The notes under the pieces: generated by a model
The model's database searches: none
Told to the model about the DNA's origin: nothing
The model's input: the letters and a program-made list of their open reading frames with translations, nothing else
Part shown: one piece after another, positions 1 through 64,000 of the stretch
Layout of the letters: every line of letters starts with the position of its first letter
How positions within the stretch are numbered: the first letter of the stretch is position 1
Translations under genes and position numbers: made by a program
Origin: a virus
IMG/VR virus record: IMGVR_UViG_3300029959_000004
Span: 32,001 to 96,000 of that record
Direction: 5' to 3' (one strand)
Length of the DNA stretch: 64,000 nt

Positions 1-249
1 AGATGTTTTACCAAAACCAGGAGAACCTGAAATTAGAGTATGAGGAAAGATAACATCTCTCTTCTGAGTTCCTTCTATATATCCTTTAATTATATTTTTA
101 GCTTTGTTTTGTCCTATATAGTCATCAAATGTTTCCGGTCTATATATAGACTTTGATGGCAGAATAATTCTAGTCTTGTCCTTTTGAGAAGTAGAAGAAG
201 TGCAGACTCCTTCTACATAAGGATTTAACAACCAGTTTAGAAATGACAT
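1..249 (-). CDS. ruvB: RuvB-like AAA+ ATPase, N-terminal part (runs off window start)
   Basis: Own translation from ATG at 249 (SD AGGAG): ...YRPETFDDYIGQNKAKNIIKGYIEGTQKRDVIFPHTLISGSPGFGKTS. This matches the RuvB RPxxxDxYIGQ motif and Walker A. Confidence 0.75.
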   Translation of the reverse strand, partial: MSFLNWLLNPYVEGVCTSSTSQKDKTRIILPSKSIYRPETFDDYIGQNKAKNIIKGYIEGTQKRDVIFPHTLISGSPGFGKTS

Positions 250-487
250 AGTTCTCCTAAGTAGCAGTCTTATCAAGATGTTATGTTAAAAAGAGCAGAA
301 ACACTATCAAAATACGTCAAACCAAGACTTTCCAGACACTTAAAATTTAGTTAATACATATATACTAAAGACTTGAAAAAAGCAGAAATAAGCTATTTTA
401 CAAGAGCCAAAACGCAAAAAACAAGCATTTTTTAGACTTCTGTCAATCTTAAGAATATCTCTCATTTGTTTTATTACCTCTTTCTAA

Positions 488-862
488 TTAAAAATAATTA
501 GAGTAGTCGTATGCTTCTGGGTTAAAATCTATTTTATTATTAGGTAGCCCGTGATCTACTGCACCTACACCATAGATTACAAGCCTCGCTTCGTACCAGT
601 CACTTTCTGGAGTTCCTTGTCTTCCGTCTTTCATTCTTTGTTGGTATATTTCATGTGCAATGCATTTTTGTTTATTGTATAATTCACTTACTCTTTGAAT
701 TTCTTTAGCGTTTTGTTTATTCTTGTTCTCTTCCCTTTTGTTTTCTTGTTCCCTTTCATAATCTCTATAATGTTGCACCGAACAAAAATATCCATTGTAA
801 TCATGATACGCACCAAAATTAAAAATACCTAATTCCTTGCCACAAAATACACAATCTGACAT
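488..862 (-). CDS. hypothetical protein with N-terminal Zn finger (CxxC...CxxxH)
   Basis: ORF track; SD AAGGAG upstream. Confidence 0.6.
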   Translation of the reverse strand: MSDCVFCGKELGIFNFGAYHDYNGYFCSVQHYRDYEREQENKREENKNKQNAKEIQRVSELYNKQKCIAHEIYQQRMKDGRQGTPESDWYEARLVIYGVGAVDHGLPNNKIDFNPEAYDYSNYF

Positions 863-886
863 ATCAACTCCTTTATTGAGTGTGAT

Positions 887-1009
887 TTAATCTTCCTGTT
901 CTTCGTAATCAGGGCAACCTTCACAAGTACCACCTGCTAAAAGTTGATAATTAAGAACGCAATAATCTTGGCAATCTGTTCTTGTTTTCCACCTACATTG
1001 TCCTTTCAT
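887..1009 (-). CDS. small Cys-rich protein (40 aa)
   Basis: Own translation MKGQCRWKTRTDCQDYC...CEGCPDYEEQED; SD GGAGG. Confidence 0.45.
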   Translation of the reverse strand: MKGQCRWKTRTDCQDYCVLNYQLLAGGTCEGCPDYEEQED

Positions 1010-1132
1010 TCCCCTCCCCCCTTATTTGGCTGTGGGCGATTGCTTTATCATAAGGCTCATACTTTTTACTACCTATTGTTTTACAACACTTTTTATAAAT
1101 TAACTCCTCTAAAATATCTGTCAATGATTTGG

Positions 1133-1306
1133 TCATTTTAGCTCCTTATTTGATTTTTCAAATAATTTATCAATTTCTTGAATAGTTTTATCCCTAATTC
1201 CAAAATAATCTATTGCATATTCTGAATGACACTTTTGTACAAAACAATCTAAAATACCTTGTAAAACTATTGTTTTCTTAATAAACTTTACTATATCGTT
1301 ACTCAT
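1133..1306 (-). CDS. small hypothetical protein (57 aa)
   Basis: Own translation MSNDIVKFIKKTIVLQG...; SD AAGGAG; directly downstream of a consensus promoter. Confidence 0.55.
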   Translation of the reverse strand: MSNDIVKFIKKTIVLQGILDCFVQKCHSEYAIDYFGIRDKTIQEIDKLFEKSNKELK

Positions 1307-1320
1307 CTCTTCTCCTTTCT

Positions 1321-1349
1321 ATTATATCATATAAAAATATATTTGTCAA
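1321..1349 (-). promoter_or_regulatory. consensus sigma70 promoter with extended -10
   Basis: Minus strand TTGACA-17 nt-TATAAT, with TG at the extended -10 position. Confidence 0.8.
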
Positions 1350-1633
1350 GAAGTTTCTCTCATAAACTTAACTATTCCAAATTCTCTTACAATTCTTTTC
1401 TTTCTCTCAATCAATTCTATTTCATCAATCCAAAGACCTCTAGCAGATAAAAGAGATTTTTCAATATCTAAATGAACAAATTTTTCTATTCTTAGGGAAG
1501 AATATCTGTAAGCGTCTCCCACATATGTAACTTTTCCTATTTTCCCCGATAATAGTTTGCTATTACTAGAACAATAAGTATTATGTTGAGAAAATTTTAC
1601 TCTTACTATGTCTCCAATTTTAAATTTATACAT
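1346..1633 (-). CDS. KOW/SH3-like small protein with conserved C-terminal tag
   Basis: FKIGDIV N-terminus; ends IVREFGIVKFMRETS. Confidence 0.75.
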   Translation of the reverse strand: MYKFKIGDIVRVKFSQHNTYCSSNSKLLSGKIGKVTYVGDAYRYSSLRIEKFVHLDIEKSLLSARGLWIDEIELIERKKRIVREFGIVKFMRETS

Positions 1634-1762
1634 TTTCTAGTTTTATATAAACTCTTTTTAATAATTCTTTAAAAAGTTCTCTTCCAATAGAATCTTTTCT
1701 TAATTTTGTTTCTGTCTCTTTCCATACGTCTAACACTGCTTTTGCGTTGTCTTTAGACATTC

Positions 1763-2005
1763 TTACTCCTTCTTAGTTGTATTTTTCATAAAAGCAACTA
1801 TTGGATATTCTTTTATTATCTTCTTATAAGGAGATACTAATATCCAATTATATTCACAAGTACATCCTTCATCTTTATCTTGTCCTATCTTGTATGTTTT
1901 TAATATATTTTTATCATATTTAATAAGAGTATATATAATATCGGGACACGCTCCGCTACAGAAATTTTTTACTCTTACTTTATCTCCCGCTTTAAATTTA
2001 TACAT
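1763..2005 (-). CDS. KOW/SH3-like small protein with C-terminal tag
   Basis: FKAGDKV; ends IIKEYPIVAFMKNTTKKE; paralog of 9979..10242. Confidence 0.75.
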   Translation of the reverse strand: MYKFKAGDKVRVKNFCSGACPDIIYTLIKYDKNILKTYKIGQDKDEGCTCEYNWILVSPYKKIIKEYPIVAFMKNTTKKE

Positions 2006-2261
2006 AGTATTTTTTACAAAATTTAACTATTTCATAAGGTTGTGTTATCTTTTTATGTTCTTTTATCAACACACATTCATCTACGTACATAAATGTCAAC
2101 ATATATTCGTTAGTAGGATTTTTATATATTGTTTTTGCTCTTTTTATACTATCTGCCCAAAATCCCCATATTTTATTCCTATCTATTTTAACTATAATAC
2201 AGTAAGATTTAGAAGGATATTTATAAGTAATCAAATCACCAATCTTAAATTCACAATTCAT
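1998..2261 (-). CDS. KOW/SH3-like small protein with C-terminal tag
   Basis: FKIGDLI; ends ITQPYEIVKFCKKYYV; paralog of 3016..3306. Confidence 0.75.
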   Translation of the reverse strand: MNCEFKIGDLITYKYPSKSYCIIVKIDRNKIWGFWADSIKRAKTIYKNPTNEYMLTFMYVDECVLIKEHKKITQPYEIVKFCKKYYV

Positions 2262-3001
2262 TAACGACTTCTCCTTCTAGAAGAATAAGCTATATTGTTT
2301 CTAGTTTGAATTCTATTTTCTTCGTATTTAAAATATTCAGCGTATTTCTTTAGTTTTCTATCTTCCAACCCAGGTGCACAGTTAATTTCTAATACGTAAA
2401 GTTTATTGTCTTTACGAATAATATCAACTGCTCCAAAATTTAAATTTAATGTTTTAACTGCTCTCTTAGCTAAATCTATTAAAGAGTGTTTATATTCTCT
2501 ATCATAAGATACCTGAATCCAGCCATTTCTTTTACTTCTTACTACTTTGTTAGCCGTCTCTACTTTAGGTATTTTTACACTAACTATTGTATCATAATCT
2601 CCGAGAATATGTACTCTATATTCACTTGTTTTATCTATATATTGAATTAGATAATCATAATCTCTATTTAATCTATTTAATTCCTCTTGATTTCTAACGA
2701 AAATCACATCTCTTCCTTGAGAATGAAATCTTTTTCTTGCCAATAAAGGGAACATATCATTTGGTATTCTTTCTCCTCTAAGAAAGGTTTTGGGAGTAGA
2801 GATTTCATTGTTTTGCATTATTTTAGACGCTTTATACTTATCAAATTCACAGTTTGCGTTTAAATTCGCTCCAGTAAATTTTCCTCCGTAATTAACTATA
2901 AACTCTCTAAAAGAAGGAATATTAATTTTACTTGTTCTACAATTTAATTCTATCGCTAATTTTTTAGCGGTTATTCCCCCTTTTCTTCTAAAAATAAACA
3001 T
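2261..3001 (-). CDS. RimK-like ATP-grasp ligase
   Basis: DKY...HSQGRDV...LIQYI...EYRVH...LNFGAVDII...YVLEINCAPG. Confidence 0.85.
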   Translation of the reverse strand: MFIFRRKGGITAKKLAIELNCRTSKINIPSFREFIVNYGGKFTGANLNANCEFDKYKASKIMQNNEISTPKTFLRGERIPNDMFPLLARKRFHSQGRDVIFVRNQEELNRLNRDYDYLIQYIDKTSEYRVHILGDYDTIVSVKIPKVETANKVVRSKRNGWIQVSYDREYKHSLIDLAKRAVKTLNLNFGAVDIIRKDNKLYVLEINCAPGLEDRKLKKYAEYFKYEENRIQTRNNIAYSSRRRSR

Positions 3002-3058
3002 ACATTCTCTCCTTTTTAATAATATTTCTTACAGAATTCTACTATACCAAATGGTTTA
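2995..3058. repeat. 64-bp perfect direct repeat, copy 1
   Basis: Identical to 6302..6365; covers tag codons, stop, SD and the next start codon. Confidence 0.95.
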
Positions 3059-3306
3059 ATTATTCTATTTACTAATTTAATTGTACTAAAAGGCATATAT
3101 CCATAAAAAGTTCTAAATTTTTTTTCATTATTATGTTTAAACATATATAAAGCTTCTTTTATTGTGTTTCCCCAATAACCGTACGCTTTGTTTTCTTCAA
3201 TTTCTTTAATTACACAGTATCCTTGCGTACAGTATCCTTGAAAAATATCATCATAAAGAGAAGTTCTTATCTTATAAAAGACAAAGTCACCAATCTTAAA
3301 TTTCAT
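3016..3306 (-). CDS. KOW/SH3-like small protein with C-terminal tag
   Basis: MKFKIGDFV; ends IIKPFGIVEFCKKYY. Confidence 0.75.
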   Translation of the reverse strand: MKFKIGDFVFYKIRTSLYDDIFQGYCTQGYCVIKEIEENKAYGYWGNTIKEALYMFKHNNEKKFRTFYGYMPFSTIKLVNRIIKPFGIVEFCKKYY

Positions 3307-3629
3307 TTATAGTATCTTCTACAAAATTTTACAATACCATATTCTTTGATTGTTTTCTTTATTTCTCTATTAACAATTACAAAACTACCATACCAAGCAC
3401 TAAAATCTCTAAAATCATCGCTTACAGAAGCAAGTAAAGGATTATTTAATCCATCTTCACCGCACATATGATGTCTTGCGGTAGTTTTTAATATTTTATG
3501 TACTTTATATAACTGATTGATTGTTCCATAGTTATCTGTATCATGATAATTAGGAGAAATCCAAGATTTTCTACTAACATATCTAACAATGTCTCCTATT
3601 TTTAAATCTTTTGGATGTACAAATCTCAT
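3303..3629 (-). CDS. KOW/SH3-like small protein with C-terminal tag
   Basis: LKIGDIV; ends TIKEYGIVKFCRRYYK. Confidence 0.75.
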   Translation of the reverse strand: MRFVHPKDLKIGDIVRYVSRKSWISPNYHDTDNYGTINQLYKVHKILKTTARHHMCGEDGLNNPLLASVSDDFRDFSAWYGSFVIVNREIKKTIKEYGIVKFCRRYYK

Positions 3630-3630
3630 A

Positions 3631-4635
3631 TTATTTTTGTGGTAGAGAACCGCTTTCCATATAAGCTTTGTTGCAATCTTTACATATCATTGTTCCTCCC
3701 TCTAGAGAAATTTCTATCATTTCTTTAGTTGGAAAGAACTCTCCACAACTTTCACAACACTGTTCAGATTCTATATCTTCTTCGTTATTTTCTACTAATT
3801 TAATTTCTCCCTTTTTCACAGCTTTTCTACATTTTTTACATAAGTTGAAAGAAATAAAATCTCCTTTTGTTTCAGTTTCAATATCTACCGTCATTACATA
3901 TTTCATCTCATTACATCCTTCACATAAACCTTCAAAAACTACAGATTTGCCTTTGTTATCTACTTTATCTCTCACGGAGCTGTTTGTATTATCATTATAG
4001 TTTTCTTCTCTTTCATAATTATGAAAACCCAACAAACCGGCTCCTCTTTCAAAATAAGAACAAGATTTATAACCACTGTTTGAATAAAATATATTACTTT
4101 CTGTTTCCCAAGCACCAAACTTCTGAATTTCTCCATTGTTGTGCATAATAGCTAACTTATCTCCTTCAATAAATACGTTAATTAGTTTAATTACCGCTTC
4201 ACTGTGAAGATTATTTTTTATTGATTCGTCAGATAAAATATCTAATATAAACTTTTGTGTATCTGAGAATTTTTCGTGATGACCGTAGTTAGTAATTACT
4301 CCATTGTGAGCTACTGCAACTTGACAGATTAACTCCGGTTTTCTTAACAGTTCAGTATTCTTAGTTATAGGAAACGGATGCCTATTTCCTATATCTTTTA
4401 GACCGTGAGTAGCGAATCTAAAATGAATTACTAAAGCGTCTTCTTTAGAGAGATTATCTTTACACCAAGCGATCATATGTTTTGCATTAGTAAAGTCCTT
4501 CTTAATACAAACTTCATTAGAATTTACTTTCCAGTACATAATACCTATTCCGTCACTATTTCTAGTTTCTGCGTATAATAAATAAGCTTCTTTAGGAAAA
4601 TCTACTCCCTTCTCTTTAACAGCAATTAAGCACAT
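3631..4635 (-). CDS. class II (Ntn) glutamine amidotransferase with C-terminal Zn ribbons
   Basis: N-terminal MC; DGIG; HFRFATHG; NRHPF; AHNGVI; SDT; four CxxC pairs at the C-terminus. Confidence 0.85.
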   Translation of the reverse strand: MCLIAVKEKGVDFPKEAYLLYAETRNSDGIGIMYWKVNSNEVCIKKDFTNAKHMIAWCKDNLSKEDALVIHFRFATHGLKDIGNRHPFPITKNTELLRKPELICQVAVAHNGVITNYGHHEKFSDTQKFILDILSDESIKNNLHSEAVIKLINVFIEGDKLAIMHNNGEIQKFGAWETESNIFYSNSGYKSCSYFERGAGLLGFHNYEREENYNDNTNSSVRDKVDNKGKSVVFEGLCEGCNEMKYVMTVDIETETKGDFISFNLCKKCRKAVKKGEIKLVENNEEDIESEQCCESCGEFFPTKEMIEISLEGGTMICKDCNKAYMESGSLPQK

Positions 4636-6308
4636 AATTTTTCTCCTTTCAGATGTTTTAACATTGTTCCATATTTTTCCTGGTCTTTAGCCCAATCTAT
4701 AAACAACTTCCAACTATTTTTTCTATATTCTCTTTCTCCTATTACTAGAGACGTAACTCCAACAACTTTTACAAAATAACTTAGAGCTTCCATAAATTGT
4801 AATATAGCAGTTATTCTTTTTGGATTTAATGTTCCTCTAAACATTCTTATTTCTACAGTATTAGTAGAACTATTCAAATTTAAAGCCCAATATCGACCAC
4901 TTTGAGAGCTATCGTTTAATATATCCTTTGTGTTAATTGTCTCAAATTTACAATAGTTTTCCCCAACTCCCTTTCTTCTAGACAATTCTTTAAGTTTATC
5001 TTCATTTTCTTTAAAGAATAATCTCATTTTGGTAATTTCTAAATCTTCAAAGAAATCTCTTGAGAGATGTATATGTAATCCACATTTACCACTCTCTTCT
5101 GAGGTAAATTCTTGTTCTTTCATCCATCTTAATATCTTGTTTAATTTCATTTCTCTGTGTGCATAAGATAGAGTAAACGGATGAGTAACTATCTCAAAAC
5201 CATTTGGAACGCTTCCATCGTGCTTGAGATAGTAATGTTTTTCTACTTTTTCTTTTTTAAGAAAAGAAATTAATTTTGAAGAAGCTTCTTTTTCTGAAGA
5301 ATCTCTTTGTACCTCTAATTCTAATCCCATAAATAAAGAGGCTTTCTGATCTTCTGAATTTTCCTTCTCCCATTTTAATTTTTTAAATTCTGGAGAGGGT
5401 TTATATGAATAATCGTGAATCAATCTTTCTTCTGCGGTAGAACCCTCTTCAGAATAACAATCTTCACAAAAAAGAAATCCATCACTTTCTCTAGTTCTCA
5501 TATCATCAACACGAAAAGTATCTCCACAGGCGTTGCATACAGAAAATCTTTCACTAAAACAATCACTACAATAAACGTTATCATCCGTTCCCGTGAATAT
5601 TTCACCTGAATGACAATCTAATTCACAATCACAAGAATAACAAGTAGCGAAATTTTCAGAGTAACAATCATCGCAATAACGATCTCCTTCTTCCGAAGTA
5701 AGCAAATCATCAATATAAAAATTTCCCTCACAACACGAACAAGAACCAACTTGTTGATTATAACATTCTTCACACCAAATTTTACCATCAAACTCGTGAG
5801 AACATTCTTCTTTCTCAATATTTTTTTTACACGATGAACATTTTACAATTTCCTTTGTTTTGAGTTTTCTCATGTTTTTCTCCTTTTCAAAAATTATATG
5901 AGCTTCTGTATTGTCTAAATTTATTAACCAAGAATATCTCCACTTGCCCGGTCTTTCTTTAATTCCAGTACCACCGTTAAGAGTATTGTTCCATAAACAG
6001 ATATATTTATTTTCATTTCTAGTAAAAATTTCTCCCACTTTTCCATAAATATATTTTTTATTCGCAATAGTTTCTGTGTCGTTCGCATTAGTTGCAATTA
6101 AATCACCAACGTTTATTTTATTAGAAATCTCATTTATATAGTATTTATTTACCTTCTCAATACCGCACTCATATAATTCTATTTCTAAATCATTTTTAAG
6201 AATACTTGTCAAGTACTTTGTTTCTCCTTCTGTTACTTCAGTTTTTGACAGTATTTTTATCAAAGTACTTTCGTTTTTTATTCTTGCTATTTCTCCCAAT
6301 TTAAACAT
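4626..6308 (-). CDS. putative amidoligase (COOH-NH2 ligase, glutamine-synthetase-like) with four tandem double-CxxC repeats
   Basis: GLELEV, HDGSV, GFEIVTHP, CGLHIHLSR, RYWALN, TVEIRMFRGTLN. Confidence 0.85.
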   Translation of the reverse strand: MFKLGEIARIKNESTLIKILSKTEVTEGETKYLTSILKNDLEIELYECGIEKVNKYYINEISNKINVGDLIATNANDTETIANKKYIYGKVGEIFTRNENKYICLWNNTLNGGTGIKERPGKWRYSWLINLDNTEAHIIFEKEKNMRKLKTKEIVKCSSCKKNIEKEECSHEFDGKIWCEECYNQQVGSCSCCEGNFYIDDLLTSEEGDRYCDDCYSENFATCYSCDCELDCHSGEIFTGTDDNVYCSDCFSERFSVCNACGDTFRVDDMRTRESDGFLFCEDCYSEEGSTAEERLIHDYSYKPSPEFKKLKWEKENSEDQKASLFMGLELEVQRDSSEKEASSKLISFLKKEKVEKHYYLKHDGSVPNGFEIVTHPFTLSYAHREMKLNKILRWMKEQEFTSEESGKCGLHIHLSRDFFEDLEITKMRLFFKENEDKLKELSRRKGVGENYCKFETINTKDILNDSSQSGRYWALNLNSSTNTVEIRMFRGTLNPKRITAILQFMEALSYFVKVVGVTSLVIGEREYRKNSWKLFIDWAKDQEKYGTMLKHLKGEKLCA

Positions 6309-6365
6309 ACATTCTCTCCTTTTTAATAATATTTCTTACAGAATTCTACTATACCAAATGGTTTA
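6302..6365. repeat. 64-bp perfect direct repeat, copy 2
   Basis: Identical to 2995..3058. Confidence 0.95.
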
Positions 6366-6583
6366 CTATATTTATTAATCATTTCTAAATCATCTATAGA
6401 AAAACCTGAACATCTCGTATTATCTCTGAAAAACCTTACCACTATAGAATTTTCTCTTTTATCCATATCTATGTCTTTATGAAGAGCTCCTAACATAAGT
6501 ACTTTTTCTCCCACGCAAGGTAAAGAACAGGGACGAGTACAAAACTTTCCTCTTGTTTTTATTCTAGCTTTGCTATTAATCAT
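6323..6583 (-). CDS. small protein with C-terminal tag
   Basis: Ends SKPFGIVEFCKKYY. Confidence 0.7.
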   Translation of the reverse strand: MINSKARIKTRGKFCTRPCSLPCVGEKVLMLGALHKDIDMDKRENSIVVRFFRDNTRCSGFSIDDLEMINKYSKPFGIVEFCKKYY

Positions 6584-6604
6584 TGTATTGTCTCCAAATT
6601 TAAC

Positions 6605-6665
6605 GAAGAGACCATAATATTCGGATAAGGGAGATATAAGAACCGTAATATTAGAGGGTCTCTTC
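6605..6665. other. intergenic long imperfect hairpin
   Basis: Nested pairs GAAGAGACC/GGTCTCTTC, TAATATT/AATATTA, CGG/CCG. Confidence 0.65.
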
Positions 6666-6669
6666 CTAG

Positions 6670-6927
6670 TTATTTCTTTTCAATAGAACGCATAAATCTA
6701 ACTATACCATATTCTCTTATTATTTTCTTTGTAGAAAGAATAAAAGAATCTTCATACCAACTCCAATTATTCTCCAAAACATTGTAAACTTTTTTTCCGG
6801 GAGCAGTTGGAAAGTTGAATATTTTAGATATGGTAAATGTTTTGCCTATAAATGCGTTCATAATTTTATTCCAATCAAATTTACCTTCTTTTATTATTTT
6901 TATCTTATCTCCAATTTTATATTTCAT
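6670..6927 (-). CDS. KOW/SH3-like small protein with C-terminal tag
   Basis: YKIGDKI; ends IIREYGIVRFMRSIEKK. Confidence 0.75.
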   Translation of the reverse strand: MKYKIGDKIKIIKEGKFDWNKIMNAFIGKTFTISKIFNFPTAPGKKVYNVLENNWSWYEDSFILSTKKIIREYGIVRFMRSIEKK

Positions 6928-7176
6928 TTATTTATAGTTCTTCTTGCACCATTTTGCAATATTATATTCTTTATTTTTTCGTGTATTTACAAGTTTAAAT
7001 CTCCAATCGAAATAATCTTCTATTTGAAGTCTGTCAGAAATAACTTGATAAAATAGAGTATTTCCGCTCATATAACTATTTAAAATAGTATATTCTTTAT
7101 TTATAGTTAACTCACCAATATTAAGCCCACGATTTGAAACACAAATAACCTTAGTGTTTATTTTAAATATTTGCAT
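6928..7176 (-). CDS. SH3-like small protein with C-terminal tag
   Basis: ELTINKEY motif shared with 9754..9972; ends NKEYNIAKWCKKNYK. Confidence 0.7.
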   Translation of the reverse strand: MQIFKINTKVICVSNRGLNIGELTINKEYTILNSYMSGNTLFYQVISDRLQIEDYFDWRFKLVNTRKNKEYNIAKWCKKNYK

Positions 7177-7825
7177 ATTTTAAACTCTTCGCTTTAGAAA
7201 CAAATTTCAATACCCAAAATATATACATTTTCATAGTTTCATAATTTAAAGTTCCATTAAACAATCTAAATTCAAGAGTTTTATAGCTGGAGTTTCTAAT
7301 ACAATCAATATTAAGAGCGTAATATTTTCTATCTTCTCTCCAGAAATCATCTTTGCAATACTTTCTAAACTCTGAAATATTATTTATCGTTAAGTTTTTA
7401 AGATGTTCAGGTAAAGGATGACAATATGAACACAATCTATTCCGTTGTACTTTAAATTTTGTTATAATAGCTTTTTGATTAACTAAAAATCTTTTAATTA
7501 CATTCGTTATTTCTTCGTCTGAAAAGTTTGATATATTAACGTGAATATGTAACCCACAAGTACTATTAATATATCCTTCGTTTGTTTTTATCATTTCTAA
7601 TAATTTTTTGATTTCTAATAACGATTTTTTGTTGTAAAAAAGATAATTTTTATATGAAGGTTTATATTCAAGTCCGTTGTCTAGCGAACCATCTTCTGTT
7701 ATTTCCCATCCTTCTAAGTAATGTTCTCTATTCCAACGTTTATTATTTATTATATCATAAGTATCAATATCGTCAGGATATTCAACCTCTATTTCTGGAC
7801 TAAATCTAATCTGTGTTATTCTCAT
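7163..7825 (-). CDS. second putative amidoligase (COOH-NH2 ligase)
   Basis: PEIEVE, EDGSL, GLEY, CGLHIHVN, KYYALN, TLEFRLFNGTLN. Confidence 0.85.
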   Translation of the reverse strand: MRITQIRFSPEIEVEYPDDIDTYDIINNKRWNREHYLEGWEITEDGSLDNGLEYKPSYKNYLFYNKKSLLEIKKLLEMIKTNEGYINSTCGLHIHVNISNFSDEEITNVIKRFLVNQKAIITKFKVQRNRLCSYCHPLPEHLKNLTINNISEFRKYCKDDFWREDRKYYALNIDCIRNSSYKTLEFRLFNGTLNYETMKMYIFWVLKFVSKAKSLKYANI

Positions 7826-7835
7826 TTCTCTCTCC

Positions 7836-8102
7836 TTATTTTTTATTTATATTATTCATAAAATTCACGATTCCATATGGTTTAATATTTCTTTTAACTA
7901 ATTCTAGATGATGTTCCCAAACACCGTACCTATTTTGTGAGTCCCAATAAATATATGGAGAACAGTTTCTTGTTATGTAAGCTATCTTAAATTTTTTGTT
8001 TAATACCCAACCCGCTCCTCCATAAGAACAGTCATCATCAGATCCTTTAGATGTTAATACACATTTTACTTTATCTCCAATCTTAAATTTGGGGTTATTC
8101 AT
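7836..8102 (-). CDS. KOW/SH3-like small protein with C-terminal tag
   Basis: FKIGDKV; ends IKPYGIVNFMNNINKK. Confidence 0.75.
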   Translation of the reverse strand: MNNPKFKIGDKVKCVLTSKGSDDDCSYGGAGWVLNKKFKIAYITRNCSPYIYWDSQNRYGVWEHHLELVKRNIKPYGIVNFMNNINKK

Positions 8103-8349
8103 AAAATTTCTTACAGAAATTAACTATATTATATGGTTTAATTGTCTTCTTTTTTACTAATACAAAACTATCTTCATTAATCCAATCTTCAAAATCTGGA
8201 TTATCTAAATCTCTAGTTTTTACAGCATCAAAATTATTATATTTTCTTCGTCCTATCTCTGTTATTACAGTTTTTCTCCCTATATTTTCTAGAGAAACAC
8301 CTCTACCACTTCTTATAACTTTTACTATGTCTCCAACTTTAAATTTCAC
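8095..8349 (-). CDS. KOW/SH3-like small protein with C-terminal tag
   Basis: FKVGDIV; ends IKPYNIVNFCKKFYE. Confidence 0.75.
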   Translation of the reverse strand: MKFKVGDIVKVIRSGRGVSLENIGRKTVITEIGRRKYNNFDAVKTRDLDNPDFEDWINEDSFVLVKKKTIKPYNIVNFCKKFYE

Positions 8350-8375
8350 TTAAACTTCTCCTAATCTTAATATAT

Positions 8376-8501
8376 AATCTGACTAAAAAGGTGACTAACT
8401 ACCAATTTTTAGTTCTTATCGTGCTTTATATCAACTGATGTTGATAAAGGCGAGCAGAACCTTTTTAGTTTCGTTAGATTTTCACTAACTCTTCAGAGAT
8501 T
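8376..8501 (-). ncRNA. hammerhead ribozyme, type I, with large insertion in stem III
   Basis: AAUCU-CUGAAGA-GUUAG(ugaaaau)CUAAC-GAAA-CUAAAAAGGU...ACCUUUUUAG-UC^-AGAUU; predicted cut between 8381 and 8380. Confidence 0.85.
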
Positions 8502-8873
8502 TTACGCTTTTACCAAGCGTTCCGAAGTCCATTCAGAATCAATTAATGACATTTCATCATCTGTGATAGATTGAGTATCCTCTACAGGATGAAATCCATT
8601 AGTTACTTCTCCTATTGAAACATCAAGAAGAGCAACTAATTTTCCTGAACGAATTAGCTGATATTTTCTATCATCAGAATCTTTTAAGACGTCTCCCGCT
8701 TTGAAAGTAACAATCTCCGGTACTAACTCAAATCTTGAAGCTTTAAAAGACACCTCTCTTCCAGCTTCGTTAATAATAACGAAGTTGCCATTTTCCTTCT
8801 GACGAATTACGTCATAAGTCTTACCAATCGCTAAATCTCTTGTTCCAGTTACATAAATAACTTTAACTTTCAT
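8502..8873 (-). CDS. tandem SH3/KOW-like domain protein (no tag)
   Basis: LAIGKTYDVI...SRFELV followed by FKAGDVL. Confidence 0.65.
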   Translation of the reverse strand: MKVKVIYVTGTRDLAIGKTYDVIRQKENGNFVIINEAGREVSFKASRFELVPEIVTFKAGDVLKDSDDRKYQLIRSGKLVALLDVSIGEVTNGFHPVEDTQSITDDEMSLIDSEWTSERLVKA

Positions 8874-8913
8874 TTCTTCCTCCTCTTTTGTTACTGGTTA
8901 ATAATAAATCATC

Positions 8914-9330
8914 TTATAGATGATCTGTTTTTCTCATTTCCTTTAGAAGCTTAACTATACCTAACCTATTTTTAGCTTCCATTAACTGCATTAACTTTTC
9001 CGCAAGATAGTCTTCTTCTGTTTCATATTTCTCTAAGAATTCTATCTCCCTTTCATTCTCCTCTACTTGTTTCTTTAATACATTAACTAAATTCTTTAAG
9101 TATTTAGCTTTTTCCTTTCTAGAAGCTAGACAGAAATCGTCTTTTTTATATCCTTCATAATCATAGAATATATTAAAAGTTGTATTTTTGTCACTTTTTA
9201 CAGAATAATATCCAACGTAGACCGCAGTAATTATTAAAACTTGTCCTTCATAACCAACAGTACCACTGTTTCTTCCTTTTATTAAAAGAATCTTGTCACC
9301 AACACTAAATTTATCTAAATCATTATCCAT
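8914..9330 (-). CDS. KOW-like domain plus coiled-coil protein
   Basis: FSVGDKI; C-terminal heptad-rich region. Confidence 0.6.
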   Translation of the reverse strand: MDNDLDKFSVGDKILLIKGRNSGTVGYEGQVLIITAVYVGYYSVKSDKNTTFNIFYDYEGYKKDDFCLASRKEKAKYLKNLVNVLKKQVEENEREIEFLEKYETEEDYLAEKLMQLMEAKNRLGIVKLLKEMRKTDHL

Positions 9331-9406
9331 TTTATCTCCTTTTCTTTACAGTTAATAATATATAACTTTTATTTAGTAGTGTCTCACTTTATTCCTCCTT
9401 TCAATA

Positions 9407-9742
9407 TTAAAACCAAAATATAGGTCTATATATCGCATTTGGTAAACATCTTTGCATATTCTTTGCACCTATTGGATTACAACTATGTATTATTATTTTA
9501 CAGGTTAGATTTTTATCTTCAAGATATTTAGCTACCTGATAACCCGTATTTTCATCGTTTGAGTTGACAAATATTCTATTTCCTAAATCGTGATCTAAAC
9601 ATATTAAATCCCAATTTAAATCTCTTTTTAGAATATTAATAGCGTCTTTAGCTGTTTTGACAAATGTTATATTATGCCCAACATATTTTCTAGAGAAAGA
9701 ATCGTGTCTTGTTTGCATATCGTCAAGAAATAGAATTTTCAT
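9407..9742 (-). CDS. cyclic-phosphate-processing receiver-like domain protein
   Basis: LFLDD...CLDHDLG...TGYQVA...IHSCNPIG signature. Confidence 0.75.
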   Translation of the reverse strand: MKILFLDDMQTRHDSFSRKYVGHNITFVKTAKDAINILKRDLNWDLICLDHDLGNRIFVNSNDENTGYQVAKYLEDKNLTCKIIIHSCNPIGAKNMQRCLPNAIYRPIFWF

Positions 9743-9753
9743 TTAATTCTCCT

Positions 9754-9972
9754 TCATTTATCATACATTTTTTTACAAAATTTAGATATTTCAAACTCTT
9801 TAACTGTATTTTTTTCTTTTATAAGAGAAAATCTAAAAGACATATAACCATATTTTCTACCAAGATTGTTTATTATATAAACCATATCGTCGGATTTTGA
9901 CAAAACATAATAGATTTTATTTATAGTTAATTCAATCCCACGTCCTGAATTATCTTTACATTTAACTTTCAT
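9754..9972 (-). CDS. SH3-like small protein with C-terminal tag
   Basis: Ends TVKEFEISKFCKKMYDK. Confidence 0.7.
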   Translation of the reverse strand: MKVKCKDNSGRGIELTINKIYYVLSKSDDMVYIINNLGRKYGYMSFRFSLIKEKNTVKEFEISKFCKKMYDK

Positions 9973-9978
9973 ATGTTT

Positions 9979-10242
9979 TTAAAGAGATTTAATTAAATCA
10001 CCTCTCATAAAAGCTACTATCGGATATTCTCTGATAACTTTATTTTTTTCTATCAACTTCCAATTATTCAGGCAAGAACAACCACAATCGTGAGTGACTT
10101 CTGTCATTCTTCTTTGATTACTTGCATATAATATTTTACTTTCTTTAACCAATAAGTATCTTAGAGTGTAAATCTGTCCTTCCTTCGCTCCTGAACAATC
10201 AGACAATATTCTTATTTTATCTCCCTCTTTAAACTCTCGCAT
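9979..10242 (-). CDS. KOW/SH3-like small protein with C-terminal tag
   Basis: FKEGDKI; ends VIREYPIVAFMRGDLIKSL. Confidence 0.75.
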   Translation of the reverse strand: MREFKEGDKIRILSDCSGAKEGQIYTLRYLLVKESKILYASNQRRMTEVTHDCGCSCLNNWKLIEKNKVIREYPIVAFMRGDLIKSL

Positions 10243-10495
10243 TTACATTCTCCAAGAATTTTACTATGGGAAACGGTTTAATAACTTTCTTTTTCTTTTC
10301 AATTAATTCTATCATAAATTCTTTAATTAAATCACCCGTTTTTTCTTCGTGATTATAACTTGAATCCCATATTATAATATATTCATAAACGGAAAAGTAT
10401 CTTACGATAGTTCCTGTCCATCCTGTTTGAGCATAAGGTAGCCAAAGATCGTATGATATTACTACCTTTACTCGGTCTCCTTTTTTAAATTTCAT
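10229..10495 (-). CDS. KOW/SH3-like small protein with C-terminal tag
   Basis: FKKGDRV; ends VIKPFPIVKFLENVNARV. Confidence 0.75.
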   Translation of the reverse strand: MKFKKGDRVKVVISYDLWLPYAQTGWTGTIVRYFSVYEYIIIWDSSYNHEEKTGDLIKEFMIELIEKKKKVIKPFPIVKFLENVNARV

Positions 10496-10754
10496 AGTAT
10501 TCTCTATAATAACTCTTTACTAGATTAAAATTAAAACTATTTATAAATCCATCTAGCATATCGAACCAACAATTAAAAAATCGCTGTAGTTTAGTGGGAA
10601 TTATTTTATATATAATCCAATGTATAAATTCATGAATAAAAGTTTCTATATAATCTATTCCTTTCATATCTTCTCTTATATAGATAGTTTCTTCATCTAA
10701 ATAACCATAAACATTAATATTTTCTTTACTCTTTCTGAAGAGTTGTACACGCAT
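10485..10754 (-). CDS. small HExxH metallopeptidase-like protein
   Basis: IYIRE...TFIHEFIHW. Confidence 0.55.
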   Translation of the reverse strand: MRVQLFRKSKENINVYGYLDEETIYIREDMKGIDYIETFIHEFIHWIIYKIIPTKLQRFFNCWFDMLDGFINSFNFNLVKSYYREYYEI

Positions 10755-11247
10755 TAGACTTCTCCATAATTATTTTATAAAGTTTTTCATTAGATTTATC
10801 TAACTCTTTAACTTTATCAGTTAATTCTTGTATTTTTTCAGTTAATATTTCTACCGAACGTCTTTGATTTACACCAACTTTATTTTGTCTTAATTCATAT
10901 ATTTCTATTTGTTTTAAACTATTTTCCATATCTAAATCTTTGCATCCACTTAATAAAAACAAAGATAATATTATAAAGGCGATTTTCTTAGTTGTTTCTC
11001 TCATAAATCTGACTATTTCATATTCTCTTATTATTTTCTTTTTCTCAACTAATTCTAAATCACTCTCTAAAAAACCGGAGCATCCTCCAGCTTTCTTCTC
11101 AAAATTAGATACATAAACATAACAATCATAGATTTTCGGATTACTGACTATTCCTATTAAACCAACAAATGGGCAAAAATCACCACATACAAAACAATCA
11201 TTTTTTTTAACAACCTTTACTTTATCTCCAGTCTTAAATTTGCTCAT
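10726..11247 (-). CDS. KOW-like tagged protein fused in frame to a lipoprotein-like coiled coil
   Basis: Likely start MSKFKTGDKV at 11247; internal IIREYEIVRFMRETT, then KKIAFIILSLFLLSGC (lipobox). Confidence 0.65.
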   Translation of the reverse strand: MSKFKTGDKVKVVKKNDCFVCGDFCPFVGLIGIVSNPKIYDCYVYVSNFEKKAGGCSGFLESDLELVEKKKIIREYEIVRFMRETTKKIAFIILSLFLLSGCKDLDMENSLKQIEIYELRQNKVGVNQRRSVEILTEKIQELTDKVKELDKSNEKLYKIIMEKSNACTTLQKE

Positions 11248-11392
11248 TTTATATATATTACAACACTTTTCCAAGATAAATCTTTTAATCTTTTTATTTC
11301 ATCTATCGCCCATCTAATAAAATCTTCACATTCTGACTGATTATCAAAATTTGCATATCCTTTTTTAAATACCCAATCATAATCTGCCATTT

Positions 11393-11665
11393 TTATCCTC
11401 CTACAGCACAATTTCCACAATCAAAATACATACTTGTATTAGTTTCTCTTCTATCTTTACTTCTTTCAGTATCTATAAAATCTTGCATATTTATAGATAA
11501 CTCTGCTACATTAGTCTCACAATCCGAACATTTAAAATTTATTTTTGTTTTAAGTTCCTTCAACATATCTTTTGGTATATTCTTTAATTTTACATATATT
11601 CTATTTATACCAAACTCGTCTCTACCAATTTTACCAATAAAAGTTTTTAACCCTTTTCCTCTCAT
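11393..11665 (-). CDS. Zn-ribbon hypothetical protein
   Basis: CSDC and CGNC. Confidence 0.55.
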   Translation of the reverse strand: MRGKGLKTFIGKIGRDEFGINRIYVKLKNIPKDMLKELKTKINFKCSDCETNVAELSINMQDFIDTERSKDRRETNTSMYFDCGNCAVGG

Positions 11666-12021
11666 TTTCTTTTTCTCCTCTTCTCATATATATAAATGAC
11701 TAAATAATTATATCTTCCTTCTAAACTTTTATCTATCTGCTCGGGACCAAAACCGCCTACAGAACCAAACAAATGTGCTTCTAATAATTCAATAAGAGCC
11801 TCAGCTTTTGCTGAATATTCTGCGACGCTTTGTGCCCAATCAACTTCAATATGTTGTCTCCACTGATTTATTTGTTGTATATCGTCTTTTATGTCTTTTA
11901 GAATTTTAACAAGAGGAATGCTCATATCTTTATTCATTTTTTCTCTACCACAACCAGTACAAATATTCTTACCTTTTTTATTTCTTTTGATTCCAACCCA
12001 ATTTGTGCAATTACAAGTCAT
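11662..12021 (-). CDS. hypothetical protein with N-terminal Cys cluster
   Basis: ORF track; SD present. Confidence 0.55.
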   Translation of the reverse strand: MTCNCTNWVGIKRNKKGKNICTGCGREKMNKDMSIPLVKILKDIKDDIQQINQWRQHIEVDWAQSVAEYSAKAEALIELLEAHLFGSVGGFGPEQIDKSLEGRYNYLVIYIYEKRRKRK

Positions 12022-12203
12022 TTTATTCTCCTTTTATATACTTGTGTAATATGGGTTATTCTCCTATAAACCAAATTCTTTTGAAGCCAACCCACCAAGA
12101 CGGTTTAGATTCCATAAACTTTCCGCAATGTAGACATCGTAACCAGAAACCTCCCGAAAATCTAACATCCAAATGTAAACAGTTTGTCATCTAAGTCTTC
12201 TTT

Positions 12204-12530
12204 TTAAAATTTAGCAAATCTTTCTATTATACTTTTAGCGTGATGTTGTCTATCCTCATATTTATCACTTCTATACATCAATTCATACCACCACATCATA
12301 GCTTTGTAAGTCCTACCTAATTCTTTAGCTAAATCAAAGAGTTTTTCTTCTTCCTTTATTTCATTAGAAGTTTTTGACTTGAATCTCTCTATTTCCCAGT
12401 CTTCTATAGGTTCCTTAAATCTATCTGCTGTTAAAATAGATTCCTTCTGATAGTTTCTCTTCATATTTCTTTTACCTAAGAACATGGACGCTGTTATCAT
12501 TATTTTAATGATATTTTTCAATAGAAACAA
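12204..12530 (-). CDS. hypothetical protein
   Basis: ORF track; start uncertain. Confidence 0.5.
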   Translation of the reverse strand: MFLLKNIIKIMITASMFLGKRNMKRNYQKESILTADRFKEPIEDWEIERFKSKTSNEIKEEEKLFDLAKELGRTYKAMMWWYELMYRSDKYEDRQHHAKSIIERFAKF

Positions 12531-12720
12531 CAGTTTCCAAAACTTCTTCTAAATGATATTTATCCTTTTTCCAGATAAAATCTCCACATGAGCTAATATA
12601 ATATGTATTTATTTTAATCCATTTAATTTCTTTGTTTTCAATAGCTCTAACTAAATCTTTTAGAATATTTCTTTTAAATCCTTTTATTTTAACATTGTTT
12701 AAATTTTTGGGAAATGCCAT
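12505..12720 (-). CDS. hypothetical protein
   Basis: ORF track; starts 1 nt after the rtcB stop. Confidence 0.5.
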   Translation of the reverse strand: MAFPKNLNNVKIKGFKRNILKDLVRAIENKEIKWIKINTYYISSCGDFIWKKDKYHLEEVLETVVSIEKYH

Positions 12721-12721
12721 A

Positions 12722-14968
12722 TTAATCTCCTTTAATTACAGCCAAAGGGCTTAATTCCACAAGTATTTCTACTAAATCCGACTGATTTTTCATAACATCT
12801 TCAATTTTCTTATACGCTCCAGAAGCCTCTTCTAAATTATTTACATTTCTAATACCGTGAATAATTCCTTGATCGTCCAATATCTTAATTTCTTCTTTTA
12901 GATTTAATTGACGACAAGCCTCTTTTCTTCCCATAACTCTACCTGCACCGTGAGAACAACTTTCAAAGCTTTCTTTGTTTCCTAAACCTTTAACTATATA
13001 AGACTTAGTTCCTTGAGATCCCGGTATTATACCTATTGTTCCTTCACGAGCTAATGTTGCTCCTTTTCTATGTACTATTACATTCTCTCCAAAGTGATTT
13101 TCCCATATTGCGTAATTATGTGCTATATTTATTGTTGCTTTACCGCAACCGGTTTCTTGATTGTTTATGTCTTTTAGATAGAATCCTTCATCGTTAAATT
13201 CTTTGTTAAATATCTCTACTATATTACTCATCATTAAAAACCTATTAGCTAAAGCAAAATCCACACAATACTGCATTTCCAACATATAGTCTTTAGCTTC
13301 CTGAGTTTCTATAGGTAAGAAAGCCAATTCACATTCTTTAGGAACATAAACATACCACTTACCGTTTAGGTTCTTTGCTAACTCATTATAATAGTTAGCT
13401 ACTTTATATCCTAAGTTCCGACTTCCTGAATGTATCATAATCCAGATATTATTCTCGGTATCTTTTTGAATCTCAATAAAATGATTTCCCCCTCCTAAAG
13501 TACCGATTTGTTTTAACGCGTTGAAATATTCTTTTTTAATAACATTATAGTTTTCTAACATATCTCTAATTGTTTCTGCTTTAATTGGCATTAAATTTTC
13601 ATCTTGTCTTTCTTTATGACTTCCGTCACGCCCGTTTCCAACAGGAATAACTTCTCTAATCTTTCCCATTATCTTCTTTAAAGTTTCTCTATCTAATTGT
13701 TCTGATTTTAAAGAAGTCTTAACCGCACACATACCGCAATTATGAACAAATACCCCAGAAGATAAGGCAAAATTATGATATTTATCAATAGTTAAACAAT
13801 AAACATCTTCTTTTTTATTTATTAGTTTAATTGAAATAATTTTATGATTTTTTCTATTTTTATTCCAATAAGCTCCAAAACCATATTTTTTACCAATTTC
13901 AGAAGATTTGACTCTTCCTTTTTCAGATTTGTTATATTGAATTAAAAATTTCTTTCCTCTTTCTCCAGCTAATTTAGCTTGTTCTTTAAATTTTTCAGTT
14001 TTTGAATAATTAATCCAATTTTGTATTGCGTTCTTTTTTACAATTTCTTGGAAATCTTTTCTTTGATGTAATTTTCTCATATTTTCTGATGCCATTTTAG
14101 AAAATAAAATGGGATTATTCTTTCTTGCTATTTTAAATCCAACGATACCTAATTTAGAGTTTTTACCAACATTTTTATAATGTATTTCCCAATGTTTTTT
14201 CCAATTAACTCGTTTTATGTTTGTAGGGTTATTGTTATATTTATTAAAATCTATATGGTGTCTAACTCCTTTAGTTTTTTTATAAATACCATTTAATATA
14301 TTAAACTCATCTGCTAAAATATGAATATAGCGATACTTATTATTCTTAGGATTATAAATTACATTATAATCTTTCATTTTTTCTTTTTTAAATTGATGCT
14401 CAAATTCAATATCTTCCACTTCAAATGCTTTATTAATGTAAATTGGCATTAACGATTGTCCAATTTTTAATTTTTTCGCTCTAATTTCTTTATTTTCTCT
14501 ATCATAAAATATATGATCTTTAGTGCATTTAATTATTTCATTATTATCCAATTTTATTTCTAAAAGTTCGTTGGCAATTCGTGTTTTTCTGGGACTATTA
14601 ATTTTTGATATAACAATATTTGATTCTTTATCCAGAGAGTAACAAAAATTTTCTTTACCTCTATTATATTCTTTAATTAATTCTAAAAATGATAAATCTC
14701 TTCCATCAGTTAATTTAACTTTTGTATCACCAGTAAAACATCCAATATCAACACCTACTGCATTAGGTATTACTACTTTCTTAGTAGCTAATACTCCACC
14801 AATAGGCATACCAAATCCTTGATGACAGTCCGGCATTACCGCTATGTGTTTGAAAGCGAATGGTAAATTGGATAAATTAACCAATTGTTTCACAGCTCCG
14901 TCTTCTATCTCATCTAACCACATCTTTATTGGAACTTTTTGTTTATCTGTATCATATATTACTTTCAT
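12722..14968 (-). CDS. rtcB: RtcB RNA ligase (intein-containing)
   Basis: MPDCHQG, VGVDIG|C, GTLGGGNHFIE, HSGSR, HRKGAT, PGSQG, SCSHGAG, EEASGAYK. Confidence 0.95.
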   Translation of the reverse strand: MKVIYDTDKQKVPIKMWLDEIEDGAVKQLVNLSNLPFAFKHIAVMPDCHQGFGMPIGGVLATKKVVIPNAVGVDIGCFTGDTKVKLTDGRDLSFLELIKEYNRGKENFCYSLDKESNIVISKINSPRKTRIANELLEIKLDNNEIIKCTKDHIFYDRENKEIRAKKLKIGQSLMPIYINKAFEVEDIEFEHQFKKEKMKDYNVIYNPKNNKYRYIHILADEFNILNGIYKKTKGVRHHIDFNKYNNNPTNIKRVNWKKHWEIHYKNVGKNSKLGIVGFKIARKNNPILFSKMASENMRKLHQRKDFQEIVKKNAIQNWINYSKTEKFKEQAKLAGERGKKFLIQYNKSEKGRVKSSEIGKKYGFGAYWNKNRKNHKIISIKLINKKEDVYCLTIDKYHNFALSSGVFVHNCGMCAVKTSLKSEQLDRETLKKIMGKIREVIPVGNGRDGSHKERQDENLMPIKAETIRDMLENYNVIKKEYFNALKQIGTLGGGNHFIEIQKDTENNIWIMIHSGSRNLGYKVANYYNELAKNLNGKWYVYVPKECELAFLPIETQEAKDYMLEMQYCVDFALANRFLMMSNIVEIFNKEFNDEGFYLKDINNQETGCGKATINIAHNYAIWENHFGENVIVHRKGATLAREGTIGIIPGSQGTKSYIVKGLGNKESFESCSHGAGRVMGRKEACRQLNLKEEIKILDDQGIIHGIRNVNNLEEASGAYKKIEDVMKNQSDLVEILVELSPLAVIKGD
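13739..14740 (-). mobile_element. 334-aa intein with HNH-like endonuclease insert
   Basis: Starts CFTGDTKVKL; block B CTKDH; internal RHHIDFNKYNNNPTNI; ends VYCLTI...HNFALSSGVFVHN with Cys at +1. Confidence 0.92.
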
Positions 14969-14988
14969 TTTATATTCTCCTCTTTAGA

Positions 14989-15246
14989 TTAGTTTTTAGA
15001 ATCTTGATGTGAAATTCTATATTCCCAATTCCACCAATCTTCTATAGTTCCTACATAAAATGTACCTTTTCTTTCTACAAAACACAGCCACGCTTTAACT
15101 TCTCTTTTATCTTTTGTAATATCTACAACTATAGGAAACCAAGCAAACCACTTGTGCCATTCTTCAAGTTTTTTTATTTCTTTATCTTTAATTTCTTTTT
15201 TCAATCTTACTATATTTTCTTTTGTATAACCATTAGTCCAAATCAT
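14989..15246 (-). CDS. Trp-rich hypothetical protein
   Basis: WHKWFAWFP motif; its SD lies inside hammerhead stem III. Confidence 0.65.
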   Translation of the reverse strand: MIWTNGYTKENIVRLKKEIKDKEIKKLEEWHKWFAWFPIVVDITKDKREVKAWLCFVERKGTFYVGTIEDWWNWEYRISHQDSKN

Positions 15247-15247
15247 C

Positions 15248-15310
15248 TATTCTCCTTTCGGGCTTATTTAATGCCCTCATCAGTTAATGAATTACATTAA
15301 GAGGAACAAT
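15248..15310 (-). ncRNA. hammerhead ribozyme, type III
   Basis: UUCC-UC^-UUAAUG(uaauu)CAUUAA-CUGAUGA-GGGC(auuaaauaa)GCCC-GAAA-GGAG; predicted cut between 15301 and 15300. Confidence 0.9.
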
Positions 15311-15322
15311 CTAAGTAGTAGA
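15306..15322. repeat. 17-bp perfect inverted repeat, arm 1
   Basis: ACAATCTAAGTAGTAGA is the reverse complement of 15834..15850. Confidence 0.9.
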
Positions 15323-15326
15323 TTTT

Positions 15327-15815
15327 TTAGAAATAACTCTCCATTGTCAATAGACCGCCAACAAAAAACACAAAACCTAAAAATAACCAACACAAAATAA
15401 CTATTTCTCGTCTTTCTATTCCATAACAACCACGAAACACACTATCTATATCTCCCAAAGTATGATCCATCTCTTGACCGCTTATTTGATACATAGCTTG
15501 TTGATATTCAAGAGATTTTTCTTTCATTCTAGAAGTTGTTTCTAGTCTGCTTATTAAAGTATCTAATATCTTTAATTGAGTAGATTTAGTCATTCTTTCC
15601 GTTTTAAAGATATAGTTAGCATGTTCTTCGCTAATATTACTAACTTTTTCTCTGTATTCCTTAAAATACATCAGTTTATCTTTAGCTGTTGAAGCGTCAT
15701 CCGCTAATTTTAAGAACTGTTTATATTTTACCTCGTAGTTATATGCAATATCAACTCCGAGAATTGTTCCTAAAACAAAAAACAATATTGCAAGACCAAA
15801 TAATAGAAATTTCAT
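15327..15815 (-). CDS. two-TM membrane protein
   Basis: Hydrophobic N- and C-terminal helices. Confidence 0.7.
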   Translation of the reverse strand: MKFLLFGLAILFFVLGTILGVDIAYNYEVKYKQFLKLADDASTAKDKLMYFKEYREKVSNISEEHANYIFKTERMTKSTQLKILDTLISRLETTSRMKEKSLEYQQAMYQISGQEMDHTLGDIDSVFRGCYGIERREIVILCWLFLGFVFFVGGLLTMESYF

Positions 15816-15833
15816 TCTTATCTCCTTTTTTGG

Positions 15834-15850
15834 TCTACTACTTAGATTGT
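15834..15850. repeat. 17-bp perfect inverted repeat, arm 2
   Basis: TCTACTACTTAGATTGT. Confidence 0.9.
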
Positions 15851-15858
15851 CAAAGAAC
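15847..15858 (-). promoter_or_regulatory. boxA-like (NusB/NusE) element
   Basis: GTTCTTTGACAA, intergenic; a near-identical copy lies at 23051..23062. Confidence 0.6.
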
Positions 15859-15867
15859 CAAACTTAT

Positions 15868-16194
15868 TTACAAACAGATAGCTTGATGTGTTTTTTCATA
15901 TTCTTCCACGAACTTACATATTATAGTTCCATAGTCTCCTTCTATTCTCTCATTAGTATCTTTCTTAACAATAGACCAAGTTACAACCTGATGTTGTAAG
16001 TAGTTTTTATACTCCATTCTTTGTAGCATTATGTTATTATCCGTAAGAATATGAAAATTCTTTCTATCTCTCATTGCCATTTTCTGTGTTCCCATATAAA
16101 TTTTCCAAGCGTGTTCTTTTGCTCTTGCTAAAACCACATCAATTTGTTGCTTTTCTGTCAGGTTATTTAGCTTATTTACAACGTTTTGATCCAT
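15868..16194 (-). CDS. hypothetical protein
   Basis: ORF track; SD AGGAGG. Confidence 0.6.
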   Translation of the reverse strand: MDQNVVNKLNNLTEKQQIDVVLARAKEHAWKIYMGTQKMAMRDRKNFHILTDNNIMLQRMEYKNYLQHQVVTWSIVKKDTNERIEGDYGTIICKFVEEYEKTHQAICL

Positions 16195-16209
16195 TTTACT
16201 TCCTCCTAT

Positions 16210-16437
16210 TTAATAACCAAATTTATTTAGAGTATTGTCTAAATACGCTCTCATTACAATTAAAGTCGCTAAAAATTCATCATCTACGGTTATTTTTGTT
16301 CCACTTAAAGCTACAATATCGTCTAAAGCTACAATATCGTCAATTCTTTTTAATTTAGAGACCTTTTCATTTAGATTATCTGAAATTTTAAACATTTCAT
16401 CTCTACTTAATTTCTTTTTATTATTTCTCATTATCAA
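16210..16437 (-). CDS. hypothetical protein with internal DDIVAL duplication
   Basis: ORF track. Confidence 0.5.
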   Translation of the reverse strand: MIMRNNKKKLSRDEMFKISDNLNEKVSKLKRIDDIVALDDIVALSGTKITVDDEFLATLIVMRAYLDNTLNKFGY

Positions 16438-16572
16438 ACTCTCTTTCTAATTTAACTATCTCTTCCTCTAATAAAATCTTCTCGTCTTCTGTTAAATCCT
16501 TAAAAATTACGTGAGCCTCTTTCATTAACTTAATAATATTTCCAACTTTTTCCATTTTTATTCTCCTTAATT

Positions 16573-16632
16573 GGTCTCATTCAGTTTTGTATTAAACAAA
16601 AGACGGAGATAATGTAACTCTCCGTTTCGACC
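16573..16632 (-). ncRNA. hammerhead ribozyme, type II, variant core CUGAAUGA
   Basis: GGUC-GAAA-CGGAGA(guuacauua)UCUCCG-UC^-UUUUGU(uuaau)ACAAAA-CUGAAUGA-GACC; predicted cut between 16602 and 16601. Confidence 0.85.
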
Positions 16633-16798
16633 TTATTTAAGTATTAACCAAACTAATATAATAATAGAAATATATATTAGATGTATAAACCAAGGAAGAA
16701 CCTTCCCTCCTAAGACTAATCCTAAGAAGAAAGCTATGAATTTTCCTTTATTCTTATCTTCCACGTCTTCTCCTTTCTTAACTAAGTGGATAGAAAAC

Positions 16799-17173
16799 TT
16801 AACTGACTGATTCCACCTTCTTTTCTACACCACTTAACAATTTCTCAATGGTGGTCTGTATCTTCGCTCTCAAAGCACCTCCAAAAAGAAAATGATCCAA
16901 TAAAACAACAACACCTACGGTTAAAATAATATCCTGATGATCTTCGTAATACTTTTTCAGACTTTTTAACATTTTTATTTCTCCTTTCGATTTATTTACG
17001 TATTCTAAATCTTCGTCATCCCACCGATAAGAACTTCCTGTTTTTGCTGTAGCGATAACTCTACCATAAATATCAATGTAATCAACTACAATTATGTCTC
17101 CAATAGTTGCAGCGACTTGCCCATTACTCTTTCCTATAACTCTTAAAACATCTCCTTTTTTAAATACAGACAT
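16799..17173 (-). CDS. KOW-like domain protein with hydrophobic C-terminal segment
   Basis: FKKGDVL; ILTVGVVVLL. Confidence 0.6.
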   Translation of the reverse strand: MSVFKKGDVLRVIGKSNGQVAATIGDIIVVDYIDIYGRVIATAKTGSSYRWDDEDLEYVNKSKGEIKMLKSLKKYYEDHQDIILTVGVVVLLDHFLFGGALRAKIQTTIEKLLSGVEKKVESVS

Positions 17174-17387
17174 ACTTTCACCTCCTTTCTAATTATCTGT
17201 TAATTTATTAACTAAATAAATTATAATCTTATAATCCTCATCTCTTAATAATTTTCCTTCTTTATTAAAATATTTATACTCTGCCGGCAACCCCGCCGTA
17301 ATCCGCGGAAGTTGTTCAAGAGCAATAGTCCAGTTAAGAAAATCCGGATAGGACTTTTTAGCACTTTCCCTTACTTTAAGTAAATCT

Positions 17388-17825
17388 TTAACTTTCATTC
17401 AGCAACTCCGGGTTCTCATAGATATTGCCAATAACGATAAATTTGGGTTTAGGACTAGTATCGCCATCAGATAAACTTATATAATTTCTACCATCTGGTG
17501 TACCGAAACCAACAAGATCATTCCTATAAATTACTGTATTGATTCGTTTACCAACCCAAGAATTTTCCTCAATAATGTCACCTTCATAAATCTCCTTGCC
17601 ATTCTTATCAAGCAAGCCGGTGAATTCTCCTACTGTTTTAGGGTCAACAAACCAAAAACTAAATTCATTGCTAATAATAGTGTCGCCTTTAGAATTAACG
17701 TTAAGATAGCCATAAACCCATTTCCTGGTTTCTATAGTTTTAGCTCTAAATTTAATTAGTCTCATTTTCTTTATATCTTTCACTGCAATTGCAACCGTTC
17801 GTTCTGCTCTAAGTTCATAAAACAT
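17388..17825 (-). CDS. YopX-family protein
   Basis: IKFRA, WVYG, GEFTGLLDKNGKEIYEGDII, VIGNIYENPELL; true start may be MRLIKF. Confidence 0.85.
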   Translation of the reverse strand: MFYELRAERTVAIAVKDIKKMRLIKFRAKTIETRKWVYGYLNVNSKGDTIISNEFSFWFVDPKTVGEFTGLLDKNGKEIYEGDIIEENSWVGKRINTVIYRNDLVGFGTPDGRNYISLSDGDTSPKPKFIVIGNIYENPELLNES

Positions 17826-18147
17826 AGCTATCTCCTTTCTAATTCCTAATTTTAAAAAACAATATATCTCTACAAGAAAGTTTTAAACCCTCTCTTATTT
17901 AATCAAAGATTGCATTATTACAGCATATACAATTACTGAACCCACGTTAATTACAATAAACTTAAGCTCTTCTTTCATTCTTTTTTCCTTTTATCTTCTA
18001 TTTTACATAGACAGTCTTTACAAACAAACCATATATTATGTTCCATATTGTAATAACCGCCTTTTATCTCACTTGCTCCTTCTGTTAAACATATATCACA
18101 AGGTATATATATTTTTCTTCTGTCTTCTCTTTTCTGTTCTTCTTGTG

Positions 18148-18426
18148 TCATTTTAATTTTTCTCCTCTAATCAAGTTTTCTTCACAGTCTCCGGGTCCAT
18201 ATTTAATATTAAATAAATATCCTTTATATTCATAACCAACAAAAACACCTTTGTATTTAGCTTCTTTAAAGTCTTTTTGACTTTTTAAACTTTCCCAAGC
18301 TTTATTATTAGGAGAATAATATAGATTTATTCCACATTCCCCATATTTTAAAGCAATTTCAAACCATTCTAATACATTTTTCTTAGCTTTTTTTAATTCT
18401 TCTATTTCCTGTTCTTCTAAAGTCAT
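18148..18426 (-). CDS. hypothetical protein
   Basis: ORF track, coupled to 18423..18614. Confidence 0.55.
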   Translation of the reverse strand: MTLEEQEIEELKKAKKNVLEWFEIALKYGECGINLYYSPNNKAWESLKSQKDFKEAKYKGVFVGYEYKGYLFNIKYGPGDCEENLIRGEKLK

Positions 18427-20474
18427 TTTAACTCCTCTGTAATTATATCTTCTTGTTCACCTATATAAAAAGCATCGTCTCCGTATTCTCCATCTATTGC
18501 ACTTAATTTAGTGTCGTCTTCAAATACAAGAGTATAATAGTATCCACACAGACCCTTTCTTTTTTGTATAGTCTTTATTGTTTTTCCTATAAAACGTTTT
18601 AAATCTTCTTCCATTATATTCTCCTCTTTAATTCCTCATTTTTAATAACAAAAAATCTATATAGTATAACTCTATTCCAATTATATTATTTAGGGAATTA
18701 AAATAAGACTATTCCTTTATATTGAAAAGTAAATCCTGATAAATAATGCTTTCACTCTTTATTTTCACTTCTTTAGCGTTTTTTAACTGTCTTTTAACAT
18801 AATTCTCTAAAACTTGTATAGCTTTTTCTCTATCCAATTTTATTTCCATCTTATTTTCCTCATTTAACTAAATTAAATATGGTAATTTCGCCTTTTTTCT
18901 CTTTTTCTAACCATATTGATATATCTTTACGAGAAATTTCTCTTGAGAAGAGTATTCCGTTATGTTTATCATCATTTTTGAAGTATTCTATCACACTAAT
19001 TCTTTTAATCCATCTCATAAAATCATTCATTTAAAACTCCATTTTAACCAACCTTTAATTACTTTTTTTAGCCCTTTTAAAGACTTAATATAAGGTACTT
19101 TACCACATATAAAACATACTTCCCACATATTTAGTGGGTCTGCACAACCACAATTCAAACAAAAAGAATCCTTAGCTGATTTTAACTGTTTTCTTAATTC
19201 AATTAAATCAACACATTCATCCAAAATTATTGCTTCGTCAATTTTCATTCTTGATATGTTTCATCCATTGGGAAGAAACTCTTATTTTCTATTGGTTCAA
19301 TCATTTTCTCCAGTAATAATAGTCCAAATAATACCTATTTTTAGCTTATTAAAGTTTTTTTTCAAAAGAAGACAAATCTCATTTACAGAAAAATTGTTTT
19401 TAATAAAATCTGTAGTTTCTTTATCTTTTAAATAAAAATTTGCCATATCAAATACATACCAATAATGTAACCTTTTATTTTTCAATTCTTCAAGTTTTTC
19501 TAATTTTATTTTTAATTTTTTAGTAAGTTTCATTCTTTACTCCTTATCTCACAATACTTACCTCTTAATTGCTTTAATGACATCCGATTAGCTTTCTCAC
19601 GAGTTAATATCTTCTGATCCTCAAACCATTGAACATATTGCCACTTATGAGTTGGAAGCCAAAAATTTCCCATCTTTTCCTCTCTTTCTACCGCCATATT
19701 TTTGGTGGCAAATTACACATAATCTTTTCCAGTCTTCTCTTCTACTTTTTTTACTCATATTATCATCCATCCTAACTCTTTACAACTCTCATAATACGCT
19801 TTAAAATTAACATTCTGTTGAGTTATTCCATTTTTTAAATCACTTTGATACATATCAAAAATATAATCTAAATCTACCAATCTAAAAAACTTTTTTCTTA
19901 TTTCTTCAATTCTACTCATTTATCTTCTCCGATCATATCTTTAGTCATCTTAACTGCTAAAGCTGTTTTTAAGATTCCATCTGCCGCCACTACCCAAACT
20001 AACTCGTTTTCAGTTTCTATTAGTTTACCAAGCAATTCTGTGGTTTTCCTAAGAAATTCATTCTTATCCGGTGTTAATATCTTATCAACTGAAACTATTA
20101 TATTTCCTTCTCTTATTTCCATATTGTTCTCCTATTATACTACAATAAAATCTAATTCCGTCATAATATCTAATACTTCTCTTTCACTTACCTTGAACGC
20201 TTCAGCTATTTCATAAGTGGACATATTGGTTCTCATCAAAGCATTCTTAATTCCTGCAAATACTTCATTTTCCATCTCACTCCTCCTTTAAAATTGCTCA
20301 ATAACTCTGTAAATACTTATTTTACCTTTTCTTTTTAGTTTATTTTTAATAAATTCTTCAATTTTATCACATAATTCATCTTGTTCCTCTTTACTATTAA
20401 CAACTAATTCTCCCTCAAAATATAAAAATCTTAAATTCTCTTTGTTTTTCATCTTATTCCTCATTATAGATAAC

Positions 20475-20510
20475 AAAAAAACCGTCTACTCCTGTTACGA
20501 ATAGACGGTC
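20475..20510 (-). terminator. intrinsic terminator
   Basis: ACCGUCUA...UAGACGGU stem followed by a U run on the minus strand. Confidence 0.65.
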
Positions 20511-21062
20511 ATTAGAAAACTTAATTTTTAGTTTATCCATCTCTCTCCTTAAGAAAATGGACGTTGATAATATGTTAATTCATTGTATTTCCTATTCTTT
20601 TATTATAGTAGAGCTGGTTTTCTCCACTTCTTATATTATGATATATTAGGATACTCACCAGCTCTTCTTTCTATAATAAAACCGGGAATCCTGTTAGTGA
20701 TAGAGGGGGCATCTGCCCTTCCTTTACTATTCACTAAAGCAGATTTAGAACTATCCAAGATTCCCGGCACTTTTACTTTATACATATTTCAATTCCTTCA
20801 TTTAGTTTATCTATAAGATTATGTAATAAACCTTTACATTTTTTACATATTGTGTATCTTTTTACTTCTTCTTTATTTAAAGGTTTATTACACTCTTGGC
20901 ATTTTTCTGTCTTTCCCACGCTTAACTCCTTTTAGTCATTATCTATAAAATCCACTTCTTTTTCTCTATCGCTTTGCCTCTCTGTTCTGCCACATAAACA
21001 TCTTGAGCATTCTCCAGGAACCTCTCTACCGCAAACACAAATCCAAGTAGGTTCTATCATTT

Positions 21063-21344
21063 TTATTCTCCTAATATAGAATTAACTAACTTATTAGTTT
21101 CATCTGAAGTAATTTCTTGTTCTATTTCAACGTTTTCTGGTAGTTTTTTATGTTTTAATAACAAGCTAATCCAGTCTTTATGTTTGCAGTAATTACGATA
21201 TATTCCAGATAAACAAGAGCAAACATATTGTTTTTTGTCTTTTACTAATCTGTAATTCTGAGAAAACTCTCCATTTAAGAACTTAGATATTACATATTCC
21301 GAAGAATTTTTCTTATGTACTATATAATTTATATCTTTGTGCAT
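21063..21344 (-). CDS. SWIM zinc-finger protein
   Basis: CSC...CKH. Confidence 0.7.
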   Translation of the reverse strand: MHKDINYIVHKKNSSEYVISKFLNGEFSQNYRLVKDKKQYVCSCLSGIYRNYCKHKDWISLLLKHKKLPENVEIEQEITSDETNKLVNSILGE

Positions 21345-22109
21345 TTATTTTATAACCTCAACTCTAACATTTAACAATCCATCATTAATATTTCCTATTC
21401 TTTTAAATGCCTCCGGAGTTAAATCTATTACTCTACCCGGTTTTAGTGTACCGCAATCATTATGACGTACTATAACTGACTTTCCATTATCAATATTAGT
21501 TACTTTATAAGATTTTCCATAGGTTTTAATTCCTTTCTTTAATGCACAAGTTAATTCATTAGCATTAAAGCGTTCTCCTGTTGCTGTAATTGTATCCTTA
21601 TAAAAAGAAGCTTTACCTATCATAACTTTAACTCCAACTAAATTGGCTCTAATATAATCTAAATTCAATCCTTTTCCTGGACATTCCTCGTGATGCCTTT
21701 CAATATTACTAATTCTCAACTGATTTAAAAGAGATATTAACGACTTTTTTTGTGCTTCCGTAAACTTATCATTACCGGTTAAACATATTCCAACTAAATT
21801 ATTGCGACCTTTAGAGTGAGCTCCTATTTTATTGATATTACGACCTTTTTCAATACTACCATCTGTTCTAATTACAAAATGATATCCAATACCATCAAAA
21901 CCTCGTGCTTTATGCCAAGTATCAATAGTTTTAGCACTTACATCCGCAGAAGCCGAATGATGTATTACAGCTCTGCTAAGATCCATTTGCGATATTGTAG
22001 CATTTATCTTCTTTATAGCTCTATTTCTAGTATGCCCCGCAGCAAAAGCTGAACTATTGAATACTAATAAGAAAACCAAAGCTAAATATATTTTCTTTTT
22101 GTTATTCAT
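21345..22109 (-). CDS. secreted peptidoglycan hydrolase: signal peptide + Amidase_2 + RlpA-like double-psi beta-barrel
   Basis: AFA|A signal; VIHHSA, IGYHFVI, GAH, GICL; then GKASFY, TATGERFN, SVIVRHND, RVIDLT. Confidence 0.85.
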   Translation of the reverse strand: MNNKKKIYLALVFLLVFNSSAFAAGHTRNRAIKKINATISQMDLSRAVIHHSASADVSAKTIDTWHKARGFDGIGYHFVIRTDGSIEKGRNINKIGAHSKGRNNLVGICLTGNDKFTEAQKKSLISLLNQLRISNIERHHEECPGKGLNLDYIRANLVGVKVMIGKASFYKDTITATGERFNANELTCALKKGIKTYGKSYKVTNIDNGKSVIVRHNDCGTLKPGRVIDLTPEAFKRIGNINDGLLNVRVEVIK

Positions 22110-22673
22110 ATTCTTTTATGCTGGATTAGCGTATTCGCTTTCATCCGCTACTTTACCACTTAATAACACAATAATACCGAGTAATATATTCATATTTATC
22201 TCCTATGTTTCGCTAAAGTCAATCCAGCCCAATCTATATGAGCATATCCTTGTTCCTTAGTATTCTTCATATAAAACTTGCAATTCATAGTCATCCAAAG
22301 ACTTTTCGGACTATTAAACGGTCTAATCTCCATAATACGTAAAAACTCTTCTCTTTTATGCAACTCTTCAAATTCCTTGTCTAATCCTTCTCTTGAACCA
22401 GTAAAAACAACAGATTTAACTCCTAAAGAGTTAAATTCTTCTAACAATTCGTCTTTTTCTGTCTTATGCTCCAAAAGTAACATATTTAACTCCATATTGC
22501 TTTTTAAATCTATTTTTCTAATGAAAACGTTTTCTTTTCTGTGTATAACTCTGTTAATAACTAATCCTAACTTATTAACAAACTTATTAACTTTTATGTG
22601 ATTTCCTTCACAAAAACCTTTAAAAAAATTTATGTATAACAAGATAAAACACAAGAAAACTCTTTTTATTAGT

Positions 22674-22949
22674 TTATAACTTGACGATTGCCTCATTAAA
22701 GTAATGAGTATCAACCGTCTTTACTACAAAAGACTTACCTCTTGAAACTTCAATACCTAACTTCTTTAAAGCAGAATACAACGCCTGAATATGTATCTTG
22801 TCGCAATCAAGCATTTCTGCCGTAATCTTAGTAATCTCTGCTTTGTTAGCCTTCTCACTTCTTAAGAAATCAAGAAGTTTATTGCTAACGCTGTTAACCC
22901 TAACTCTTGAAACACTTGCTAAAGCGTCAAACTCATTTAATAAACTCAT
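22674..22949 (-). CDS. small putative DNA-binding protein, first gene of leftward arm
   Basis: ORF track; wHTH-like pattern is inference. Confidence 0.5.
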   Translation of the reverse strand: MSLLNEFDALASVSRVRVNSVSNKLLDFLRSEKANKAEITKITAEMLDCDKIHIQALYSALKKLGIEVSRGKSFVVKTVDTHYFNEAIVKL

Positions 22950-23050
22950 TTTAATCCCCCTTTTTATTAGTTAATTTGCGACTATTCTTTAATAAATAGT
23001 TTTTGCTGTTAGATACTTAACTAATTTTAGGAGTTTTCTTGTGCTTTAAC

Positions 23051-23062
23051 TTGTCAAAGATC
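23051..23062 (-). promoter_or_regulatory. boxA-like element in leader of leftward operon
   Basis: GATCTTTGACAA about 40 nt downstream of a candidate promoter. Confidence 0.6.
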
Positions 23063-23104
23063 CGTGCTATTTCCTAATTACTCTTGCTTGCTTCTTACTC
23101 TCTT

Positions 23105-23132
23105 ACTATAACACTATAAGAAAATATGTAAA
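23105..23132 (-). promoter_or_regulatory. candidate leftward sigma70 promoter
   Basis: TTTACA-16 nt-TATAGT with extended TG. Confidence 0.45.
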
Positions 23133-23498
23133 GATAAATTCAATCAAACTTGTTTTCTCAAGACTTCAAAAGCCGACTATACTAAACATACTATCAAGAT
23201 AATACTATAATAGTATAATAATAAGAGATAATACTCAATACTTAAAAGCTCGTCGCTGTTAAGTAAATCTTATACTAAGTCAATAGTCTTTTTCTCTATC
23301 TATATGCACGGGTACAGTTTAGCTATGCGTTCCGAGAGTAAAAATAGACTCGACTGTTCCTTTCTCTGAATTTAACCTTATTTATTACAACGTATTGTGT
23401 GTATAATTGCTTGTTAATGAGTGTTTATGTCATATTCTTATTTATTTTGTATAATTTATGATTATTTAGATTAATTTTAAAAATAGTTAAAATAAGTC

Positions 23499-23526
23499 TT
23501 GACAAATGATTGATTTTGTATATAAA
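23499..23526 (+). promoter_or_regulatory. candidate rightward sigma70 promoter
   Basis: TTGACA-16 nt-TATAAA in the AT-rich divergent gap. Confidence 0.45.
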
Positions 23527-23770
23527 TATATATGAGAGCTATGAATATTGATACTATATTTATTTTTAATATAACTACATATATAACAACAAGTTAAGTA
23601 TAAAATGAGTAAAAAAAGAGTATTTAGAAGAGAAACTAAGAGTATATCTGAACAAGTAGAAGATCACTTTAAGTATATGTCTCACAAGGGAGCTAGAAAG
23701 CAGAAAATTGTTAATTTTAAAGACCCTCTGTGGAGACCGAACGGAAATTTAATAGAATAAAGGAAATAAT

Positions 23771-24046
23771 ATGTCAAACAACAGCAGAATCAATCCGATG
23801 TATATAGATACTACTGGATCTTTAATAGGAGTTAATACAAGAATATCTATTAATGGTATTTTAGTATTACCTAGTAATGCTACTTGGGCTATAACAATTA
23901 AGAATGGTGCTGGAGATACAATTTTCTTTGCAGATAACGTTGGTTCTAACGGGGCTATGCCTCCGTGTGTTCCTTTTTGGTCTACTGGATTAGAAGTAAC
24001 TACTTTAACTAATTGTACGGCGTTAATTTATACGAATCCTAGTTAA
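23771..24046 (+). CDS. small beta-rich protein, possibly a virion decoration
   Basis: ORF track; SD AAGGA; composition. Confidence 0.5.
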   Translation: MSNNSRINPMYIDTTGSLIGVNTRISINGILVLPSNATWAITIKNGAGDTIFFADNVGSNGAMPPCVPFWSTGLEVTTLTNCTALIYTNPS

Positions 24047-24052
24047 CTAACT

Positions 24053-24127
24053 GCTCGATAAGCATAGACAGCGATGCAGTGGTTTTGTAAACCACAGAGC
24101 TCAGTGCATGTCTGAGATTGAGCTCCA
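24053..24127 (+). tRNA. tRNA-Thr(UGU) with encoded CCA and atypical D/T loops
   Basis: Acceptor GCTCGAT/ATTGAGC; D stem GCAT/ATGC; anticodon arm GTGGT-TTTGTAA-ACCAC; T arm CTCAG-TGCATGT-CTGAG; ends TCCA. Confidence 0.85.
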
Positions 24128-24219
24128 TTTAACAGTAAAGGAGATAAAGATGAACAAAAATTTAGAAATTCTGTTATGGGGTACAGATGAAGAGTTTCAC
24201 AACCTATTGAGAGAACTAC

Positions 24220-24999
24220 GTGATAGACAAAACGAAGAAAAGAGTTCTGACTGAAGACTCACCATATAGAGATAAAGCGGATGTTAATATAGTAAGTAAG
24301 AGAGCGTTGAAATTAGGTGTAGAGGGTCTTTTTACAGACAAAGAAGAAATTAAACTAGCTAAAGAGCTAGAAAAGAAGTATCTGACTGAATACAACATAG
24401 AAACAGTCTCAGATAAGAATCTATTATACTATCTAATCTACTTAGAGGTATTACATACAGCAAAGCTTCAAAAAACAGCTAACGAGTTCACCGTAAGCAA
24501 TGATAACCTACCGTTGCAACTTCTAGATGCAATTCACAAGAATATAAATCAAATAATAGAGATTAAAGATAAGCTTGGACTTACAAAAAAAGAAGAAGTC
24601 TCAAACGACGCTTATCAGTCGTTGGAGCTTCTGAAGAAGAAGTTCAAAGTTTGGGCAGAGAACAATCAGGCTTCACGAACTTTAGTATGTCCTCACTGTT
24701 CACAGATGATTATGTTAAAGATGCGTACAGAAGCTTGGGAAGCTCAAAAACACACATTTTTTAAAGACAGACTACTGGGTAATGAATCGCTAATACGTCT
24801 CTATAAGTTAGGAAGACTAACTAAAGAGGAAGTAGCTTCCGTTTTAGGTACTAGTTCAGACTATACAGAGTGGCTGATAAATCATTGGAGTGTAGATGTA
24901 AACACTCCTTCCAAAGCAGGCATACACTCTGAACAAGAAGCTACAGAAGTTAAGAAAGAAAACAATGTAGAAAAAGAAATTGTTCAAGAAGAAAAGTAG
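24220..24999 (+). CDS. putative terminase small subunit
   Basis: Position upstream of TerL; helical, CPHC knuckle, C-terminal HTH-like segment. Confidence 0.45.
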   Translation: MIDKTKKRVLTEDSPYRDKADVNIVSKRALKLGVEGLFTDKEEIKLAKELEKKYLTEYNIETVSDKNLLYYLIYLEVLHTAKLQKTANEFTVSNDNLPLQLLDAIHKNINQIIEIKDKLGLTKKEEVSNDAYQSLELLKKKFKVWAENNQASRTLVCPHCSQMIMLKMRTEAWEAQKHTFFKDRLLGNESLIRLYKLGRLTKEEVASVLGTSSDYTEWLINHWSVDVNTPSKAGIHSEQEATEVKKENNVEKEIVQEEK

Positions 25000-25342
25000 T
25001 AGCGGCCGTGTATTAGTCACAAATCAATGGATTCAAGGCATCGTCGCTCACTAGTTAGGCGTAAGGCTCTATACCTTGAAAACTCTATTCTGAGTACAGT
25101 AGTGTAATATTTAACTACTAAAGTCTAATTAGCTTGTTTATTAGTATATCTTAAAACTAACTAGTTTTAGAGTAAATTTTAATATAGATAGTGAAGGAGT
25201 CTTTAAAGAATTAAACAGATTTATTACAACACTATTTAGAGTAATTAAATATTATTAAAAAAGATTTTACTACGAAGCAACATGAATTTTATGTTGCTGA
25301 GACCAAGCAAAGCTTGGTAGTGTGAAGAACTATTAAGTCATT

Positions 25343-26935
25343 ATGCTTTTAGAAAAAATAGAAGAATCCGAATTAGAGTTTTTAGAACTATTAAACTATC
25401 CAATATCTTTTATAGAAACTGTATTTAGTAATCTAGATAATTTAACATTACTAGAAGAAGATACTTTCAGTAATGTAAGACTATATCAATTTCCTTTACT
25501 TTCTTATGAGTATTTAGTAGATAATATACCTCATTTTAGCGAAAAAGAGAATTTTAAGTTAAAAGAGAACAGTGGCAGTATTTATTGTTTTGGAGGACGT
25601 AGATTTGGTAAAACACTATTGGTAGAGATAGCAGATTTATTACTTTCAATGGTTCATAATAACGGTGAATCTTGTGGATTTAGTTCTTTTGATGCTATGC
25701 ACATAAGAAGCATACTAGAGAAAGTAATACAAGTATTAGAGAATCACGTGTTCTTTCAAATATTTGAAGCTCAAATAAATAGAAGCCCTACTTATAGAAT
25801 TTTTCTTAAAAGAAATGGATACTGTTGCGAATCTATAAACATGAACTTGAGTGGTGAAAATTCCGGAGGACAGTTCTTTCAGAAGCATCTTACTAGACTG
25901 TACGTGGAAGAGGCTAGTTTTGAAACTCAGAAGGTATATGAGAAGAGACTAGATGCTATAAGTGAAAACGGCTGTGTTAATAGAATAGCTGGAATGACTA
26001 ACTTTACTAAATATAGTCCAGCAGGTAAAGCTTTTTATGATTTAACTAGAAAATCTTTATTAATTAACTATCCTCAGTACGTAAATCCAAAATGGGGTGA
26101 AGCTGAAAAACAGAGAGCTATTAGAGAGCATGGCGGGGAAGATTCGATGGGTTATAGAATCTTCGTTAGAGGAGAAGTAGTTGAAGATGGCGTATCCGCT
26201 ATAGATATGGAAAGAGTTCGTAAGAACTATAATACTAAGAAAACCATTAAACATATAGAAGTTAGTAAAGAAAACTTTGGTAATTTTGAAAATATAATAA
26301 TAGTAGAAAGACCTCTTAATTCAGATAGATTGTTTGTGTGTGCTGACATTGGTGAAGCGATTACTGAAATAGTTCTTGTTTCGGAAGTTAATAATAAATA
26401 TTATTATCTATATAACATTACTTTATATAATCTAAGCGATAAAGAACAATTTAAGATTTTTAAGTACATAGGTGAAAAAACATCCGCTAATTTAATTGGA
26501 TTAGACGTTACTGATGGTATGGGTAGAGCAATTTATCGTTCATTAGAAGAAGTTTTTCCTAAAGAAAATCTTTGTTGGGTAGGATTTAACGAAAAGATTA
26601 GAGTAGAGATAGAAAAAGACGATAAAGATAATGTTATACTTAAGGATGGTAAACCGGTTTGGAAAGAGGAATATGTTGATAGTTGGTCTGTAAAGAGATT
26701 AAGAGATTTATTATATGAAGAGGGAAAATTCGAACTGCCTTTAGATTATAAATTTGATTCTCAATTAAATCAAGTAATCGCTACTCAGTCTGGAAATAGA
26801 ACGCTATACACGTGTATTTCAGCAGAAGATCACTTATTCGCCGCTTTTAGAGTGTTTGGAATAACAGAGTGGACAAATTATTTAACTATAGTAAAAAATA
26901 TTAAAAAGAAGAAATTTTTTAAATCCGGGGTATGA
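25343..26935 (+). CDS. terminase large subunit
   Basis: Walker A GGRRFGKT; Walker B LYVEEA; nuclease CADIG and EDHLFAA. Confidence 0.8.
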   Translation: MLLEKIEESELEFLELLNYPISFIETVFSNLDNLTLLEEDTFSNVRLYQFPLLSYEYLVDNIPHFSEKENFKLKENSGSIYCFGGRRFGKTLLVEIADLLLSMVHNNGESCGFSSFDAMHIRSILEKVIQVLENHVFFQIFEAQINRSPTYRIFLKRNGYCCESINMNLSGENSGGQFFQKHLTRLYVEEASFETQKVYEKRLDAISENGCVNRIAGMTNFTKYSPAGKAFYDLTRKSLLINYPQYVNPKWGEAEKQRAIREHGGEDSMGYRIFVRGEVVEDGVSAIDMERVRKNYNTKKTIKHIEVSKENFGNFENIIIVERPLNSDRLFVCADIGEAITEIVLVSEVNNKYYYLYNITLYNLSDKEQFKIFKYIGEKTSANLIGLDVTDGMGRAIYRSLEEVFPKENLCWVGFNEKIRVEIEKDDKDNVILKDGKPVWKEEYVDSWSVKRLRDLLYEEGKFELPLDYKFDSQLNQVIATQSGNRTLYTCISAEDHLFAAFRVFGITEWTNYLTIVKNIKKKKFFKSGV

Positions 26936-26957
26936 TAATAAAAAATCAGAGGCATAA

Positions 26958-28634
26958 ATGACAGAGAAAAATACAAGTGTTAGAAAGAAGATGAATCCAA
27001 CCTTAGCTTGGCTGTGGGATATGATGAGTTTTTATGTATCTGATGAGATAAAAATACCTACAACTTTTAGAGAACAAGTAGAACAAGTAAAAAGTGTTTT
27101 ATCTAGCGATACCTCAGGTATAGTAAACTCGGTATTAGACTTTGCTATTAACAGTGCTTCTGTAGACTATACTATTGAAACTGATAACGAAAATTTTACT
27201 GCAATTATAAGTGAATGGTTTAAAAGAATAAATATATCTTCTTTGGGTAGAGTCCCAACAGGAATAAAAGCATTAGCGAAAGAAAATTTTAGAGAAAGAT
27301 GGAAGAATTCTTCTCTTATTTTATTAAGAACTGTTTGGGATAATATTGAAATAAACGGTACTTCTTTATATATGCCTGTTAAAATGTGGTTTGTGGACGG
27401 AGGTAATATTCAGGTAACTGACGACAATTCTACTAGAATTATTGGGGAAGAGAATTATTATTTAAGAGTAGATAGTAATGAGAAACATAATAAATTACTA
27501 CCAACTTCTAAAGATGAATATATTTTTATTCAAAAACCTTTTAATTCTTGGTCTAGTCTTGAACCGACTCCTTTTATTATACAAAGAGGTTTGTATAAGA
27601 ATCTAAAATTATTTGATTTATTGAGTAAAAAAGGAGAAAAGTTTATAGCAAAAGCTTTAGAATATTTATTGATGTTGAAGAAAGGTTCTGAGAAATTAAC
27701 TGTAGATGGAGGGTCTGAGTATAATTACAGTGAAGAAGATTTGAAAAAAGTTAAAGATGATTTTAAAACATTAGTGAACAATAATAAATCAGAATCTGGA
27801 ACTCCAACATATGTTACTAATTTTGATACTATGTTAGAACATATATCTCCCGATTATAAGTTAGTAATGAATAGTGAAATATATGGGCCCATAGAAAAAC
27901 GTATTTTAGCCGGTTTGGGTTTAATAGATATAGTTGAAGGAACATCTGCTAGTAGACGTGAATCTATTTTAAATCCTAAACCTTTTATAAGAGAAGTAAA
28001 AACTGGGATTTCAGATTTTACAAGTCTCTTAACTGATATTATGATTATGATTCGTGAGAAGAACGAAGCAAAACATCCTAAATTCTTTGGAGAAAAAATA
28101 CAGTTTCATTATACTCCAATAGAAGATTTTATAAATGACAATCTAAGAGATCATTTACGTAGTTGTTATGACAGAGGAGTTATTTCTCAACAGACTTATG
28201 CTGAAGTAGTTGGGCAAACTGATTTTGATATTGAAATAACTAGAAGAAAATTAGAGAAGTCTGAAAAAATAGATAAACTTATGTATCCTCATCTTACTCA
28301 GAATATAGAAGATAAATCAAATGTTGAAGATTTTCCTTCTAAAAATAATGATAATATTTCTTCTGATAAAAAAGGAATAGAAAAAAAGAATTATAAAGGT
28401 AATGAAGAGGAAGAAAATTTAACTGTAGAAGAAATAGAAATTTTAAATAAATTAGAAATATCTGATGAAGAATTAGAGGAAAGTGTTATTGTAAAGAAAA
28501 AAGACGGTTGGCACGTAATTTCTGAAAAAACAAATAAAAATTTAGGTGGTCCCTATAAAACTCGTAAACAAGCCGTAAAGAGACTCCGACAAATAGAATT
28601 TTTTAAGCATAAAGGGGAAGAATCAAATGAATGA
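26958..28634 (+). CDS. putative portal protein
   Basis: Synteny and size; YDRGVIS C-terminal motif. Confidence 0.7.
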   Translation: MTEKNTSVRKKMNPTLAWLWDMMSFYVSDEIKIPTTFREQVEQVKSVLSSDTSGIVNSVLDFAINSASVDYTIETDNENFTAIISEWFKRINISSLGRVPTGIKALAKENFRERWKNSSLILLRTVWDNIEINGTSLYMPVKMWFVDGGNIQVTDDNSTRIIGEENYYLRVDSNEKHNKLLPTSKDEYIFIQKPFNSWSSLEPTPFIIQRGLYKNLKLFDLLSKKGEKFIAKALEYLLMLKKGSEKLTVDGGSEYNYSEEDLKKVKDDFKTLVNNNKSESGTPTYVTNFDTMLEHISPDYKLVMNSEIYGPIEKRILAGLGLIDIVEGTSASRRESILNPKPFIREVKTGISDFTSLLTDIMIMIREKNEAKHPKFFGEKIQFHYTPIEDFINDNLRDHLRSCYDRGVISQQTYAEVVGQTDFDIEITRRKLEKSEKIDKLMYPHLTQNIEDKSNVEDFPSKNNDNISSDKKGIEKKNYKGNEEEENLTVEEIEILNKLEISDEELEESVIVKKKDGWHVISEKTNKNLGGPYKTRKQAVKRLRQIEFFKHKGEESNE

Positions 28635-30060
28635 TAGAAATAAGTACTTTTTAGAAGACCTTACTTTTAACTCGACATATGAACTGATGGAGTTTTCTAA
28701 AGAGAATGATGAATTAAAAGAAATAGCTATAAAAAGAGGAATACAATTACCTTCTAAAGATATAGCTATTTTTAAATGTACTTATGCTATGATAGATGAA
28801 GAGAATAGAAACGGTTGTACTCTTCCTAAAAAAGAAGTTAAGAAGGCTCTAAAAACTCTTGTAGGTAAAGCTGTAGATAAAGATCATTTAAGAAAATCAA
28901 CTATAGGATATTGGTTAGATGCTCAATTAGATGAAGGAAACATTATAGCTTATGGAGCTTTTTGGAAATCTAACTTTTCTGAAGATTACGAAGAGATAAA
29001 GAAAAGAATGTTGGATGGCTCTATGAAAATTTCCTTTGAAGCTTGGGGGGATAGAACCTTTACAGGAGAGAAAAGTTATGAATTACATAATATAGAATTT
29101 GCTGGTGGAGCTTTGTTATTTGATACAATCCCAGCTTTTCCCGATGCGGAAGTTTTGGAGTTTTCTACTAAAAAAGGTCAGATATTAGAATTCGCTAAAT
29201 TGATAGAAAATGCGAAATCAGAAGAAAAAATTATGAAAGAGGAAGAAATGGAAGAAGCTAAATTAAATTTTTATTATGATCAGGAATTTATTGGAAGAAT
29301 TATGATGGAAACGGAATGTTCTACTTGTAAAGCAAAAGGATTTAATGATATTTTATCTATTGATTTTGAAAATAGTAAGGTGAAGACTAAATGCTATCAA
29401 TGTAACGAAATTGCTTTGTATGATTTAAAACCAAGTTCTAGTATTATAAAGAAAGGTAAAAAACCAGAAACTGCAAAAAAAGACGTAAATATAACAGATA
29501 GTAATGCTAAGGAAAGTGAAATAAAGAAAGAAGGAGGAAACATAGTGGACGAATTGATAAAGAAATATAATAAAGCATCAGTTGAGGAACTCTCCAAGTT
29601 TTTTGATGAAACTTTAGCGTCTCTATCTGCTAAAGAAACAGAAAACGCTACCTTGAAGTCTGAAAAGGAAGCATTAACAAAAACAGTAGAGGAATCAAAG
29701 TTAATTATAGAGAACGCAAAGTTAGAAACGGAAAAGATTAAAACGGAGTTTGCTAATGTTAAAACCGAACTAGACAAGAGAATCTCTACCGAAAAAGCAG
29801 CTTTTGTAAAGGCTCGTAGAGATGAGATCGGTGAAGAGTTTGCTAAAGAATTAAGTGATGAAGATATACAAAATGATTTAAAATTTGAGAATGCAAAGTT
29901 GAAGAAAGAGTTATCTATAGCTAAACAAGAAAAAGGATCGACAACTTCAGGAATGGAAGCTGGTTCTAAGATTAAGGCTGAAGCAAATTCTGAAAGTTTT
30001 AAGAAACAAGAAGCAATACGAGATCAAGCATTTGGAAAAATAGACGAAACAAAGAAATAA
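28627..30060 (+). CDS. prohead protease / scaffold fusion
   Basis: NRNG, DKDH, ISFE, PAF protease-like motifs; CxxC pair; long C-terminal coiled coil. Confidence 0.65.
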   Translation: MNDRNKYFLEDLTFNSTYELMEFSKENDELKEIAIKRGIQLPSKDIAIFKCTYAMIDEENRNGCTLPKKEVKKALKTLVGKAVDKDHLRKSTIGYWLDAQLDEGNIIAYGAFWKSNFSEDYEEIKKRMLDGSMKISFEAWGDRTFTGEKSYELHNIEFAGGALLFDTIPAFPDAEVLEFSTKKGQILEFAKLIENAKSEEKIMKEEEMEEAKLNFYYDQEFIGRIMMETECSTCKAKGFNDILSIDFENSKVKTKCYQCNEIALYDLKPSSSIIKKGKKPETAKKDVNITDSNAKESEIKKEGGNIVDELIKKYNKASVEELSKFFDETLASLSAKETENATLKSEKEALTKTVEESKLIIENAKLETEKIKTEFANVKTELDKRISTEKAAFVKARRDEIGEEFAKELSDEDIQNDLKFENAKLKKELSIAKQEKGSTTSGMEAGSKIKAEANSESFKKQEAIRDQAFGKIDETKK

Positions 30061-30079
30061 ACGGAGGAAGTTTAAAAAA

Positions 30080-31015
30080 ATGGAAGATTCAAAAATTAAA
30101 TACTCTCAGCTCGAAATGGCTAGAGTCATAGGTGAACCCCTGGATCCCAGGAAACCCTATACTGATGTAGTTGCTGCTGTAGCTGAAACACAATATGCAG
30201 ATCCAAACGAATATGTTTATTATTTTGATGTGTTAAACGAAACAGATACAATTTATACGATTACTTCAGGTGGAAACGTAACTAGTTCAAATGTATCTCC
30301 CGACTCTGCTACTGCTTTTACATTTATTGATGTTGCAACTCCTGAGTATTATGTTAAGATTACTGATTTAGCCTCCTCAAAAGAGTCTACTTTAGCTCGT
30401 AAGTTAAAAACGATTGAAAGAACGTTAAATATGTATGAAAACAAATATATTTTTGATTTAGCTTCTACTGCTACAAGCACTTCAGGTTTTCAGAATACTT
30501 TAACTTCAGGTCAGATGAGATTCTCTTATAATGATTTAATTACGATGGTTCAGCAAGTTGTAGATTACGGTGATAATTATACGTTGTTTGTTGGGTCAGA
30601 GCTTGATACTGATATTAAGTTATGGGATTGGAATGATAATAAATATCATTCTATGATCGCCGCTTTTGGTGATTTAGGCATTACAAAAATACGTATGGGT
30701 ACCGGTAATTTAGCAATTGATAGCGCCACTGGTGTACGTCAGTTGTTAGCTAGTTATGGATATTTAATTGCTAATAGTACTGAAGTTGGAAAACCGTTCT
30801 TGTTTGTTCGTAAACGTTTAAACGATATTGATCTTTTAGGTGGAGCAATTAAGTCCTCTGGTGAAAAACCAGAACGTTTAGTTTTCGTATCTCCTAACCC
30901 GATAGTCGCTTCAGGTGGAACTACTCGTTATTTAGCAGTTGGTGTTACAGGTTTTGAAGAGATCGTTGCGGCTTGTATTAACCCTTACGCTGTTTCAAGA
31001 TTTATTAGAAGCTAA
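30080..31015 (+). CDS. major capsid protein (putative)
   Basis: Follows scaffold; strong SD GGAGG; 311 aa; followed by a terminator. Confidence 0.7.
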   Translation: MEDSKIKYSQLEMARVIGEPLDPRKPYTDVVAAVAETQYADPNEYVYYFDVLNETDTIYTITSGGNVTSSNVSPDSATAFTFIDVATPEYYVKITDLASSKESTLARKLKTIERTLNMYENKYIFDLASTATSTSGFQNTLTSGQMRFSYNDLITMVQQVVDYGDNYTLFVGSELDTDIKLWDWNDNKYHSMIAAFGDLGITKIRMGTGNLAIDSATGVRQLLASYGYLIANSTEVGKPFLFVRKRLNDIDLLGGAIKSSGEKPERLVFVSPNPIVASGGTTRYLAVGVTGFEEIVAACINPYAVSRFIRS

Positions 31016-31030
31016 TAGTTAGTATATATA

Positions 31031-31068
31031 GAGAATGGGGAGCCAACTACTCCCCTTCTCAACTTTTT
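31031..31068 (+). terminator. intrinsic terminator after capsid gene
   Basis: GAGAA(T)GGGGAG/CTCCCCTTCTC stem plus T run. Confidence 0.65.
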
Positions 31069-31091
31069 AACTTTTAACAAGAGAGGTTTAA

Positions 31092-31532
31092 TTGGTAGAA
31101 GAATATAGATCAAAGTATTTATTTAATATTTTACAATTTTTAAAGAATTTTAAAAACGAAGATTTTTACATTACTGATAATAACGAAAGAAAAACAATTT
31201 ATGATGAGAAAACATTTAAAAAATTTTTAAAAGAAACGCGTTCTGTTCTAATAATAGAAGAAAAAGGTGATATACAAGGAATTATTGGTATTTGGAAATC
31301 TTTCGGTAATGTAGAGAGATTTTATATAAAGTTAAATGCGTCAAATGAGTTAGTAGCTAATAATCTTTTAACAGTACTTTTGTGGAATAATAGAAAATAT
31401 CTTCATATAAAAATTAAAAAAGATTCTTTATTTCTTAAGACTTTTAAGAATAAAGGATTTGAGTTTAGAGGTGATAGAGGTAAAGAGGTTTTACTAATTC
31501 TTAATAATCAGTATAGGAAATCTAATGGATAG
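31092..31532 (+). CDS. hypothetical protein, possibly degenerate GNAT fold
   Basis: ORF track; FKNKGFEF resembles a GNAT C-terminal motif. Confidence 0.45.
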   Translation: MVEEYRSKYLFNILQFLKNFKNEDFYITDNNERKTIYDEKTFKKFLKETRSVLIIEEKGDIQGIIGIWKSFGNVERFYIKLNASNELVANNLLTVLLWNNRKYLHIKIKKDSLFLKTFKNKGFEFRGDRGKEVLLILNNQYRKSNG

Positions 31533-32091
31533 TATAATATCTAAAGTCAGAGTTTTAATTGATGATAACTTAACAACTGTTTCAGATTTATTTACTTATG
31601 ATAACAGTGCTATCTTTACCTTAACAGAGAATAATGTTGTAACTATTACTGATGTTTACAAAAACGATATTTCAAGTGCGGTAATTCATACGTATAGTTC
31701 TACTACTGGGAAAGTAACAATATCTTCTTCTCTTACAAGTGGAGATAGTATAAAAGTAGAATATACTTGCTATCAAAATTATTCAGACACGGAAATAACA
31801 GCTTATATACAAGCTGCATTAATACATCTTTCAATAAATAATTATTATAATTTTAATTACGATTCGACTACAGATTCGATATATCCAACTCCAGATGATA
31901 AAGAAGAAAATTTAATAGCTTTAGTTACTAGTATTCTGATTGATCCTGATAATAGAAGTATTAGATTAAAGGATTTAAATATTAGTAACGCAAAAGATTA
32001 CCCTACCGATCAAAAAATAGCTAAAATCATAGGTCGTTTTAAAAAAGACGGTCATGGTGTTTTTGATATTTTAGGAACAGGAGAATATTAA
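31525..32091 (+). CDS. head-tail adaptor (putative)
   Basis: ISKVRVLIDD...YSDTEI pattern; synteny. Confidence 0.55.
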   Translation: MDSIISKVRVLIDDNLTTVSDLFTYDNSAIFTLTENNVVTITDVYKNDISSAVIHTYSSTTGKVTISSSLTSGDSIKVEYTCYQNYSDTEITAYIQAALIHLSINNYYNFNYDSTTDSIYPTPDDKEENLIALVTSILIDPDNRSIRLKDLNISNAKDYPTDQKIAKIIGRFKKDGHGVFDILGTGEY

Positions 32092-32195
32092 TATGATTAA
32101 AATATTGAGTGTAACTGTAGATGAGATTATAAAAATATCCTCCATAATTGAAGAAAAAATTACAATAGTAGCTGATGTAGAGGACTCTACTTCAA

Positions 32196-32474
32196 ATGGC
32201 TAAAAAAACATTTGTATTGGGAACCGCAGTAAAGATAACTGTGCGTTTAAACATAAATACAGCAACAACCGCAAAGATTACTATAGATGATCCCTTTGAA
32301 ACTATCAAAGTGAACGCTGTTAGTATGACTAAAGATGCTGACAAAATTTACAGTTATGTATATCAAAGTGTTTCAACTGATGAAGAGGGGGACTATATAG
32401 CAACAATAGAGGTAAGTGATGGTACTAATACGGGTGTAGTTCAAAAGTATTTTGAATTAATAGAACAAGAATAA
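32196..32474 (+). CDS. Ig-like small virion protein
   Basis: Beta-strand pattern; GDYIATIEV. Confidence 0.45.
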   Translation: MAKKTFVLGTAVKITVRLNINTATTAKITIDDPFETIKVNAVSMTKDADKIYSYVYQSVSTDEEGDYIATIEVSDGTNTGVVQKYFELIEQE

Positions 32475-32492
32475 TTAGAAAGGTTTTTATCA

Positions 32493-32774
32493 ATGGAAGA
32501 AAGACGAAAAGATTACCCCGCTATTATGGAACGATTGGCTGTATTGGAAGTAATGCAACAGAAGGATTTAGATGTTGCGGAAGAGTGGAGAAAAAGTTTT
32601 TGTACTAAGTTAGATAAACTAACTAATATAATTATTAAACTCCCTTGTGATAGAAGAGAAGAAAGATGGTTATCTCAAGGAGTTCAAATTAAATGGATGT
32701 GGGGAGTCTTAACTTTCTTTGTAATTTTAGAAGGAGTTTTTATAACTGCTTTAATTAATCATATAGTAGGATAA
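32493..32774 (+). CDS. membrane protein, holin-like candidate
   Basis: ERR N-terminus, coiled coil, C-terminal TM helix. Confidence 0.45.
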   Translation: MEERRKDYPAIMERLAVLEVMQQKDLDVAEEWRKSFCTKLDKLTNIIIKLPCDRREERWLSQGVQIKWMWGVLTFFVILEGVFITALINHIVG

Positions 32775-33108
32775 GGAGAGAAGATGTCAATAACTAAAGA
32801 ATTGAGAACAATATTATATAATCATCGTAAATTAATATCTATGATAAGTGGCAAATCTCTTCCTATAAAGAGTATGCTCTTAAAGGACGTTCAGGATATG
32901 AATCAAGTAATAGAATGTGCAAATATAAAAAGAGAAATATCTAAGGAGAAAAAATGAAATTAAGTGCAATTTTAAAATATTCAAGTATAACAGCGGGAGT
33001 AATAATTACTGGTTTTATACTTTATTCTCATCCAATTTTGGTCTTAATTGACGCAATAGCAGCCACTACTTATTTTGCTAGTGTTTATTTAAAGAAAAAG
33101 GGAGAATA

Positions 33109-33540
33109 ATGGAACCTTTTCTATGGTCAAAAGTGTTTGATTTTAGTTTCCCTACAATAAAAAAAATACTGTCTCTTATTTTTAAAATAATGCTTATTGT
33201 GGGTATTCCCGCTTTAATATTATGGGGGTCATATGTTTTATTTGTAAAACCACACACTAATCCAAACCCAACAACAGAGGAAAATGCTCAAGTAATTTAT
33301 CATTTTACTATTAATGTCCCAGCTAAAAGAGTTTTTGGATTTGGAGGAACTCTATGGGGTACTGATATTGGAGTAGTTAAGTATGATTTTACTAGTATTA
33401 CAGCAACTATAATCAAAGAAGTAGTTAAAATAGATCCAACAATAAACTCTGATATTTTAGTATCAAAGATAAATGATAAAATAACAAAGGAGATTGTTAA
33501 AACAAAACAAAAGAAGTGGTATTTTCTTTGGTTATTTTAA
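33109..33540 (+). CDS. membrane protein
   Basis: N-terminal TM helix. Confidence 0.5.
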   Translation: MEPFLWSKVFDFSFPTIKKILSLIFKIMLIVGIPALILWGSYVLFVKPHTNPNPTTEENAQVIYHFTINVPAKRVFGFGGTLWGTDIGVVKYDFTSITATIIKEVVKIDPTINSDILVSKINDKITKEIVKTKQKKWYFLWLF

Positions 33541-33955
33541 TAATATCTCAAGTATGATAAATATACATAAAAGAAATTTAAAAATAAATAGACTCTTAAG
33601 AGATAAAAATCTTTGTACTAAGATTTATCTTTATATGTCTACTAAAACAGCAGGAGAAGATTTTGATAGTGAAGAAAAGAATTACACCTACTCTAATTTA
33701 AATCCAATAACAGTTAAAGGATACGTTACTGATATAAAACCAGAATCTTTAATATATAGACAAGTTGGTTTAGCTGAAACTGGAGCAGTTGAAGTGTTAT
33801 GTGAAAACAGATTTGCTGAATATTTTAGACTTGCTAATAAGATTGAAATTAACAATGATCAATTTCAGGTTTATAAGGACAACGTTGGAAATAGATTACA
33901 AATTACTAAGATTCCTTTCGAGTTATGTAAAATAATGCTAGTGAAGGTGAAATAA
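33494..33955 (+). CDS. head closure / completion protein (putative)
   Basis: Synteny; true start probably MINIH. Confidence 0.5.
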   Translation: MLKQNKRSGIFFGYFNNISSMINIHKRNLKINRLLRDKNLCTKIYLYMSTKTAGEDFDSEEKNYTYSNLNPITVKGYVTDIKPESLIYRQVGLAETGAVEVLCENRFAEYFRLANKIEINNDQFQVYKDNVGNRLQITKIPFELCKIMLVKVK

Positions 33956-34431
33956 TGGGTTATTTTCGTGAGTCTAGATGTGTGGAACTTTCTGCAATTT
34001 ATTTTGTAGAAACAAGTCTTAACGCAGATTGGACTGGAGTAACAACAGTAAAATCTTTTGTTAATGCATATAAAGCAACTTTGCCAGTAGTTTCTGTAGA
34101 ATTAGCTAATACTCAGAATAATTGGAAAGAAATAGGTTCTACTTCATTATATAATGATTATATTATAAATATAGATATTTTTGCTAAAAGTAATGGACAA
34201 AGAATAGATTTAGCTGATTATTTAATTGATAAATTAAAAGATGGATTTACTTATTATACTCATTCTCAAACATCGGGATCTCCAGAAACTTTAACTAGAA
34301 CTGCTTCTGGAAGAATATTTATACATAGATTTTTATCTAATACAAAGTTGAATTTTGGTGAAGAAGGAGTTGACAAATACGATTTGTATCGTCATTTTCT
34401 AAGTTTGCAGGTTAAAAAGGATTCTTCTTAA
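33955..34431 (+). CDS. tail terminator (putative)
   Basis: LPVVSV...INIDIFAKS...R pattern. Confidence 0.55.
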   Translation: MGYFRESRCVELSAIYFVETSLNADWTGVTTVKSFVNAYKATLPVVSVELANTQNNWKEIGSTSLYNDYIINIDIFAKSNGQRIDLADYLIDKLKDGFTYYTHSQTSGSPETLTRTASGRIFIHRFLSNTKLNFGEEGVDKYDLYRHFLSLQVKKDSS

Positions 34432-35201
34432 TGGCTGAATTACAGTTGAGATTAAGGATAACAGAAACTAAAGGTGCTAATCCAACAACTTTATTAAAAA
34501 GTTTAGAACAAAAATTTTCTAAAGAAGCTATACAAAGAGATTTAGCTGTTGTTAAAAATAAAGTTTTAGAACACGTAGCTATGTTTATAAATGCTAATAG
34601 GCAAAGAGAAGTTGAACAACATACTATGTATGGCGCTAAAGAGGGTTTTAGATTTACTTTAAAAAATAATTTAATTAATGTTTTAAGAGAAGGTAGTTCA
34701 ATAGAACATACTGAAGATAATAAAATTAGATTAGGTATTGGTAGTAAAAAATATCTTAATACTTATGCTCGTTATTGGTATGTAGTTAACTACGGGAAGA
34801 AGTTTGGTGGGGGAGTTTATATACCTCCTAAGACTTATGGTTATTTTGGTACTGGAGAAAAACCTATAGCTCTTTGGGCTATGGGAGGAAAAAAACAAGC
34901 TTTTCATCATACCAATACCGGTAGAAAAAAAGGGGAAATACTTCCTTCTTTGTTACAACCAAACAAACCAATTACTCCAATGCATTATTTGGAGGAAATG
35001 ACAAAAGTATTTGAGATTGAAATTGCGCTATTAGAACAGAAATATAGAAATGAACTTAATAGATTAGCTAAATCTTCAGAGAAAGAATCTTTTTTAAAGA
35101 CTATTTCTTTAGAGAAAAGAGAACAATTATTATCAAGATTTGGTATTGATGTTGAGAAATGGTCTGAAAGTATAATTAAACAATATTTAAGTAGGTTGTA
35201 A
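34431..35201 (+). CDS. neck / tail-completion protein (HK97 gp10-like, putative)
   Basis: YARYWYVVNYG and PMHYL motifs; synteny. Confidence 0.45.
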   Translation: MAELQLRLRITETKGANPTTLLKSLEQKFSKEAIQRDLAVVKNKVLEHVAMFINANRQREVEQHTMYGAKEGFRFTLKNNLINVLREGSSIEHTEDNKIRLGIGSKKYLNTYARYWYVVNYGKKFGGGVYIPPKTYGYFGTGEKPIALWAMGGKKQAFHHTNTGRKKGEILPSLLQPNKPITPMHYLEEMTKVFEIEIALLEQKYRNELNRLAKSSEKESFLKTISLEKREQLLSRFGIDVEKWSESIIKQYLSRL

Positions 35202-35311
35202 GTAAGATAGATTGTTTCAAAAAATAAAAAAACAAGATTACATTGAGTGGTTTTTGTCTATAGGAGAGATCAAAAACAACAAACACTCACTAGTAAAGGA
35301 GACTAGCAAAA

Positions 35312-36547
35312 ATGATTCATACATCTTATTGGAGACCACGTGTTTACCCTCATAAGGGAGACATCCCTCCGGCACAAATTGATCGTTTGCAAGATTTATC
35401 CGCTTCGGTTACTTTAAATAGAGAAAAGATTAGAGAAATAGGTAGAGACGGCACTGTAGATTGGAGAAAAAAAGTTCCTTCAGTTAGAGTTACTGCAAGA
35501 CAGTTAGAATATGGAGACATTGAGTTTTGGCAGAAATTAGCAAACGTAGCAGGTAATGATACTGACATTACTTTGAATGACTTTAAAACTTCAAAAGTAG
35601 ATATAGTTGGTTATAAAACAGATGATAGCGGTACTTTCTTGGGAAGTGTTTGGTATCCTAAATTAAGAACTTCTGGTTTTGGTATAAACATAGGTGATCC
35701 TCAAGCATACATTGAAAGAAACTTTGATTTTGTTGGAGAAGATGAGATTATTTTTCAGGGAGATAACAAGTATTTTAATTATCAAAGATTCCCCGCTTCC
35801 GGTGGAGCACCAGAATCTTTTACTGTTAACAGTCCTAGCCCTGTTGTCGATCCAGATAATTCTGGTCAATATCTCTTGAAAGTTCTAAGAGTTAACGTTA
35901 GTGACGGCACTACAGATGATTTAACATACACTACCGGTACAGCTTCAGGCACTAATTATGCCTTTTCGGCACCATCTACTTTAACCGTAGCTACTAGTGC
36001 TGGAGATGTTATTAAAGTTTATTATACCGCCGCAACATTTAATACTCAAACACAATCTGCTGTGTTTACAAATAACGATACTGACGCAGGTTCATTAATA
36101 GCTGAAGCGGCTAGTATATATCTTTATGTTTCTTCTGATAATTATGTTTATAAACTTCAAAGCGTTGGTATAGACGTGTCTTTTGATAGAAGTGATTATT
36201 ATGAAATTGGTAATAAAGAGGTAATACAAACAGGTATTCGTGAGAAAACAGTTAGAGTTACTTTAGGTCGTATTCTAGAAGCCTATACTATTGAAGAGGT
36301 TCTTCGTGGTGCAGTTGCTAATTACGGCAAATTAGATCCTAGAGAATTTGGTGACGCTATTACTTTGAGAGTTAAATGTTATGGTAGTCATCTCAAGAAT
36401 ACGTTTAATATTGGTTATAAGATGACTAATTTATCTCCAACTGGATTTGATAACGGTGTACCTTTGAATGATTATGTAACTAGAGGAGCTTCGTTAGAAG
36501 GGGAAGACCTCACGATCAGTAGTTCTGAAGCAACTATAAACGCTTAA
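35312..36547 (+). CDS. major tail tube protein (putative)
   Basis: REIG and YEIG motifs in two repeats; followed by a terminator. Confidence 0.65.
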   Translation: MIHTSYWRPRVYPHKGDIPPAQIDRLQDLSASVTLNREKIREIGRDGTVDWRKKVPSVRVTARQLEYGDIEFWQKLANVAGNDTDITLNDFKTSKVDIVGYKTDDSGTFLGSVWYPKLRTSGFGINIGDPQAYIERNFDFVGEDEIIFQGDNKYFNYQRFPASGGAPESFTVNSPSPVVDPDNSGQYLLKVLRVNVSDGTTDDLTYTTGTASGTNYAFSAPSTLTVATSAGDVIKVYYTAATFNTQTQSAVFTNNDTDAGSLIAEAASIYLYVSSDNYVYKLQSVGIDVSFDRSDYYEIGNKEVIQTGIREKTVRVTLGRILEAYTIEEVLRGAVANYGKLDPREFGDAITLRVKCYGSHLKNTFNIGYKMTNLSPTGFDNGVPLNDYVTRGASLEGEDLTISSSEATINA

Positions 36548-36557
36548 AAATAACACT

Positions 36558-36600
36558 GGGGGGGGGGAGTAGTCTTATGACTATTCTCTCCCTTGATTTA
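36558..36600 (+). terminator. hairpin terminator after tail tube gene
   Basis: G-run-AGTAGTC(TTAT)GACTATTCTCTCCC stem. Confidence 0.55.
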
Positions 36601-36611
36601 ACAACGTAAGA

Positions 36612-36878
36612 ATGGAGAAAAGTATGAGTAAGGATCTCACAAAAGAAATTTTACTAGCCTACCTAGATCAAGTCTTCACTAAAGAATTTGCAAAGCTTGT
36701 AGGAAAACTACTTAAAAGAGTAGAAATTCTTGAAGACAGAGAATACCTAAAAAAAGAGATTAAAGAACTTGTATATGAATCCTCGAGGGAAATGCGTGAC
36801 ATTTTCGACTCGTACTCAAAAGGGCTAGAAGTGTCGTATTTTGACTTTAAGAGTAAGAATGAAAAGGAGAACGGGTAA
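36612..36878 (+). CDS. hypothetical protein
   Basis: ORF track. Confidence 0.55.
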   Translation: MEKSMSKDLTKEILLAYLDQVFTKEFAKLVGKLLKRVEILEDREYLKKEIKELVYESSREMRDIFDSYSKGLEVSYFDFKSKNEKENG

Positions 36879-37526
36879 ATGGACGAAATAGTAAAAGACG
36901 AATTGAAAGAAGAAAAAATAGAAGAGATTAAAAAGAAATTGACCGAAGTTTTAGATTTAACTGAGATGGAAGAGTTAGTGAAAAGTAATGAAAAGATTTT
37001 TGAAGACAATGGAATTACTTATAAAGTTAGAAAACCTACTTATAAAGAAAAACAAGAAGTTTATCAGAAAAGAGTGGAAAGATTTACTGAGTTATTAAAT
37101 AACGAAAAATATTCTTTAGAGTTAGATTTAAAGAAGATGTATTTAAAGAGAGGTATTGATATAGATGAAATGTCTTCAAAGATGTCTAAGAAAATTAAAA
37201 GGCGAGATGAATTAATGCTTCAGTTAGGAGAGTTAGTTAAAAACTCAGCTTCAGAAGACGATTTAAAGAAATTAAAAACAGAAATACAAGAAATACAAGA
37301 AGAGATTAAATTAATCTCTATTAATAAAACATCTTTATTAGAATTCTCAATAGAGAATCAGGTTTTAATACATACTTATTCATATCTTACTTATTTAGTT
37401 TCTGAAAAGAAAGAAGGAGATAGTTGGGTAAAAGTATGGAAGAGTTTTGATGATTTTCAAAACGACTCTACTACTATAGGAAATAAATTAGCTTATTATG
37501 TTACACTAATTAGTTCATTGGAATAA
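36879..37526 (+). CDS. tail assembly chaperone (putative)
   Basis: YKVRKPT motif; position between tube and tape measure. Confidence 0.5.
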   Translation: MDEIVKDELKEEKIEEIKKKLTEVLDLTEMEELVKSNEKIFEDNGITYKVRKPTYKEKQEVYQKRVERFTELLNNEKYSLELDLKKMYLKRGIDIDEMSSKMSKKIKRRDELMLQLGELVKNSASEDDLKKLKTEIQEIQEEIKLISINKTSLLEFSIENQVLIHTYSYLTYLVSEKKEGDSWVKVWKSFDDFQNDSTTIGNKLAYYVTLISSLE

Positions 37527-37530
37527 TACT

Positions 37531-37890
37531 GTGGATATAATATCTTCAGTGCGAAAACTAGCAAAGTCTGATTATTATCAGAACGTCTATACTCTTGCTA
37601 AAGAAAGAAGTTATTTTCGTATTTTTAAGAATGAAGATAACTTTACTGACTTGCAGATAACATTCTTAAAGTATCTTAATTTTTACAACACTATATTTAC
37701 TGATATAGCCTTAGGAGACGTTACTGAAATAGTTTTAAATGATTTTATGTATGAAGATGCTTATATAATGTATAAAAATAAAACAGATACTAATAAACTG
37801 AAAGAGAATAAAAATAATGATAATAAGAAAGTTCCTGTTTCTGGTTCTAGGTGGATATTTAAAAATCCTCCTAAAGCAGGGAAAAAATAA
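37531..37890 (+). CDS. second tail assembly chaperone (putative)
   Basis: Synteny. Confidence 0.45.
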   Translation: MDIISSVRKLAKSDYYQNVYTLAKERSYFRIFKNEDNFTDLQITFLKYLNFYNTIFTDIALGDVTEIVLNDFMYEDAYIMYKNKTDTNKLKENKNNDNKKVPVSGSRWIFKNPPKAGKK

Positions 37891-40800
37891 TGGGCGACGA
37901 AAAACAATATATATTTAGAATAGTATCCGAGACTCAGGGAATTCAGAAGTCTATTCAAGATATGAAACAGTTAGAAGCGCAAGCAACCAAAACTGCTTCT
38001 AATCTTCAAAGAACAATAATCGCTCCCTCTGGAAGATCAGCCACTGAGGAGATTGCTAGAAGAACTCCGGGATTTGCTCAAACGGCAGAACAGAAAAGAA
38101 TGTTGCAAGGAATTTCTTCTCCCAAGATTATTATGCCTACAGGGGTGATAGGTGGAGGAGCTAGAAAAGAAGAATTTACTGGAGTTGCTGAATCTCTAGA
38201 AAAAGTTGAAAAATCAACTTCTAAAGCGAGAACAGGATTTCAGGATCTCACTGAAGAATTTAATAGAAGTAGGAAACACACGAAAGATTTAGGTAAAGAA
38301 ACTAAAGGTTTAGATATGGATTTAGGGAAACTAGCATTACGTGCAGCTGTTACTATTCCTATATGGTTAGCATTACGTTCAGCTTTTATGGGAGTATTGA
38401 CTACTATTACATCTGGTGCTAAATCTATTGTAGATATGGATAGAGAATTAGCTAGAATTAGAACAGTTACAGATGATGTAACTGATATGACTGGATTTTT
38501 AGATGAATTAGGAACTACTGCAAGAAGAATGTCCACGGAGACGGGAGCTTCTGTAGAAGATATACTTCACGCTTTCTATGGATTTAAAGATGCTGGCTTA
38601 TCTACAGAAGTAGCTATGGAAGGCATGAAAGTATCTGTTAAAGGCTCAATAGCTTTATTTGGTGATTTAAAAGAAACAGCCAAAACTCTTACAGATATTT
38701 ATGTTTTGATGGGAGATAAAATAGAGGGAGCGAGAACTCCTCAAGAACGTATGGAAAGAATTATGTCTTCCATAGCTGTTCTACAGAAAACTAATAAATT
38801 TGAATTAAATGAATATATAGAAGGTTTAAAGTCATTTGCAGCTTCCGCCGCTTCTAGTAATTTAACTCTAGATCAGATGACATTTATGCTTGCTAAAACT
38901 AGTAACTTTATGCAAAGAGGTTCTACTGGTGGTACTCAGTTAGCCAGAGCTTTTAAAGAGTTATCTATTAACGCACAAAAATCTGGCTTATTGCTAGGGA
39001 AAGCCATAAATCTTGACAATGTAGATAAGTTTGATTTAATGTTGAGTATGATGGAAGAATTAAACACTCGTTTTACTCAAGGTAAAGACATAAGTCAAGA
39101 ACTCTTTGATATATTTGGTATAAGAGCGGAAAAGTCAGTTGCAGCTTTTGTAGTTAGATTTAAAGATGTAGTGAAAGAATGGAAAAACTTTGAAAATTTA
39201 TCTCCAGAAAGAAGAATGGAAATTCTTAATGATCAGTTTAATACAGCTACTTTAACTATAGAACGTCAAGTACAGAGATTACAAAAGATTAGAGAACAAA
39301 TGGGAGCTAATTTTCTTGCTGGAATTATAGGTATTGATTTAACAAATACTAAAGACGCTGCTGAAGGATTGAAATTAATTAATGATAGATTAAATGATAT
39401 GATACCTACTTTAAACGCCGTAGGTAGTGCAATAAGACCTCTATTACTTCTTTTATCGACTTTGGTAGCTTTAAGAGAAGCAAAAGTATTTTTAAATTTC
39501 TTAAAGAAGACTCCAGTCACAGCAGGTGTTGTTGGAGGAGCAATTTTAGGTGGTACTATACTTTCTAAATTAGAAGAAGAAAGAAAAGCTTCTAAAAAGA
39601 CTTCTCAGTCTGATCAATATAAAGCTTATCTAGCTTCGGGTGGTAAAATGGGTCCTGGTTTATATAGAGAAAATCTCACTTTTGGAAACAAAAAGGATAT
39701 AGCAGGTATTGAGTTAGAACCCATAAAAATAATAAAGAAAGCAACCGAAGATACTCAAAAAATTATAAAAGAAACTAGAAATACAGAAGAAGATATAACT
39801 GGTTTTTATGATTATCAATCTATGATGTTAGAAAGAGGTAAAATTCTTGGCCAAGATCAGTTAGATATAGAAAGAAGAAGATTAGATTTAATTATACAAA
39901 GTACTGATATAACAGAAAAAGATAAAACAGTACACGAACAAAAGTTAAAAATAATTCAATTAGAAAATGAAGAAGTAATTAAATATTCTCAAAATATACA
40001 AACTTCTCTTAGTTCTTCTTTAAAGGATATAATGAGCGGTAAGGGAGGAAATATCTTTACCGCCTTTAACACGGCTATAGTAGATAATTATAGAAATACA
40101 ATGTCTGAAGGAGTTTCTAGTATCATTATGTCTACCGGTATTGGTGAAATGTTCGGTGGAGCTATGTCTAAACTAAAGGGTCAATTAGGTGGAGTTAGAG
40201 GTATGATAGAAGCTGCTCATGAAACTGTATATGGACAAATAGTTAGAGGGCATAGAGATGGTTTATCTGGAACAAAAGCTATTTTACCGGGAGTATCAGG
40301 AACTGCTTCTTCAAGTACAATAGCTGGAGCTTTATCTACAACTGGAGGTTTTTGGGCTGGATATACCGGAGCAGGTTATCAACCGGTAGCTGGTAATAAT
40401 AGAAATGTCTGGGTTCCTGCTAGTAATTATGGGCAAAGAGGTTATAAACAATCTAGTTTGGGTTCTTATCAAAGAGGGCAAATGGCTTTAGGAGGAGCTC
40501 AATCTGCATTGACTGGATATTCAGCTTATCAGTCAGCTTCTCAAGGTGGTCTCGGAGTGGGAGGGTCTATTGCTAGCGGATTATTAGCAGCAGGTGGGAG
40601 TTTTGCTGGAGTAATGTCTGGTATAGCGATGGCTTCAGGAACAGCAGCTACGGCAACCTCTGCCGCTACTACTGGTACCGCTAGTGTATTGGGTCTTTCT
40701 ATGGGACCTGTTGGTTGGGCTATGATGGGAGTAGGGTTAATGATAGCTGCAATGATACCAAGTTTATTAGGTGGAGAAGAAAAAACTTCTACAGAAACTA

Positions 40801-40991
40801 AAACAACTGAAAATAAAATATCTTCTAGAATAGATGTAACAAATAAGAATTTAGAGATAATTAATAGAAATTTAATAGGATTAAGAACGGATATACGTAC
40901 ATATATATTGCCAAGTTCTGCTTATTTTAGTTCTAAGACTAGTCTTGATGAAGAATTCTCTATAGCTTCTAGAATGGCTTCAATAGAATAA
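37890..40991 (+). CDS. tape measure protein (TP901-like)
   Basis: 1033 aa, helical; MDRELARI...GSTGGTQL core; hydrophobic Gly/Ala C-terminus. Confidence 0.85.
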   Translation: MGDEKQYIFRIVSETQGIQKSIQDMKQLEAQATKTASNLQRTIIAPSGRSATEEIARRTPGFAQTAEQKRMLQGISSPKIIMPTGVIGGGARKEEFTGVAESLEKVEKSTSKARTGFQDLTEEFNRSRKHTKDLGKETKGLDMDLGKLALRAAVTIPIWLALRSAFMGVLTTITSGAKSIVDMDRELARIRTVTDDVTDMTGFLDELGTTARRMSTETGASVEDILHAFYGFKDAGLSTEVAMEGMKVSVKGSIALFGDLKETAKTLTDIYVLMGDKIEGARTPQERMERIMSSIAVLQKTNKFELNEYIEGLKSFAASAASSNLTLDQMTFMLAKTSNFMQRGSTGGTQLARAFKELSINAQKSGLLLGKAINLDNVDKFDLMLSMMEELNTRFTQGKDISQELFDIFGIRAEKSVAAFVVRFKDVVKEWKNFENLSPERRMEILNDQFNTATLTIERQVQRLQKIREQMGANFLAGIIGIDLTNTKDAAEGLKLINDRLNDMIPTLNAVGSAIRPLLLLLSTLVALREAKVFLNFLKKTPVTAGVVGGAILGGTILSKLEEERKASKKTSQSDQYKAYLASGGKMGPGLYRENLTFGNKKDIAGIELEPIKIIKKATEDTQKIIKETRNTEEDITGFYDYQSMMLERGKILGQDQLDIERRRLDLIIQSTDITEKDKTVHEQKLKIIQLENEEVIKYSQNIQTSLSSSLKDIMSGKGGNIFTAFNTAIVDNYRNTMSEGVSSIIMSTGIGEMFGGAMSKLKGQLGGVRGMIEAAHETVYGQIVRGHRDGLSGTKAILPGVSGTASSSTIAGALSTTGGFWAGYTGAGYQPVAGNNRNVWVPASNYGQRGYKQSSLGSYQRGQMALGGAQSALTGYSAYQSASQGGLGVGGSIASGLLAAGGSFAGVMSGIAMASGTAATATSAATTGTASVLGLSMGPVGWAMMGVGLMIAAMIPSLLGGEEKTSTETKTTENKISSRIDVTNKNLEIINRNLIGLRTDIRTYILPSSAYFSSKTSLDEEFSIASRMASIE

Positions 40992-41003
40992 AGGAAAAAT
41001 AAA

Positions 41004-41393
41004 ATGAGCAAAACCTACGATTGGACTGTATATACAATCAACTCAGATGGTTCTACTTGGGATGCAGATACTTCTCTTCCTAGACCAAATCAGGATTTAG
41101 AGAAGAACATAATTTCTACTGTTCAAACTATTAAATTAGCTGACGGAAGTGAAGCTTTTGTAACTCCAGAGGTTAGACGTAACAAAGGTACTATAACTTT
41201 CTTTTGGGCAGACACAACTTCAACTTTAAGAAATCAAATAGAAGGTTATATTAACTTCGGAGAAAAAATAAAAATAGTTACTCATGATAATCAAACTATA
41301 TATGGTAGATTTATGGATTATAAAAGAGTTTGGTTTACTGGAGATACTTCTCAATTTGACATAACTGCAACTTTCAAGGAGTCTGATTCTTAA
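41004..41393 (+). CDS. distal tail protein (putative)
   Basis: Position after tape measure; LADGS motif. Confidence 0.55.
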   Translation: MSKTYDWTVYTINSDGSTWDADTSLPRPNQDLEKNIISTVQTIKLADGSEAFVTPEVRRNKGTITFFWADTTSTLRNQIEGYINFGEKIKIVTHDNQTIYGRFMDYKRVWFTGDTSQFDITATFKESDS

Positions 41394-41394
41394 T

Positions 41395-43197
41395 ATGTCT
41401 AAAGAAGATTTATTACCAGCTACAATACAAAATCAACTAAATAATGCTGATGTGAAGATGAAGTTTATTCTAAAGATTGATAGTGTAGATTATTCTAATT
41501 ATTTAATAAGTTGGTCTGTAAGTAGCGATGTTAATTTCGGCTCCATGTCAGCAACTTTTGTGTTAAATAACGATGCAAATATATTTGGAGATAATGGCAG
41601 TAGCAAAATAGAAGTTGGAGACATTATAGAATTTAACGAACTTTTTGAAGGTTCTACTAAAGAATTCAAAAAATTTTATGGACAAGTAAATCAACGTTCT
41701 TATGTTGAAACGGGAACAGATAGAAATGTAAGCATAGTTGGTCTTGATTTTATTTCTTCTTTACAATTTTTAGATATAGATTTGGAGGTTGAAGGAACTA
41801 AAATAAAGGTGGAAGAGGAAATATTAACACCGAATTATCTATCTTCTCCAAACGATACATTGGCACAAGTATTTAATTTTGCAAATGATGGAATAGCAGA
41901 TAACCCATTACCTATTTTGACTATTAGAAATAAAAATACTGATGTTGAAGACCCACAGTGGGATGGTTATGAAATTATGTATGAAAACGGACAGGTTAAG
42001 TTAGGTAGTTGCTTAAACGCTAAAGATAATTATGATTTAGTAGCTACATCATATTATTTTTATGTAAAAGGTGTTTATGCAGAAGACATAATAGAAGAAA
42101 TACTTACTGAAGTAGATGGCTATGGTAAATATCTCTTTAATGAGTCTAACGCTCAAGCAGTTATAGATAATCATCTAACAACAACATTTTATGATGAAAC
42201 AGGTACTAATACTGATACGATGGTTCCTAACTATACTCAAACTGAGATAACTATTTATCATCAATTATCTGCTAGTATTAGTGCGGGAACTACAAGTATA
42301 ACACTAGATTCCGTAGAAGGACTACCTGATTCTGGAGAAGGTAATATCAATGGAGACATCTTTACTTGGACTTCAATATCTGGAAATACTTTATCGGGAA
42401 TATCTACTAGTGGAAGTTACGCTTTAAAAGCTCATACTAAAGACAGTTATTTTGAATATACTCATACTTATTCTGCCGGGCAGGTATGGTATTTAACTTA
42501 TAGTAATATTCAGAGTAGTTTAATGAATAGTCATTTTACAATACCTTCAGGTACACTTGAATATTTTGACGCTAGATACGGAAGAATAATTTTAAGTGTG
42601 GCATTGTCAACTACAAGTACAGTTACTTGTAATATTAATTATAGATTTAAAACGTTGCAAGCTTCGGGAATAGAATTAAATAGAATAGTTTTTCGTTCTA
42701 GAGAGGTGGAGAATAGATATGAAGCTATAAAGAAGGTTCGTGAATATTTAGCTCCCAACTATTTAGTGAGAACTAAAGGTGATAATAAAATATGGTCTAG
42801 TTATTTTTCACAGAAAGTAAACGAAGATTATACTCTTAAATTAGCTACATCTATGACTTTTATGGAAGATGAAGATTTATATACTAGAGTGATGTTTTTT
42901 GGGAAGAATAAAAACCCGACTAATTTAATGTATAATGATGGAGTTACTTTTGTAGGAACTGGTGAATCTTATAAAGCTACAGCTACAGCGTCGGAACTTA
43001 CTAATTTAAGAGAAGATGGTAACTATTATGTCTACGGTTCTCCTGTTTCCGGTGTAGGAGCTATAACAGTAGAAACTATTAAACCTATTGTATATATAAA
43101 TGAAGTCGCTATAGACAATACTTCTCATTTAGTTGCTGGGCAATCGGTTGTTTTAGAGATAACTACAACTACAGAAACTAAGTCGGGGGGTAAATGA
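41395..43197 (+). CDS. tail hub (Tal-like) protein, N-terminal half
   Basis: SATFVLNN, VGDII, FYGQV, LYTRVMFFGK hub motifs. Confidence 0.6.
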   Translation: MSKEDLLPATIQNQLNNADVKMKFILKIDSVDYSNYLISWSVSSDVNFGSMSATFVLNNDANIFGDNGSSKIEVGDIIEFNELFEGSTKEFKKFYGQVNQRSYVETGTDRNVSIVGLDFISSLQFLDIDLEVEGTKIKVEEEILTPNYLSSPNDTLAQVFNFANDGIADNPLPILTIRNKNTDVEDPQWDGYEIMYENGQVKLGSCLNAKDNYDLVATSYYFYVKGVYAEDIIEEILTEVDGYGKYLFNESNAQAVIDNHLTTTFYDETGTNTDTMVPNYTQTEITIYHQLSASISAGTTSITLDSVEGLPDSGEGNINGDIFTWTSISGNTLSGISTSGSYALKAHTKDSYFEYTHTYSAGQVWYLTYSNIQSSLMNSHFTIPSGTLEYFDARYGRIILSVALSTTSTVTCNINYRFKTLQASGIELNRIVFRSREVENRYEAIKKVREYLAPNYLVRTKGDNKIWSSYFSQKVNEDYTLKLATSMTFMEDEDLYTRVMFFGKNKNPTNLMYNDGVTFVGTGESYKATATASELTNLREDGNYYVYGSPVSGVGAITVETIKPIVYINEVAIDNTSHLVAGQSVVLEITTTTETKSGGK

Positions 43198-44777
43198 TTT
43201 TAATTATTTTATTATCTTTGTTATCTTGGAGTTATCTTTTAAGTCATTCACATAAACATCCTATACTTGGTGTTCCTAGAGAAATAAGAGGAGGCGGTGG
43301 GGGGGAAGTATCCTCTCACACTTACTATTATTATCGTATAAAGATGCCTCATACGAGTTTAGATCCTTCTAAGTCAATTATTTTTTACGACGCTTATGGA
43401 GTAGAGATTTACACGTTAGCACCGTACAGTGAATATATGGATTACGGTATGGGTATTGTAAACGTGCCTGGTTCCGAAAAAAATCTTACTGTAGAAAGTA
43501 TTGCTACAGCTACTTATTATGTATTCTATTCTACTGATAATATAATTATTGATTATGAGAAAGCGGAATTTAAAATAGCTAAAAAATTAATAAAAGTACC
43601 AGCTCAAGCTGTTGTAAAAGCTACTTATCAGTATTACAGTGTTGTGACTATTTTCACAGACGTAGCCTCGGTAATAGACGGAAGATACGATACTCAAGTT
43701 CAAACTATATTTTATGGAGAACCACCGACTGGATATAACTATGCGATTATAGACTTAGGAGCTGTTAAAACAATTCAGGCTTTAGATATACTAACTGGTT
43801 TTTTTAAACCAGATGAAAACAGAAAATTTAATGTTAATTTTAAAGCAACTATACAATATTCTCTAAACGGAACAGATTATTATGATATTTCTGACAAAAC
43901 AAATACTTTCTCTTTAAGTGGTGGTGAATCTAAGAGTTTTGAAGAAGAAGATTTGGGAGTAGGTTTTACTGCTAGATATTTAAAACTTCTTTTAGAAAAT
44001 GTAGATAAAATAGAATATTCTTCTACTAAAGTTACTGTTAGTGATACTAATAGACAACAATTAATAGATTATGGAACTATAGATAGTGATACAGATAACG
44101 GAACAATAGTAACCATTCAGTCTGGCGTATGGGTAGTTGCTCTAACAGAAATATCCGCCTTTGATAACATTGTAATGAAATCTGAAGCTAAATTAATACC
44201 GAGAACTTTACTATCTCAAGCTATAAGTATAGAATCTGGAGATGTTTCTGGTAGTTATCCAACTACAGTAAATGTAGATTCTACCACTGGATTTGATGAT
44301 GTAGAGTCTGGTTACACATACAAAACAGCTTATATATTAAATGATGATGGAACATATGATGCTTTTACTTATACAGGATTAACAGCAACTTCATTTACTG
44401 GAGTAACTGGTTTAGCTGAATCTCATTCTGTAGATGATGCAGTTGTTCAGGAAATAGCTGGTGACACTACAATTTATGATTATAATACTTTAAGACCTAA
44501 ACTGGGAGATAGATTATATAAAGCTAATAAAGTAGATGATAATACTTTATATAGTCAATCACAATTAGATTATGTAGCTAAGGAGTATTTAAAAGAATTT
44601 GTTAAGAATCACACTAAGATACAAGTCGAAGTATTATATTCTCCTCATTTAAACGTAGGAGATACTATTAGAGTAATTGATTCTTTTTCAGGTATAGATC
44701 GTAACTACTTTATAGAAAGTATAAAAGATAGTAACGGGTTTTACACTTTAGTGTTAAGTTATTATCCCTCTTCATAA
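43194..44777 (+). CDS. tail hub C-terminal half with discoidin/F5-8-like domain
   Basis: IIDLGAVKTI, IQYSLNG, TARYLKL; ends PHLNVGDTIRV...YFIESI. Confidence 0.6.
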   Translation: MILIILLSLLSWSYLLSHSHKHPILGVPREIRGGGGGEVSSHTYYYYRIKMPHTSLDPSKSIIFYDAYGVEIYTLAPYSEYMDYGMGIVNVPGSEKNLTVESIATATYYVFYSTDNIIIDYEKAEFKIAKKLIKVPAQAVVKATYQYYSVVTIFTDVASVIDGRYDTQVQTIFYGEPPTGYNYAIIDLGAVKTIQALDILTGFFKPDENRKFNVNFKATIQYSLNGTDYYDISDKTNTFSLSGGESKSFEEEDLGVGFTARYLKLLLENVDKIEYSSTKVTVSDTNRQQLIDYGTIDSDTDNGTIVTIQSGVWVVALTEISAFDNIVMKSEAKLIPRTLLSQAISIESGDVSGSYPTTVNVDSTTGFDDVESGYTYKTAYILNDDGTYDAFTYTGLTATSFTGVTGLAESHSVDDAVVQEIAGDTTIYDYNTLRPKLGDRLYKANKVDDNTLYSQSQLDYVAKEYLKEFVKNHTKIQVEVLYSPHLNVGDTIRVIDSFSGIDRNYFIESIKDSNGFYTLVLSYYPSS

Positions 44778-44790
44778 GAAAGGAATTATT

Positions 44791-45291
44791 ATGAAACCTT
44801 TAACAAATGATTTAAAAATTAAAATAGAAACTGCTATTAAAAATAAAATAGATATTTCTAATCTTATAGAAGATGTAGATTTAAGAAATCTCAATCTATC
44901 TAGAGCTATTATAAAGAAATTAAATATAAGAAATAGAGATATATCTGGATGTAATTTCAGTAACACTATTCTTGGTGATCCAGAAGTTAAATTATCGGTT
45001 TCTTTTATTGATTGTAAGATGCAACATTGTAATTTTGAAGGAGCTAATTTTATAGGTATTTCTTGGATTAGAAGTTGCGACGCACAATTTTGTAATTTTA
45101 GTAATGCTGATGTGAGTAAAATATCTTATGCTAATACTAACTTTCTTGGGTCTAGATTTTGTGAAGCTATAATACGTATTGGAACTAAAGAGGGTTTAAA
45201 TTGTAAATTCCCAATAGAGATGTTTGAAAATCTTACACGTGGTTGGGGAATGAAATTAAAAGCGGAATATAATAACGAAACACAAGTATGA
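44791..45291 (+). CDS. pentapeptide-repeat protein
   Basis: VDLRN-LNLSR, CNFSN, CNFEG-ANFIG, TNFLG-SRFCE. Confidence 0.75.
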   Translation: MKPLTNDLKIKIETAIKNKIDISNLIEDVDLRNLNLSRAIIKKLNIRNRDISGCNFSNTILGDPEVKLSVSFIDCKMQHCNFEGANFIGISWIRSCDAQFCNFSNADVSKISYANTNFLGSRFCEAIIRIGTKEGLNCKFPIEMFENLTRGWGMKLKAEYNNETQV

Positions 45292-45462
45292 AAGGAGTAA
45301 GAAAATGAACAAAGAAGAATTAAAAAATATGTTAAAAGAGAAGGAAGATTTGTTAGAAAGAGTTCGTAATACTATGCAACAGTTAGTTGGACAGATTCTA
45401 TTAATACAGGATTTGTTAAAGACAGAAGAATCAAAAGTAGAAAAAAAGGAATAAATTAATAA

Positions 45463-47784
45463 GTGAGTAAGATTACATATAAAAATCTCTATAGTAATGT
45501 AGTAAAGGAAATTGAGAAGAGAGTAACTTATAACAACGCTTCTTCTTACAAAAATCAAACCAGTAGAGATTTTGTTGGGTCTTATTCTAGTGCTACATCA
45601 GACGCTACCACTGCTGAAATAGTTTCTGCTATACAAAATTTATTAGAAGAAGCTCTTCCATCTAGTATTATAGAAGGATTAGAAGTTAGTGAAACAACTC
45701 CTATTTCAGATAGTGTGATAATTACTGCTGGTAAAGGTTCAGTTGGAGGAGTATTATATGAACTTTCTGAAAAACTAACTCTTAAAATACCTTTTGATAG
45801 TTCAAACACTATATTCTATATAGTTCTTTATAAAGACAGTATAGAAATAGAAAAGACTTATGATTCTAAGAAATTAACTATAGCTAAAATAGTAGTTCCA
45901 AGACCCGGAGTTACTAATTTAGTTCAAGATGATAAAGACGAATCTTGGAATGCTTATATCGTTAATTTTAAAGAGTTTAAATTATACGGTTATCAAGATC
46001 GTTTTGAAGAAGATACTATAGAGTTATTGAGAGATAATATATCCCCAATTTTAGCAGATAATTTAATAGGAAATATTAGATTAAGTGAAAATTTAAAGAT
46101 TATAAATACTCAAGGCACTTTAGAATTGGATAGTGCTGAATTAAGATTACTTTCAACAAATGAAACTGCGTTAGCTAAATTTAATAGAAACGGTACCTTC
46201 TTTTATGATGATAGTGGTATAGAAATAGCTAAATTTACTACAGATGAAGCTAGAGTAGGTAATATTAGAGTATTAAAAAACGCTATTCAGAGCGGTAATT
46301 TTGTAAGTGGAAATACTGGTTTTCGTATTAAAGACGATGGAGATGTAGAGTTTAATGATATAACTGCCAGAGGCACTATATACGCTACGTCTGGTTCTAT
46401 AACAGGAGACGTATTAGTAGGTGGGATTTTAACCGCATTATCTGGTAGTATAGGTGGATGGACTATAACAGCAAATGAATTATATGCTACTGCAACAGGA
46501 ACAATAAAAACTTCAATAAATGCTGGAAGTGGTTATGATGGTGTAGTTTTAGACAAAGACGGATTAAGAGTATATGATTCTATTTTGGGCAATGTTATTA
46601 ATCTACCTTCTGATGGTTCCGCACCGACGTTTTCTAGTGGCGTTATAACGAGTAGTGTATTTACTGTAGATACTAGCGCAGTTATAAGAACTTCAGAAAC
46701 TGTTGGAGATGGTACGACAAACAGTGCTGGAATTTTAATAAACAATACTGGGTTATATGGTTGTGAAGCTAATCAATCTTTAACTGAAGCTAATTTAAAA
46801 GCTTTAATAGATGGTACTATTAAGATAAAGGGAGAAATTGAAGCTAGTTCTGGTAAAATAGGTGACACTGTTATTAATTCCACTAAATTGCTGGGAGGAT
46901 TAATAGAAGGAGCCACTATTCGTGGTACTATTATTGAGAATAGAGAGTCATTTCCTAAAATAAGATTAGATGATGAAGGATTTTATTATCAAGTAGCTTC
47001 TACTTCAGGAAAGTATGGTTCTTCAGAGTCAGGTAGTTATGGATTTAAATATGGTGATGGAACTCATTATGGTAGCGGTGTTGTTGCTTTTTTATTTAAT
47101 CCTAACTTTCCTCCTCTATCAATAGTTTCTTCTCAAGATGTAGCTGATATTCATTTGTATAATAGAGCAAGTGATCCTATTGCCGGAACACATACTGTTG
47201 GCGACATCATCTGTGTTGATGGTGATTTAAGAATGTGTACAAGTGGTGGAACTCCAGGAACATTTACTAATATATCCAGTGGAGAAAATTTTGTAAATTT
47301 AGCTAGTATACCAAGTGAAGCGGGAATTATTCCCGTTGCAAATATAGATGTAGGAACAACGGCTAGTAAAATATTACAGTTAAATAGCTCAGCACAAATA
47401 CCTGCTGTTGATGGTAGTTTACTAACAAAAATGATCAAATATATTTACTTTGTTGTGCCTGAAGAGGCTTTAGTTGTTAATACAGACAAGATAGGAAGAA
47501 TATATGTAAACTTTGCGGGTACAATAAAAGAAGTACACGCTTCAGTTAACACTGCTCCCACTGGAGCTTCAATAATATTAGATATAAATAAGAATGGTAG
47601 CACAATTTGGACTACGCAGGCTAATAGAGTTTCAATAGCAGCAACTGAATATGTTGGTACAAAGAGTACATTTGATACAACATCTTTAGTAGATGGAGAT
47701 TATTTAACTATAGATATAGATGCGGTAGGTAGTACAATAACGGGAGCGAAATTAACAGTAAGAATAAAAATAGAAGCTTCATAA
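45463..47784 (+). CDS. tail fibre / spike protein
   Basis: IQSGNFVSGNTGFRIKDDGDVEFNDITARGTI (J-like C-terminal repeat); C-terminal APTGASIILDINKNG...GDYLTIDID domain. Confidence 0.7.
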   Translation: MSKITYKNLYSNVVKEIEKRVTYNNASSYKNQTSRDFVGSYSSATSDATTAEIVSAIQNLLEEALPSSIIEGLEVSETTPISDSVIITAGKGSVGGVLYELSEKLTLKIPFDSSNTIFYIVLYKDSIEIEKTYDSKKLTIAKIVVPRPGVTNLVQDDKDESWNAYIVNFKEFKLYGYQDRFEEDTIELLRDNISPILADNLIGNIRLSENLKIINTQGTLELDSAELRLLSTNETALAKFNRNGTFFYDDSGIEIAKFTTDEARVGNIRVLKNAIQSGNFVSGNTGFRIKDDGDVEFNDITARGTIYATSGSITGDVLVGGILTALSGSIGGWTITANELYATATGTIKTSINAGSGYDGVVLDKDGLRVYDSILGNVINLPSDGSAPTFSSGVITSSVFTVDTSAVIRTSETVGDGTTNSAGILINNTGLYGCEANQSLTEANLKALIDGTIKIKGEIEASSGKIGDTVINSTKLLGGLIEGATIRGTIIENRESFPKIRLDDEGFYYQVASTSGKYGSSESGSYGFKYGDGTHYGSGVVAFLFNPNFPPLSIVSSQDVADIHLYNRASDPIAGTHTVGDIICVDGDLRMCTSGGTPGTFTNISSGENFVNLASIPSEAGIIPVANIDVGTTASKILQLNSSAQIPAVDGSLLTKMIKYIYFVVPEEALVVNTDKIGRIYVNFAGTIKEVHASVNTAPTGASIILDINKNGSTIWTTQANRVSIAATEYVGTKSTFDTTSLVDGDYLTIDIDAVGSTITGAKLTVRIKIEAS

Positions 47785-47968
47785 CAAAAGGAGTAGCGAT
47801 GTTTTGGGAAAAGAAAGATTGTATTTATAATTGTTTAAAAGAAAAATGTCCTCAATGGGTTATTTTAAATAACAGTGTTAAATTAGAAAATGGAGAAACA
47901 AAGAATACTCCCGAAGGTAGATGTGCAATAGCTTGGATACCACAATTACTTATAGAACTAAGGAATAA

Positions 47969-49270
47969 ATGAAAGGTATAATTATAAACTGGATAGGAAC
48001 TATTGCATCAATACCAAGCGATTGGTTATTATGCGACGGTAATAATTCTACACCTAATTTACTGGGAAAGTATCTTTTATCAGTTGGAGATGGTGAAGAA
48101 CCGGGAACAACTGGAGGTTCAGAAACACATACACATACTTCTCCTGAGCATACTCATACACAAGATGCACACAGTCATAGTGGGAATACAAATACAACTG
48201 CTGATGATGGTCGTAGCGGTATTCTTATATACTATGGACAATATGCTGGAAGTCCTCATTATCATTCTTTTACTACGTCTTCAGCAATAGCTACAAATCA
48301 AGTGACGAGTAATATTGTAGATTCGACAAGTAACAACCCACGTCATTATAAAGTTGCTCCTATAATAGACGTTTCTATTAATGGAAGTAAATATCCTAAC
48401 AATTCTATAGTATTTTGGGGGCAATCTACTTTACCATATGGTTGGTCTATTTGTAATGGGACTGAAGATACTCCGGATTTAAGAAATTGTTTCTTAAAAT
48501 TTATAAACTCAGAAGAAAATCCCGGAGATACGGGAGGTTCTAACACACACTCACATACAACAACACACACTCATATACAAGATGAGCATAATCACAGTGG
48601 GAATACAAATACAACCTCAACTATTGTTCATCAACCTTATTATCCAGCTAGTCCAACTTATTGGACAGCCCCGGCTGGGCATATACATAGTTTAACTGTT
48701 AATTTATATTCAACTATTAATCAAAATGATAATTCTGAGATAAGTTCTGAAGATGGTCAACCTAATTTTAAAAAACTTTTAATTATATTAAATACAGGTA
48801 TTAGTAATAGACCAAAATATTCAATATTAATTTGGACGGGAAGTATTGCAAATATTCCATTGGGTTATGTTTTATGTAATGGAGAAAATGAAACTCCAGA
48901 TTTAAGAAATTATTTTATAAAAGGAGCAAATGACTCTAGTGAATTATTAAATATTGGCGGTTCATCGATTCATAATCATACTGCCAGCTCTCACACTCAT
49001 ATACAAAATTCACATAGTCATACAATATTAGCTAATAATAGTGGTGATGAAGTAGTAAATAATCAATATGCGAATAACGGTACACCTGCTATGAGACACA
49101 ATCACTCACATACAGTTTCTGACGCATTAACTACTGCTACTAATCAATCAACAACTGTTACAATAGATAACTGTTCATCTCAAGCTAATTATCCACCTTA
49201 TTATAAAGTAGCTTTTATTATGCAAGACAGAGAAATGGATATAGGAGCTTATTCATTTACAGTATCATAA
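47969..49270 (+). CDS. tail-collar repeat fibre with HxH metal-binding tracts
   Basis: Three copies of PxGWxxCxGxxxTPDL, each followed by HTH/HSH tracts. Confidence 0.75.
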   Translation: MKGIIINWIGTIASIPSDWLLCDGNNSTPNLLGKYLLSVGDGEEPGTTGGSETHTHTSPEHTHTQDAHSHSGNTNTTADDGRSGILIYYGQYAGSPHYHSFTTSSAIATNQVTSNIVDSTSNNPRHYKVAPIIDVSINGSKYPNNSIVFWGQSTLPYGWSICNGTEDTPDLRNCFLKFINSEENPGDTGGSNTHSHTTTHTHIQDEHNHSGNTNTTSTIVHQPYYPASPTYWTAPAGHIHSLTVNLYSTINQNDNSEISSEDGQPNFKKLLIILNTGISNRPKYSILIWTGSIANIPLGYVLCNGENETPDLRNYFIKGANDSSELLNIGGSSIHNHTASSHTHIQNSHSHTILANNSGDEVVNNQYANNGTPAMRHNHSHTVSDALTTATNQSTTVTIDNCSSQANYPPYYKVAFIMQDREMDIGAYSFTVS

Positions 49271-49277
49271 AGAAAAT

Positions 49278-49616
49278 ATGAAAACAAAATTAGAAGATAC
49301 TAGAAAATTTACATTTAGTGATAAAGTATTTATAATAAAAGAAATTTTAGAACACATAAATTTTAAAATGAATTGGACTTGGAATACAGGTTGTTGCTCT
49401 TTTTGTAAAAATAAATTAGAAAAAACTATAACTCATATCTTTTATAGAATAGAAATATTAATATGTTCAGATGTTGATGAAACAAAAGCTACTTTAAATA
49501 ATATAATAATAATAGGGAACACAATTGATAATAGATTGATGCAAATAAAAGAAGAAAAATATATAAAAGAAATATTAAGTTTGTCAAACAAATTTAAATA
49601 TTTAATCGGAGAATAA
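49278..49616 (+). CDS. hypothetical protein
   Basis: ORF track. Confidence 0.45.
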   Translation: MKTKLEDTRKFTFSDKVFIIKEILEHINFKMNWTWNTGCCSFCKNKLEKTITHIFYRIEILICSDVDETKATLNNIIIIGNTIDNRLMQIKEEKYIKEILSLSNKFKYLIGE

Positions 49617-49617
49617 A

Positions 49618-50478
49618 ATGTCATATCCACAGAATTTATTAACAATTTACACGTTGGTTGATAATGTCGACGATGTTTTAGCAACTCATCCTAACGTTTT
49701 AAGTGCCGAGGTTAGATACTTAGAAGATAAGATCGGTATAGATAGTTCTGCTGTAGTTACATCTATAGATTATTTTTTAAAACACGCTTCTGGAGCTTAC
49801 AGAACACATACACATGATGGTTCTAGTGATGATGGAGCACAATTAGATTGGGATAGTTGTTGGTCAGATGCTGTGCATAATCATACTTCTAATGCTGAGG
49901 GAGGATTAATTAATCTAACTACTGGAATAACTAGTATCTTACCTGTTCTTAATGGAGGTACTGGAGTTTCTACATTACAAGATGCTTTAAATGCTTTGGC
50001 TGGAGGAGTAACCGCCAATAGAGTCTTAAAAGGAAATGGTTCTAATATTGTATTGTCACAAATAGATTTAACTACTAATGACATTACAGGTATCTTACCA
50101 AGAGCAAATGGAGGATTAGCTACAACTATAGCTAATAATACAGCTAGTGGTCCCGTTTTTTTAGATTCAAATAGTAAGATACCAATAGCTCAACTAGGAT
50201 CTTGGGTGGATAAAACTTCTTCTTATGGAGCACAACAAGCAACTACTGATGGATTTATTATTGTACTTGGTCGTGCTAGTGCTTCTGGAACTTATGCTTA
50301 TTTCTATACAGATGGGAGTAGTGATCCAACTTCATTAAAAGGACAAATATATACAAATAGCGGAACTACCGAAATATATGGTAATATTTTCTGTCCTGTA
50401 AAAAAGAACGATTATTGGAAAGTTGTAAATTCTGGTGTTGGTGTAATGGCAGTTTATTGGATATCATTAGGAAGTTAA
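49618..50478 (+). CDS. tail fibre-like virion protein
   Basis: LEDKIG, HTHDG, LPVLNGGTG, PVKKNDYWKV motifs. Confidence 0.6.
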   Translation: MSYPQNLLTIYTLVDNVDDVLATHPNVLSAEVRYLEDKIGIDSSAVVTSIDYFLKHASGAYRTHTHDGSSDDGAQLDWDSCWSDAVHNHTSNAEGGLINLTTGITSILPVLNGGTGVSTLQDALNALAGGVTANRVLKGNGSNIVLSQIDLTTNDITGILPRANGGLATTIANNTASGPVFLDSNSKIPIAQLGSWVDKTSSYGAQQATTDGFIIVLGRASASGTYAYFYTDGSSDPTSLKGQIYTNSGTTEIYGNIFCPVKKNDYWKVVNSGVGVMAVYWISLGS

Positions 50479-50507
50479 AAATATAAATAAAGTAAGAGGA
50501 AAATAAA

Positions 50508-53500
50508 ATGAGTGTATCTCGTGTGAATGACAATCTACCAGTAACAACTAAAATATCTACATTGTCTGAACAAATACTAGAAATATTCGGTTTAGTTCAG
50601 CAAGCTAAATTTTCGGAGAATGATGTTTCTCAGTTAACTACAGATTTTGGTTTAGATAGAAAATATCTGAGAAATCAATCTTTAGGACATACTTTAAGTA
50701 CTTATACTGGTTGGACTCATCTACACTCAGAAAGTGGTTACTCTTTATGGAAATATTCTCCTACTAACTATAAATACAATTCAGTTAATGAATTATATTT
50801 AGATGACGTAGTGTTAGAAAATAGAGGAGAAGCAAATTCTGAATCAGATACTACTTTTACTTATGTCTATTTAGATGCCGGGTCTTTATTTATAAATAAT
50901 ACAACTGAAGCTGGTACTGAAGATGGAACTAGTTTTAGTCTAATGAATGATACAAGTGATTATTTATATATGGGTCTTTCTTCAACTTTTGCAGGTATTT
51001 CTTTTGAGTTTGATACTAGAGGTTCTAACTACACTCTTGAATGTGAGTATTATAATGGAAGTGTTTGGACTAGTTTAGATATATCGGGAGCAACTTATAC
51101 TGACGATACTTCTAATTTTGAAAGCGATGGAAGAATTTATTGGACTATTCCTTCTAATTGGGCTATAACTACTATTAATAGTGCTTCCGCTTACTGGGTT
51201 CGTATTTCAACGTCAACAACACCGGTAACTACAGCTACGTCTTATATAATTACTCCAGCTAATTCGGTTATTTCTTTATTGAAAATGTCTAGCGAAGAGA
51301 TTTTAAATGAAGATTGGGCGTGGTGTAGTTATGGTTCTTCTATATATGTAACTATAAGAAATGCCGGTCAGTCTGCTTATGAAGGAAACTATTATATAAC
51401 TTCTTCTAGTACATCTGTAAATAAACAGAATTATTTTATACACAATCACGAATTTTTAGCGGATTATGAAGATTCTACTTATGTACAAACTGATTTAATA
51501 ACTAATCTTGATGATTTAAGTGATGTTGTAGTAAATTCAGGATTAATAGATTGGCAGTTTTTAGTTTGGGACGCAGGAGATGCTGTTTGGACTAACAAAA
51601 CTTTAAATTTAGATGATTTAAATAACGTAGCTGTTGATAGTGGTTTAACTAACGGAGAAGTACTAACTTGGGACTCTGGAGATCAAGTTTGGAGAAATGC
51701 TACTATATCAGAGACTATGACACATTCTGGTTTATCAGATATGCCAGACATCGGTGGGACTAATTCAGATCATGACGCAAGATATTATACAGAAGCAGAG
51801 ATAACTTCTTTGTTAGCCGGTAAACAGAATCTCGATTCTGGTTTAACATCTCTTGCGGGATTAACTTATACAGCAACGGCCTTTGTAAAATATACTGGAG
51901 CAGATACTTTTACTTTAGATACAAATGCTTATTCTTTAACTAGTCATACACACTCTATTACTAATTTAACTGATGTACAAATATCAGGACAAACTACTAA
52001 TCAGGTACTTGCTTGGAATGGTTCTAATTGGGTTAATAGTAATTTAGCTATAGAAATAACATCTTTAGATAATTTGAGCGACGTAAGAGTTGATTCTGGA
52101 TTAGCTTACGGACAAGGGTTAGTATGGGATTCTGGAGATTCCATATGGAGAAATCAAGAAGTTTTATTATTAGATCAATCTACCGTTCAAACAGTTATCG
52201 GTACTCCTATATTTTCAGACATTAAAATATCCGGGATGTCTTTAGGAACTTCAACGTATTCTACCATAAAAGATTTTGCTAACTCATTTGGATCAGCAGG
52301 TAGAAAGACAGGAGGAGTTATAAGTGACGCTGGAAGTGGTTATGTAGCAGTTACTACAGGAACGGGATTTATTAAAGCCACTGATGATGATAATACAAAT
52401 ATTTTATTCTTTGATTGGCCGTCTCCGTCAAATATTCAAATACCTTCCTTCTCTACTCGTTATATCGGTGTAGAATATAATTTAGGAACTCCTCAAGTAG
52501 TCGTAAGAAGTAGTTTCAACTGGAATTTAGACAGTGAATTTCCTCTGGGTAGAGTTATTAATGAAAATATTAACGGGTCTGATAAATTGTATGTTTATAA
52601 TTCTCCTTGGTGGGTAACTGATGGAATGACAAATACTATAGAAGTTATACGTAGTTTTGGATTACTTCGAAGAGATGAATCATTAGGAGGATTAACGCTA
52701 TCTGTTACTGGAACAAGAAATATTTCAGTAACAGCGGGAACAGTTTGGAGTGCATTAAATGAATTTAATTTTAGTGGAATAGATACTTCTGTTTCTGGAA
52801 CCGTAGAAGCTTATTGGTATAAGTCGGGAACGGGTTGGCAGAGTTCTGATGTTAGTCAATATTCAGTTACTCAGTGGAATGATGTGTCTCAGACAACTTT
52901 GCAAACTATTGATGCTAACAAATACTGTAACGTTTGGGTATATGTGGAACTTGATGCAAATACTCCAAAAGTAGCTATTATTTATCCACAAGCACAATAT
53001 AATACTCCTGCGTCTGCTGAAGCAACCTCCGCTCCCTCAAATCTTCCTACTCATATCAGTAATGTAGGTATTTTATTGGGAAGAATAATTATAAAACAAT
53101 CAGTAGATGCTCCTGTAGCAACTCAGACAGCTTTTACTACTACATTTTCAGCGAGCGTAGTAACTGATCATGGTAATCTTTCTGGTCTTGCTGATGACGA
53201 TCACACTCAATATTTATTAGTTGACGGAACAAGAGCTTTAAGTGGCAATATTAGTGTTGGTGGTTATGCTATTTCAAATGTAAAATTAGGAAGTTTAACT
53301 TCAAATGGATTTGTAAAAACTTCTGGAGAAGATGGAACTCTTTCAGTTGACACTAATACTTACTCTATTTCCGCACATACTCATACTTTAGATAATTTAT
53401 CTGATGTTATGGTATCTAGTGGATTAATTGACGGTCAAATACTTACTTGGGATTCTGGAGATTCAATGTGGCGTAATATAACTCCAGTGGCTGGAGTAAC

Positions 53501-54578
53501 TAATCACGCTCTCTTATCAAATTTAGACTACGCTTCATCGGGTCATACAGGTTTTCAACCGACAGGTAGTTATTTAACTGATTTATCTGGTTTAGATACA
53601 GATGATTTATCTCAGGGTGCTACAAATAAATATGATCAAACTGTTGTTTTAACTGAAGGATCAAATATAACAATAACTGGAACTTATCCAAACTTCACTA
53701 TAAACGCAACTAGCGGAGTAACTACTTTAGATAGTCTATCAGACGTAATGGTAAGTTCTGGTTTAACTAATGGACAAGTGTTGACGTGGGACTCTGGAGA
53801 CTCTATATGGAGAAATATGACTTCTCCCGCTGGAGTAACAAGTCATCCTTTGTTAACAGAACTTGATTATGCTTCCTCTGGACATACTGGATTTCAATCA
53901 TCTTTAGTTAATTCTGCTGGGCTTTCCACTGCTATAGGTGGTGATGTTGCTGTTGTAGATGGAGGAACTGGTAAATCTTCTTGGACTCAATATTTAATTC
54001 CTTATGCTGATACCACAACTTCTTTTAGTCAAATAGCTATTGGAACTAGTGGTCAAGTATTAACAAGTAATGGGGTTGGTTCAGCACCAACTTTTCAAGA
54101 CTCTACTGGAGGTGCTTCTTCTCTAGATGAATTAACTGATGTATCTGTAGCTTCCGGTTTAGTTACTGGTCAAGTTCTGACTTGGGATAGCGCAGACGCT
54201 ACTTGGAGAAATATTTTACCTATTTATTCTAAATCTTTTGTTATTACTTATCCAACAGCATCTGCGGACAGTCCAATATGGAGAGTGCCAGAGTCTATAA
54301 CAATAACTCATATACACGTGTTATGTATAGGAGGAACTAGTATTGAAGGAAGATTGTGGCAATATGATTCTAATGGTTTAAATGGTTCTTCAATAGATAC
54401 ATCCAGTATTATTGGTTTAGCTGGTCAAAACGTTGATGACGATGGTACAATAGATGACAGTGGTAGTTCCGGTGGATTAATAGTTGCTGGTAATTATTTA
54501 GGATGGAAAACAACAACCGTTACTGGTTCCGTTACGAGAGTAATTGTTACGTTCGATTATACAATGAAAATACTTTAA
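50508..54578 (+). CDS. long tail fibre with seven LDxLxDV...W..G..W.N repeats
   Basis: Repeats counted in translation; HDARYYTE and LDYASSGHTGF (x2) motifs. Confidence 0.7.
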   Translation: MSVSRVNDNLPVTTKISTLSEQILEIFGLVQQAKFSENDVSQLTTDFGLDRKYLRNQSLGHTLSTYTGWTHLHSESGYSLWKYSPTNYKYNSVNELYLDDVVLENRGEANSESDTTFTYVYLDAGSLFINNTTEAGTEDGTSFSLMNDTSDYLYMGLSSTFAGISFEFDTRGSNYTLECEYYNGSVWTSLDISGATYTDDTSNFESDGRIYWTIPSNWAITTINSASAYWVRISTSTTPVTTATSYIITPANSVISLLKMSSEEILNEDWAWCSYGSSIYVTIRNAGQSAYEGNYYITSSSTSVNKQNYFIHNHEFLADYEDSTYVQTDLITNLDDLSDVVVNSGLIDWQFLVWDAGDAVWTNKTLNLDDLNNVAVDSGLTNGEVLTWDSGDQVWRNATISETMTHSGLSDMPDIGGTNSDHDARYYTEAEITSLLAGKQNLDSGLTSLAGLTYTATAFVKYTGADTFTLDTNAYSLTSHTHSITNLTDVQISGQTTNQVLAWNGSNWVNSNLAIEITSLDNLSDVRVDSGLAYGQGLVWDSGDSIWRNQEVLLLDQSTVQTVIGTPIFSDIKISGMSLGTSTYSTIKDFANSFGSAGRKTGGVISDAGSGYVAVTTGTGFIKATDDDNTNILFFDWPSPSNIQIPSFSTRYIGVEYNLGTPQVVVRSSFNWNLDSEFPLGRVINENINGSDKLYVYNSPWWVTDGMTNTIEVIRSFGLLRRDESLGGLTLSVTGTRNISVTAGTVWSALNEFNFSGIDTSVSGTVEAYWYKSGTGWQSSDVSQYSVTQWNDVSQTTLQTIDANKYCNVWVYVELDANTPKVAIIYPQAQYNTPASAEATSAPSNLPTHISNVGILLGRIIIKQSVDAPVATQTAFTTTFSASVVTDHGNLSGLADDDHTQYLLVDGTRALSGNISVGGYAISNVKLGSLTSNGFVKTSGEDGTLSVDTNTYSISAHTHTLDNLSDVMVSSGLIDGQILTWDSGDSMWRNITPVAGVTNHALLSNLDYASSGHTGFQPTGSYLTDLSGLDTDDLSQGATNKYDQTVVLTEGSNITITGTYPNFTINATSGVTTLDSLSDVMVSSGLTNGQVLTWDSGDSIWRNMTSPAGVTSHPLLTELDYASSGHTGFQSSLVNSAGLSTAIGGDVAVVDGGTGKSSWTQYLIPYADTTTSFSQIAIGTSGQVLTSNGVGSAPTFQDSTGGASSLDELTDVSVASGLVTGQVLTWDSADATWRNILPIYSKSFVITYPTASADSPIWRVPESITITHIHVLCIGGTSIEGRLWQYDSNGLNGSSIDTSSIIGLAGQNVDDDGTIDDSGSSGGLIVAGNYLGWKTTTVTGSVTRVIVTFDYTMKIL

Positions 54579-54590
54579 GGAGAAATATAA

Positions 54591-55178
54591 ATGGCTACTT
54601 TAGAAATAGATAAAATGGAATACTCCTCCGACGCCAATGCAAGTGGATTTCAGAAAGGTCATAAACCTTATGGTGGAGCTATTAAAGGTAGATTAAAAGG
54701 ACAGATTCCCCATAATAAGGGAACATCTGTTTGGTTGGAATATCAATGCCAAGAATGTAGTAATAGTTTTAAGATTAGAAAGTGTCATAGTGAGAGAGAT
54801 AGGGGAAAATATTGTAGTCGTAAATGTTATGTTAAAGCACAAACTATTTATAAACTTTCTCCCACAGAAAGATTTGTTCATCGGTTTAGACAATTAGAAG
54901 AATATGCTGTATGGCGGATGGATTGTTTAAAAAGGGATTGGTTTAAGTGTCAAGAGTGTGCTACCAAAGAGAATTTAGAAGTTCATCATATAAAATCATT
55001 TACGGAATTAGTTATAGAGTTTTTACAAGAATATAATCAATTTAGTCCAATTGATGATACCGAGATATTATTACGATTAGCTGTTAATTATAAACCTTTC
55101 TGGGATATAAATAATGGAAAAACTTATTGCGAATCGCATCATAAATCATTGAGGAGAATATACAATGGCAACACTTGA
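54591..55178 (+). CDS. HNH homing endonuclease whose N-terminus duplicates that of the downstream gene
   Basis: FQKGHKP/PHNKG; CQEC...YCSRKC; RDWFKCQEC...LEVHHIK...NGKTYCESHH. Confidence 0.85.
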   Translation: MATLEIDKMEYSSDANASGFQKGHKPYGGAIKGRLKGQIPHNKGTSVWLEYQCQECSNSFKIRKCHSERDRGKYCSRKCYVKAQTIYKLSPTERFVHRFRQLEEYAVWRMDCLKRDWFKCQECATKENLEVHHIKSFTELVIEFLQEYNQFSPIDDTEILLRLAVNYKPFWDINNGKTYCESHHKSLRRIYNGNT

Positions 55179-56571
55179 GGTGGATAATATGGAGTATAGC
55201 ACTCCAGAACTTGCACAGACGGCGTATGTAACGAATGCTACTTCTGGGGCTACGGGTGGAACAATAACTACCGACGGAAATTATACTGTCCATACATTTA
55301 CTTCCAGCGGAACTTTCACGCCTTTTAACTCTGGAAACGCAGAAATTCTCATTGTAGCTGGTGGCGGTGCTGGTGGAAATAGACATGGTGGAGGAGGGGG
55401 TGGAGGGGGAGTTATCCATATTCCAGTTGCTACTTTAACTGCTACCGCATATACAGTAACTGTTGGGAATGGTGCCCCTACTAATACTGCTGGGACTGAC
55501 GCTACGGGACAAAATGGTTCAGATTCTGTATTTTCTGGTGATTCAAAAACAGAAACTGCTTCAGGTGGTGGTGGTGGTGGTGCTTACACAGGTCATTCCG
55601 CAACCAATGGAGGTGGTGGTGGAGGTGGACGAGGTGAAAGTGGAACTCCACCTGGAGGGAGCGGCGTTCAATCTGTTACTAACGATTTTGGTTCTGCTAC
55701 TGGTTATGCTTATAATGGTGGTATGGGTAATGTTGGCGGCGAAGATGAGAGAATTGGTGGTGGCGGTGGTGGTGCGGGTGGTGCTGGAACAGGTATTACT
55801 GGGACAAAACCAACAGGTGGTGCAGGTCATTTGAATGATATTTCGGGAACAAGTTATTATTATTCAGGTGGTGGTGGAGGTGGTGTTTGGTCAAGTGCCG
55901 TGGTAGCAGGAAATGGTGGAACTGGAGGAGGCGGTGGCGGTGGAAGTGCCAATGCGGGTGGTGCTGGAACAGGTGGAACTGGAGGTAGTGCAAACGGTTT
56001 TAATGGTGATACAAGTGCCAATGGTGGTGCTGGAGGTGTCAATACTGGAGGAGGCGGTGGTGGAAGTGGGCAGGCTAATTATGGTGGATTTATGGGTAAT
56101 GGTGGTGCAGGTGGTTCTGGTATTGTAATCATTCGTTATCTAACTTCTTCACAAAGTTATTTAGGCTCTTTTTCCGAATCCACAATCAAAACTCAAGGAA
56201 GTTATGCGTTAAAGATACAGGCGACGCAGACGTACAGCCTAAATAAGACCTTGATCAAAACATTCTCAAGCAATCAAGACCTGTCAGGAGTAAACACTCT
56301 CAAATTAGATATGCGGGCAAGTAGGACAGGGACTAATGTTAAATTAGGATTGCACGACACAGGCGGAACAACTACTGAAATTACTCCCACCATAATCACA
56401 GCAGATACCTACGAAACAAAGACCTGGGATTTATCAGCAGTAGCGGATAGCGATAAAAATGCTATTGATACTTTTACGATTACGCCGACAAATGCGGATG
56501 CGGCGAATACAATTTATTTAGATAATTTTGAAATAGCTCAAGCGATAGATGTATTTGGTATAATTACTTAG
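55165..56571 (+). CDS. glycine-rich virion protein with C-terminal carbohydrate-binding-like domain
   Basis: VHTFTSSGTF, IVAGGG, GGSGIVIIRY; C-terminal DLSG...IYLDN. Confidence 0.75.
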   Translation: MATLEVDNMEYSTPELAQTAYVTNATSGATGGTITTDGNYTVHTFTSSGTFTPFNSGNAEILIVAGGGAGGNRHGGGGGGGGVIHIPVATLTATAYTVTVGNGAPTNTAGTDATGQNGSDSVFSGDSKTETASGGGGGGAYTGHSATNGGGGGGGRGESGTPPGGSGVQSVTNDFGSATGYAYNGGMGNVGGEDERIGGGGGGAGGAGTGITGTKPTGGAGHLNDISGTSYYYSGGGGGGVWSSAVVAGNGGTGGGGGGGSANAGGAGTGGTGGSANGFNGDTSANGGAGGVNTGGGGGGSGQANYGGFMGNGGAGGSGIVIIRYLTSSQSYLGSFSESTIKTQGSYALKIQATQTYSLNKTLIKTFSSNQDLSGVNTLKLDMRASRTGTNVKLGLHDTGGTTTEITPTIITADTYETKTWDLSAVADSDKNAIDTFTITPTNADAANTIYLDNFEIAQAIDVFGIIT

Positions 56572-56612
56572 TTATTTTCTTTTTTTACATAGTTTACATT
56601 TAGTTTTTATTC

Positions 56613-57254
56613 TCATTTTATTAATCTCTTATATTTTCTAGAGGCGGCGTTATGTTTTATTACAATATTATCACATTTAATATAAGGTTCTTTCCCGTCT
56701 GGGAGAGATGAGATCCAACAGTAATTTAGAGGAAGAGGAAAGATTTTAATAGATTCTTTTCTCTCCTCTAATAACTTTGCTAAAACCTTCTGCTCCCACT
56801 CTTGTGCCGTTTCTGCACGAACATACCACTCTCTTACAAAATCTCTCATCTTTTCACTATTGCGTATAAACATAGTCCCACTAAGTACTTCCATTATATG
56901 AGAGTTGTTTTTATACCAAAAGTCCCAATTTAGTGTATGGAAAGCTATATCTACATCTTCTGGAATTTCGTTAAACAATTTGGGATAGGAGAGAACTTCC
57001 GAATCGGCGTCCAAGACGATTATATTATAGGAAGGGAACTTTTCCATAGTTCTTAATATAGAAAGTGGTTTCTGAGCTACATTCTTTATCCAAGAACCTC
57101 TATTCTCAACTACTTCTATGTGATACTTCAATCCCAACTTATCTAAGCTAGGTAGCAGTTGTGTGGAAAGTATTAGTTCATAGGGGCTGTTTTCCGAAAC
57201 AAATGCACTTACTATACAATTATCTATTTTTATATTTCCTTGTTCAAATATCAT
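56613..57254 (-). CDS. GT-A glycosyltransferase-like protein
   Basis: KP...IIVLDAD (DxD); LSGTMF; EQ; IKH. Confidence 0.7.
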   Translation of the reverse strand: MIFEQGNIKIDNCIVSAFVSENSPYELILSTQLLPSLDKLGLKYHIEVVENRGSWIKNVAQKPLSILRTMEKFPSYNIIVLDADSEVLSYPKLFNEIPEDVDIAFHTLNWDFWYKNNSHIMEVLSGTMFIRNSEKMRDFVREWYVRAETAQEWEQKVLAKLLEERKESIKIFPLPLNYCWISSLPDGKEPYIKCDNIVIKHNAASRKYKRLIK

Positions 57255-57258
57255 TTTA

Positions 57259-57990
57259 TTACCAAACTCCTCTTTGCGACTGTGTTTCGGTTAATATATT
57301 TTCTTTAGAAAATGGTTCAAAATTATCTAATCTCTTATTTTGAATTATTCCTTCTTTTATCCAACTTCCTTCTAATATTTTTCTATCTTCCTTATAGAAT
57401 CCACTTCTAAATACAGTATCAGTGTGAGCTTCTTTATGATTGACTATTACAGGTACGGGTGCTATTTCTAACTGTCCTCCTGCTTCATATGCTCTCATAA
57501 CTACATCGTTCTCAGATTGACCACATATAAATCTTCTGTCATATCCTCCAAGCTCATTAAAAAACTCTCTATTCATTACTCCAAAAGGAGCCATTCTAGG
57601 AGCATTGGGATCTTTACCTCTAAGTCTATGAAACTCAGTTATGTCTCTACCGTCTTCTACAGTTCTAAAAGCTACTACTAGTTTTCTATTATTAAACATC
57701 TTAAAGAACTCATATACTCTATCCAAAGCGTTGGGAGGGTAAATGGCGTCATCGGCACTCCAATTTATGAGCTCTCCTTTAGCTTCGTTAAAAGCTATTT
57801 GATAGCACTGGCTAGGCTTAGTTTTTGAGGAAATATACTTAAAGTTATTCGGTAACTGTACTAAAGGAGGATTGGGACCTACATATATTAACTCCCACTT
57901 CAAATCATTCTGTTTTAAAGAGTTATATGTAGCTTCCCATTGTTTTGGCCTCAGAGCACTCGCACAAATTGAGATCCGTATGTCACTCAT
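57259..57990 (-). CDS. family 2 glycosyltransferase
   Basis: EAKGELINWSADD; GGYD; END...R. Confidence 0.8.
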   Translation of the reverse strand: MSDIRISICASALRPKQWEATYNSLKQNDLKWELIYVGPNPPLVQLPNNFKYISSKTKPSQCYQIAFNEAKGELINWSADDAIYPPNALDRVYEFFKMFNNRKLVVAFRTVEDGRDITEFHRLRGKDPNAPRMAPFGVMNREFFNELGGYDRRFICGQSENDVVMRAYEAGGQLEIAPVPVIVNHKEAHTDTVFRSGFYKEDRKILEGSWIKEGIIQNKRLDNFEPFSKENILTETQSQRGVW

Positions 57991-58190
57991 TTATCTCTCC
58001 TCGATTTAGTCTTAAACTTAAATTCTTCCTTTTTATATCCCTCTTTTACTCTATCTATTTTACAATCTCTTTTAATGTGCTCTATACTCTCTTCTTTCTT
58101 GATGTTTTTAAGTCTTTTTTCGAGTTTTCTAGTCTTGTTTCTTATTCTTATAGCACTGGTGTATTTCGAGTTACTCTTTTTAGCTTTCAT
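57987..58190 (-). CDS. small basic protein
   Basis: ORF track; SD AAGGAG. Confidence 0.45.
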   Translation of the reverse strand: MKAKKSNSKYTSAIRIRNKTRKLEKRLKNIKKEESIEHIKRDCKIDRVKEGYKKEEFKFKTKSRRDK

Positions 58191-58321
58191 TCAAATCTCC
58201 TTGTTTGTTAAAATATAGCTGTTTTTTGAGTTTTGGCTCTTCAAAATTCAACGATCTGAGCTCTAAAATTAAAAAGCGTATATATCTACTTCTATATGTA
58301 GATCGTGTCTTAAAACGCTTC

Positions 58322-59140
58322 TTATGAACTAGTTGAGCAACCGTAAAAGTCACATTTTGAACACAAAACACTAGAATTTCTGTTTCCTTTTATGTGTTCT
58401 TTGAGTAAATCTAATCTTTTATTACTATTCCAAGCTTCTTCTAATGTCATATCTTTAATATTACCGAGTTTATTTATTTTAGTTGGATCAAATCTTACAC
58501 AAGGAAATATATCACCGAATCTATCTATAACTAAATGTGTATATAAATCTTGACAAAAACCAACTTCTGGGATTGTTACTTTCTTAGTGTAACCAAAACT
58601 TCCTTCGGGTTTATGAAGTATTCTTGTAGCTATAATACAATTGTGAACTTTTGCTAATGTTTCCCACTTTTCCTTGTTTTCTACATTACCCAATAATCTA
58701 AATATAACAAGTGGAGATTTTTGGAAATCTTTATTCATTAAAAATTCAAAAACTGTTGTAAGTTGTTTATCTCCTTCAGGATCATTTTCTATCACTGAAA
58801 TAGTTAACGTATTTAAATTTTCTTTTATAGCTTCTCTAATTTCTGTTCTTGCTAATAGTTTACCATTAGTATTTAAACATTTTATATTATTTGGAAATAA
58901 CTTCAAAGCATCTGAGAATCTAGGATAGAGTAACGGTTCTCCATTACTATGAAATTGAATAATGATTTCTTTAGGGATTTGTATAGTTATTTTCTCCAAC
59001 AATTCGAAATCCATATATCCAAAATTACAAAGTTCAGGATGCTCTTTTTCTAAACGTCTACGACCGCACATCCAACAGCTTTTATTACATTCAGAACTGA
59101 TTTCTATATTCACTACACTTAATCCATTTAGATTACTCAT
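58322..59140 (-). CDS. radical SAM / SPASM protein
   Basis: CNKSCWMC; GEPLL; TNG; GDIFPC; CSKC. Confidence 0.9.
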   Translation of the reverse strand: MSNLNGLSVVNIEISSECNKSCWMCGRRRLEKEHPELCNFGYMDFELLEKITIQIPKEIIIQFHSNGEPLLYPRFSDALKLFPNNIKCLNTNGKLLARTEIREAIKENLNTLTISVIENDPEGDKQLTTVFEFLMNKDFQKSPLVIFRLLGNVENKEKWETLAKVHNCIIATRILHKPEGSFGYTKKVTIPEVGFCQDLYTHLVIDRFGDIFPCVRFDPTKINKLGNIKDMTLEEAWNSNKRLDLLKEHIKGNRNSSVLCSKCDFYGCSTSS

Positions 59141-59391
59141 TTTCTTATCGCTTTCTTGTAGTATTCGCTATTCTTAGAAACTCTTTGTTTACCGTCTTTT
59201 TGCATATTCCAAACGTTCATTATTTCGTCTTTCTTAGGTTCTAAGAACTCTTCAAGTTCTGTTAAATCTTTAGTTTTCATACTACTTTTCACTTTGTGTC
59301 TTAGTATTCTGTTTAATATTCTTTTGTCTAACTTTTCGCTTTTTGCTGTTGTAAATCCAACTATCGGGGTCTTTTTTCTGCTTCGACTCAT
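59137..59391 (-). CDS. small basic conserved hypothetical protein
   Basis: MSRSRKKTP...SEK.DK...W.M.KDGK pattern. Confidence 0.6.
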   Translation of the reverse strand: MSRSRKKTPIVGFTTAKSEKLDKRILNRILRHKVKSSMKTKDLTELEEFLEPKKDEIMNVWNMQKDGKQRVSKNSEYYKKAIRK

Positions 59392-59782
59392 TTAATTCCT
59401 CCACTATTTCACACATGTTTTTATCGTAATCTTTACAAAACATTACTTTGTGTGTTTTAGTCTTATCTGTTTTTATAGGAGAACAAACAATCTCATATTC
59501 AACTAACTTATTTCTTATATACTGCACATTGTCTACAGTAAAAGCTATGTGATTGAAAGACTCTGTAGAGTTATTAGGCATCCAATATAGTTCTAACATG
59601 TCTCCGTTGTCAGTTCTTAATTTTACCCAAGTTAAAACCTTTAACCCTAAAAGAGACTCTATATAATCTCCCTCTTCTCTGCCAGTACTGTCGTATTTCA
59701 ACCCCAATAGTTTCTGATAGAAGAAGTTGGCTTTTTCTAAATTGTTTACACAGATAGCACTATGACGTATATTTTTAGGCAT
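59282..59782 (-). CDS. VOC / glyoxalase-family protein
   Basis: IRHSAICV, FFYQKLLGL, LEL, NHIAFTV, EIVE. Confidence 0.8.
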   Translation of the reverse strand: MPKNIRHSAICVNNLEKANFFYQKLLGLKYDSTGREEGDYIESLLGLKVLTWVKLRTDNGDMLELYWMPNNSTESFNHIAFTVDNVQYIRNKLVEYEIVCSPIKTDKTKTHKVMFCKDYDKNMCEIVEELNESKQKKDPDSWIYNSKKRKVRQKNIKQNTKTQSEK

Positions 59783-59784
59783 AT

Positions 59785-61026
59785 TTATTTCTCTTTCACT
59801 ACTGAAGCTATAATTTCTAATCCTTCCGTGAGAGCTTCGTCTGTAATCGTCAACGGCGGAGCTATTTTGACGCTATTTTTATGTGTTCTAATCAATAAAA
59901 GACCTTTCTTAAAACATTTCATAACTATTCTATCTGCTTCTTTTTCATTCTCAGTGTGTATAGCACATAATAAACCATTTCCTTCAACTTTCAATCCTAA
60001 ATAATCCGTAAGAAAGTTAATCATAGAATATCCTAGTTTAGCAGAACGTTCTACTAACTTGTGTTTTTTTAAATACTTAAGATTAGCTAGCCCTGCCGAA
60101 CAAGCAATAGGATTAGCTGAATGTGTAGAAGACATACTACCTACGTCTACACAGTCAATTATATCTTTTCTTCCTATAACTCCAGACAGAGAAACACTAG
60201 AGCTAATACCTTTTCCTAGACAGATTAAATCAGGTCTATCTATATCATAGTGTTCATAAGCAAACATCTTGCCTGTTCTACCAAACCCCCCCTGTATCTC
60301 ATCAAAGCATACTAATATATCATTATTTTTAGCCCATTTAACTAAATATTGTATATATTGTTTAGGATAAAACTTAGCAGACCATCCTTGATAACTTTCT
60401 ATTATAATACCAGCAACACCTCTAGATTTACCATTGTCAAATATATTAATAAAACTTTCTATATTTTCTTGAAAAGGATTTATATATCCAACATCTTTAT
60501 ATTCTTCATTCGTATTAAAAGCCCAGCTGTTTTCTTTAGTTTCTCCTTTTAATCTTTCAGCTAACATTGTTCTTCCGTGCATAGCTCCTTTAACAGAATA
60601 AATAACATTTCTTCCTTTTTTTAATCCATAACTTTTCATTAATTTAACAGCAACTTCTGTGGCTTCTGTGCCTGCACTTACCAAGAAAGCTTTGCCTTTA
60701 GGATAGCAAGTTTCTATTAGTTCTTTTATAAAGTTATACCGCACTTCTGTTCCAAAAGTATATGAGTGAGCTAACGGTCTATTAATCTTCTTTCTGATAG
60801 CATTCATAACATCTCTGTTACCGTGCCCACAGTTTGCTACACATATGCCACTTGTAAAATCAATAAATTGGTTACCGTGTCTATCCCAAACTAAAAAATC
60901 TTTAGCTTTATCCCAAACTACAGGTATCTGTCCTTGCATACTATGTGCTTCATATTTATTTAAATTTTTTAAAAGTTCTAAATCTTTAAAATGAGGCAGT
61001 TGTGTAACTATCTTAGCATATTTCAT
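59785..61026 (-). CDS. class III PLP aminotransferase
   Basis: FIDFTSG, GTEATE, MHGRT, FDEIQGGFGRTG, LGKGI. Confidence 0.9.
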   Translation of the reverse strand: MKYAKIVTQLPHFKDLELLKNLNKYEAHSMQGQIPVVWDKAKDFLVWDRHGNQFIDFTSGICVANCGHGNRDVMNAIRKKINRPLAHSYTFGTEVRYNFIKELIETCYPKGKAFLVSAGTEATEVAVKLMKSYGLKKGRNVIYSVKGAMHGRTMLAERLKGETKENSWAFNTNEEYKDVGYINPFQENIESFINIFDNGKSRGVAGIIIESYQGWSAKFYPKQYIQYLVKWAKNNDILVCFDEIQGGFGRTGKMFAYEHYDIDRPDLICLGKGISSSVSLSGVIGRKDIIDCVDVGSMSSTHSANPIACSAGLANLKYLKKHKLVERSAKLGYSMINFLTDYLGLKVEGNGLLCAIHTENEKEADRIVMKCFKKGLLLIRTHKNSVKIAPPLTITDEALTEGLEIIASVVKEK

Positions 61027-61709
61027 TTCATTAATCCTTTCGCTAGTTTAAAATCAAATTCATCGTCTATCTCCATTGTTCTTTCTGTTACAAAAGGCAT
61101 TATAGAGTTACCATACAACTCGTTGTTTTCCAGTATTTGTTTGGTAACTAATATATCAACATAACCATTAGCACTATAAGACGTAGGAACTTGTTGATTT
61201 GGCAAGTTACTTAATTCTTTATTAAACGGCTCTAGATAGCAGTTCTTAATAGAATATGTTTTATATATACTTTCCTTCATCTCTTCTACGCTTCTTAAAG
61301 AAGAATATTTAGTACTGTCAAACTTTTTCATAGCTTTTCTTACTATGTTAGCGTCTCTAAAAGGAGTAGTAGGTCTTAAAAATATCAATTGATCTGGATA
61401 TTCTCTTTTTGTTATGTAATATTCATCTAAGAGATGTTTGATCCAATCTAAATCAGTTGAAATATTTGAAGCTAACTCTATCGGCCTCTTGATATTTATA
61501 AAAGTGGAGCGTACTAAACTATCAGAAAAATCGCTAACAGCTTTCAGTATCTCGTCTGAGTCTGAAGAAACATATACTGGCAAACTAAGCATTCTCGCTA
61601 CTCGTAGAGTATATTCTATTAGTTTATGTTTCCCAAGATTTTTAATATTCTTGTTCTTTACTCTTTGACTACCTGAACGAGCTCCGCAAATTACAATTCT
61701 ATTGTACAT
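61023..61709 (-). CDS. neuA: CMP-nonulosonic acid synthetase (NeuA-like cytidylyltransferase)
   Basis: ARSGSQRVKNKNI; LRPTTPFR; EIDDEFD. Confidence 0.85.
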   Translation of the reverse strand: MYNRIVICGARSGSQRVKNKNIKNLGKHKLIEYTLRVARMLSLPVYVSSDSDEILKAVSDFSDSLVRSTFINIKRPIELASNISTDLDWIKHLLDEYYITKREYPDQLIFLRPTTPFRDANIVRKAMKKFDSTKYSSLRSVEEMKESIYKTYSIKNCYLEPFNKELSNLPNQQVPTSYSANGYVDILVTKQILENNELYGNSIMPFVTERTMEIDDEFDFKLAKGLMK

Positions 61710-62538
61710 CTTTAGTTCTCCAAAGTTTTTCTCTAATCTTCATTTCCGAAGGCGTTATAACCTTTCTACCGTCTCCCAGTTGCTTTTCAGCGTCTTTAAT
61801 ATAATCGACCATTTTTTTAAATCCATTAATTTCTATTGAAGATGCTTGGTCACTCCCATACATTGTCCTATCTAAAGTTATGTGGGCTTCTATAGAACTT
61901 GCTCCCAAAACAACAGCTAATACGGGAGGAATAATACCGGGAGAATGACTACTAAACCCCACTTTACAATTGAAAGTGTCTTTCAGAGTATTTATAGTTA
62001 GTAAGTTCAAATCTTCATCGGGACAGGGATAGGTACTGTTACAAGACATCAGTTCATAACTACAGTCATATTCTTTAAAAATATTAATAGCATAATCAAT
62101 CTCTTGTATCGTAGACATACCGGTAGAAATGAAAGTATATTTCCCTTCTTTAGCTATTTCTCTTAATAATTCTTCATGACCCAATCTAGCTGAGGCTACT
62201 TTATTATATTTACAGTCGTATTTCTTCATAAATTCTAAACTTGATAAATCCCAAGAAGATACCATCAAATCTATCTTCTGTAAATCACAATATTTCTTTA
62301 TAATATCATATTCTTCTTCATTAAATTCTAACTGCTCCTTCAAATCCCTATTTGATAATCCAAAAGGAGACTCTCTATATTTATCTAACTCTTCTTTGGT
62401 GTATGTAGAATTTACATTTCTCTTTTGTAGTTTAAATACATCCGCACCAGCGAACACTGCACCGTCAATCAATTTTTTACACAATTCTATATTTCCAAGA
62501 TGATTAATCCCGGCTTCAGCGACGATTAATGTCTTCAT
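61699..62538 (-). CDS. neuB: nonulosonic acid synthase (NeuB-like, lacking C-terminal SAF domain)
   Basis: AEAGINHLG; KLQ; KVAS; STGMS; STYP; GFSSH; IEAHITLDR; GSD. Confidence 0.9.
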   Translation of the reverse strand: MKTLIVAEAGINHLGNIELCKKLIDGAVFAGADVFKLQKRNVNSTYTKEELDKYRESPFGLSNRDLKEQLEFNEEEYDIIKKYCDLQKIDLMVSSWDLSSLEFMKKYDCKYNKVASARLGHEELLREIAKEGKYTFISTGMSTIQEIDYAINIFKEYDCSYELMSCNSTYPCPDEDLNLLTINTLKDTFNCKVGFSSHSPGIIPPVLAVVLGASSIEAHITLDRTMYGSDQASSIEINGFKKMVDYIKDAEKQLGDGRKVITPSEMKIREKLWRTKDVQ

Positions 62539-63398
62539 TATTTCTCCTTTTTAATAGTCAAAACTATAGTATCTGATTTCTTTAATATTCTACACAAGTA
62601 CCATTTATATAGATTATCAAGAATTGGTATATTTATCTTTAGATTTGTTGGTTTCTTTCTAATTAGCCAGTTTAAATGATTAACTATTCCGTAATTCTGT
62701 TTTCTTTCTACGGTACAGTTAATTATCTTATTTCTATATAATAAACCACTTACGGTTTCTATAGTATAGAAGAAATGATGATCTGGTCTATAATAAAACT
62801 TCTCAAACTCTTTAATCTTATATATAGTCAATAAAGGATCTTCTAGATTAGGAAATTCCAGTAATATAGTTCCGTTATCTTTTAGTAAATCTTTCAATCT
62901 ACTTATAAACTTAATCGGATCTTTCATATGTTCTAAAATATGTAGTCCATAAATAAAATCATATTTAGCGTTGTCTAACTCTTTATCAAAAATATCATTA
63001 CAGTAAATTTTAGCTTTCTCATCAGTTACTGAGAAGTCTTTATCTATGCCAACAATATGATATTTATGTTTAGTCAAATATCTAACATTACTCCCAGAAC
63101 CACAACCTACTTCTAATATAGAGTAATTTCTGTTAATATATCTTTTTATATATTTGCTAATACGATCAGAAGGAGTTTTCTGATTTGAGAAATCTTTCTG
63201 CTGATTATAATTTTTATATATCTTCTCCAGTTCTTTATCACTCCATTGAGGTATTAACTGTACTGTTTTACAGTTCTTACACTCCACTATCTTTCTTCTA
63301 GTATTATAACACTTAAATCTAATCTCATCTTTTCTTGCTATCGTTCTTGATTTAAACAAGTCTTCTCCACAAATACTACAATGCATTTTTTTCTCCAT
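62538..63398 (-). CDS. class I SAM-dependent methyltransferase with N-terminal Zn ribbon
   Basis: CSIC...CKNC; LEVGCGSG; HILEH. Confidence 0.85.
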   Translation of the reverse strand: MEKKMHCSICGEDLFKSRTIARKDEIRFKCYNTRRKIVECKNCKTVQLIPQWSDKELEKIYKNYNQQKDFSNQKTPSDRISKYIKRYINRNYSILEVGCGSGSNVRYLTKHKYHIVGIDKDFSVTDEKAKIYCNDIFDKELDNAKYDFIYGLHILEHMKDPIKFISRLKDLLKDNGTILLEFPNLEDPLLTIYKIKEFEKFYYRPDHHFFYTIETVSGLLYRNKIINCTVERKQNYGIVNHLNWLIRKKPTNLKINIPILDNLYKWYLCRILKKSDTIVLTIKKEK

Positions 63399-64000
63399 TT
63401 AATTATGACGAAAGCCTCTCCACGTTAAGTCTTTCTCTATATAAAGTCTCTTTAGTTGTTTCTCTGCTGAGTATATTTTATTCTTATAGTAGTTACATAA
63501 CAACTGAAAGTTAGCACTATATAAAGCTTTATAAAATTCTTCGTCAGTTAACTCTGTAAAATTTATACTTAATAAGTCACTGTTTTTAAGTTTTTTCTCA
63601 TAAAAATTCGCAGTATCTTTAACTAAATTCTTTTCTTTTGCTGTTTCAAATAACTCTGACCCCGGATAAGGTTGTACTGGTGATATAGTTCTTAACTGAG
63701 CCCCATCATCATATTTAATTAAAAACTCTATTGCTTTCTTGAGAGTTTCTTTATTATCTCCTATGTTTCCAAACATTATGTTAAGACCTGGACTAATTCC
63801 TTCTTTTAAAGTAGCTTCTACACCATTAATAATCTGAGATACTGTTAAATCTTTTTTTATGTTAGTTAGAACTTTGTCATCTAAACTCTCTATACCGTAA
63901 TTAATAAATATACATCCTGCTTTCTTAAGCAATTTTAGTATTTCTGAATCTGTATAGTTTAATCTACCTTCACATCGCCATTTAATATTTAAAGGAATTA
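63399..64000 (-). CDS. radical SAM protein, B12-dependent class-like, C-terminal part (runs off window end)
   Basis: Frame open to the window end: WRCEGRLN...LKKAGC.FINYGIES...MFG...PYPGSEL. Confidence 0.75.
   Translation of the reverse strand, partial: IPLNIKWRCEGRLNYTDSEILKLLKKAGCIFINYGIESLDDKVLTNIKKDLTVSQIINGVEATLKEGISPGLNIMFGNIGDNKETLKKAIEFLIKYDDGAQLRTISPVQPYPGSELFETAKEKNLVKDTANFYEKKLKNSDLLSINFTELTDEEFYKALYSANFQLLCNYYKNKIYSAEKQLKRLYIEKDLTWRGFRHN

What the first reader, a model, noticed from the sequence alone, without database searches (positions are those of the whole stretch)
1346..11247. Array of 14 small proteins with variable SH3/KOW-like bodies and one shared C-terminal tag
Seen: 14 ORFs (starts 1346, 1763, 1998, 3016, 3303, 6323, 6670, 6928, 7836, 8095, 9754, 9979, 10229, 10726) carry roughly (K/R)(E/P)(Y/F)xIVxF(C/M)(K/R) after a Lys-rich linker; it is terminal in 13 and internal in 10726. 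Most begin FKxGDxV. The bodies fall into different subtypes (1763~9979, 1998~3016, 6928~9754), but the tag is kept. The Ile-Val codons vary synonymously (ATAGTT, ATAGTA, ATTGTA, ATCGTG, ATAGTC), so selection looks protein-level. Inference: a common docking, sorting, packaging or modification signal on a diversified library of binders, for example anti-defence or host-takeover effectors. KOW-like neighbours without the tag (8502, 8914, 16799) are natural controls.
Basis: partly seen in the sequence, partly recalled or inferred. Interest (0 to 1): 0.85.

Follow-up and report, generated by a model that had tools for sequence, protein, structure and literature searches.

The report
Phage small-protein family with shared tail
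An uncultured 109-kb phage carries about 20 copies of a previously undescribed small protein whose two ends are kept constant while its middle differs. The copies are woven between the genes of a peptide-ligase enzyme set of unknown role, which makes them candidate substrates or adaptors of those enzymes.

Summary
All 14 ORFs exist on the minus strand and carry the motif (14 matches against 0.02 expected). Six more members lie just upstream of the window, giving 20 in the genome.

The conservation acts on the protein: pN/pS is 0.06-0.11 at Y/F, I and F, while third codon positions vary.

The bodies are not unrelated. All belong to one SH3-like family with no Pfam, NCBIfam or annotated PHROG match. 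In this family the first strand (FKxGDxV) and the C-terminal Lys-rich linker plus a 10-residue amphipathic helix are constant. The rest of the barrel is at random-level identity between paralogues (23% vs 21% for shuffled bodies) but 40-68% between orthologues in other phages.

A profile search gave 775 hits. About 78 of the best 150 are small proteins and nearly all carry the tail. All sampled ones come from metagenomes; none was found in GenBank phages or GTDB genomes.

In every relative recovered, the genes are interleaved in the same order with a RimK-like ATP-grasp, a class-II GATase and amidoligases.

Best reading, by inference: the constant ends form a shared handle, most likely coupling the proteins to this enzyme set. 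No partner was shown. The scan had already noted this same stretch in another window (e1-6040459, e1-6040471).

The parts
1346..1633 (-). family member, 95 aa, tail ...REFGIVKFMRETS (M-type)
   Evidence: family HMM 79 bits; orthologue P0024 at 59% identity
1763..2005 (-). family member, 80 aa, four-Cys body, tail KEYPIVAFMKN
   Evidence: orthologue P0057 at 63%
1998..2261 (-). family member, 87 aa, tail QPYEIVKFCKKYYV; its start overlaps the ATP-grasp stop
3016..3306 (-). family member, 96 aa, tail KPFGIVEFCKKYY; 14 nt upstream of the ATP-grasp start
   Evidence: (99-nt junction repeated at 6278-6376)
3303..3629 (-). family member, 108 aa, tail KEYGIVKFCRRYYK; directly downstream of the GATase gene
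6323..6583 (-). family member, 86 aa, degenerate N-terminus, tail KPFGIVEFCKKYY; 14 nt upstream of the large amidoligase
6670..6927 (-). family member, 85 aa, tail REYGIVRFMRSIEKK; the member that was folded
   Evidence: barrel residues 1-66, helix 74-83, pLDDT 83.7; PetP Z 8.7
6928..7176 (-). family member, 82 aa, variant body (LTINK type), tail KEYNIAKWCKKNYK; directly downstream of the small amidoligase
7836..8102 (-). family member, 88 aa, tail KPYGIVNFMNNINKK; directly upstream of the small amidoligase
   Evidence: orthologue in L091 at 42%
8095..8349 (-). family member, 84 aa (GTG start), tail KPYNIVNFCKKFYE
   Evidence: orthologue P0027 at 46%
9754..9972 (-). family member, 72 aa, variant body, tail KEFEISKFCKKMYDK
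9979..10242 (-). family member, 87 aa, four-Cys body, tail REYPIVAFMRGDLIKSL
   Evidence: (body 39% identical to 1763)
10229..10495 (-). family member, 88 aa, tail KPFPIVKFLENVNARV (L-type)
   Evidence: orthologue P0005 at 68% over the full length
10726..11247 (-). family member fused in frame to a lipoprotein-signal-like segment and a coiled coil; tail internal
   Evidence: 77 bits; no Shine-Dalgarno seen by eye before the internal ATG (codons)
8914..9330 (-). family-type body, then about 60 aa of coiled coil, then a degenerate tail RLGIVKLLKEM
   Evidence: 21 bits for the body; tail aligned weakly
16799..17173 (-). family-type body, then a linker-like KGEIK...KKYY, then a hydrophobic segment
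8502..8873 (-). two SH3-like domains without the tail
   Evidence: weak: 13 bits
2261..3001 (-). RimK-like ATP-grasp ligase, 246 aa
   Evidence: ATP-grasp_3 45.6 bits, RimK 38.1 bits, both above cut-off; closest solved chains 7QYS/7QYR, deposited as 'probable alpha-L-glutamate ligase', E 1.5e-5; orthologues at 51-57%
3631..4635 (-). class-II (Ntn, Cys2) glutamine amidotransferase-like protein with C-terminal Cys-rich region
   Evidence: GATase_6 24 bits, below the cut-off of 27; begins MC...; orthologues at 42-58%
4626..6308 (-). large amidoligase: N-terminal family-like SH3 domain(s), four CxxC...CxxC modules (LIM-like), Amidoligase_2 domain
   Evidence: Amidoligase_2 39.4 bits, LIM 25.9 bits; hhalign: family body aligns to residues 1-54, probability 70%, E 4e-5; orthologues at 40-43%
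7163..7825 (-). small stand-alone Amidoligase_2, 220 aa
   Evidence: 75.3 bits; orthologue fragment in L054 at 50%
11244..11420 (-). small, strongly conserved ORF (DYDWVF..FDNQSECEDFIRWAI); lies directly upstream of the ATP-grasp gene in relatives
   Evidence: 69-83% identity over 35 aa

Best explanation
This is one previously undescribed family of small (70-110 aa), signal-less phage proteins.

Each member is an SH3-like beta-barrel. Its first strand (FKxGDxV) and its C-terminal element are held constant. That element is a Lys-rich linker plus a 10-residue amphipathic helix, consensus KKxIKx[YF]GI[VA]KF[CML]. The remainder of the barrel has diverged into about 20 ancient paralogues per genome, and each paralogue is conserved in its own orthologues.

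Shown here: the family, its arrays, protein-level purifying selection on the tail, and its fixed interleaving with a RimK-like ATP-grasp, a class-II GATase and two amidoligases in every relative recovered.

Inferred:
1. The constant N-terminal strand and C-terminal helix form a common 'handle' that contacts one shared partner.
2. The variable part gives each paralogue its own specificity.
3. The most likely shared partner is the co-encoded ligase set, with the small proteins acting as its protein substrates, carriers or target adaptors.

My odds: about 0.95 for a real family under selection, about 0.45 for a handle that binds a shared partner, and about 0.25-0.3 for that partner being the ligase cassette.
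For: Motif count: 14 in the window against 0.02 by chance; 20 in the genome.

Selection: pN/pS is 0.06 at I, 0.09 at F and 0.11 at Y/F, with synonymous differences near saturation, over 43 genes from 9 sources.

Conservation pattern between paralogues: tail 47% and head 43% identical; body 23% against 21 +/- 5% for shuffled bodies. Orthologues elsewhere are 40-68% identical over their full length.

Fold: SH3-like barrel over residues 1-66 plus helix 74-83, mean pLDDT 83.7 and 89 on the helix; PetP Z 8.7, KOW Z 7.5.

No curated family: Pfam, NCBIfam and PDB sequence profiles do not cover the tail; PHROGs gives only weak matches to families of unknown function.

Wider family: 775 profile hits. 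About 78 of the best 150 are small proteins, and nearly all carry both the head and the tail.

Synteny:
- 8 of 9 metagenome loci that hold members also hold cassette enzymes (40-58% identity) in the same order.
- In the IMG/VR relative L214, all four members found in 20.7 kb sit between or next to the large amidoligase, GATase and ATP-grasp genes.

Domain hint: the large amidoligase begins with a family-like body without the tail (hhalign 70%, E 4e-5).

Enzyme family: the closest solved relatives of the ATP-grasp are 7QYS/7QYR (E 1.5e-5), and it passes the Pfam RimK model. RimK, and by established knowledge its relative LysX, act on the C-terminal tails of small proteins.
Against: No physical or predicted contact with any partner was obtained.

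All loci with context belong to one phage lineage, so the synteny may simply be inherited.

In the window's genome, 14 of the 20 members are not directly next to a cassette gene, and the array reaches well beyond the cassette.

The amidoligase/GATase/ATP-grasp cassette occurs in LUZ24-like and other phages (PMC3890496, PMC10580990). The two family members used as tblastn queries found no relative in GenBank phages, so the cassette apparently works there without the family.

The residues after the helix, including the last one, are not conserved, unlike the acidic tails that RimK or LysX use.

The confident AlphaFold helix and the strictly conserved hydrophobic face would also fit a helix that merely packs on its own barrel.
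Confidence: 0.42

Rival explanations
1. Structural element only. The linker and helix are the C-terminal cap of this SH3-like fold, as in YorP-like small proteins. They are conserved, together with strand 1, because they build the hydrophobic core. There is no common partner: the paralogues are independent effectors, and their position among the ligase genes is a historical accident of tandem duplication.
For: The helix is modelled with pLDDT 89 and the linker with 80, with no disordered stretch. The tail never appears on an unrelated fold in the data at hand. The conserved positions are mainly the hydrophobic face I, V, F, C/M/L. The model aligns to YorP (2HEQ) over residues 1-82, Z 6.4.
Against: The tail is far better conserved than the barrel it would pack on: 47% against a random-level 23%. 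Exposed Lys positions of the linker are also constrained, with pN/pS 0.25-0.33. ORF 8914 keeps a tail-like end after a 60-aa coiled-coil insertion, and two members carry extensions after the tail. The interleaving with the enzymes is kept at 40-57% enzyme identity.
Confidence: 0.3
2. Membrane-targeting sequence. The polybasic linker and the aromatic, basic amphipathic helix lie in the plane of the inner membrane leaflet, as the C-terminal helices of MinD or FtsA do. They concentrate the 20 SH3-like binders at the membrane.
For: The tail is C-terminal, basic, amphipathic and rich in F/Y/W. In 16799 a tail-like stretch is followed directly by a hydrophobic segment, and in 10726 by a signal-like hydrophobic segment. 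Secondary citations of Iyer et al. 2009 link the phage amidoligase/GATase pair to cell-wall modification (PMC10580990, PMC11318856).
Against: I (41 of 43) and F (40 of 43) are almost invariant, whereas lipid-binding helices usually tolerate swaps among hydrophobic residues. AlphaFold places the helix confidently with the domain. The hydrophobic run in 10726 is only about 14 residues and ends in a lipobox, so it looks like a lipoprotein signal of a fused downstream gene rather than an anchor.
Confidence: 0.12
3. Docking onto another hub, such as the phage's own sliding clamp (a PIP-box-like reading of x[YF]xIVxF[CM]), a host hub protein, or the procapsid (a cargo-loading peptide for packaging).
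For: It is a short hydrophobic motif after a basic linker at the C-terminus. A gp44-like clamp-loader gene and a sigma-like gene lie just downstream of the array, with an unmatched ORF between them that may be a clamp.
Against: There is no Gln at position 1. No other ORF in the genome, including the replication genes, carries the motif (tail HMM, next best E 0.2). The genes sit in the early/replication block on the strand opposite to the virion genes, which argues against packaging.
Confidence: 0.1
4. A nucleotide-level signal, such as a promoter, ribosome site or recombination site embedded in gene ends, that imposes the amino-acid motif.
For: The tails lie just before the next gene's start. 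One 99-nt junction is duplicated at 85% identity.
Against: Third codon positions vary freely while the amino acids stay: V uses GTT/GTA/GTG/GTC, I uses ATA/ATT/ATC, G uses GGT/GGA/GGC. pN/pS is far below 1 at the key codons. Promoter-like sites are no more frequent than in shuffles.
Confidence: 0.02

Closest known systems
RimK / LysX-type ATP-grasp ligases with their small protein substrates (ribosomal protein S6; carrier protein LysW)
   Same: A RimK-like ATP-grasp gene (Pfam RimK 38 bits; closest solved chains 7QYS/7QYR) sits between genes for small proteins that share a conserved C-terminal region. By established knowledge, these ligases recognise and extend the C-terminal tails of small proteins.
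   Different: S6 and LysW end in acidic residues that are the site of ligation. Here the last residues vary (YY, YYK, ETS, NKK...), the conserved part is a hydrophobic helix, there are about 20 different proteins, and no modification has been shown.
Phage amidoligase / class-II GATase / ATP-grasp cassette (Iyer et al. 2009; seen in LUZ24-like, phiEco32-like, HMO-2011-type and OM43 phages)
   Same: The same three enzyme families lie in one early-gene block (PMC3890496, PMC10580990).
   Different: In those phages the cassette is described without this small-protein family, and two members used as queries found no relative in GenBank phages. Here every enzyme gene is flanked by members, and the large amidoligase has extra SH3-like and LIM-like modules.
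Viral adaptor multigene families with a constant docking box and variable binding domain (poxvirus ankyrin/PRANC F-box-like proteins)
   Same: By analogy only: many paralogues per genome, a variable binding part, a short constant C-terminal element, and a link to a ligase system.
   Different: There is no sequence or fold relation, and docking to the ligases has not been shown. The comparison rests on my own knowledge, not on a test.
Small SH3-like/KOW/Tudor-like proteins (PetP, PsaE, ribosomal L24, B. subtilis SPbeta YorP)
   Same: The barrel fold: PetP Z 8.7, KOW Z 7.5, L24 Z 7.3; YorP Z 6.4 with the alignment running into the C-terminal helix. Profile matches to PsaE and the HERC2 Mib domain cover the body only.
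   Different: No sequence family is shared. None of these carries the linker-helix motif, and none forms arrays of paralogues.
RiPP precursor arrays (for example prochlorosin or graspetide precursors next to their modifying enzyme)
   Same: Multiple genes with a constant recognition segment and a variable part lie next to an ATP-grasp ligase.
   Different: The variable part here is a folded 60-residue domain conserved in orthologues, not a short core peptide. The constant segments lie at both ends, and the ATP-grasp is a minimal RimK-like enzyme.

Membership tests
SH3-like / KOW / Tudor beta-barrel fold (body) | Small five-stranded barrel superposable on known SH3-like domains | tested here: met
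   AlphaFold models, pLDDT 74.8 and 83.7. VIA-align: PetP Z 8.7 (61 residues, 1.8 A), KOW Z 7.5, L24 Z 7.3, all over model residues 1-66.
Pfam KOW, SH3 or any curated domain family (Pfam, NCBIfam) | Score above the curated cut-off of a family model | tested here: not met
   No Pfam hit reached its cut-off for 10 window members or 4 outside members. There were no NCBIfam hits. PHROGs gave only weak hits to families of unknown function, over the body.
Phage amidoligase/GATase/ATP-grasp cassette (neighbours) | Amidoligase_2, class-II GATase and ATP-grasp genes together in one block | tested here: met
   ATP-grasp_3 45.6 bits (cut-off 23.2) and Amidoligase_2 75.3 and 39.4 bits (cut-off 22). GATase_6 scored 24 bits, below its cut-off of 27, but an N-terminal Cys2 is present.
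RimK/LysX-type protein-tail ligation system | ATP-grasp of the RimK family | tested here: met
   Pfam RimK 38.1 bits against a cut-off of 21. Closest solved chains are 7QYS/7QYR ('probable alpha-L-glutamate ligase'), E 1.5e-5.
RimK/LysX-type protein-tail ligation system | Substrate protein ends in conserved acidic residue(s) that accept the ligation | tested here: not met
   The C-terminal residues differ between members (Y, K, V, E, S, L).
RimK/LysX-type protein-tail ligation system | Enzyme binds and modifies the small protein | not testable with these tools
   This needs co-expression and mass spectrometry.
PIP-box / clamp-binding motif | Qxx[ILM]xx[FY][FY]-like motif shared by the clamp's clients (polymerase and others) | tested here: not met
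   Position 1 is E/P/V, not Q. No other genome ORF matches the tail HMM; the next best E is 0.2.
C-terminal amphipathic membrane-targeting helix (MinD/FtsA type) | Terminal, basic, amphipathic helix whose hydrophobic residues are interchangeable | tested here: inconclusive
   The tail is amphipathic and basic, but I and F are nearly invariant. Lipid binding cannot be tested here.
RiPP precursor with recognition sequence | Short unstructured precursor with a leader or follower bound by the modifying enzyme | tested here: not met
   The proteins are folded 70-110 aa domains whose variable part is conserved in orthologues. Adjacency to an ATP-grasp gene is met.
Pup-like conjugated tag | Disordered small protein ending in GGQ or GGE, ligated by a glutamine-synthetase-like ligase | tested here: not met
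   The proteins are folded barrels with variable ends. Only the presence of amidoligase genes is shared.

The most novel reading that the evidence does not exclude
The roughly 20 SH3-like proteins are the missing protein partners of the phage amidoligase/GATase/ATP-grasp cassette, whose function is still described as unknown in the recent papers I read (PMC10580990, PMC11318856). The constant tail would dock each of them to the ligases. They would then be either modified themselves, as carrier or substrate proteins in the manner of LysW or S6, or present different host or phage targets for modification, as a substrate-receptor library like the F-box proteins of ubiquitin ligases. That would amount to a phage-encoded protein-tagging system.
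Probability: 0.22. Interest if true: 0.85.

Novelty: new variant of a known kind. Interest (0 to 1): 0.6.

Why it matters
Small accessory proteins make up much of the unexplained content of phage genomes. Here about 20 of them per genome turn out to be one family with a clear design: constant ends and a variable middle that is nonetheless conserved between orthologues. That is the signature of a set of specific binders on a common scaffold.

Their fixed position between the genes of the amidoligase/GATase/ATP-grasp cassette gives that widespread but unexplained phage enzyme set its first candidate protein partners. All components are small, soluble-looking proteins that can be co-expressed in E. 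coli and checked by mass spectrometry, so the question becomes directly testable even though the host is unknown.

If the link fails, the family remains a new, compact SH3-like scaffold with natural diversity.

Tried and rejected
Complex prediction
- I folded the large amidoligase, the ATP-grasp and the tailed protein together, each with its own alignment. The score was 0.00 against a mark of 0.32 and the verdict was 'no answer'. This counts neither for nor against binding.

Searches for relatives that gave little or nothing
- GenBank phages: no DNA match and no protein match to the tail.
- IMG/VR: the DNA patterns for IVxFCKKYY and [YF]GIVKFCK gave only chance matches. Family and tail alignments as queries gave nothing usable. 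The large amidoligase as a single query gave nothing. Only the ATP-grasp alignment brought in a relative, L214.
- GTDB genomes: 79 pattern matches, none a family member.
- The word-index search found only 7 proteins, showing that it under-samples this family. The tail-only profile against longer proteins found no tail on another domain, which is weak evidence because long proteins crowd the candidate list.
- ESM Atlas: only unnamed viral clusters. BFVD fold search: many uncharacterised small SH3-like phage proteins, none informative.

- The genome search does not hold the record behind L214.

Readings considered and rejected
- A nucleotide-level signal, on the codon data.
- A PIP-box.
- A Pup-like tag and classic RiPP precursors (see the membership tests).
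- Virion packaging, on gene position alone, so only weakly.

Full report
**Where the window lies.** The window is bases 32001-96000 of a 109,385-bp IMG/VR virus record with direct terminal repeats. G+C is about 29%. The finding lies in a long minus-strand block of early and replication-type genes. Virion genes, including a tape measure and a fibre, are on the plus strand further on. No GenBank phage resembles it at the DNA level.

- All 14 ORFs are present on the minus strand and carry the motif.
- A regex for the motif matches 14 times in the six-frame translation, all in these ORFs. Nucleotide and amino-acid shuffles each gave a mean of 0.02 matches.
- The motif is internal only in 10726-11247. 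There the Met of '...FMRETT' is followed in frame by KKIAFIILSLFLLSGC, a lipoprotein-type signal, and then a coiled coil.
- A tail HMM run on the whole genome found six more members just left of the window, at genome 28.6-31.3 kb. One of them (31031) is degenerate and one (30447) has a 33-aa extension.
- The family therefore has 20 members over 14.7 kb, and no other ORF in the genome matches.

**Selection acts on the protein.**
- I collected 43 members with DNA: 19 from this genome and 24 from eight metagenome loci.
- The key codons show pN/pS of 0.06 (Ile), 0.09 (Phe), 0.11 (Tyr/Phe), 0.33 (Val) and 0.25-0.33 (linker Lys).
- Variable positions inside the tail sit near 1, and synonymous differences are near saturation.
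- Val uses GTT, GTA, GTG and GTC; Ile uses ATA, ATT and ATC.
- Promoter-like sites are no more frequent than in shuffles.
- A nucleotide-level signal is therefore rejected.

**One family, not a tag on unrelated bodies.**
- Member 6670-6927 folds as an SH3-like barrel (residues 1-66), a linker, and a helix at 74-83. Mean pLDDT is 74.8 with 14 aligned sequences and 83.7 with 73. The helix reaches 89 and no stretch falls under 50.
- The barrel superposes on PetP (Z 8.7), a KOW domain (Z 7.5) and L24 (Z 7.3). Nearly all matches stop at residue 66. Only YorP of prophage SPbeta runs into the helix (Z 6.4).
- Between the 19 full-length paralogues that carry the motif, the 13-residue tail core is 47% identical and the first 12 residues are 43% identical. 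The body is 23% identical, the same as shuffled bodies at 21 +/- 5%.
- The bodies are not drifting freely, however. Most paralogues have full-length orthologues in other metagenomic phages at 40-68% identity (10229 with P0005 at 68%, 1763 with P0057 at 63%, 1346 with P0024 at 59%).
- These are therefore ancient paralogues, each kept by selection.

**Distribution.**
- Pfam, NCBIfam and PDB sequence profiles do not cover the tail. PHROGs gives only weak body matches to families of unknown function.
- A HMMER profile of the 20 sequences against 1.84 billion representatives gave 775 hits. About 78 of the best 150 are proteins of 71-109 aa, and nearly all have both FKxGDxV and the tail, with consensus KKxIKx[YF]GI[VA]KF[CML].
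- The roughly 70 long hits are generic tandem SH3-like repeats without the tail.
- The ten sampled small ones are mostly single sequences from ENA, JGI or Logan contigs, and none has a functional name.
- None was found in GenBank phages or in GTDB species genomes.

**Context.** Inside the array lie five other annotated genes:
- a RimK-like ATP-grasp (2261-3001);
- a class-II GATase-like gene starting MC... (3631-4635);
- a large amidoligase with LIM-like zinc modules (4626-6308);
- a small amidoligase (7163-7825);
- a cREC domain gene (9407-9742).

This enzyme trio is a known phage cassette of unknown role (PMC3890496, PMC10580990, PMC11318856, all citing Iyer et al. 2009, which I could not read).

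**The interleaving is conserved.**
- A DNA-pattern scan of metagenome contigs returned nine loci with true members, 26 in all, in arrays of up to six.
- Eight of the nine also carry orthologues of the cassette enzymes at 40-58% identity, in the same order. Examples: small amidoligase, three members, then large amidoligase in L054; member, ATP-grasp, then three members in L069.
- An IMG/VR relative found through the ATP-grasp (L214) has four members in 20.7 kb, and all four sit between or beside the three enzyme genes.
- The large amidoligase itself starts with a family-like body that lacks the tail (hhalign probability 70%, E 4e-5).
- The closest solved relatives of the ATP-grasp are 7QYS/7QYR, deposited as 'probable alpha-L-glutamate ligase' (E 1.5e-5). 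It also passes the Pfam RimK model. By established knowledge, RimK extends the C-terminal tail of ribosomal protein S6.

**Interpretation.**
- Shown: a new family, its expansion, selection on its two ends, and its conserved interleaving with the ligase genes.
- Inferred: the two constant ends, which adjoin in an SH3-like barrel, form a common handle, and the variable remainder gives specificity.
- The most specific candidate partner is the ligase cassette, with the small proteins acting as its substrates, carriers or target adaptors.

Several points count against this reading:
- All context comes from one phage lineage.
- Most members in this genome are not adjacent to an enzyme gene.
- The cassette is described in other phages without this family, and two members used as queries found none in GenBank phages.
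- The last residues are not conserved.
- A confidently modelled helix with an invariant hydrophobic face would equally fit a purely structural cap.

A membrane-binding helix remains possible, because a tail-like stretch precedes a hydrophobic segment in 16799 and in 10726. It is weakened by the near-invariance of Ile and Phe.

As a precedent for SH3-like phage binders, the counter-defence protein Nip of phage phi3T has two predicted SH3-like domains (PMC11984713). That is a lead, not a test.

**Limits.** The host is unknown.

**Earlier notes of this scan.** The scan had already noted this same stretch from another window (e1-6040459, e1-6040471). My results agree with both.

Noticed in passing
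window 10726-11247 (-): The tail of this member runs in frame into a lipoprotein-type signal (MRETTKKIAFIILSLFLLSGC, with a lipobox LSGC) and a coiled coil. Either a stop codon was lost and two genes fused, or a lipoprotein is also made from the internal ATG. I saw no Shine-Dalgarno sequence before that ATG.
   Followed up: partly
window 2971-3069 and 6278-6376: A 99-nt stretch is repeated at 85% identity. It covers a tail end, a 14-nt spacer with the ribosome site, and the first codons of the next gene (ATP-grasp in one copy, large amidoligase in the other). This suggests recent gene conversion.
   Followed up: partly
window 11244-11420 (-): A small ORF is 69-83% identical over 35 aa to ORFs in L091, L129 and L214, making it the best-conserved protein of the region. 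In those relatives it lies directly upstream of the ATP-grasp gene.
   Followed up: partly
window 10485-10754 (-): An 89-aa ORF with an HExxH motif (IHEFIH) lies between two family members and has no Pfam match. It may be a minimal metalloprotease.
   Followed up: no
window 9407-9742 (-) and 12722-14968 (-): A cyclic-phosphate-processing receiver (cREC) domain gene (71.5 bits) lies near a 748-aa ORF that reads by eye like RtcB. It looks split by an intein-like insert, because tblastn to L091 matches residues 1-86 and 411-478 only.
   Followed up: no
window 8000-17000: Other notes of this scan report three hammerhead ribozymes at 8376-8501, 15248-15310 and 16573-16632. Rfam found nothing there at the gathering score (1-24000) or at E <= 1 (8000-17000).
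   Followed up: partly
window 1349-1321 (-): A perfect sigma-70 consensus (TTGACA, 17 nt, TG, TATAAT; 12 of 12) starts at the stop codon of member 1346-1633.
   Followed up: no
genome 25.9-29.8 kb (L012 5937-9735, left of the window): Downstream of the array, in the direction of transcription, lie an integrase-sized ORF without a Pfam match, a sigma-70 region-4 protein, a 237-aa ORF with no clear match that may be a clamp, a gp44-like clamp loader and an endonuclease VII.
   Followed up: partly
whole record: The window's own proteins are listed on three contigs, the longest of 419,765 bp, although the record is 109 kb. This may reflect a concatemeric or larger assembly elsewhere.
   Followed up: no

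Follow-up and report, generated by a model that had tools for sequence, protein, structure and literature searches.

Does a phage that encodes an RNA ligase among self-cleaving ribozymes cut its own transcripts and then join the pieces? Hammerhead cleavage leaves a 2',3'-cyclic phosphate and a 5'-OH, the ends on which the ligase RtcB acts. The question was raised by an uncultured groundwater phage (genome of 109 kb) in which rtcB and the gene of a cyclic-phosphate-processing receiver domain protein (cREC) are bracketed by hammerhead motifs, and for which a first-pass annotation had proposed a self-cleave and re-ligate system. The window, i.e., the whole stretch of 64,000 nt that was analyzed, contains the following features, listed in the direction of transcription.

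16633..16764, - strand: 43-codon hydrophobic ORF; its stop codon abuts the type II hammerhead
16566..16632, - strand: type II hammerhead (descriptor scan, model R1, fold); predicted cut 16602/16601
16421..16555, - strand: 44-codon ORF; its Shine-Dalgarno sequence comes after the type II hammerhead tail
15834..15850, - strand: 5' arm of a 17-bp inverted repeat, in the gap upstream of ORF 15327-15815
15306..15322, - strand: 3' arm of this perfect 17-bp inverted repeat (repeat search)
15252..15306, - strand: type III hammerhead (descriptor scan, model R2, fold); predicted cut 15301/15300
14989..15246, - strand: 85-codon ORF; follows the type III hammerhead directly and precedes rtcB by 20 nt
12722..14968, - strand: rtcB, 748 codons (Pfam RtcB PF01139, E 3.4e-106)
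13739..14740, - strand: intein in RtcB, residues 77-410 (Pfam Intein_splicing, E 1e-17)
9407..9742, - strand: cREC, stand-alone cyclic-phosphate-processing receiver domain protein, 111 aa (Pfam PF20274, E 9.5e-20)
8376..8501, - strand: type I hammerhead (descriptor scan); predicted cut 8381/8380
8095..8349, - strand: 84-codon ORF of a paralogous FKxGDxV family, starting 31 nt after the type I cut site

Three hammerhead motifs in intergenic gaps

The descriptor scan of the whole genome found exactly three hammerhead motifs, all on the - strand, which is the coding strand, and each inside an intergenic gap. The three differ in topology (type II, type III and type I) and lie together within one 8.3-kb stretch. 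The distance from the preceding stop codon to the motif is 0-20 nt in each case, and 8-15 nt separate the motif's end from the following Shine-Dalgarno sequence. All three copies contain GAAA...UC, in which A15.1 pairs with U16.1 and position 17 is not G, and three helices surround the core in circular permutations, with stems I/II/III of 6/4/7 bp (type II), 6/4/5 bp (type III) and 5/5/11 bp (type I). The ribozyme positions, topologies and cut sites given in the first-pass annotation were thus confirmed by the scan. Dinucleotide shuffles of the genome (n = 120) gave 0.017 matches per genome at the stem threshold reached by all three motifs, and permuted decoy cores (n = 539) on the real genome gave 0.037 matches with a maximum of 1.

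The same annotation had suggested a check with hammerhead covariance models, and its outcome depended on the models. None of the three motifs was reported by the Rfam models concerned (RF02276 for type II, RF00008 for type III and RF00163 for type I, clan CL00010) at the gathering score or E ≤ 10, even when only 318 nt were given as input; the same search tool does detect other phage hammerheads. Covariance models of our own were built from 32 unrelated phage type II hammerheads (R1), 38 independent phage type III hammerheads (R2) and, for type I, likewise from independent phage hammerheads (R3); the E-values from these models are rough. The sole match of R1 in the window was 16566-16632 (27.1 bits, rough E 2e-5), and the best match of R2 was 15252-15306 (34.3 bits, rough E 1.3e-7). 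R3 matched the type I motif over its 5' half only (12 bits, rough E 0.32), apparently since the true 3' strand lies beyond the model's reach owing to the long insert. Assignment of the three motifs to the hammerhead family is therefore based on our own covariance models and the descriptor, with the type I copy as a candidate identified by the descriptor alone. These copies are A+U-rich and score below Rfam's models. Homologous copies of the three hammerheads were not found in phage records, IMG/VR or the genomes of relatives.

Between 16632 and 16573, the type II motif runs in the order GGUC, GAAA, a 7-bp stem III, UC followed by the cut, a 6-bp stem I, CUGAAUGA and GACC. Stem II (GGUC/GACC) is open, and stems III and I form hairpins at 16604-16625 and 16585-16601, respectively. 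The core CUGAAUGA has 2 nt between A6 and G8 where N7 normally sits, i.e., one extra nucleotide. Eleven further complete type II hammerheads of phages have this same core; their stems differ, and some share a contig with canonical copies. An insertion after A6 (the A6a variant) has been described as active but slow (PMC3088659). Loop I (UUAAU) can pair with the 3' tail AUUAA (about 16567-16571), and the predicted 5-bp pseudoknot (P 0.012) follows the layout of the family, in which stem II is followed by one spacer A and then by the tail pairing with loop I. The minimum-free-energy fold is the hammerhead fold (z -2.9). Stem III is followed by a U-rich tract, and its hairpin together with UCUUUUGUUU might double as an intrinsic terminator.

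The type III copy has a canonical core (CUGAUGA...GAAA), its hammerhead fold lies no more than 0.1 kcal/mol from the minimum free energy, and loops I and II are complementary over 4 bp (P 0.07). The 3' strand of its stem III, AGGAG (15252-15256), is at the same time the Shine-Dalgarno sequence of ORF 14989-15246. This ORF had no Pfam or PHROG match, and among 5.8 billion proteins only itself was found. The 3' arm of the 17-bp inverted repeat ends at the first nucleotide of the type III stem III; since the 5' arm is situated upstream of ORF 15327-15815, the 17-bp duplex would loop out that single gene. Of 100 shuffles of the 24.5-kb block, 2 contained an inverted repeat of this length.

In the type I copy, the core reads CUGAAGA, stem II pairs GUUAG with CUAAC, and stem III (11 bp) closes off an insert of 66 nt; the stem sum of 21 bp compares with a null maximum of 16 in the descriptor scan. 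A rod-like rival fold of the region is 6.3 kcal/mol more stable (-32.4 versus -26.1 kcal/mol, z -5) and buries the hammerhead core. Unlike the type II and type III copies, this one showed no evident loop pairing. Our harvest of phage hammerheads includes type I copies with a 13-14-bp or insert-bearing stem III (L257, L242 and L286).

The ligase gene and its neighbors

Pfam confirmed the identity of rtcB and cREC, and both genes are situated in the interval from the type III to the type I hammerhead, as the first-pass annotation had it; cREC is about 3 kb from rtcB. The intein interrupts the DIG/CGMC active-site motif of RtcB, which splicing would restore, and it looks intact, its junctions reading CFTGDT...VHN/C. 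The RtcB domain is covered in full, and the exteins are 52-62% identical to intein-less relatives, which have no insert at this site. The cREC protein scored 71.5 bits against a Pfam gathering cut-off of 27. RtcB joins a 5'-OH end to one that bears a 2',3'-cyclic phosphate or a 3'-phosphate (Tanaka and Shuman 2011, cited in PMC7824862), and a phage linkage of cREC, a predicted cyclic-phosphate esterase, with RNA ligase has already been published (Iyer et al. 2021, PMC7824862). The pairing of RtcB with cREC is a known RNA-repair combination.

The relatives of this RtcB adjoin tRNA clusters and have no ribozymes; in the related phage G002, rtcB is accompanied by about 10 tRNA genes, and no ribozyme is present. 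No tRNA genes were found in the genome studied here, and hence a tRNA-repair role of its RtcB would have to concern host tRNAs. The interval between the type III hammerhead and rtcB is 285 nt, a placement of rtcB behind a ribozyme that was unique among the loci examined. cREC was detected in none of the 89 other RtcB loci and in none of the hammerhead loci scanned.

Predicted transcript cleavage, proposed ligation and the alternatives

The three motifs are credible hammerheads, and their sequence and placement give good support to a role in cutting polycistronic mRNA between cistrons. The locus is probably one of ribozyme processing of such mRNA at cistron boundaries, beside an independent RtcB/cREC repair module. 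A long leftward transcript of small accessory genes would be synthesized, each ribozyme folding and cutting itself during RNA synthesis; no strong terminator was found on the - strand between 16632 and 8376. By these cuts the mRNA would be divided into pieces that carry both a 5'-OH end and a 2',3'-cyclic phosphate end, and the topology would decide which cleavage product keeps the ribozyme structure. The type II cut would leave a hairpin on both new ends. The type III cut would leave two hairpins on the downstream 5' end and free the short UUCCUC strand that masks the Shine-Dalgarno sequence of the ORF preceding rtcB, and the 17-bp long-range helix may then clamp the upstream 3' end so created. 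Following type I cleavage, the whole ribozyme would stay on the upstream 3' end and the downstream gene would receive a bare leader. As the likely outcome, each segment would have separate stability and translation. RtcB and cREC most likely serve counter-defence by re-sealing host or phage RNAs cut by host ribonucleases, and the place of their module in the middle segment would be happenstance.

Inactive look-alikes, whether some or all of the three, are improbable. In that case the core of the type II copy would be crippled and the motif would serve as an intrinsic terminator, and the type I copy would carry the core letters by chance in a large hairpin, either regulatory or of the RNase III type. 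This reading would agree with the failure of Rfam to detect any of the three, the insertion in the type II core and the U-rich tract after its stem III, the more stable rod-like fold and rough E of just 0.32 for type I, and the motifs' lack of conservation elsewhere. However, three matches, all intergenic and on the coding strand, stand against 0.02-0.04 expected, and two copies were recovered by independent covariance models with rough E ≤ 2e-5. Other complete phage hammerheads with different stems also have the core insertion, the predicted type II pseudoknot occupies the family's position, and long or insert-bearing type I stems are known from our harvest. For the cleavage half of the proposed self-cleave and re-ligate system, the sequence gives good support.

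The other half, in which the phage RtcB joins the ribozyme-made ends, circularizing the 1301-nt or 6920-nt fragment, re-joining neighbors or skipping a fragment, with feedback through the larger fragment that encodes the ligase, seems very unlikely and drew no support from the tests run. The fragment lengths had been calculated correctly, and at the level of sequence the predicted cuts leave both end types on one RNA. The end chemistry, too, fits the substrates of RtcB, a match made use of in PMC4787814 and PMC8782182, and rtcB and cREC do lie between two ribozymes, with the type III copy close upstream of rtcB. Against this, the descriptor and the three covariance models detected no hammerhead within 6-8 kb of rtcB in any of 89 related RtcB loci (675 kb). 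RtcB was missing from 66 of the 69 hammerhead-bearing phage records, and in the other three the ribozymes were not adjacent but >10 kb (G026) or about 19 kb (G027, G052) away. The first-pass annotation had itself counted an absence of rtcB-hammerhead co-occurrence in related phages against ligation, and these two surveys found that absence. The terminal complementarity of the predicted fragments was at chance level: the duplex energy was no better than that of random segments (fractions of 0.72 and 0.35 of the null values were no higher than the observed one), and no structure bringing the two fragment ends together was found by this measure. On inspection, non-adjacent ends, once joined, would rebuild no ribozyme or evident structure. 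Perreault et al. considered that cleaved RNAs might be ligated into spliced or circular products, but they looked for such products and found none (PMC3088659). A weaker coupling without circles is also unlikely. RtcB would here re-seal each ribozyme's own cut while the stems hold the products, tuning net cleavage, and/or cREC would open the 2',3'-cyclic phosphate of mRNA 3' ends, altering decay or visibility to host sensors. The hammerhead fold keeps both ends side by side, the same transcript segment encodes both a ligase that accepts such ends and an esterase predicted to act on cyclic phosphates (PMC7824862), and the type III cut would expose a Shine-Dalgarno sequence that leads toward rtcB. 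The same missing co-occurrence of RtcB and hammerheads nevertheless speaks against it, as does the failure to find cREC in the other loci scanned, and its sole basis is gene proximity in one genome.

Comparison with known systems

In viroids, retrozymes and engineered ribozyme-RtcB circle systems, a stem holds the ends together. Eukaryotic retrozymes and small hammerhead circRNAs (PMC4918200, PMC7229834) resemble the present locus in that one RNA would receive a 5'-OH and a 2',3'-cyclic phosphate from the ribozymes at its flanks. They are, however, short RNAs whose ends are kept together by a stem or rod-like fold, whereas the fragments predicted here are 1.3 and 6.9 kb of mRNA lacking terminal complementarity. 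In contrast to the eukaryotic ribozyme-plus-RtcB circle systems, the phage locus also belongs to no conserved linkage of ribozyme and ligase. In common with the known phage RtcB/cREC repair modules, RtcB and cREC occur in the same gene block, but here RtcB contains an intein, tRNA genes are missing and cREC is not adjacent to rtcB. The core (apart from the extra nucleotide of the type II copy), the three-helix junction, the cleavage-site rule (U16.1, H17) and the topologies are shared with the Rfam families RF02276, RF00008 and RF00163, although none of the copies reaches the gathering score or E ≤ 10.

A close parallel was described in 2011, when clustered hammerheads of mixed types were reported in prophages, flanking single genes or short gene blocks, and triple arrangements were found in Agrobacterium tumefaciens, around ardA, and in Clostridium scindens (Perreault et al., PMC3088659). 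Cleavage was seen in vitro and in vivo, and it was proposed that phage transcripts are processed into operon- or gene-length mRNAs. The chopping of mRNA by hammerheads is thus an already known phage strategy. Our own harvest agrees with this picture: 40 of 119 phage loci had 2-8 hammerheads, and one of them (L330) carries types I, I, III and II within 6.6 kb. The present locus shares with the 2011 clusters the mixed topologies in intergenic gaps of one co-directional gene block, a predicted stem I-stem II pseudoknot and the core insertion after A6. It differs from them in its A+U-rich copies below Rfam's models, in three topologies within 8.3 kb, in one copy whose stem III strand doubles as the next gene's Shine-Dalgarno sequence and which abuts a 17-bp long-range helix, and in a phage rtcB inside the segment bracketed by ribozymes.

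Three hammerhead motifs in a block of small genes

The phage record IMGVR_UViG_3300029959_000004 (109,385 bp with direct terminal repeats, 30.6% G+C) was obtained from groundwater metagenomes. Its genes include those for a tape-measure protein and for tail-tip proteins, and tRNA genes are absent. Megablast against phage records returned no close relatives. As a search of 185,579 genomes gave no prophage relative of the terminase, no host could be assigned. The region under study lies inside a block of approximately 24 kb in which all genes, about 45 and most of them small, are on the minus strand. In each of the three intergenic gaps, direct reading showed a hammerhead core with its parts in the right circular order (the slash marks the predicted cut).

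Hammerhead motifs in the block
16566-16632, minus strand, type II: GGUC-GAAA-[ACGGAGA...UCUCCGU]-C/-[UUUUGU...ACAAAA]-CUGAAUGA-GACC
15252-15306, minus strand, type III: UUCCU-C/-[UUAAUG...CAUUAA]-CUGAUGA-[GGGC...GCCC]-GAA-AGGAG
8376-8501, minus strand, type I: AAUCU-CUGAAGA-[GUUAG...CUAAC]-GAA-[ACUAAAAAGGU...66 nt...ACCUUUUUAGU]-C/-AGAUU

All three motifs start 0-20 nt past a stop codon and end just ahead of the next Shine-Dalgarno sequence. Our descriptor demanded the core, GAA, A15.1-U16.1, any base but G at position 17 and three stems free of mismatches, in any of the three permutations; applied to both strands of the whole genome, it returned these motifs and a single further match, a weak one. 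At the stem threshold met by all three, 120 dinucleotide shuffles gave 0.017 matches per genome, and 539 permuted decoy cores run on the real genome gave 0.037 matches, never more than one. The three hammerheads of the first-pass annotation, with predicted cuts at 16602/16601, 15301/15300 and 8381/8380, were confirmed by the reading of the gaps and by the descriptor, as were the distances of 1301 nt and 6920 nt between cuts.

The search with established hammerhead models that the annotation had proposed recovered none of the motifs: Rfam reported no hammerhead at the gathering score or at E<=10 in the window, in the 10-kb region or in 318 nt holding only the three motifs, and RF00008, RF02276 and RF00163 had no match in the phage's own genome. 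Unrelated phage hammerheads, gathered by pattern scans of IMG/VR, were taken as a reference. In this harvest, Rfam recognized many type II examples at 38-56 bits and, at 32 bits, a single one of type III; hence the tool works and its models do not fit the three copies well. All three are A+U-rich. The locus shows that A+U-rich phage hammerheads can slip past Rfam, so that current surveys probably undercount them.

Covariance models were built from 32, 38 and 31 harvested sequences and searched, unfiltered, against the full window. With the type II model, 16566-16632 was the sole match (27.1 bits, E 2e-5). The type III model matched best at 15252-15306 (34.3 bits, E 1.3e-7), and its next two matches were partial, at the two other ribozyme loci. 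The type I model aligned to the third motif in its 5' half only (8432-8501, E 0.32), apparently because the 66-nt insert in stem III puts the true 3' strand beyond reach, so this model cannot judge the type I copy. Outside the window, in the other 45 kb of the genome, none of the three models found a further copy. Altogether, the sequence evidence gives good support to self-cleavage of these motifs and to a role in mRNA processing.

Several other features of the block were recorded. A promoter scan was uninformative, with 100 sites against 98 expected. A 25-nt motif (UUUUUUGUUAU..AAUGAGGAAU on the RNA strand) occurs three times in minus-strand gaps (17842-17866, 18631-18655 and 20456-20480), one copy directly after the block's only strong terminator (20480-20510). 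The motif might serve as a promoter or leader that sets the transcription units. A paralogous small-gene family (repeat families D1-D7) spans 1346-11274 (e.g., 8313-8348, 10459-10494, 11208-11243) and is interleaved at 3631-7825 with amidoligase and glutamine amidotransferase-like genes; its members have in common a KFKxGDxV head at the N terminus and a conserved tail at the C terminus. Three DNA runs covering the region gave short contigs and no usable variation within the ribozymes.

Folding of the individual copies and the long-range helix

The minimum-free-energy fold of the type II copy is the hammerhead fold. Its five-nucleotide loop I, UUAAU, is fully complementary to an AUUAA tail past stem II (P 0.012), at the pseudoknot position of the harvested family. 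The core, CUGAAUGA, carries one extra nucleotide, leaving two between A6 and G8. As low activity was measured for an insertion after A6 by Perreault et al. 2011 (PMC3088659), this copy may be slow. The same core was found in 11 other complete phage type II hammerheads with different stems, sometimes beside canonical copies; recurrent natural examples are L185, L188, L191, L192, L197, L199, L201, L211, L212 and L215 among the harvested loci, and a further locus, L206, has the type II core CUGAACGA. The stem III hairpin of the type II copy is followed by UCUUUUGUUU and could act as a terminator too. No near-identical copy of the type II or the type III motif turned up in exact-pattern scans.

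Of the three copies, type I has the strongest stems. A competing rod-like fold, in which the core is buried, is favoured by 6.3 kcal/mol. The harvest does contain type I hammerheads of phages whose stem III measures 13-14 bp or bears an insert.

In the type III copy, the hammerhead and minimum-free-energy folds are iso-energetic, and loop I has 4 bp of complementarity to loop II (P 0.07). The 3' strand of its stem III, AGGAG, is also the Shine-Dalgarno sequence of ORF 14989-15246, 5 nt from the AUG, so cutting would unmask the ribosome-binding site. A scan for type III hammerheads of this design returned 65 loci, none of which had it; the scan mainly caught type II hammerheads just upstream of a Shine-Dalgarno sequence. 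The 85-aa product of the ORF matched only itself among 5.8 billion proteins, and this orphan is recorded on three contigs, the longest of which (419,765 bp) exceeds the phage record.

A perfect 17-bp long-range inverted repeat (15834-15850 and 15306-15322) adjoins this ribozyme. Its arms occupy the two gaps bordering ORF 15327-15815, a flanking gene with no relative in IMG/VR, and the last nucleotide of the 3' arm is also the first of stem III. A repeat of this length arose in two of 100 shuffles of the block. Formed in RNA, the duplex would loop out ORF 15327-15815 and stack against stem III, and the upstream product of the cut, otherwise ending unstructured, would be clamped by it. Alternatively to a 3'-end clamp, the helix could be an RNase III site. 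Unmasking of the ribosome site together with the clamping helix would make a simple, testable model of ribozyme-controlled translation and mRNA end protection. Three points are of modest interest: the placing of a Shine-Dalgarno sequence in stem III with a helix next to it, the recurrence of the CUGAAUGA core, and the failure of Rfam's models to see these copies.

The RNA-repair genes and the ligation question

The identities of two genes of the bracketed segments, annotated previously as rtcB and a cyclic-phosphate receiver, were upheld; the remaining genes there have no recognisable function.

RNA-repair genes
12722-14968, minus strand, rtcB: RtcB (E 3e-106), intein at residues 77-410
9407-9742, minus strand, cREC: stand-alone cREC domain
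L025:16887-18236 and L026:18761-20000: rtcB and tRNA cluster region of the related genome G002

The intein junctions are canonical (CFTGDT...VHN/C) and lie within the DIG-CGMC motif; the RtcB relatives are without the insert. The cREC domain has been predicted to open cyclic phosphates, and operonic links between cREC and RNA ligases are described in phages and cells (Iyer et al., PMC7824862).

The first-pass annotation suggested that the phage RtcB could circularise, re-join or skip-splice the fragments released by the hammerheads. If real, such a link would be important. The survey of co-occurrence pointed the other way. Of the 89 loci that encode the closest relatives of RtcB (9 viral, 80 metagenomic; 675 kb; 36-72% identity), none had a hammerhead according to the descriptor and our three models, nor did Rfam report one in the 23 loci scanned with it; several of the 89 adjoin tRNA genes. 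Conversely, RtcB was encoded in three of the 69 whole viral records carrying confirmed hammerheads, in none of them within 10 kb of a ribozyme (approximately 19 kb away in two), and records with five to eight hammerheads had no RtcB. The terminase relatives G001 and G002 (88-90 kb) lack hammerheads; G002, a phage or provirus of 90 kb, has an intein-less rtcB, about ten tRNA genes and no ribozyme.

The fragments themselves offered no support for re-joining or circularisation, as the two 60-nt ends of each predicted fragment paired with each other no better than random segments. Chimeric ribozymes from joined non-adjacent fragments were ruled out by inspection, none being rebuilt. The coupling of hammerhead ends to the ligase is not supported: the comparative tests go against it, and its basis is the proximity of the genes in one uncultured phage. 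That RtcB, with cREC, re-seals the hammerhead ends of its own mRNA or joins them into circular or spliced forms, the type III cut switching on rtcB translation, appears very improbable; if true, it would be the first natural ribozyme-plus-ligase module for mRNA rearrangement in a phage.

Relation to known phage hammerhead arrays

Two to eight copies were present in 40 of the 119 harvested loci, ten of which were of mixed type; one locus, L330, has types I, I, III and II inside 6.6 kb. Dense arrays in phage contigs, with five tandem type II copies in 1.5 kb or six to eight type I copies in a few kb, were seen at L146:22-1528 (IMGVR_UViG_3300037847_005195), L326, L328 and L234, with no RtcB in the records. 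Another phage contig (L124) carries a type II hammerhead (1261-1329) and a twister-P5 ribozyme (1535-1593) on the same strand, about 200 nt apart.

Thousands of hammerheads, including type II, were described by Perreault et al. 2011 (PMC3088659). In the prophages of that study, several hammerheads of mixed type often flank single genes or short blocks; such arrays were shown to cut both in E. coli and in vitro, and the authors proposed that they process the long transcripts of phages. Ligation to spliced or circular products was raised explicitly there, and none was detectable. Taken with the pattern in our harvest, these data make the present locus a new, A+U-rich member of the described arrangement, and a compact example, with all three topologies on what is probably one transcript. 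It stands beside an RNA-repair gene pair of a described kind.

Follow-up and report, generated by a model that had tools for sequence, protein, structure and literature searches.

Hammerhead ribozymes of types I, II, and III occur in clusters in phages and prophages, where they have been proposed to process long transcripts (Perreault et al. 2011, PMC3088659). The same survey placed the hammerhead of the haloviruses HF1/HF2 at 13 nt from a start codon and identified insertions of the A6a type as low-activity variants (PMC3088659). Conversion of a polycistronic RNA into messages of differing stability and translation efficiency has been suggested as a role for these elements, which is unproven, and a 2019 review regarded the function of most bacterial and phage hammerheads as still open (PMC6765202). 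In engineered constructs, hammerheads that free a Shine-Dalgarno (SD) sequence by cleavage switch on bacterial translation (PMC5367253, PMC12192606). Here, we analyzed a phage locus at which a type III hammerhead and the SD sequence of the following gene share the same nucleotides.

The virus record is a 109-kb contig of 31% G+C with terminal repeats, of which a 64,000-nt stretch (hereafter, the window) was studied. Contigs of phage DNA were present in DNA sequencing runs from groundwater, the probable source, and from landfill, and no RNA run was among those listed as containing the phage; inspection of these DNA contigs for joints revealed none. Every gene in this part of the window is carried by the minus strand (Table 1). 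The 80-nt gap between a 162-aa open reading frame (ORF) and an 85-aa ORF houses the ribozyme, and rtcB starts 20 nt past the end of the latter, which agrees with the original prediction of a ribozyme-led gene immediately before an RNA ligase gene. Neither of the two small ORFs matched a Pfam or PHROG family. The 85-aa protein recovered only itself among 5.8 billion proteins, an Atlas search provided no useful lead, and two candidate relatives (L001 and L002) were discarded as weak chance matches whose loci lack a hammerhead. A blastn search with positions 14000-16500 against a phage database gave no match either. In addition to its Pfam match, RtcB was recognized as PHROG 1075 (tRNA splicing ligase; 1e-108) and contains an intein of ~335 aa, with the Intein_splicing match (1.1e-17) spanning residues 93-410. 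The cREC_REC gene lies ~3 kb downstream of rtcB amid small orphan ORFs. A promoter-like sequence (TTGACA-17-AAAAAT) at 15350-15322 on the minus strand ends 16 nt before the hammerhead; it was set aside, as such matches occur at chance level in the AT-rich DNA of this region. Were this promoter real, a short 5' leader would be removed by the ribozyme in addition to read-through RNA.

Table 1. Genes, ribozymes, and ribozyme elements of the locus (window coordinates)
Feature	Position	Strand	Details
162-aa ORF, upstream	15327..15815	-	TAA stop at 15329-15327, 20 nt before the ribozyme
85-aa ORF, orphan, starting after the ribozyme	14989..15246	-	ATG at 15246 (15246-15244)
rtcB, RNA ligase with intein, 748 aa	12722..14968	-	Pfam RtcB, PF01139, 3.4e-106
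cREC_REC (cyclic-phosphate-processing receiver), 111 aa	9407..9742	-	Pfam PF20274, 9.5e-20
Type III hammerhead, 55 nt	15306..15252	-	Complete core; stems I/II/III of 6/4/5 bp, no mispair
Stem III, 5' strand UUCCU	15306-15302	-	Anti-SD-like
Stem III, 3' strand AGGAG	15256-15252	-	SD of the 85-aa ORF, followed by AAUAG and AUG
Stem I, UUAAUG/CAUUAA	15300-15295 with 15289-15284	-	Loop UAAUU, 5 nt
Core CUGAUGA	15283-15277	-	Conserved C3 U4 G5 A6 N7 G8 A9
Stem II, GGGC/GCCC	15276-15273 with 15263-15260	-	Loop AUUAAAUAA, 9 nt
GAA (G12 A13 A14)	15259-15257	-	Conserved core
Type II hammerhead	16573..16632	-	Core CUGAAUGA; 1-nt insertion after A6
Type I hammerhead	8376..8501	-	Core CUGAAGA; stem III of 10-11 bp capped by a long insert

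Consistently with the original prediction of a type III hammerhead ahead of the gene that precedes rtcB, the gap encodes an element with a full core and three stems free of mispairs. All conserved core positions of the hammerhead are in place, with A15256 paired to U15302 and C17 at 15301, and the pairs that adjoin the core are the standard ones (U1.1-A2.1, G10.1-C11.1, and A15.1-U16.1; criteria as in PMC3088659). Loops close stems I and II while stem III is open, as expected for the type III topology. Stem III is formed by U.G, U-A, C-G, C-G, and U-A pairs between 15306-15302 and 15252-15256, and cleavage is predicted between 15301 (C17) and 15300. The hammerhead fold of the 55-nt element has a calculated energy of -10.4 kcal/mol, compared to -10.8 kcal/mol for the minimum free energy (MFE) structure. 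In a long upstream context the hammerhead fold lies ~5 kcal/mol above the MFE, and the long-range pairings that emerge with more upstream sequence are U-rich and located in coding sequence. Loops I and II, whose tertiary contact favors fast cleavage in hammerheads, had also been described as complementary. They do share a 4-nt match (UAAU/AUUA), but the same was seen in 63% of shuffles of these loops.

To assess significance, the whole 109-kb genome was scanned with our own descriptor covering all three hammerhead topologies. The scan delivered three good matches, one each of types III, II, and I, each of them intergenic and carried by the coding strand; a fourth match at genome positions 13715-13596, outside the window, was judged spurious because of its long loops and core insertion. 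None of 150 dinucleotide-preserving shuffles contained a match as good and compact as the type III element, with the loose descriptor finding 0.46 matches per shuffled genome and the "strict" matches amounting to 4 in total. A covariance model, R1, trained on 11 further natural hammerheads of type III, aligned over its full length to 15306-15252 with 44 bits (E ~1e-11), a score that is somewhat inflated because the training sequences were found by patterns sharing the core and stem III sequence of the window element. The training set had also been filtered for perfect pairing, and its 100% pairing is partly by construction.

Searches with Rfam at gathering thresholds returned nothing in the window and called none of the three hammerheads of this phage, and RF00008 did not match the type III element even at E<=10. 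The Rfam hammerhead models do work on controls (e.g., L019 and L091). RF00008, however, missed the prokaryotic type III hammerheads of all seven control loci, so the blank on the window reflects a sensitivity gap. Prokaryotic type III hammerheads thus seem to be under-annotated, since the Rfam type III model overlooks a sizeable subgroup. In E-value mode, Rfam listed preQ1-II and snoRNAs only, at chance level; the preQ1-II reading scored 21.6 bits against a cutoff of 47 and relied on the SD tail AAAGGAGAA.

Exact patterns for this ribozyme matched nothing in IMG/VR or in the GTDB genomes, and the collections searched contained no close homologue of the element. The pattern UUCCUC...CUGAUGAG...CGAAAGGAG yielded chance matches in IMG/VR and JGI metagenomes, alongside one unusual sequence (L137:4164-4231, minus strand). 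This hammerhead-like sequence combines UUCCUC, a perfect 6-bp stem I, and CUGAUGA with two hairpins that replace stem II, and continues with GAAAGGAG, beyond which an ATG follows at 9 nt; either chance or a split-stem-II variant could explain it. A landfill relative of ~95% identity, represented by a low-depth contig covering 15282-15527, displayed no changes in 15282-15306 and 7 changes in 15324-15347, just upstream of the ribozyme. This comparison lends weak support to a constraint on the ribozyme sequence. That the motif might be a chance arrangement or a dead relic that does not cleave would fit the lack of an Rfam match, the AU-rich stem I, and the absence of a homologue of the exact element. 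Nonetheless, the perfect core, the R1 score, the shuffling result, and the two additional hammerheads on the same strand nearby render this explanation barely credible, and the element is very probably a genuine self-cutting RNA, as judged from its sequence.

As originally proposed, the 3' strand of stem III is AGGAG, located 5 nt before the ATG, and AGGAG at a spacing of 5-6 nt is the commonest SD arrangement in this phage. The opposite strand, UUCCU, is on the 5' side of the predicted cut and would leave on the upstream product, also as proposed. An extension of the helix by AAU, which had been part of the same prediction, adds no stability. The stem III duplex was calculated at -4.8 kcal/mol, versus -8.7 kcal/mol for the SD:anti-SD duplex. 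In the models, AGGAG was unpaired with a probability of 0.22-0.53 before cleavage, varying with the context used, and of 0.67-0.79 in the 3' product. Cleavage would thus raise the predicted accessibility of the SD only ~2- to 3-fold. An alternative 9-bp register likewise pairs the SD in uncleaved RNA. Masking of the SD therefore appears real but modest in these nearest-neighbor models, which omit tertiary contacts that could strengthen masking by the folded ribozyme. Because the SD doubles as a strand of the ribozyme, the RNA should not be able to bind a ribosome and fold as a hammerhead at the same time. No sensor domain was recognized: the loops of 5 and 9 nt are too short to accommodate one, and no riboswitch family scored above threshold. 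Cleavage should accordingly be constitutive.

A search for the same layout in other genomes revealed further cases. Among the type II hammerheads of IMG/VR, many have AGGAG and an ATG within the next 10-25 nt, which indicates that hammerheads immediately before ribosome-binding sites are common in phages; in one type III element of this collection (L017) the SD abuts stem III. Closer to the window element, a phage contig (L157, of which L152 is a homologue) has the stem III UUUUCCU/AGGAAAA, with the ATG of a 53-aa membrane-like ORF one base further on. As by-catch, we found an element in a Patescibacteria metagenome-assembled genome (MAG) (L210:5026-5076) in which a 483-aa ORF begins 1 nt past stem III. 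A pattern search of GTDB genomes identified 21 descriptor-positive type III elements with UCCU-H...AGGA. They include a family in Woesearchaeota/Pacearchaeota (DPANN) MAGs (cassette loci L168, L184, L203, L211, L231, L249, L275, and L281), in which the ATG is placed 6-8 nt past AGGA and the ORFs encode 91-191 aa. The otherwise unrelated ORFs of this cassette share the N-terminus MET(Q/E)(N/Q)K, and L281 has two copies 360 nt apart. Overall, an ATG at 3-10 nt past AGGA accompanied 13 of the 21 hammerhead-positive pattern matches and 15 of 101 hammerhead-negative ones, a count that is somewhat inflated, given that the comparison sets were chosen by patterns sharing stem III and core sequence with the window element; one family dominates the 13. 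Five further candidates (L147, L149, L155, L156, and L159) were left uncounted, as they have a 2-bp stem II and a true start ~40 nt downstream.

The same stem III occurs where no gene follows. Several loci in CPR and Gammaproteobacteria MAGs contain a UCCU/AGGA stem III without an ORF after it (L206:5878-5943 and 7169-7227; L245:3597-3654, minus strand; L251:3530-3593; L267:3751-3813, minus strand; L182:5266-5328; L191:3173-3223 and 4164-4212). At these loci, a GC-rich segment ending in ...CCCG or ...CCCA precedes the ribozyme and terminator-like hairpins come after it, with no Rfam calls; they look like sites of 3'-end processing of a structured RNA. AGGA in stem III is thus a trait of this hammerhead subgroup that can double as an SD if there is a gene behind it, and its presence alone is not evidence of selection for masking.

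These data bear on two opposite views of the overlap. The original prediction was a natural cleavage-ON translational switch. A dedicated switch of this kind would restrict translation of the 85-aa gene, and possibly that of rtcB through coupling, to RNA that has undergone self-cleavage, and the overlap would have been selected for this purpose. The geometry is as predicted, for the SD is wholly within stem III and the 9-bp alternative register pairs it too. SD-appropriate spacing recurs in at least three other lineages, and engineered SD-freeing hammerheads work in bacteria (PMC5367253, PMC12192606). However, the helix is weak, the predicted change in accessibility is small, and there is no sensor domain. 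Moreover, the other two hammerheads of this phage and most phage hammerheads that we saw leave the SD outside the ribozyme, and UCCU/AGGA is common as stem III among type III relatives with no gene behind them, so that the sequence need not have been selected to mask an SD. We therefore consider a dedicated switch unlikely, while retaining the arrangement on which it was based. At the other extreme, the overlap could have no effect at all, being the outcome of genome compaction and of the usual UCCU/AGGA of this family, with the ribosome simply melting stem III. The anti-SD duplex is indeed ~4 kcal/mol stronger than stem III, the family retains AGGA in stem III even before terminators, and in L017 the SD merely abuts the stem. 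Two points speak against this explanation, which we regard as more doubtful still: the ATG at SD-like spacing in 13/21 hammerhead as opposed to 15/101 non-hammerhead pattern matches, and the cost in initiation rate that any paired SD entails.

The type III element is one of three hammerheads within an 8-kb stretch, each in an intergenic gap just before an SD sequence. In the type II hammerhead, which has the stem III CGGAGA/UCUCCG, an AGGAG motif is placed 5 nt past the ribozyme, followed by an ATG at 16555; in the landfill relative, this ribozyme is changed in loop III only. Just upstream are hairpins resembling terminators (16733-16693) and a site resembling a promoter (16689-16661), so the type II hammerhead may sit in a 5' leader. 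In the type I hammerhead, the SD is found ~17 nt past the cut and the start codon is a GTG at 8349. The 5-nt stem I strand AGAUU of this ribozyme is repeated beside the downstream SD (AGAUUAGGAG). Another combination of self-cleaving motifs was noted in a different phage contig (L099), where a type I hammerhead and a Twister-P5 ribozyme (56 bits) are ~400 nt apart (6732-6784 and 7185-7239). The three coding-strand hammerheads preceding SD sequences in the window match the hammerhead clusters of other phages, for which a role in the processing of polycistronic RNAs has been proposed (PMC3088659, PMC6765202).

The stretch from the type III cut to the type I cut includes both rtcB and the cREC_REC gene, and the latter gene is a member of the RNA-repair gene block that extends from one cut to the other. 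Hammerhead cleavage leaves a 2',3'-cyclic phosphate and a 5'-OH, which are the very ends that RtcB joins. It is thus conceivable that the three hammerheads and RtcB constitute one system, whose products would be religated, circularized, or spliced; the fragments concerned would be 16601-15301 (1.3 kb) and 15300-8381, a 6.9-kb RNA-repair message. If so, expression of the block, including access to the hidden SD, would be set by the balance between ribozyme cutting and ligation. The coexistence of a hammerhead and rtcB in the HF1-group haloviruses, where they are nonadjacent and no link was proposed (PMC7230728), is in line with this idea. Against it, no hammerhead was detected with the descriptor or R1 within 4 kb of rtcB at any of nine related phage loci (36-62% identity), and none of the hammerhead loci fetched (L012-L127) has rtcB; in these sequence comparisons, the hammerhead-rtcB linkage is not conserved. 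Reversal of cleavage by religation, as had been envisaged, is also unlikely on energetic grounds, because the 5-bp intermolecular helix (-4.8 kcal/mol) cannot keep the ends together and should dissociate at once, leaving RtcB or the ribozyme little opportunity to rejoin the same ends. Perreault et al. searched for spliced or circular RNAs arising from hammerhead clusters, without success (PMC3088659). RtcB with cREC_REC fits a function in RNA repair or counter-defense that requires no ribozyme. Taken together, a cut-and-rejoin system is very improbable.

We consider it probable that the type III hammerhead serves constitutive transcript processing and insulation of the downstream message, accompanied by transient and weak masking of the SD. 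Constitutive cleavage between 15301 and 15300 would separate the 162-aa gene from the block that begins with the 85-aa gene and rtcB. The upstream fragment would take the UUCCU strand with it and bear the 2',3'-cyclic phosphate, while the downstream RNA would have a 5'-OH terminus, followed by the small hairpins of stems I and II and by AGGAG in single-stranded form. The main effect would be that the downstream message is processed and insulated, in line with the other two hammerheads. The SD would be masked weakly and only until cleavage, which would amount to a modest delay or tuning of translation and not to a regulated or reversible switch. Should this influence on translation be as small as modeled, the element would be merely another processing ribozyme with a compact layout. 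Even so, a natural hammerhead that has the ribosome-binding site of the next gene built into its closing helix offers a concrete and easily tested link between self-cleavage and translation, and the layout is not confined to a single locus but recurs in phages and in small-genome archaea and bacteria, as the L157, Patescibacteria, and DPANN elements show.

With regard to known systems, the locus resembles the phage clusters of Perreault et al. in the canonical core, the intergenic location on the coding strand, the mixture of topologies flanking short gene blocks, and the A6 insertion. It differs from them in that the SD itself is the 3' strand of stem III; searches of open-access text gave no description of a natural hammerhead whose stem is the SD. 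Among prokaryotic elements, the type III hammerheads of CPR/Patescibacteria, DPANN, and Gammaproteobacteria MAGs (L206, L210, L245, L251, L267, L269, L191, and the L168-L281 family) are built like the window element, with the same topology, a stem I of 6-7 bp with a short loop, a stem II of 3-4 bp, and a (N)UCCU-H/AGGA(N) stem III. R1, on which the window element scored 44 bits, was built from members of this group. Unlike the window element, only some of them (the DPANN family and L210:5026, as well as the phage element in L157) abut a start codon. Among synthetic parts, insulators of the RiboJ type also position a hammerhead just upstream of a ribosome-binding site, remove upstream RNA, and leave a defined structured 5'-OH end, but their ribosome-binding site is outside the ribozyme. 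Engineered aptazymes and thermozymes rely on an extended masking helix plus an aptamer or thermometer and are conditional, whereas the natural element makes do with 5 bp, lacks a sensor, and should cleave constitutively with weak masking. Both, nevertheless, pair the SD within a ribozyme helix whose masking strand is removed by cleavage.

Follow-up and report, generated by a model that had tools for sequence, protein, structure and literature searches.

A perfect 17-bp long-range inverted repeat around a single phage cistron, next to a predicted type III hammerhead motif

The membrane-protein gene and its surroundings

The window analysed here is a stretch of 64,000 nt (bases 32001–96000) of an IMG/VR virus record of 109,385 bp, which has direct terminal repeats and a G+C content of 31%; coordinates refer to this window unless marked as genome. 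The phage DNA comes from groundwater metagenomes. The minus strand carries all genes around the locus; they belong to a long leftward run of small ORFs that starts at a divergent promoter region near 23100–23600. Here, a gene for a membrane protein is enclosed by the two arms of a perfect inverted repeat and is followed by a hammerhead-like motif, a short ORF and rtcB. These features and two further hammerhead-like motifs, in order of transcription, are:

16573..16632, minus strand: type II hammerhead-like motif, core CUGAAUGA with one extra base after A6, found by hand reading
15834..15850, minus strand: 5′ arm of the long-range stem, transcribed as ACAAUCUAAGUAGUAGA, in the 52-nt gap that separates the stop of ORF 15868..16194 from the start of the membrane-protein gene
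15327..15815, minus strand: enclosed membrane-protein gene, 162 aa, with its own GGAG at 15825–15822
15306..15322, minus strand: 3′ arm of the stem, exact complement of the 5′ arm, last base U15306
15252..15306, minus strand: type III hammerhead-like motif, found by hand reading and a descriptor search
14989..15246, minus strand: 85-aa ORF, next downstream, with its ribosome-binding site inside stem III
12722..14968, minus strand: rtcB (RNA 2′,3′-cyclic phosphate to 5′-OH ligase), one gene downstream of the type III motif
8376..8501, minus strand: type I hammerhead-like motif with a stem III insert of ~70 nt, found by hand reading

The 162-aa product has hydrophobic N- and C-terminal segments and a conserved core, EYQQAMYQISGQE, and could be assigned to no Pfam or PHROG family. 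Eleven homologues with 42–83% identity were found in metagenomes, which indicates that this is a real gene; the close homologues P0002–P0005 share 51–83% identity by BLASTP, and homologues also occur in unrelated organisms, for example in Acidobacteriota MAGs. The protein and its neighbours have almost no matches in IMG/VR and none in GenBank phages. Loci of distant homologues from metagenomes and GTDB (34–60% identity) have neither a long-range clamp of the kind described below nor a hammerhead. On one of these, a 41-kb metagenome contig, the same leader of ~27 nt precedes both the membrane-protein gene and the next gene (L008:2940–2975 and 3480–3515); it holds a GCC-GAAA-GGC hairpin and is a direct repeat, with no clamp. 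A protein identical to the enclosed gene product (P0001, 15327–15815) is found on three contigs, the longest of which measures 419,765 bp as against 109 kb for the virus record (CheckV 80% complete). This record could belong to a larger genome, or the 419,765-bp contig could be a different assembly.

A promoter-like box, TCTTGACAAA-N16-TATAAAT, recurs at genome positions 10219, 22663, 27773 and 33349 (minus) and 55499, 71013 and 90550 (plus), with examples in the window at 1349 and 23499. Three copies are near-identical over 38 nt, which suggests that they form a group of promoters used early. The leftward gene block contains, in the interval between the two boxA-like sites discussed below, a strong intrinsic-terminator-like hairpin with a 12-bp stem and a U run (window 20480–20510, minus strand, read from 20510 to 20480); genes beyond it would therefore need read-through or promoters of their own. 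A perfect 18-nt tandem duplication at 16306–16341, within the 75-aa ORF 16210..16437, leads to a repeated DDIVAL in the protein. A Bacillota-like host would fit the strong Shine–Dalgarno sites, the TTGACA/TATAAT promoters and the presence of a YopX gene; the lysin gene gave no usable assignment as a host indicator.

Read along the transcript, the type III motif consists of the 5′ strand of stem III (15306–15302, UUCCU), the cut position C15301, stem I (15300–15284), CUGAUGA (15283–15277), stem II (15276–15260), GAAA (15259–15256) and GGAG (15255–15252). The hammerhead core is complete (C3 U4 G5 A6 N7 G8 A9, G12 A13 A14, A15.1–U16.1 and H17, here C17), its residues lying in U15302, C15301, CUGAUGA and GAAA, and the cut is predicted between C15301 and U15300. 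Stems I, II and III comprise 6, 4 and 4 pairs, respectively, to which stem III adds one A-U and one G·U; stems I and II are capped, stem III is open, and no mispair lies next to the core. The GGAG that pairs with UUCC in stem III also serves as the Shine–Dalgarno sequence of ORF 14989..15246. A lenient type III descriptor, which requires the core and, in the correct order, the three helices, matched the genome once, at this site, compared with 0.01 matches per shuffled genome. Rfam returned no hammerhead in the window at the gathering score and none at E ≤ 10 in the 1.5 kb and 106 nt around the motif, and RF00008, RF02276 and RF00163 had no match in the whole genome, the motif thus not reaching the RF00008 gathering threshold. 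The isolated 63-nt motif folds weakly (z = −1.0) and lacks the canonical junction, the predicted probability of stem III is ~0.01, and the A-U-rich stem I and the stem III of 5 pairs are marginal. We take the motif for a probable, putatively self-cleaving hammerhead.

All three hammerhead-like motifs share one strand and occupy intergenic gaps, and the type II and type III motifs (16632–16573 and 15306–15252) bracket four ORFs. The type II motif folds as a clean three-way junction (z = −2.9) and has no match to Rfam RF02276; insertion of a base at A6a has been associated with low activity in hammerheads (Perreault et al. 2011, PMC3088659). The type I motif likewise has no Rfam match, and neither of these two motifs carries a long-range clamp. 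Pattern scans of IMG/VR for similar hammerheads gave unrelated or coding matches only, or none. The rtcB gene is split by an intein (Intein_splicing/Hint) that bears an HNH-endonuclease-like segment.

The long-range stem and its junction motif

An inverted-repeat search paired 15306–15322 with 15834–15850 at 17 of 17 positions, with 511 nt between the arms, which places a 17-nt exact complement (100%) just where the initial annotation of this DNA had claimed one. Both arms are confined to the non-coding gaps that flank one minus-strand gene, that of the 162-aa membrane protein, so the stem would, on forming, loop out a single gene, as had been proposed. The 5′ arm ends 8 nt before the GGAG of this gene (15825–15822), and the 3′ arm begins 4 nt past its UAA stop codon (15329–15327); the helix ends 19 nt before the AUG and restarts 4 nt after the stop of the enclosed cistron, a geometry that is compatible with its translation. 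The distance of 5 nt from the 3′ arm to the predicted hammerhead cut was confirmed by reading (U15306, with the cut after C15301). U15306 is also able to form the outermost G·U pair of stem III and is the sole base that arm and stem III have in common, to which the earlier claim of an overlap with outer stem III comes down.

Folding of the 641-nt cistron yields the stem in both the MFE and centroid structures, with pair probabilities of 0.69–1.0 and z = −3.1. In contexts of 1.3–1.5 kb its probability drops to 0.14 and then to 0.01 or less, and the stem is not dominant; enforcing it there costs 0.4–3.3 kcal/mol over the optimum. The structures that compete with it in these long contexts are formed by coding regions, which ribosomes would open.

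Perfect inverted repeats of at least 17 within 1 kb arose in 5 of 200 Markov shuffles of the window, and the length of the stem is therefore by itself only moderately unusual. Its placement is much more unusual than its length. When the 70 nt upstream and the 70 nt downstream of each of ~175 ORFs were compared for contiguous pairing, the membrane-protein gene gave 17 bp and the next best gene 10 bp; the longest pairing among non-cognate flank pairs (n = 6966) was 13. The 40 nt 5′ of the hammerhead pair over 17 bp with the 2.5 kb upstream, and none of 300 random controls exceeded 15. The structure is real, well placed and statistically isolated in its genome.

The strongest long-range inverted repeat of the whole genome (22632–22674/23019–23061) also encloses a gene, and its 5′ base carries a second copy of the boxA-like 13-mer that lies at the base of the 17-bp stem. 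The features of this second site, together with the first copy of the 13-mer, are:

23132–23105, minus strand: promoter-like site TTTACA-16-TGnTATAGT, ~35 nt upstream of the second 13-mer copy
23019..23063, minus strand: 5′ side of the second stem, GGAUCUUUGACAA and the 5′ arm of a 7+18+7-bp stem
22674..22949, minus strand: 91-aa ORF enclosed by the second stem, first gene of the leftward operon
22632..22674, minus strand: 3′ arm of the second stem, starting at the stop codon of the enclosed ORF, then a run of 7 U
15847..15859, minus strand: boxA-like 13-mer at site 1, GGUUCUUUGACAA, at the single-strand/helix junction

With its interruptions the second stem (7+18+7 bp) amounts to 32 bp, including two G·U pairs on the sense strand, and its folding energy favours the sense over the antisense strand (−37.5 versus −33.9 kcal/mol); the MFE and the centroid structure both include it (z = −4.8). 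In the remaining long-range inverted repeats of the genome, the arms fall within coding regions. The 13-mer, GGWUCUUUGACAA, occurs exactly twice in 109 kb, the second time at 23051–23063, where 0.01 copies are expected for a pattern that was, however, defined after the fact. At site 1, GUUCUUUGACAA (15858→15847) shares its ACAA with the 5′ arm (15850→15834): GGUUCUUU is unpaired, and G15851·U15305 followed by ACAA starts the helix. Each copy stands in the same register at the 5′ base of a gene-enclosing long-range stem, and in both folds GGWUCUU(U) is unpaired and the opening pairs (G·U, A-U, C-G, A-U, A-U) are identical. By our estimate, given the sequence of site 1, a 12-of-13 match as close as 10 nt or less to the second stem's 5′ arm would arise by chance with a probability of ~1e-5. 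The junction motif thus recurs, and beyond it the arms of the two stems are unrelated, which points to a recognition element. The 13-mer is probably a site recognized by a protein, with a NusB/NusE-type boxA and an endonuclease site as the candidates.

The recurrence of the motif bears on whether the 17-bp repeat has any function at all. A chance or neutral repeat that fell in two intergenic gaps of an A+T-rich genome seems unlikely, but is by no means negligible: shuffled windows do reach perfect repeats of this length (5/200), a survey of very many windows is bound to meet such cases, and the stem does not dominate the long-context folds. Chance accounts poorly, in turn, for a pairing of 17 between both short gaps of one gene when 6966 pairs of flanks reached 13 at most, for an arm that abuts the only type III hammerhead motif of the genome, and for a 13-mer in common with the other gene-enclosing stem of that genome, a coincidence of ~1e-5 by our estimate.

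As to what the 13-mer is, the initial annotation had called a boxA-like site at the stem. The resemblance is real: GUUCUUUGACA agrees at 10 of 11 positions with the boxA consensus GYTCTTTAANA, which is gamma-proteobacterial and may not be that of the host (PMC5725501). The 13-mer also equals the −35 box of the phage promoters plus one T, so that the likeness to boxA may be coincidental; this −35 box, TCTTGACAA, is present in at least seven promoter-like sites. Compared with GTTCTTTGAAAA, from a probe for the 16S–23S spacer of Mollicutes and an element that we take to be boxA, the 13-mer matches at 11 of 12 positions. Two other roles were considered and rejected. As a promoter, the 13-mer offers a −35-like TTGACA but no −10 after either copy, and “helix B” of the MFE fold, in which the boxA-like tract pairs with the ribosome-binding site downstream, does not exceed chance expectation.

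If the 13-mer were a true boxA, it would recruit host NusB/NusE, together with NusA/NusG, to RNA polymerase, the 5′ arm would stay tethered at the RNA exit until the 3′ arm had been made, as in rRNA operons, and RNase III would process the completed stem and so excise the cistron. Besides the two sequence matches, this is consistent with both copies in 109 kb abutting the 5′ arm of a long-range stem (0.01 expected), with the position of the site 2 copy ~35 nt past a promoter-like site and with the presence of the terminator at 20510–20480 in the operon. However, neither a boxB hairpin nor a boxC lies beside either copy and no local hairpin follows. The phage has no RNase III gene of its own, and a stem of 17–18 bp is on the short side for this enzyme, whose substrates span roughly two turns of fairly regular duplex and are cut with a 2-nt stagger. 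An RNase III cut on the 3′ side would moreover be redundant, because the hammerhead lies 5 nt away. We therefore regard the boxA/Nus reading as possible, yet as a minority hypothesis that is rather improbable. The 13-mer could alternatively be an endonuclease site immediately before the 5′ strand of a helix. In low-G+C Gram-positive bacteria, enzymes of the RNase Y type have been reported to cut at such positions.

A proposed mRNA-level clamp at a ribozyme-made 3′ end

Our preferred reading, plausible if somewhat short of probable, is that the inverted repeat forms an mRNA-level clamp that works with a ribozyme-made 3′ end. We infer that the locus is transcribed as a single leftward polycistronic RNA, in which the 17 nt before the ribosome-binding site would pair in vivo with the 17 nt past the stop codon and close the single membrane-protein cistron into a loop. 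The short stem III of the type III hammerhead would be stacked directly against the long-range helix, which could shield the weak ribozyme fold from the coding sequence upstream. Self-cleavage between C15301 and U15300 would then leave the upstream RNA ending in a 17–18-bp duplex and a 4–5-nt tail with a 2′,3′-cyclic phosphate. Because this end lacks a terminator hairpin, the clamp would act as a 3′ stabiliser, and the duplex may provide a terminator-independent, exonuclease-resistant 3′ end. Cleavage and release would in addition free the GGAG for translation of the 85-aa gene, and perhaps of rtcB behind it. Several points weigh against the clamp. A perfect repeat carries no strand information, so covariation cannot show, and across many genomes some 17-bp gene-flanking repeats are to be expected by chance. 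The loci of distant homologues and the two other hammerhead-like motifs lack a clamp, the 5′ arm has neither a promoter nor a second ribozyme next to it, the stem loses its predicted probability in long contexts, and the type III motif escapes Rfam and folds poorly by itself.

RNA looping had been put forward in the initial annotation as Nus-assisted and as tuning cleavage, processing or ligation. This is supported in part: an RNA-level reading is favoured over DNA inversion, because both arms stay clear of coding sequence, the 3′ arm runs straight into the ribozyme motif (at stem III), the spacing is compatible with translation, and the second stem has G·U pairs on the sense strand. Nus-assisted looping may tune any of the three processes, and carries over as the minority hypothesis described above.

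The DNA element that had been named as the alternative would make the arms either the sites at which an invertible segment recombines or the terminal inverted repeats (or the scar) left by a small mobile cassette that introduced the membrane-protein gene. A perfect repeat is what a recent DNA-level origin or recombinase core sites would give, and the repeat brackets exactly one accessory-type gene with homologues in organisms as unrelated as the Acidobacteriota MAGs. There is also an ORF of 296 aa, ~18 kb away, with sub-threshold matches to tyrosine recombinases. This ORF lies outside the window (genome 28845–29735, minus strand) and scores 15 bits with Pfam PF00589 and E = 0.006 with a PHROG integrase; the phage that carries it is otherwise virulent-looking and has terminal repeats. 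The matches are, however, under both curated cut-offs, no such gene is adjacent to the segment, and a serine recombinase/resolvase (PF00239) has no match in the genome. The arms show no target-site duplication, and their flanks differ. No further copy of an arm exists in the genome at up to three mismatches; the exact 17-mer has three single matches in IMG/VR, none with a partner arm, and this number of matches lies within our chance expectation for a collection of that size. The G+C content of the cassette is identical to that of its flanks, and inversion would merely silence the gene and part the arm from the ribozyme. Neither a joint nor an inverted form was seen in the contigs of three groundwater DNA runs, which is weak evidence since contigs drop and so hide minor forms, and in two of the three runs the contigs comprised identical fragments only and did not cover the arms; the third run is the probable source of the phage DNA. 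Lacking a recombinase, a duplication, further copies or an inverted form (the last from contigs only), the proposal of an invertible or mobile cassette is unsupported, and we judge it quite unlikely.

The mRNA clamp may also be viewed more broadly. The 13-mer and a long-range helix could together form a reusable RNA module that closes single cistrons co-transcriptionally, with a hammerhead-made 3′ end at site 1 and with RtcB resealing or circularising the product. This extension is very doubtful; if true, it would be a previously undescribed way for bacteria and phages to make mRNAs that are stable or can be switched. The 5′ arm lies inside the operon and has no promoter beside it, and no Rfam family is significant as a ribozyme there across 14800–16300. 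The clamp therefore does not join the ends of a ribozyme-to-ribozyme product (16601 to 15301), and circularisation of this cistron by RtcB is unsupported.

Comparison with known systems

Invertible segments of the Hin/Gin/Cin type and MITE-like cassettes share with this locus short perfect inverted repeats around a small segment. They differ in that here there is no adjacent recombinase, target-site duplication or other copy, no inverted form was seen, and the segment contains a whole gene, ribosome-binding site included. Closer in possible function are the hairpins that stabilise 3′ ends, such as terminators and the RNase III-site hairpins of T7, which share with the proposed clamp a stable duplex near the 3′ end that would block 3′-to-5′ exonucleases. 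In the clamp, by contrast, the partner strand would be the cistron's own 5′ leader, 511 nt away, and the end would be made by a ribozyme.

Clustered hammerheads that flank single genes or short gene blocks have been described in prophages and phages, where their proposed role is to cut a long transcript into shorter mRNAs (Perreault et al. 2011, PMC3088659). The present locus resembles these in having several hammerhead-type motifs between the genes of a phage operon, on the coding strand, and in that two of the motifs bracket a short block. It differs in that one motif carries a candidate clamp and that the rtcB ligase gene lies one gene downstream; in that paper and the literature searched we found no long-range helix joining the leader of a cistron to the bases just 5′ of a ribozyme. 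The role of hammerheads in phage operons has been a standing question since their discovery there in 2011. Tying a ribozyme-made 3′ end to the message's own leader would give them a concrete one, the production of defined and protected single-gene messages without terminators.

The second site invites comparison with the lambda pL–nutL–N leader, in which boxA and boxB are followed by an RNase III-sensitive stem before the small N gene. Much as in lambda, a promoter-like site is followed within ~35 nt by a boxA-like sequence, and then come a large stem and the first gene of an early operon, again a small one. Unlike in lambda, the whole gene lies within the stem, a boxB hairpin is absent, and the 91-aa product has no arginine-rich motif.

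The junction motif common to both stems suggests that a protein reads them, and the layout at site 1 resembles that of an rRNA operon leader, in which boxA (the NusB/NusE site) is followed by a long-range RNase III processing stem around 16S rRNA. In both cases a boxA-like sequence stands at the 5′ strand of a helix, the 3′ strand follows hundreds of nt later and the unit between them is, or in the phage would be, looped out. The phage unit differs in being a protein-coding cistron, in its stem of 17–18 bp where those of rRNA are longer, in having no boxB or boxC, and in a 3′ end apparently made by a ribozyme. If the protein that reads the stems were the Nus complex, co-transcriptional long-range folding in the style of rRNA would extend to phage mRNAs.
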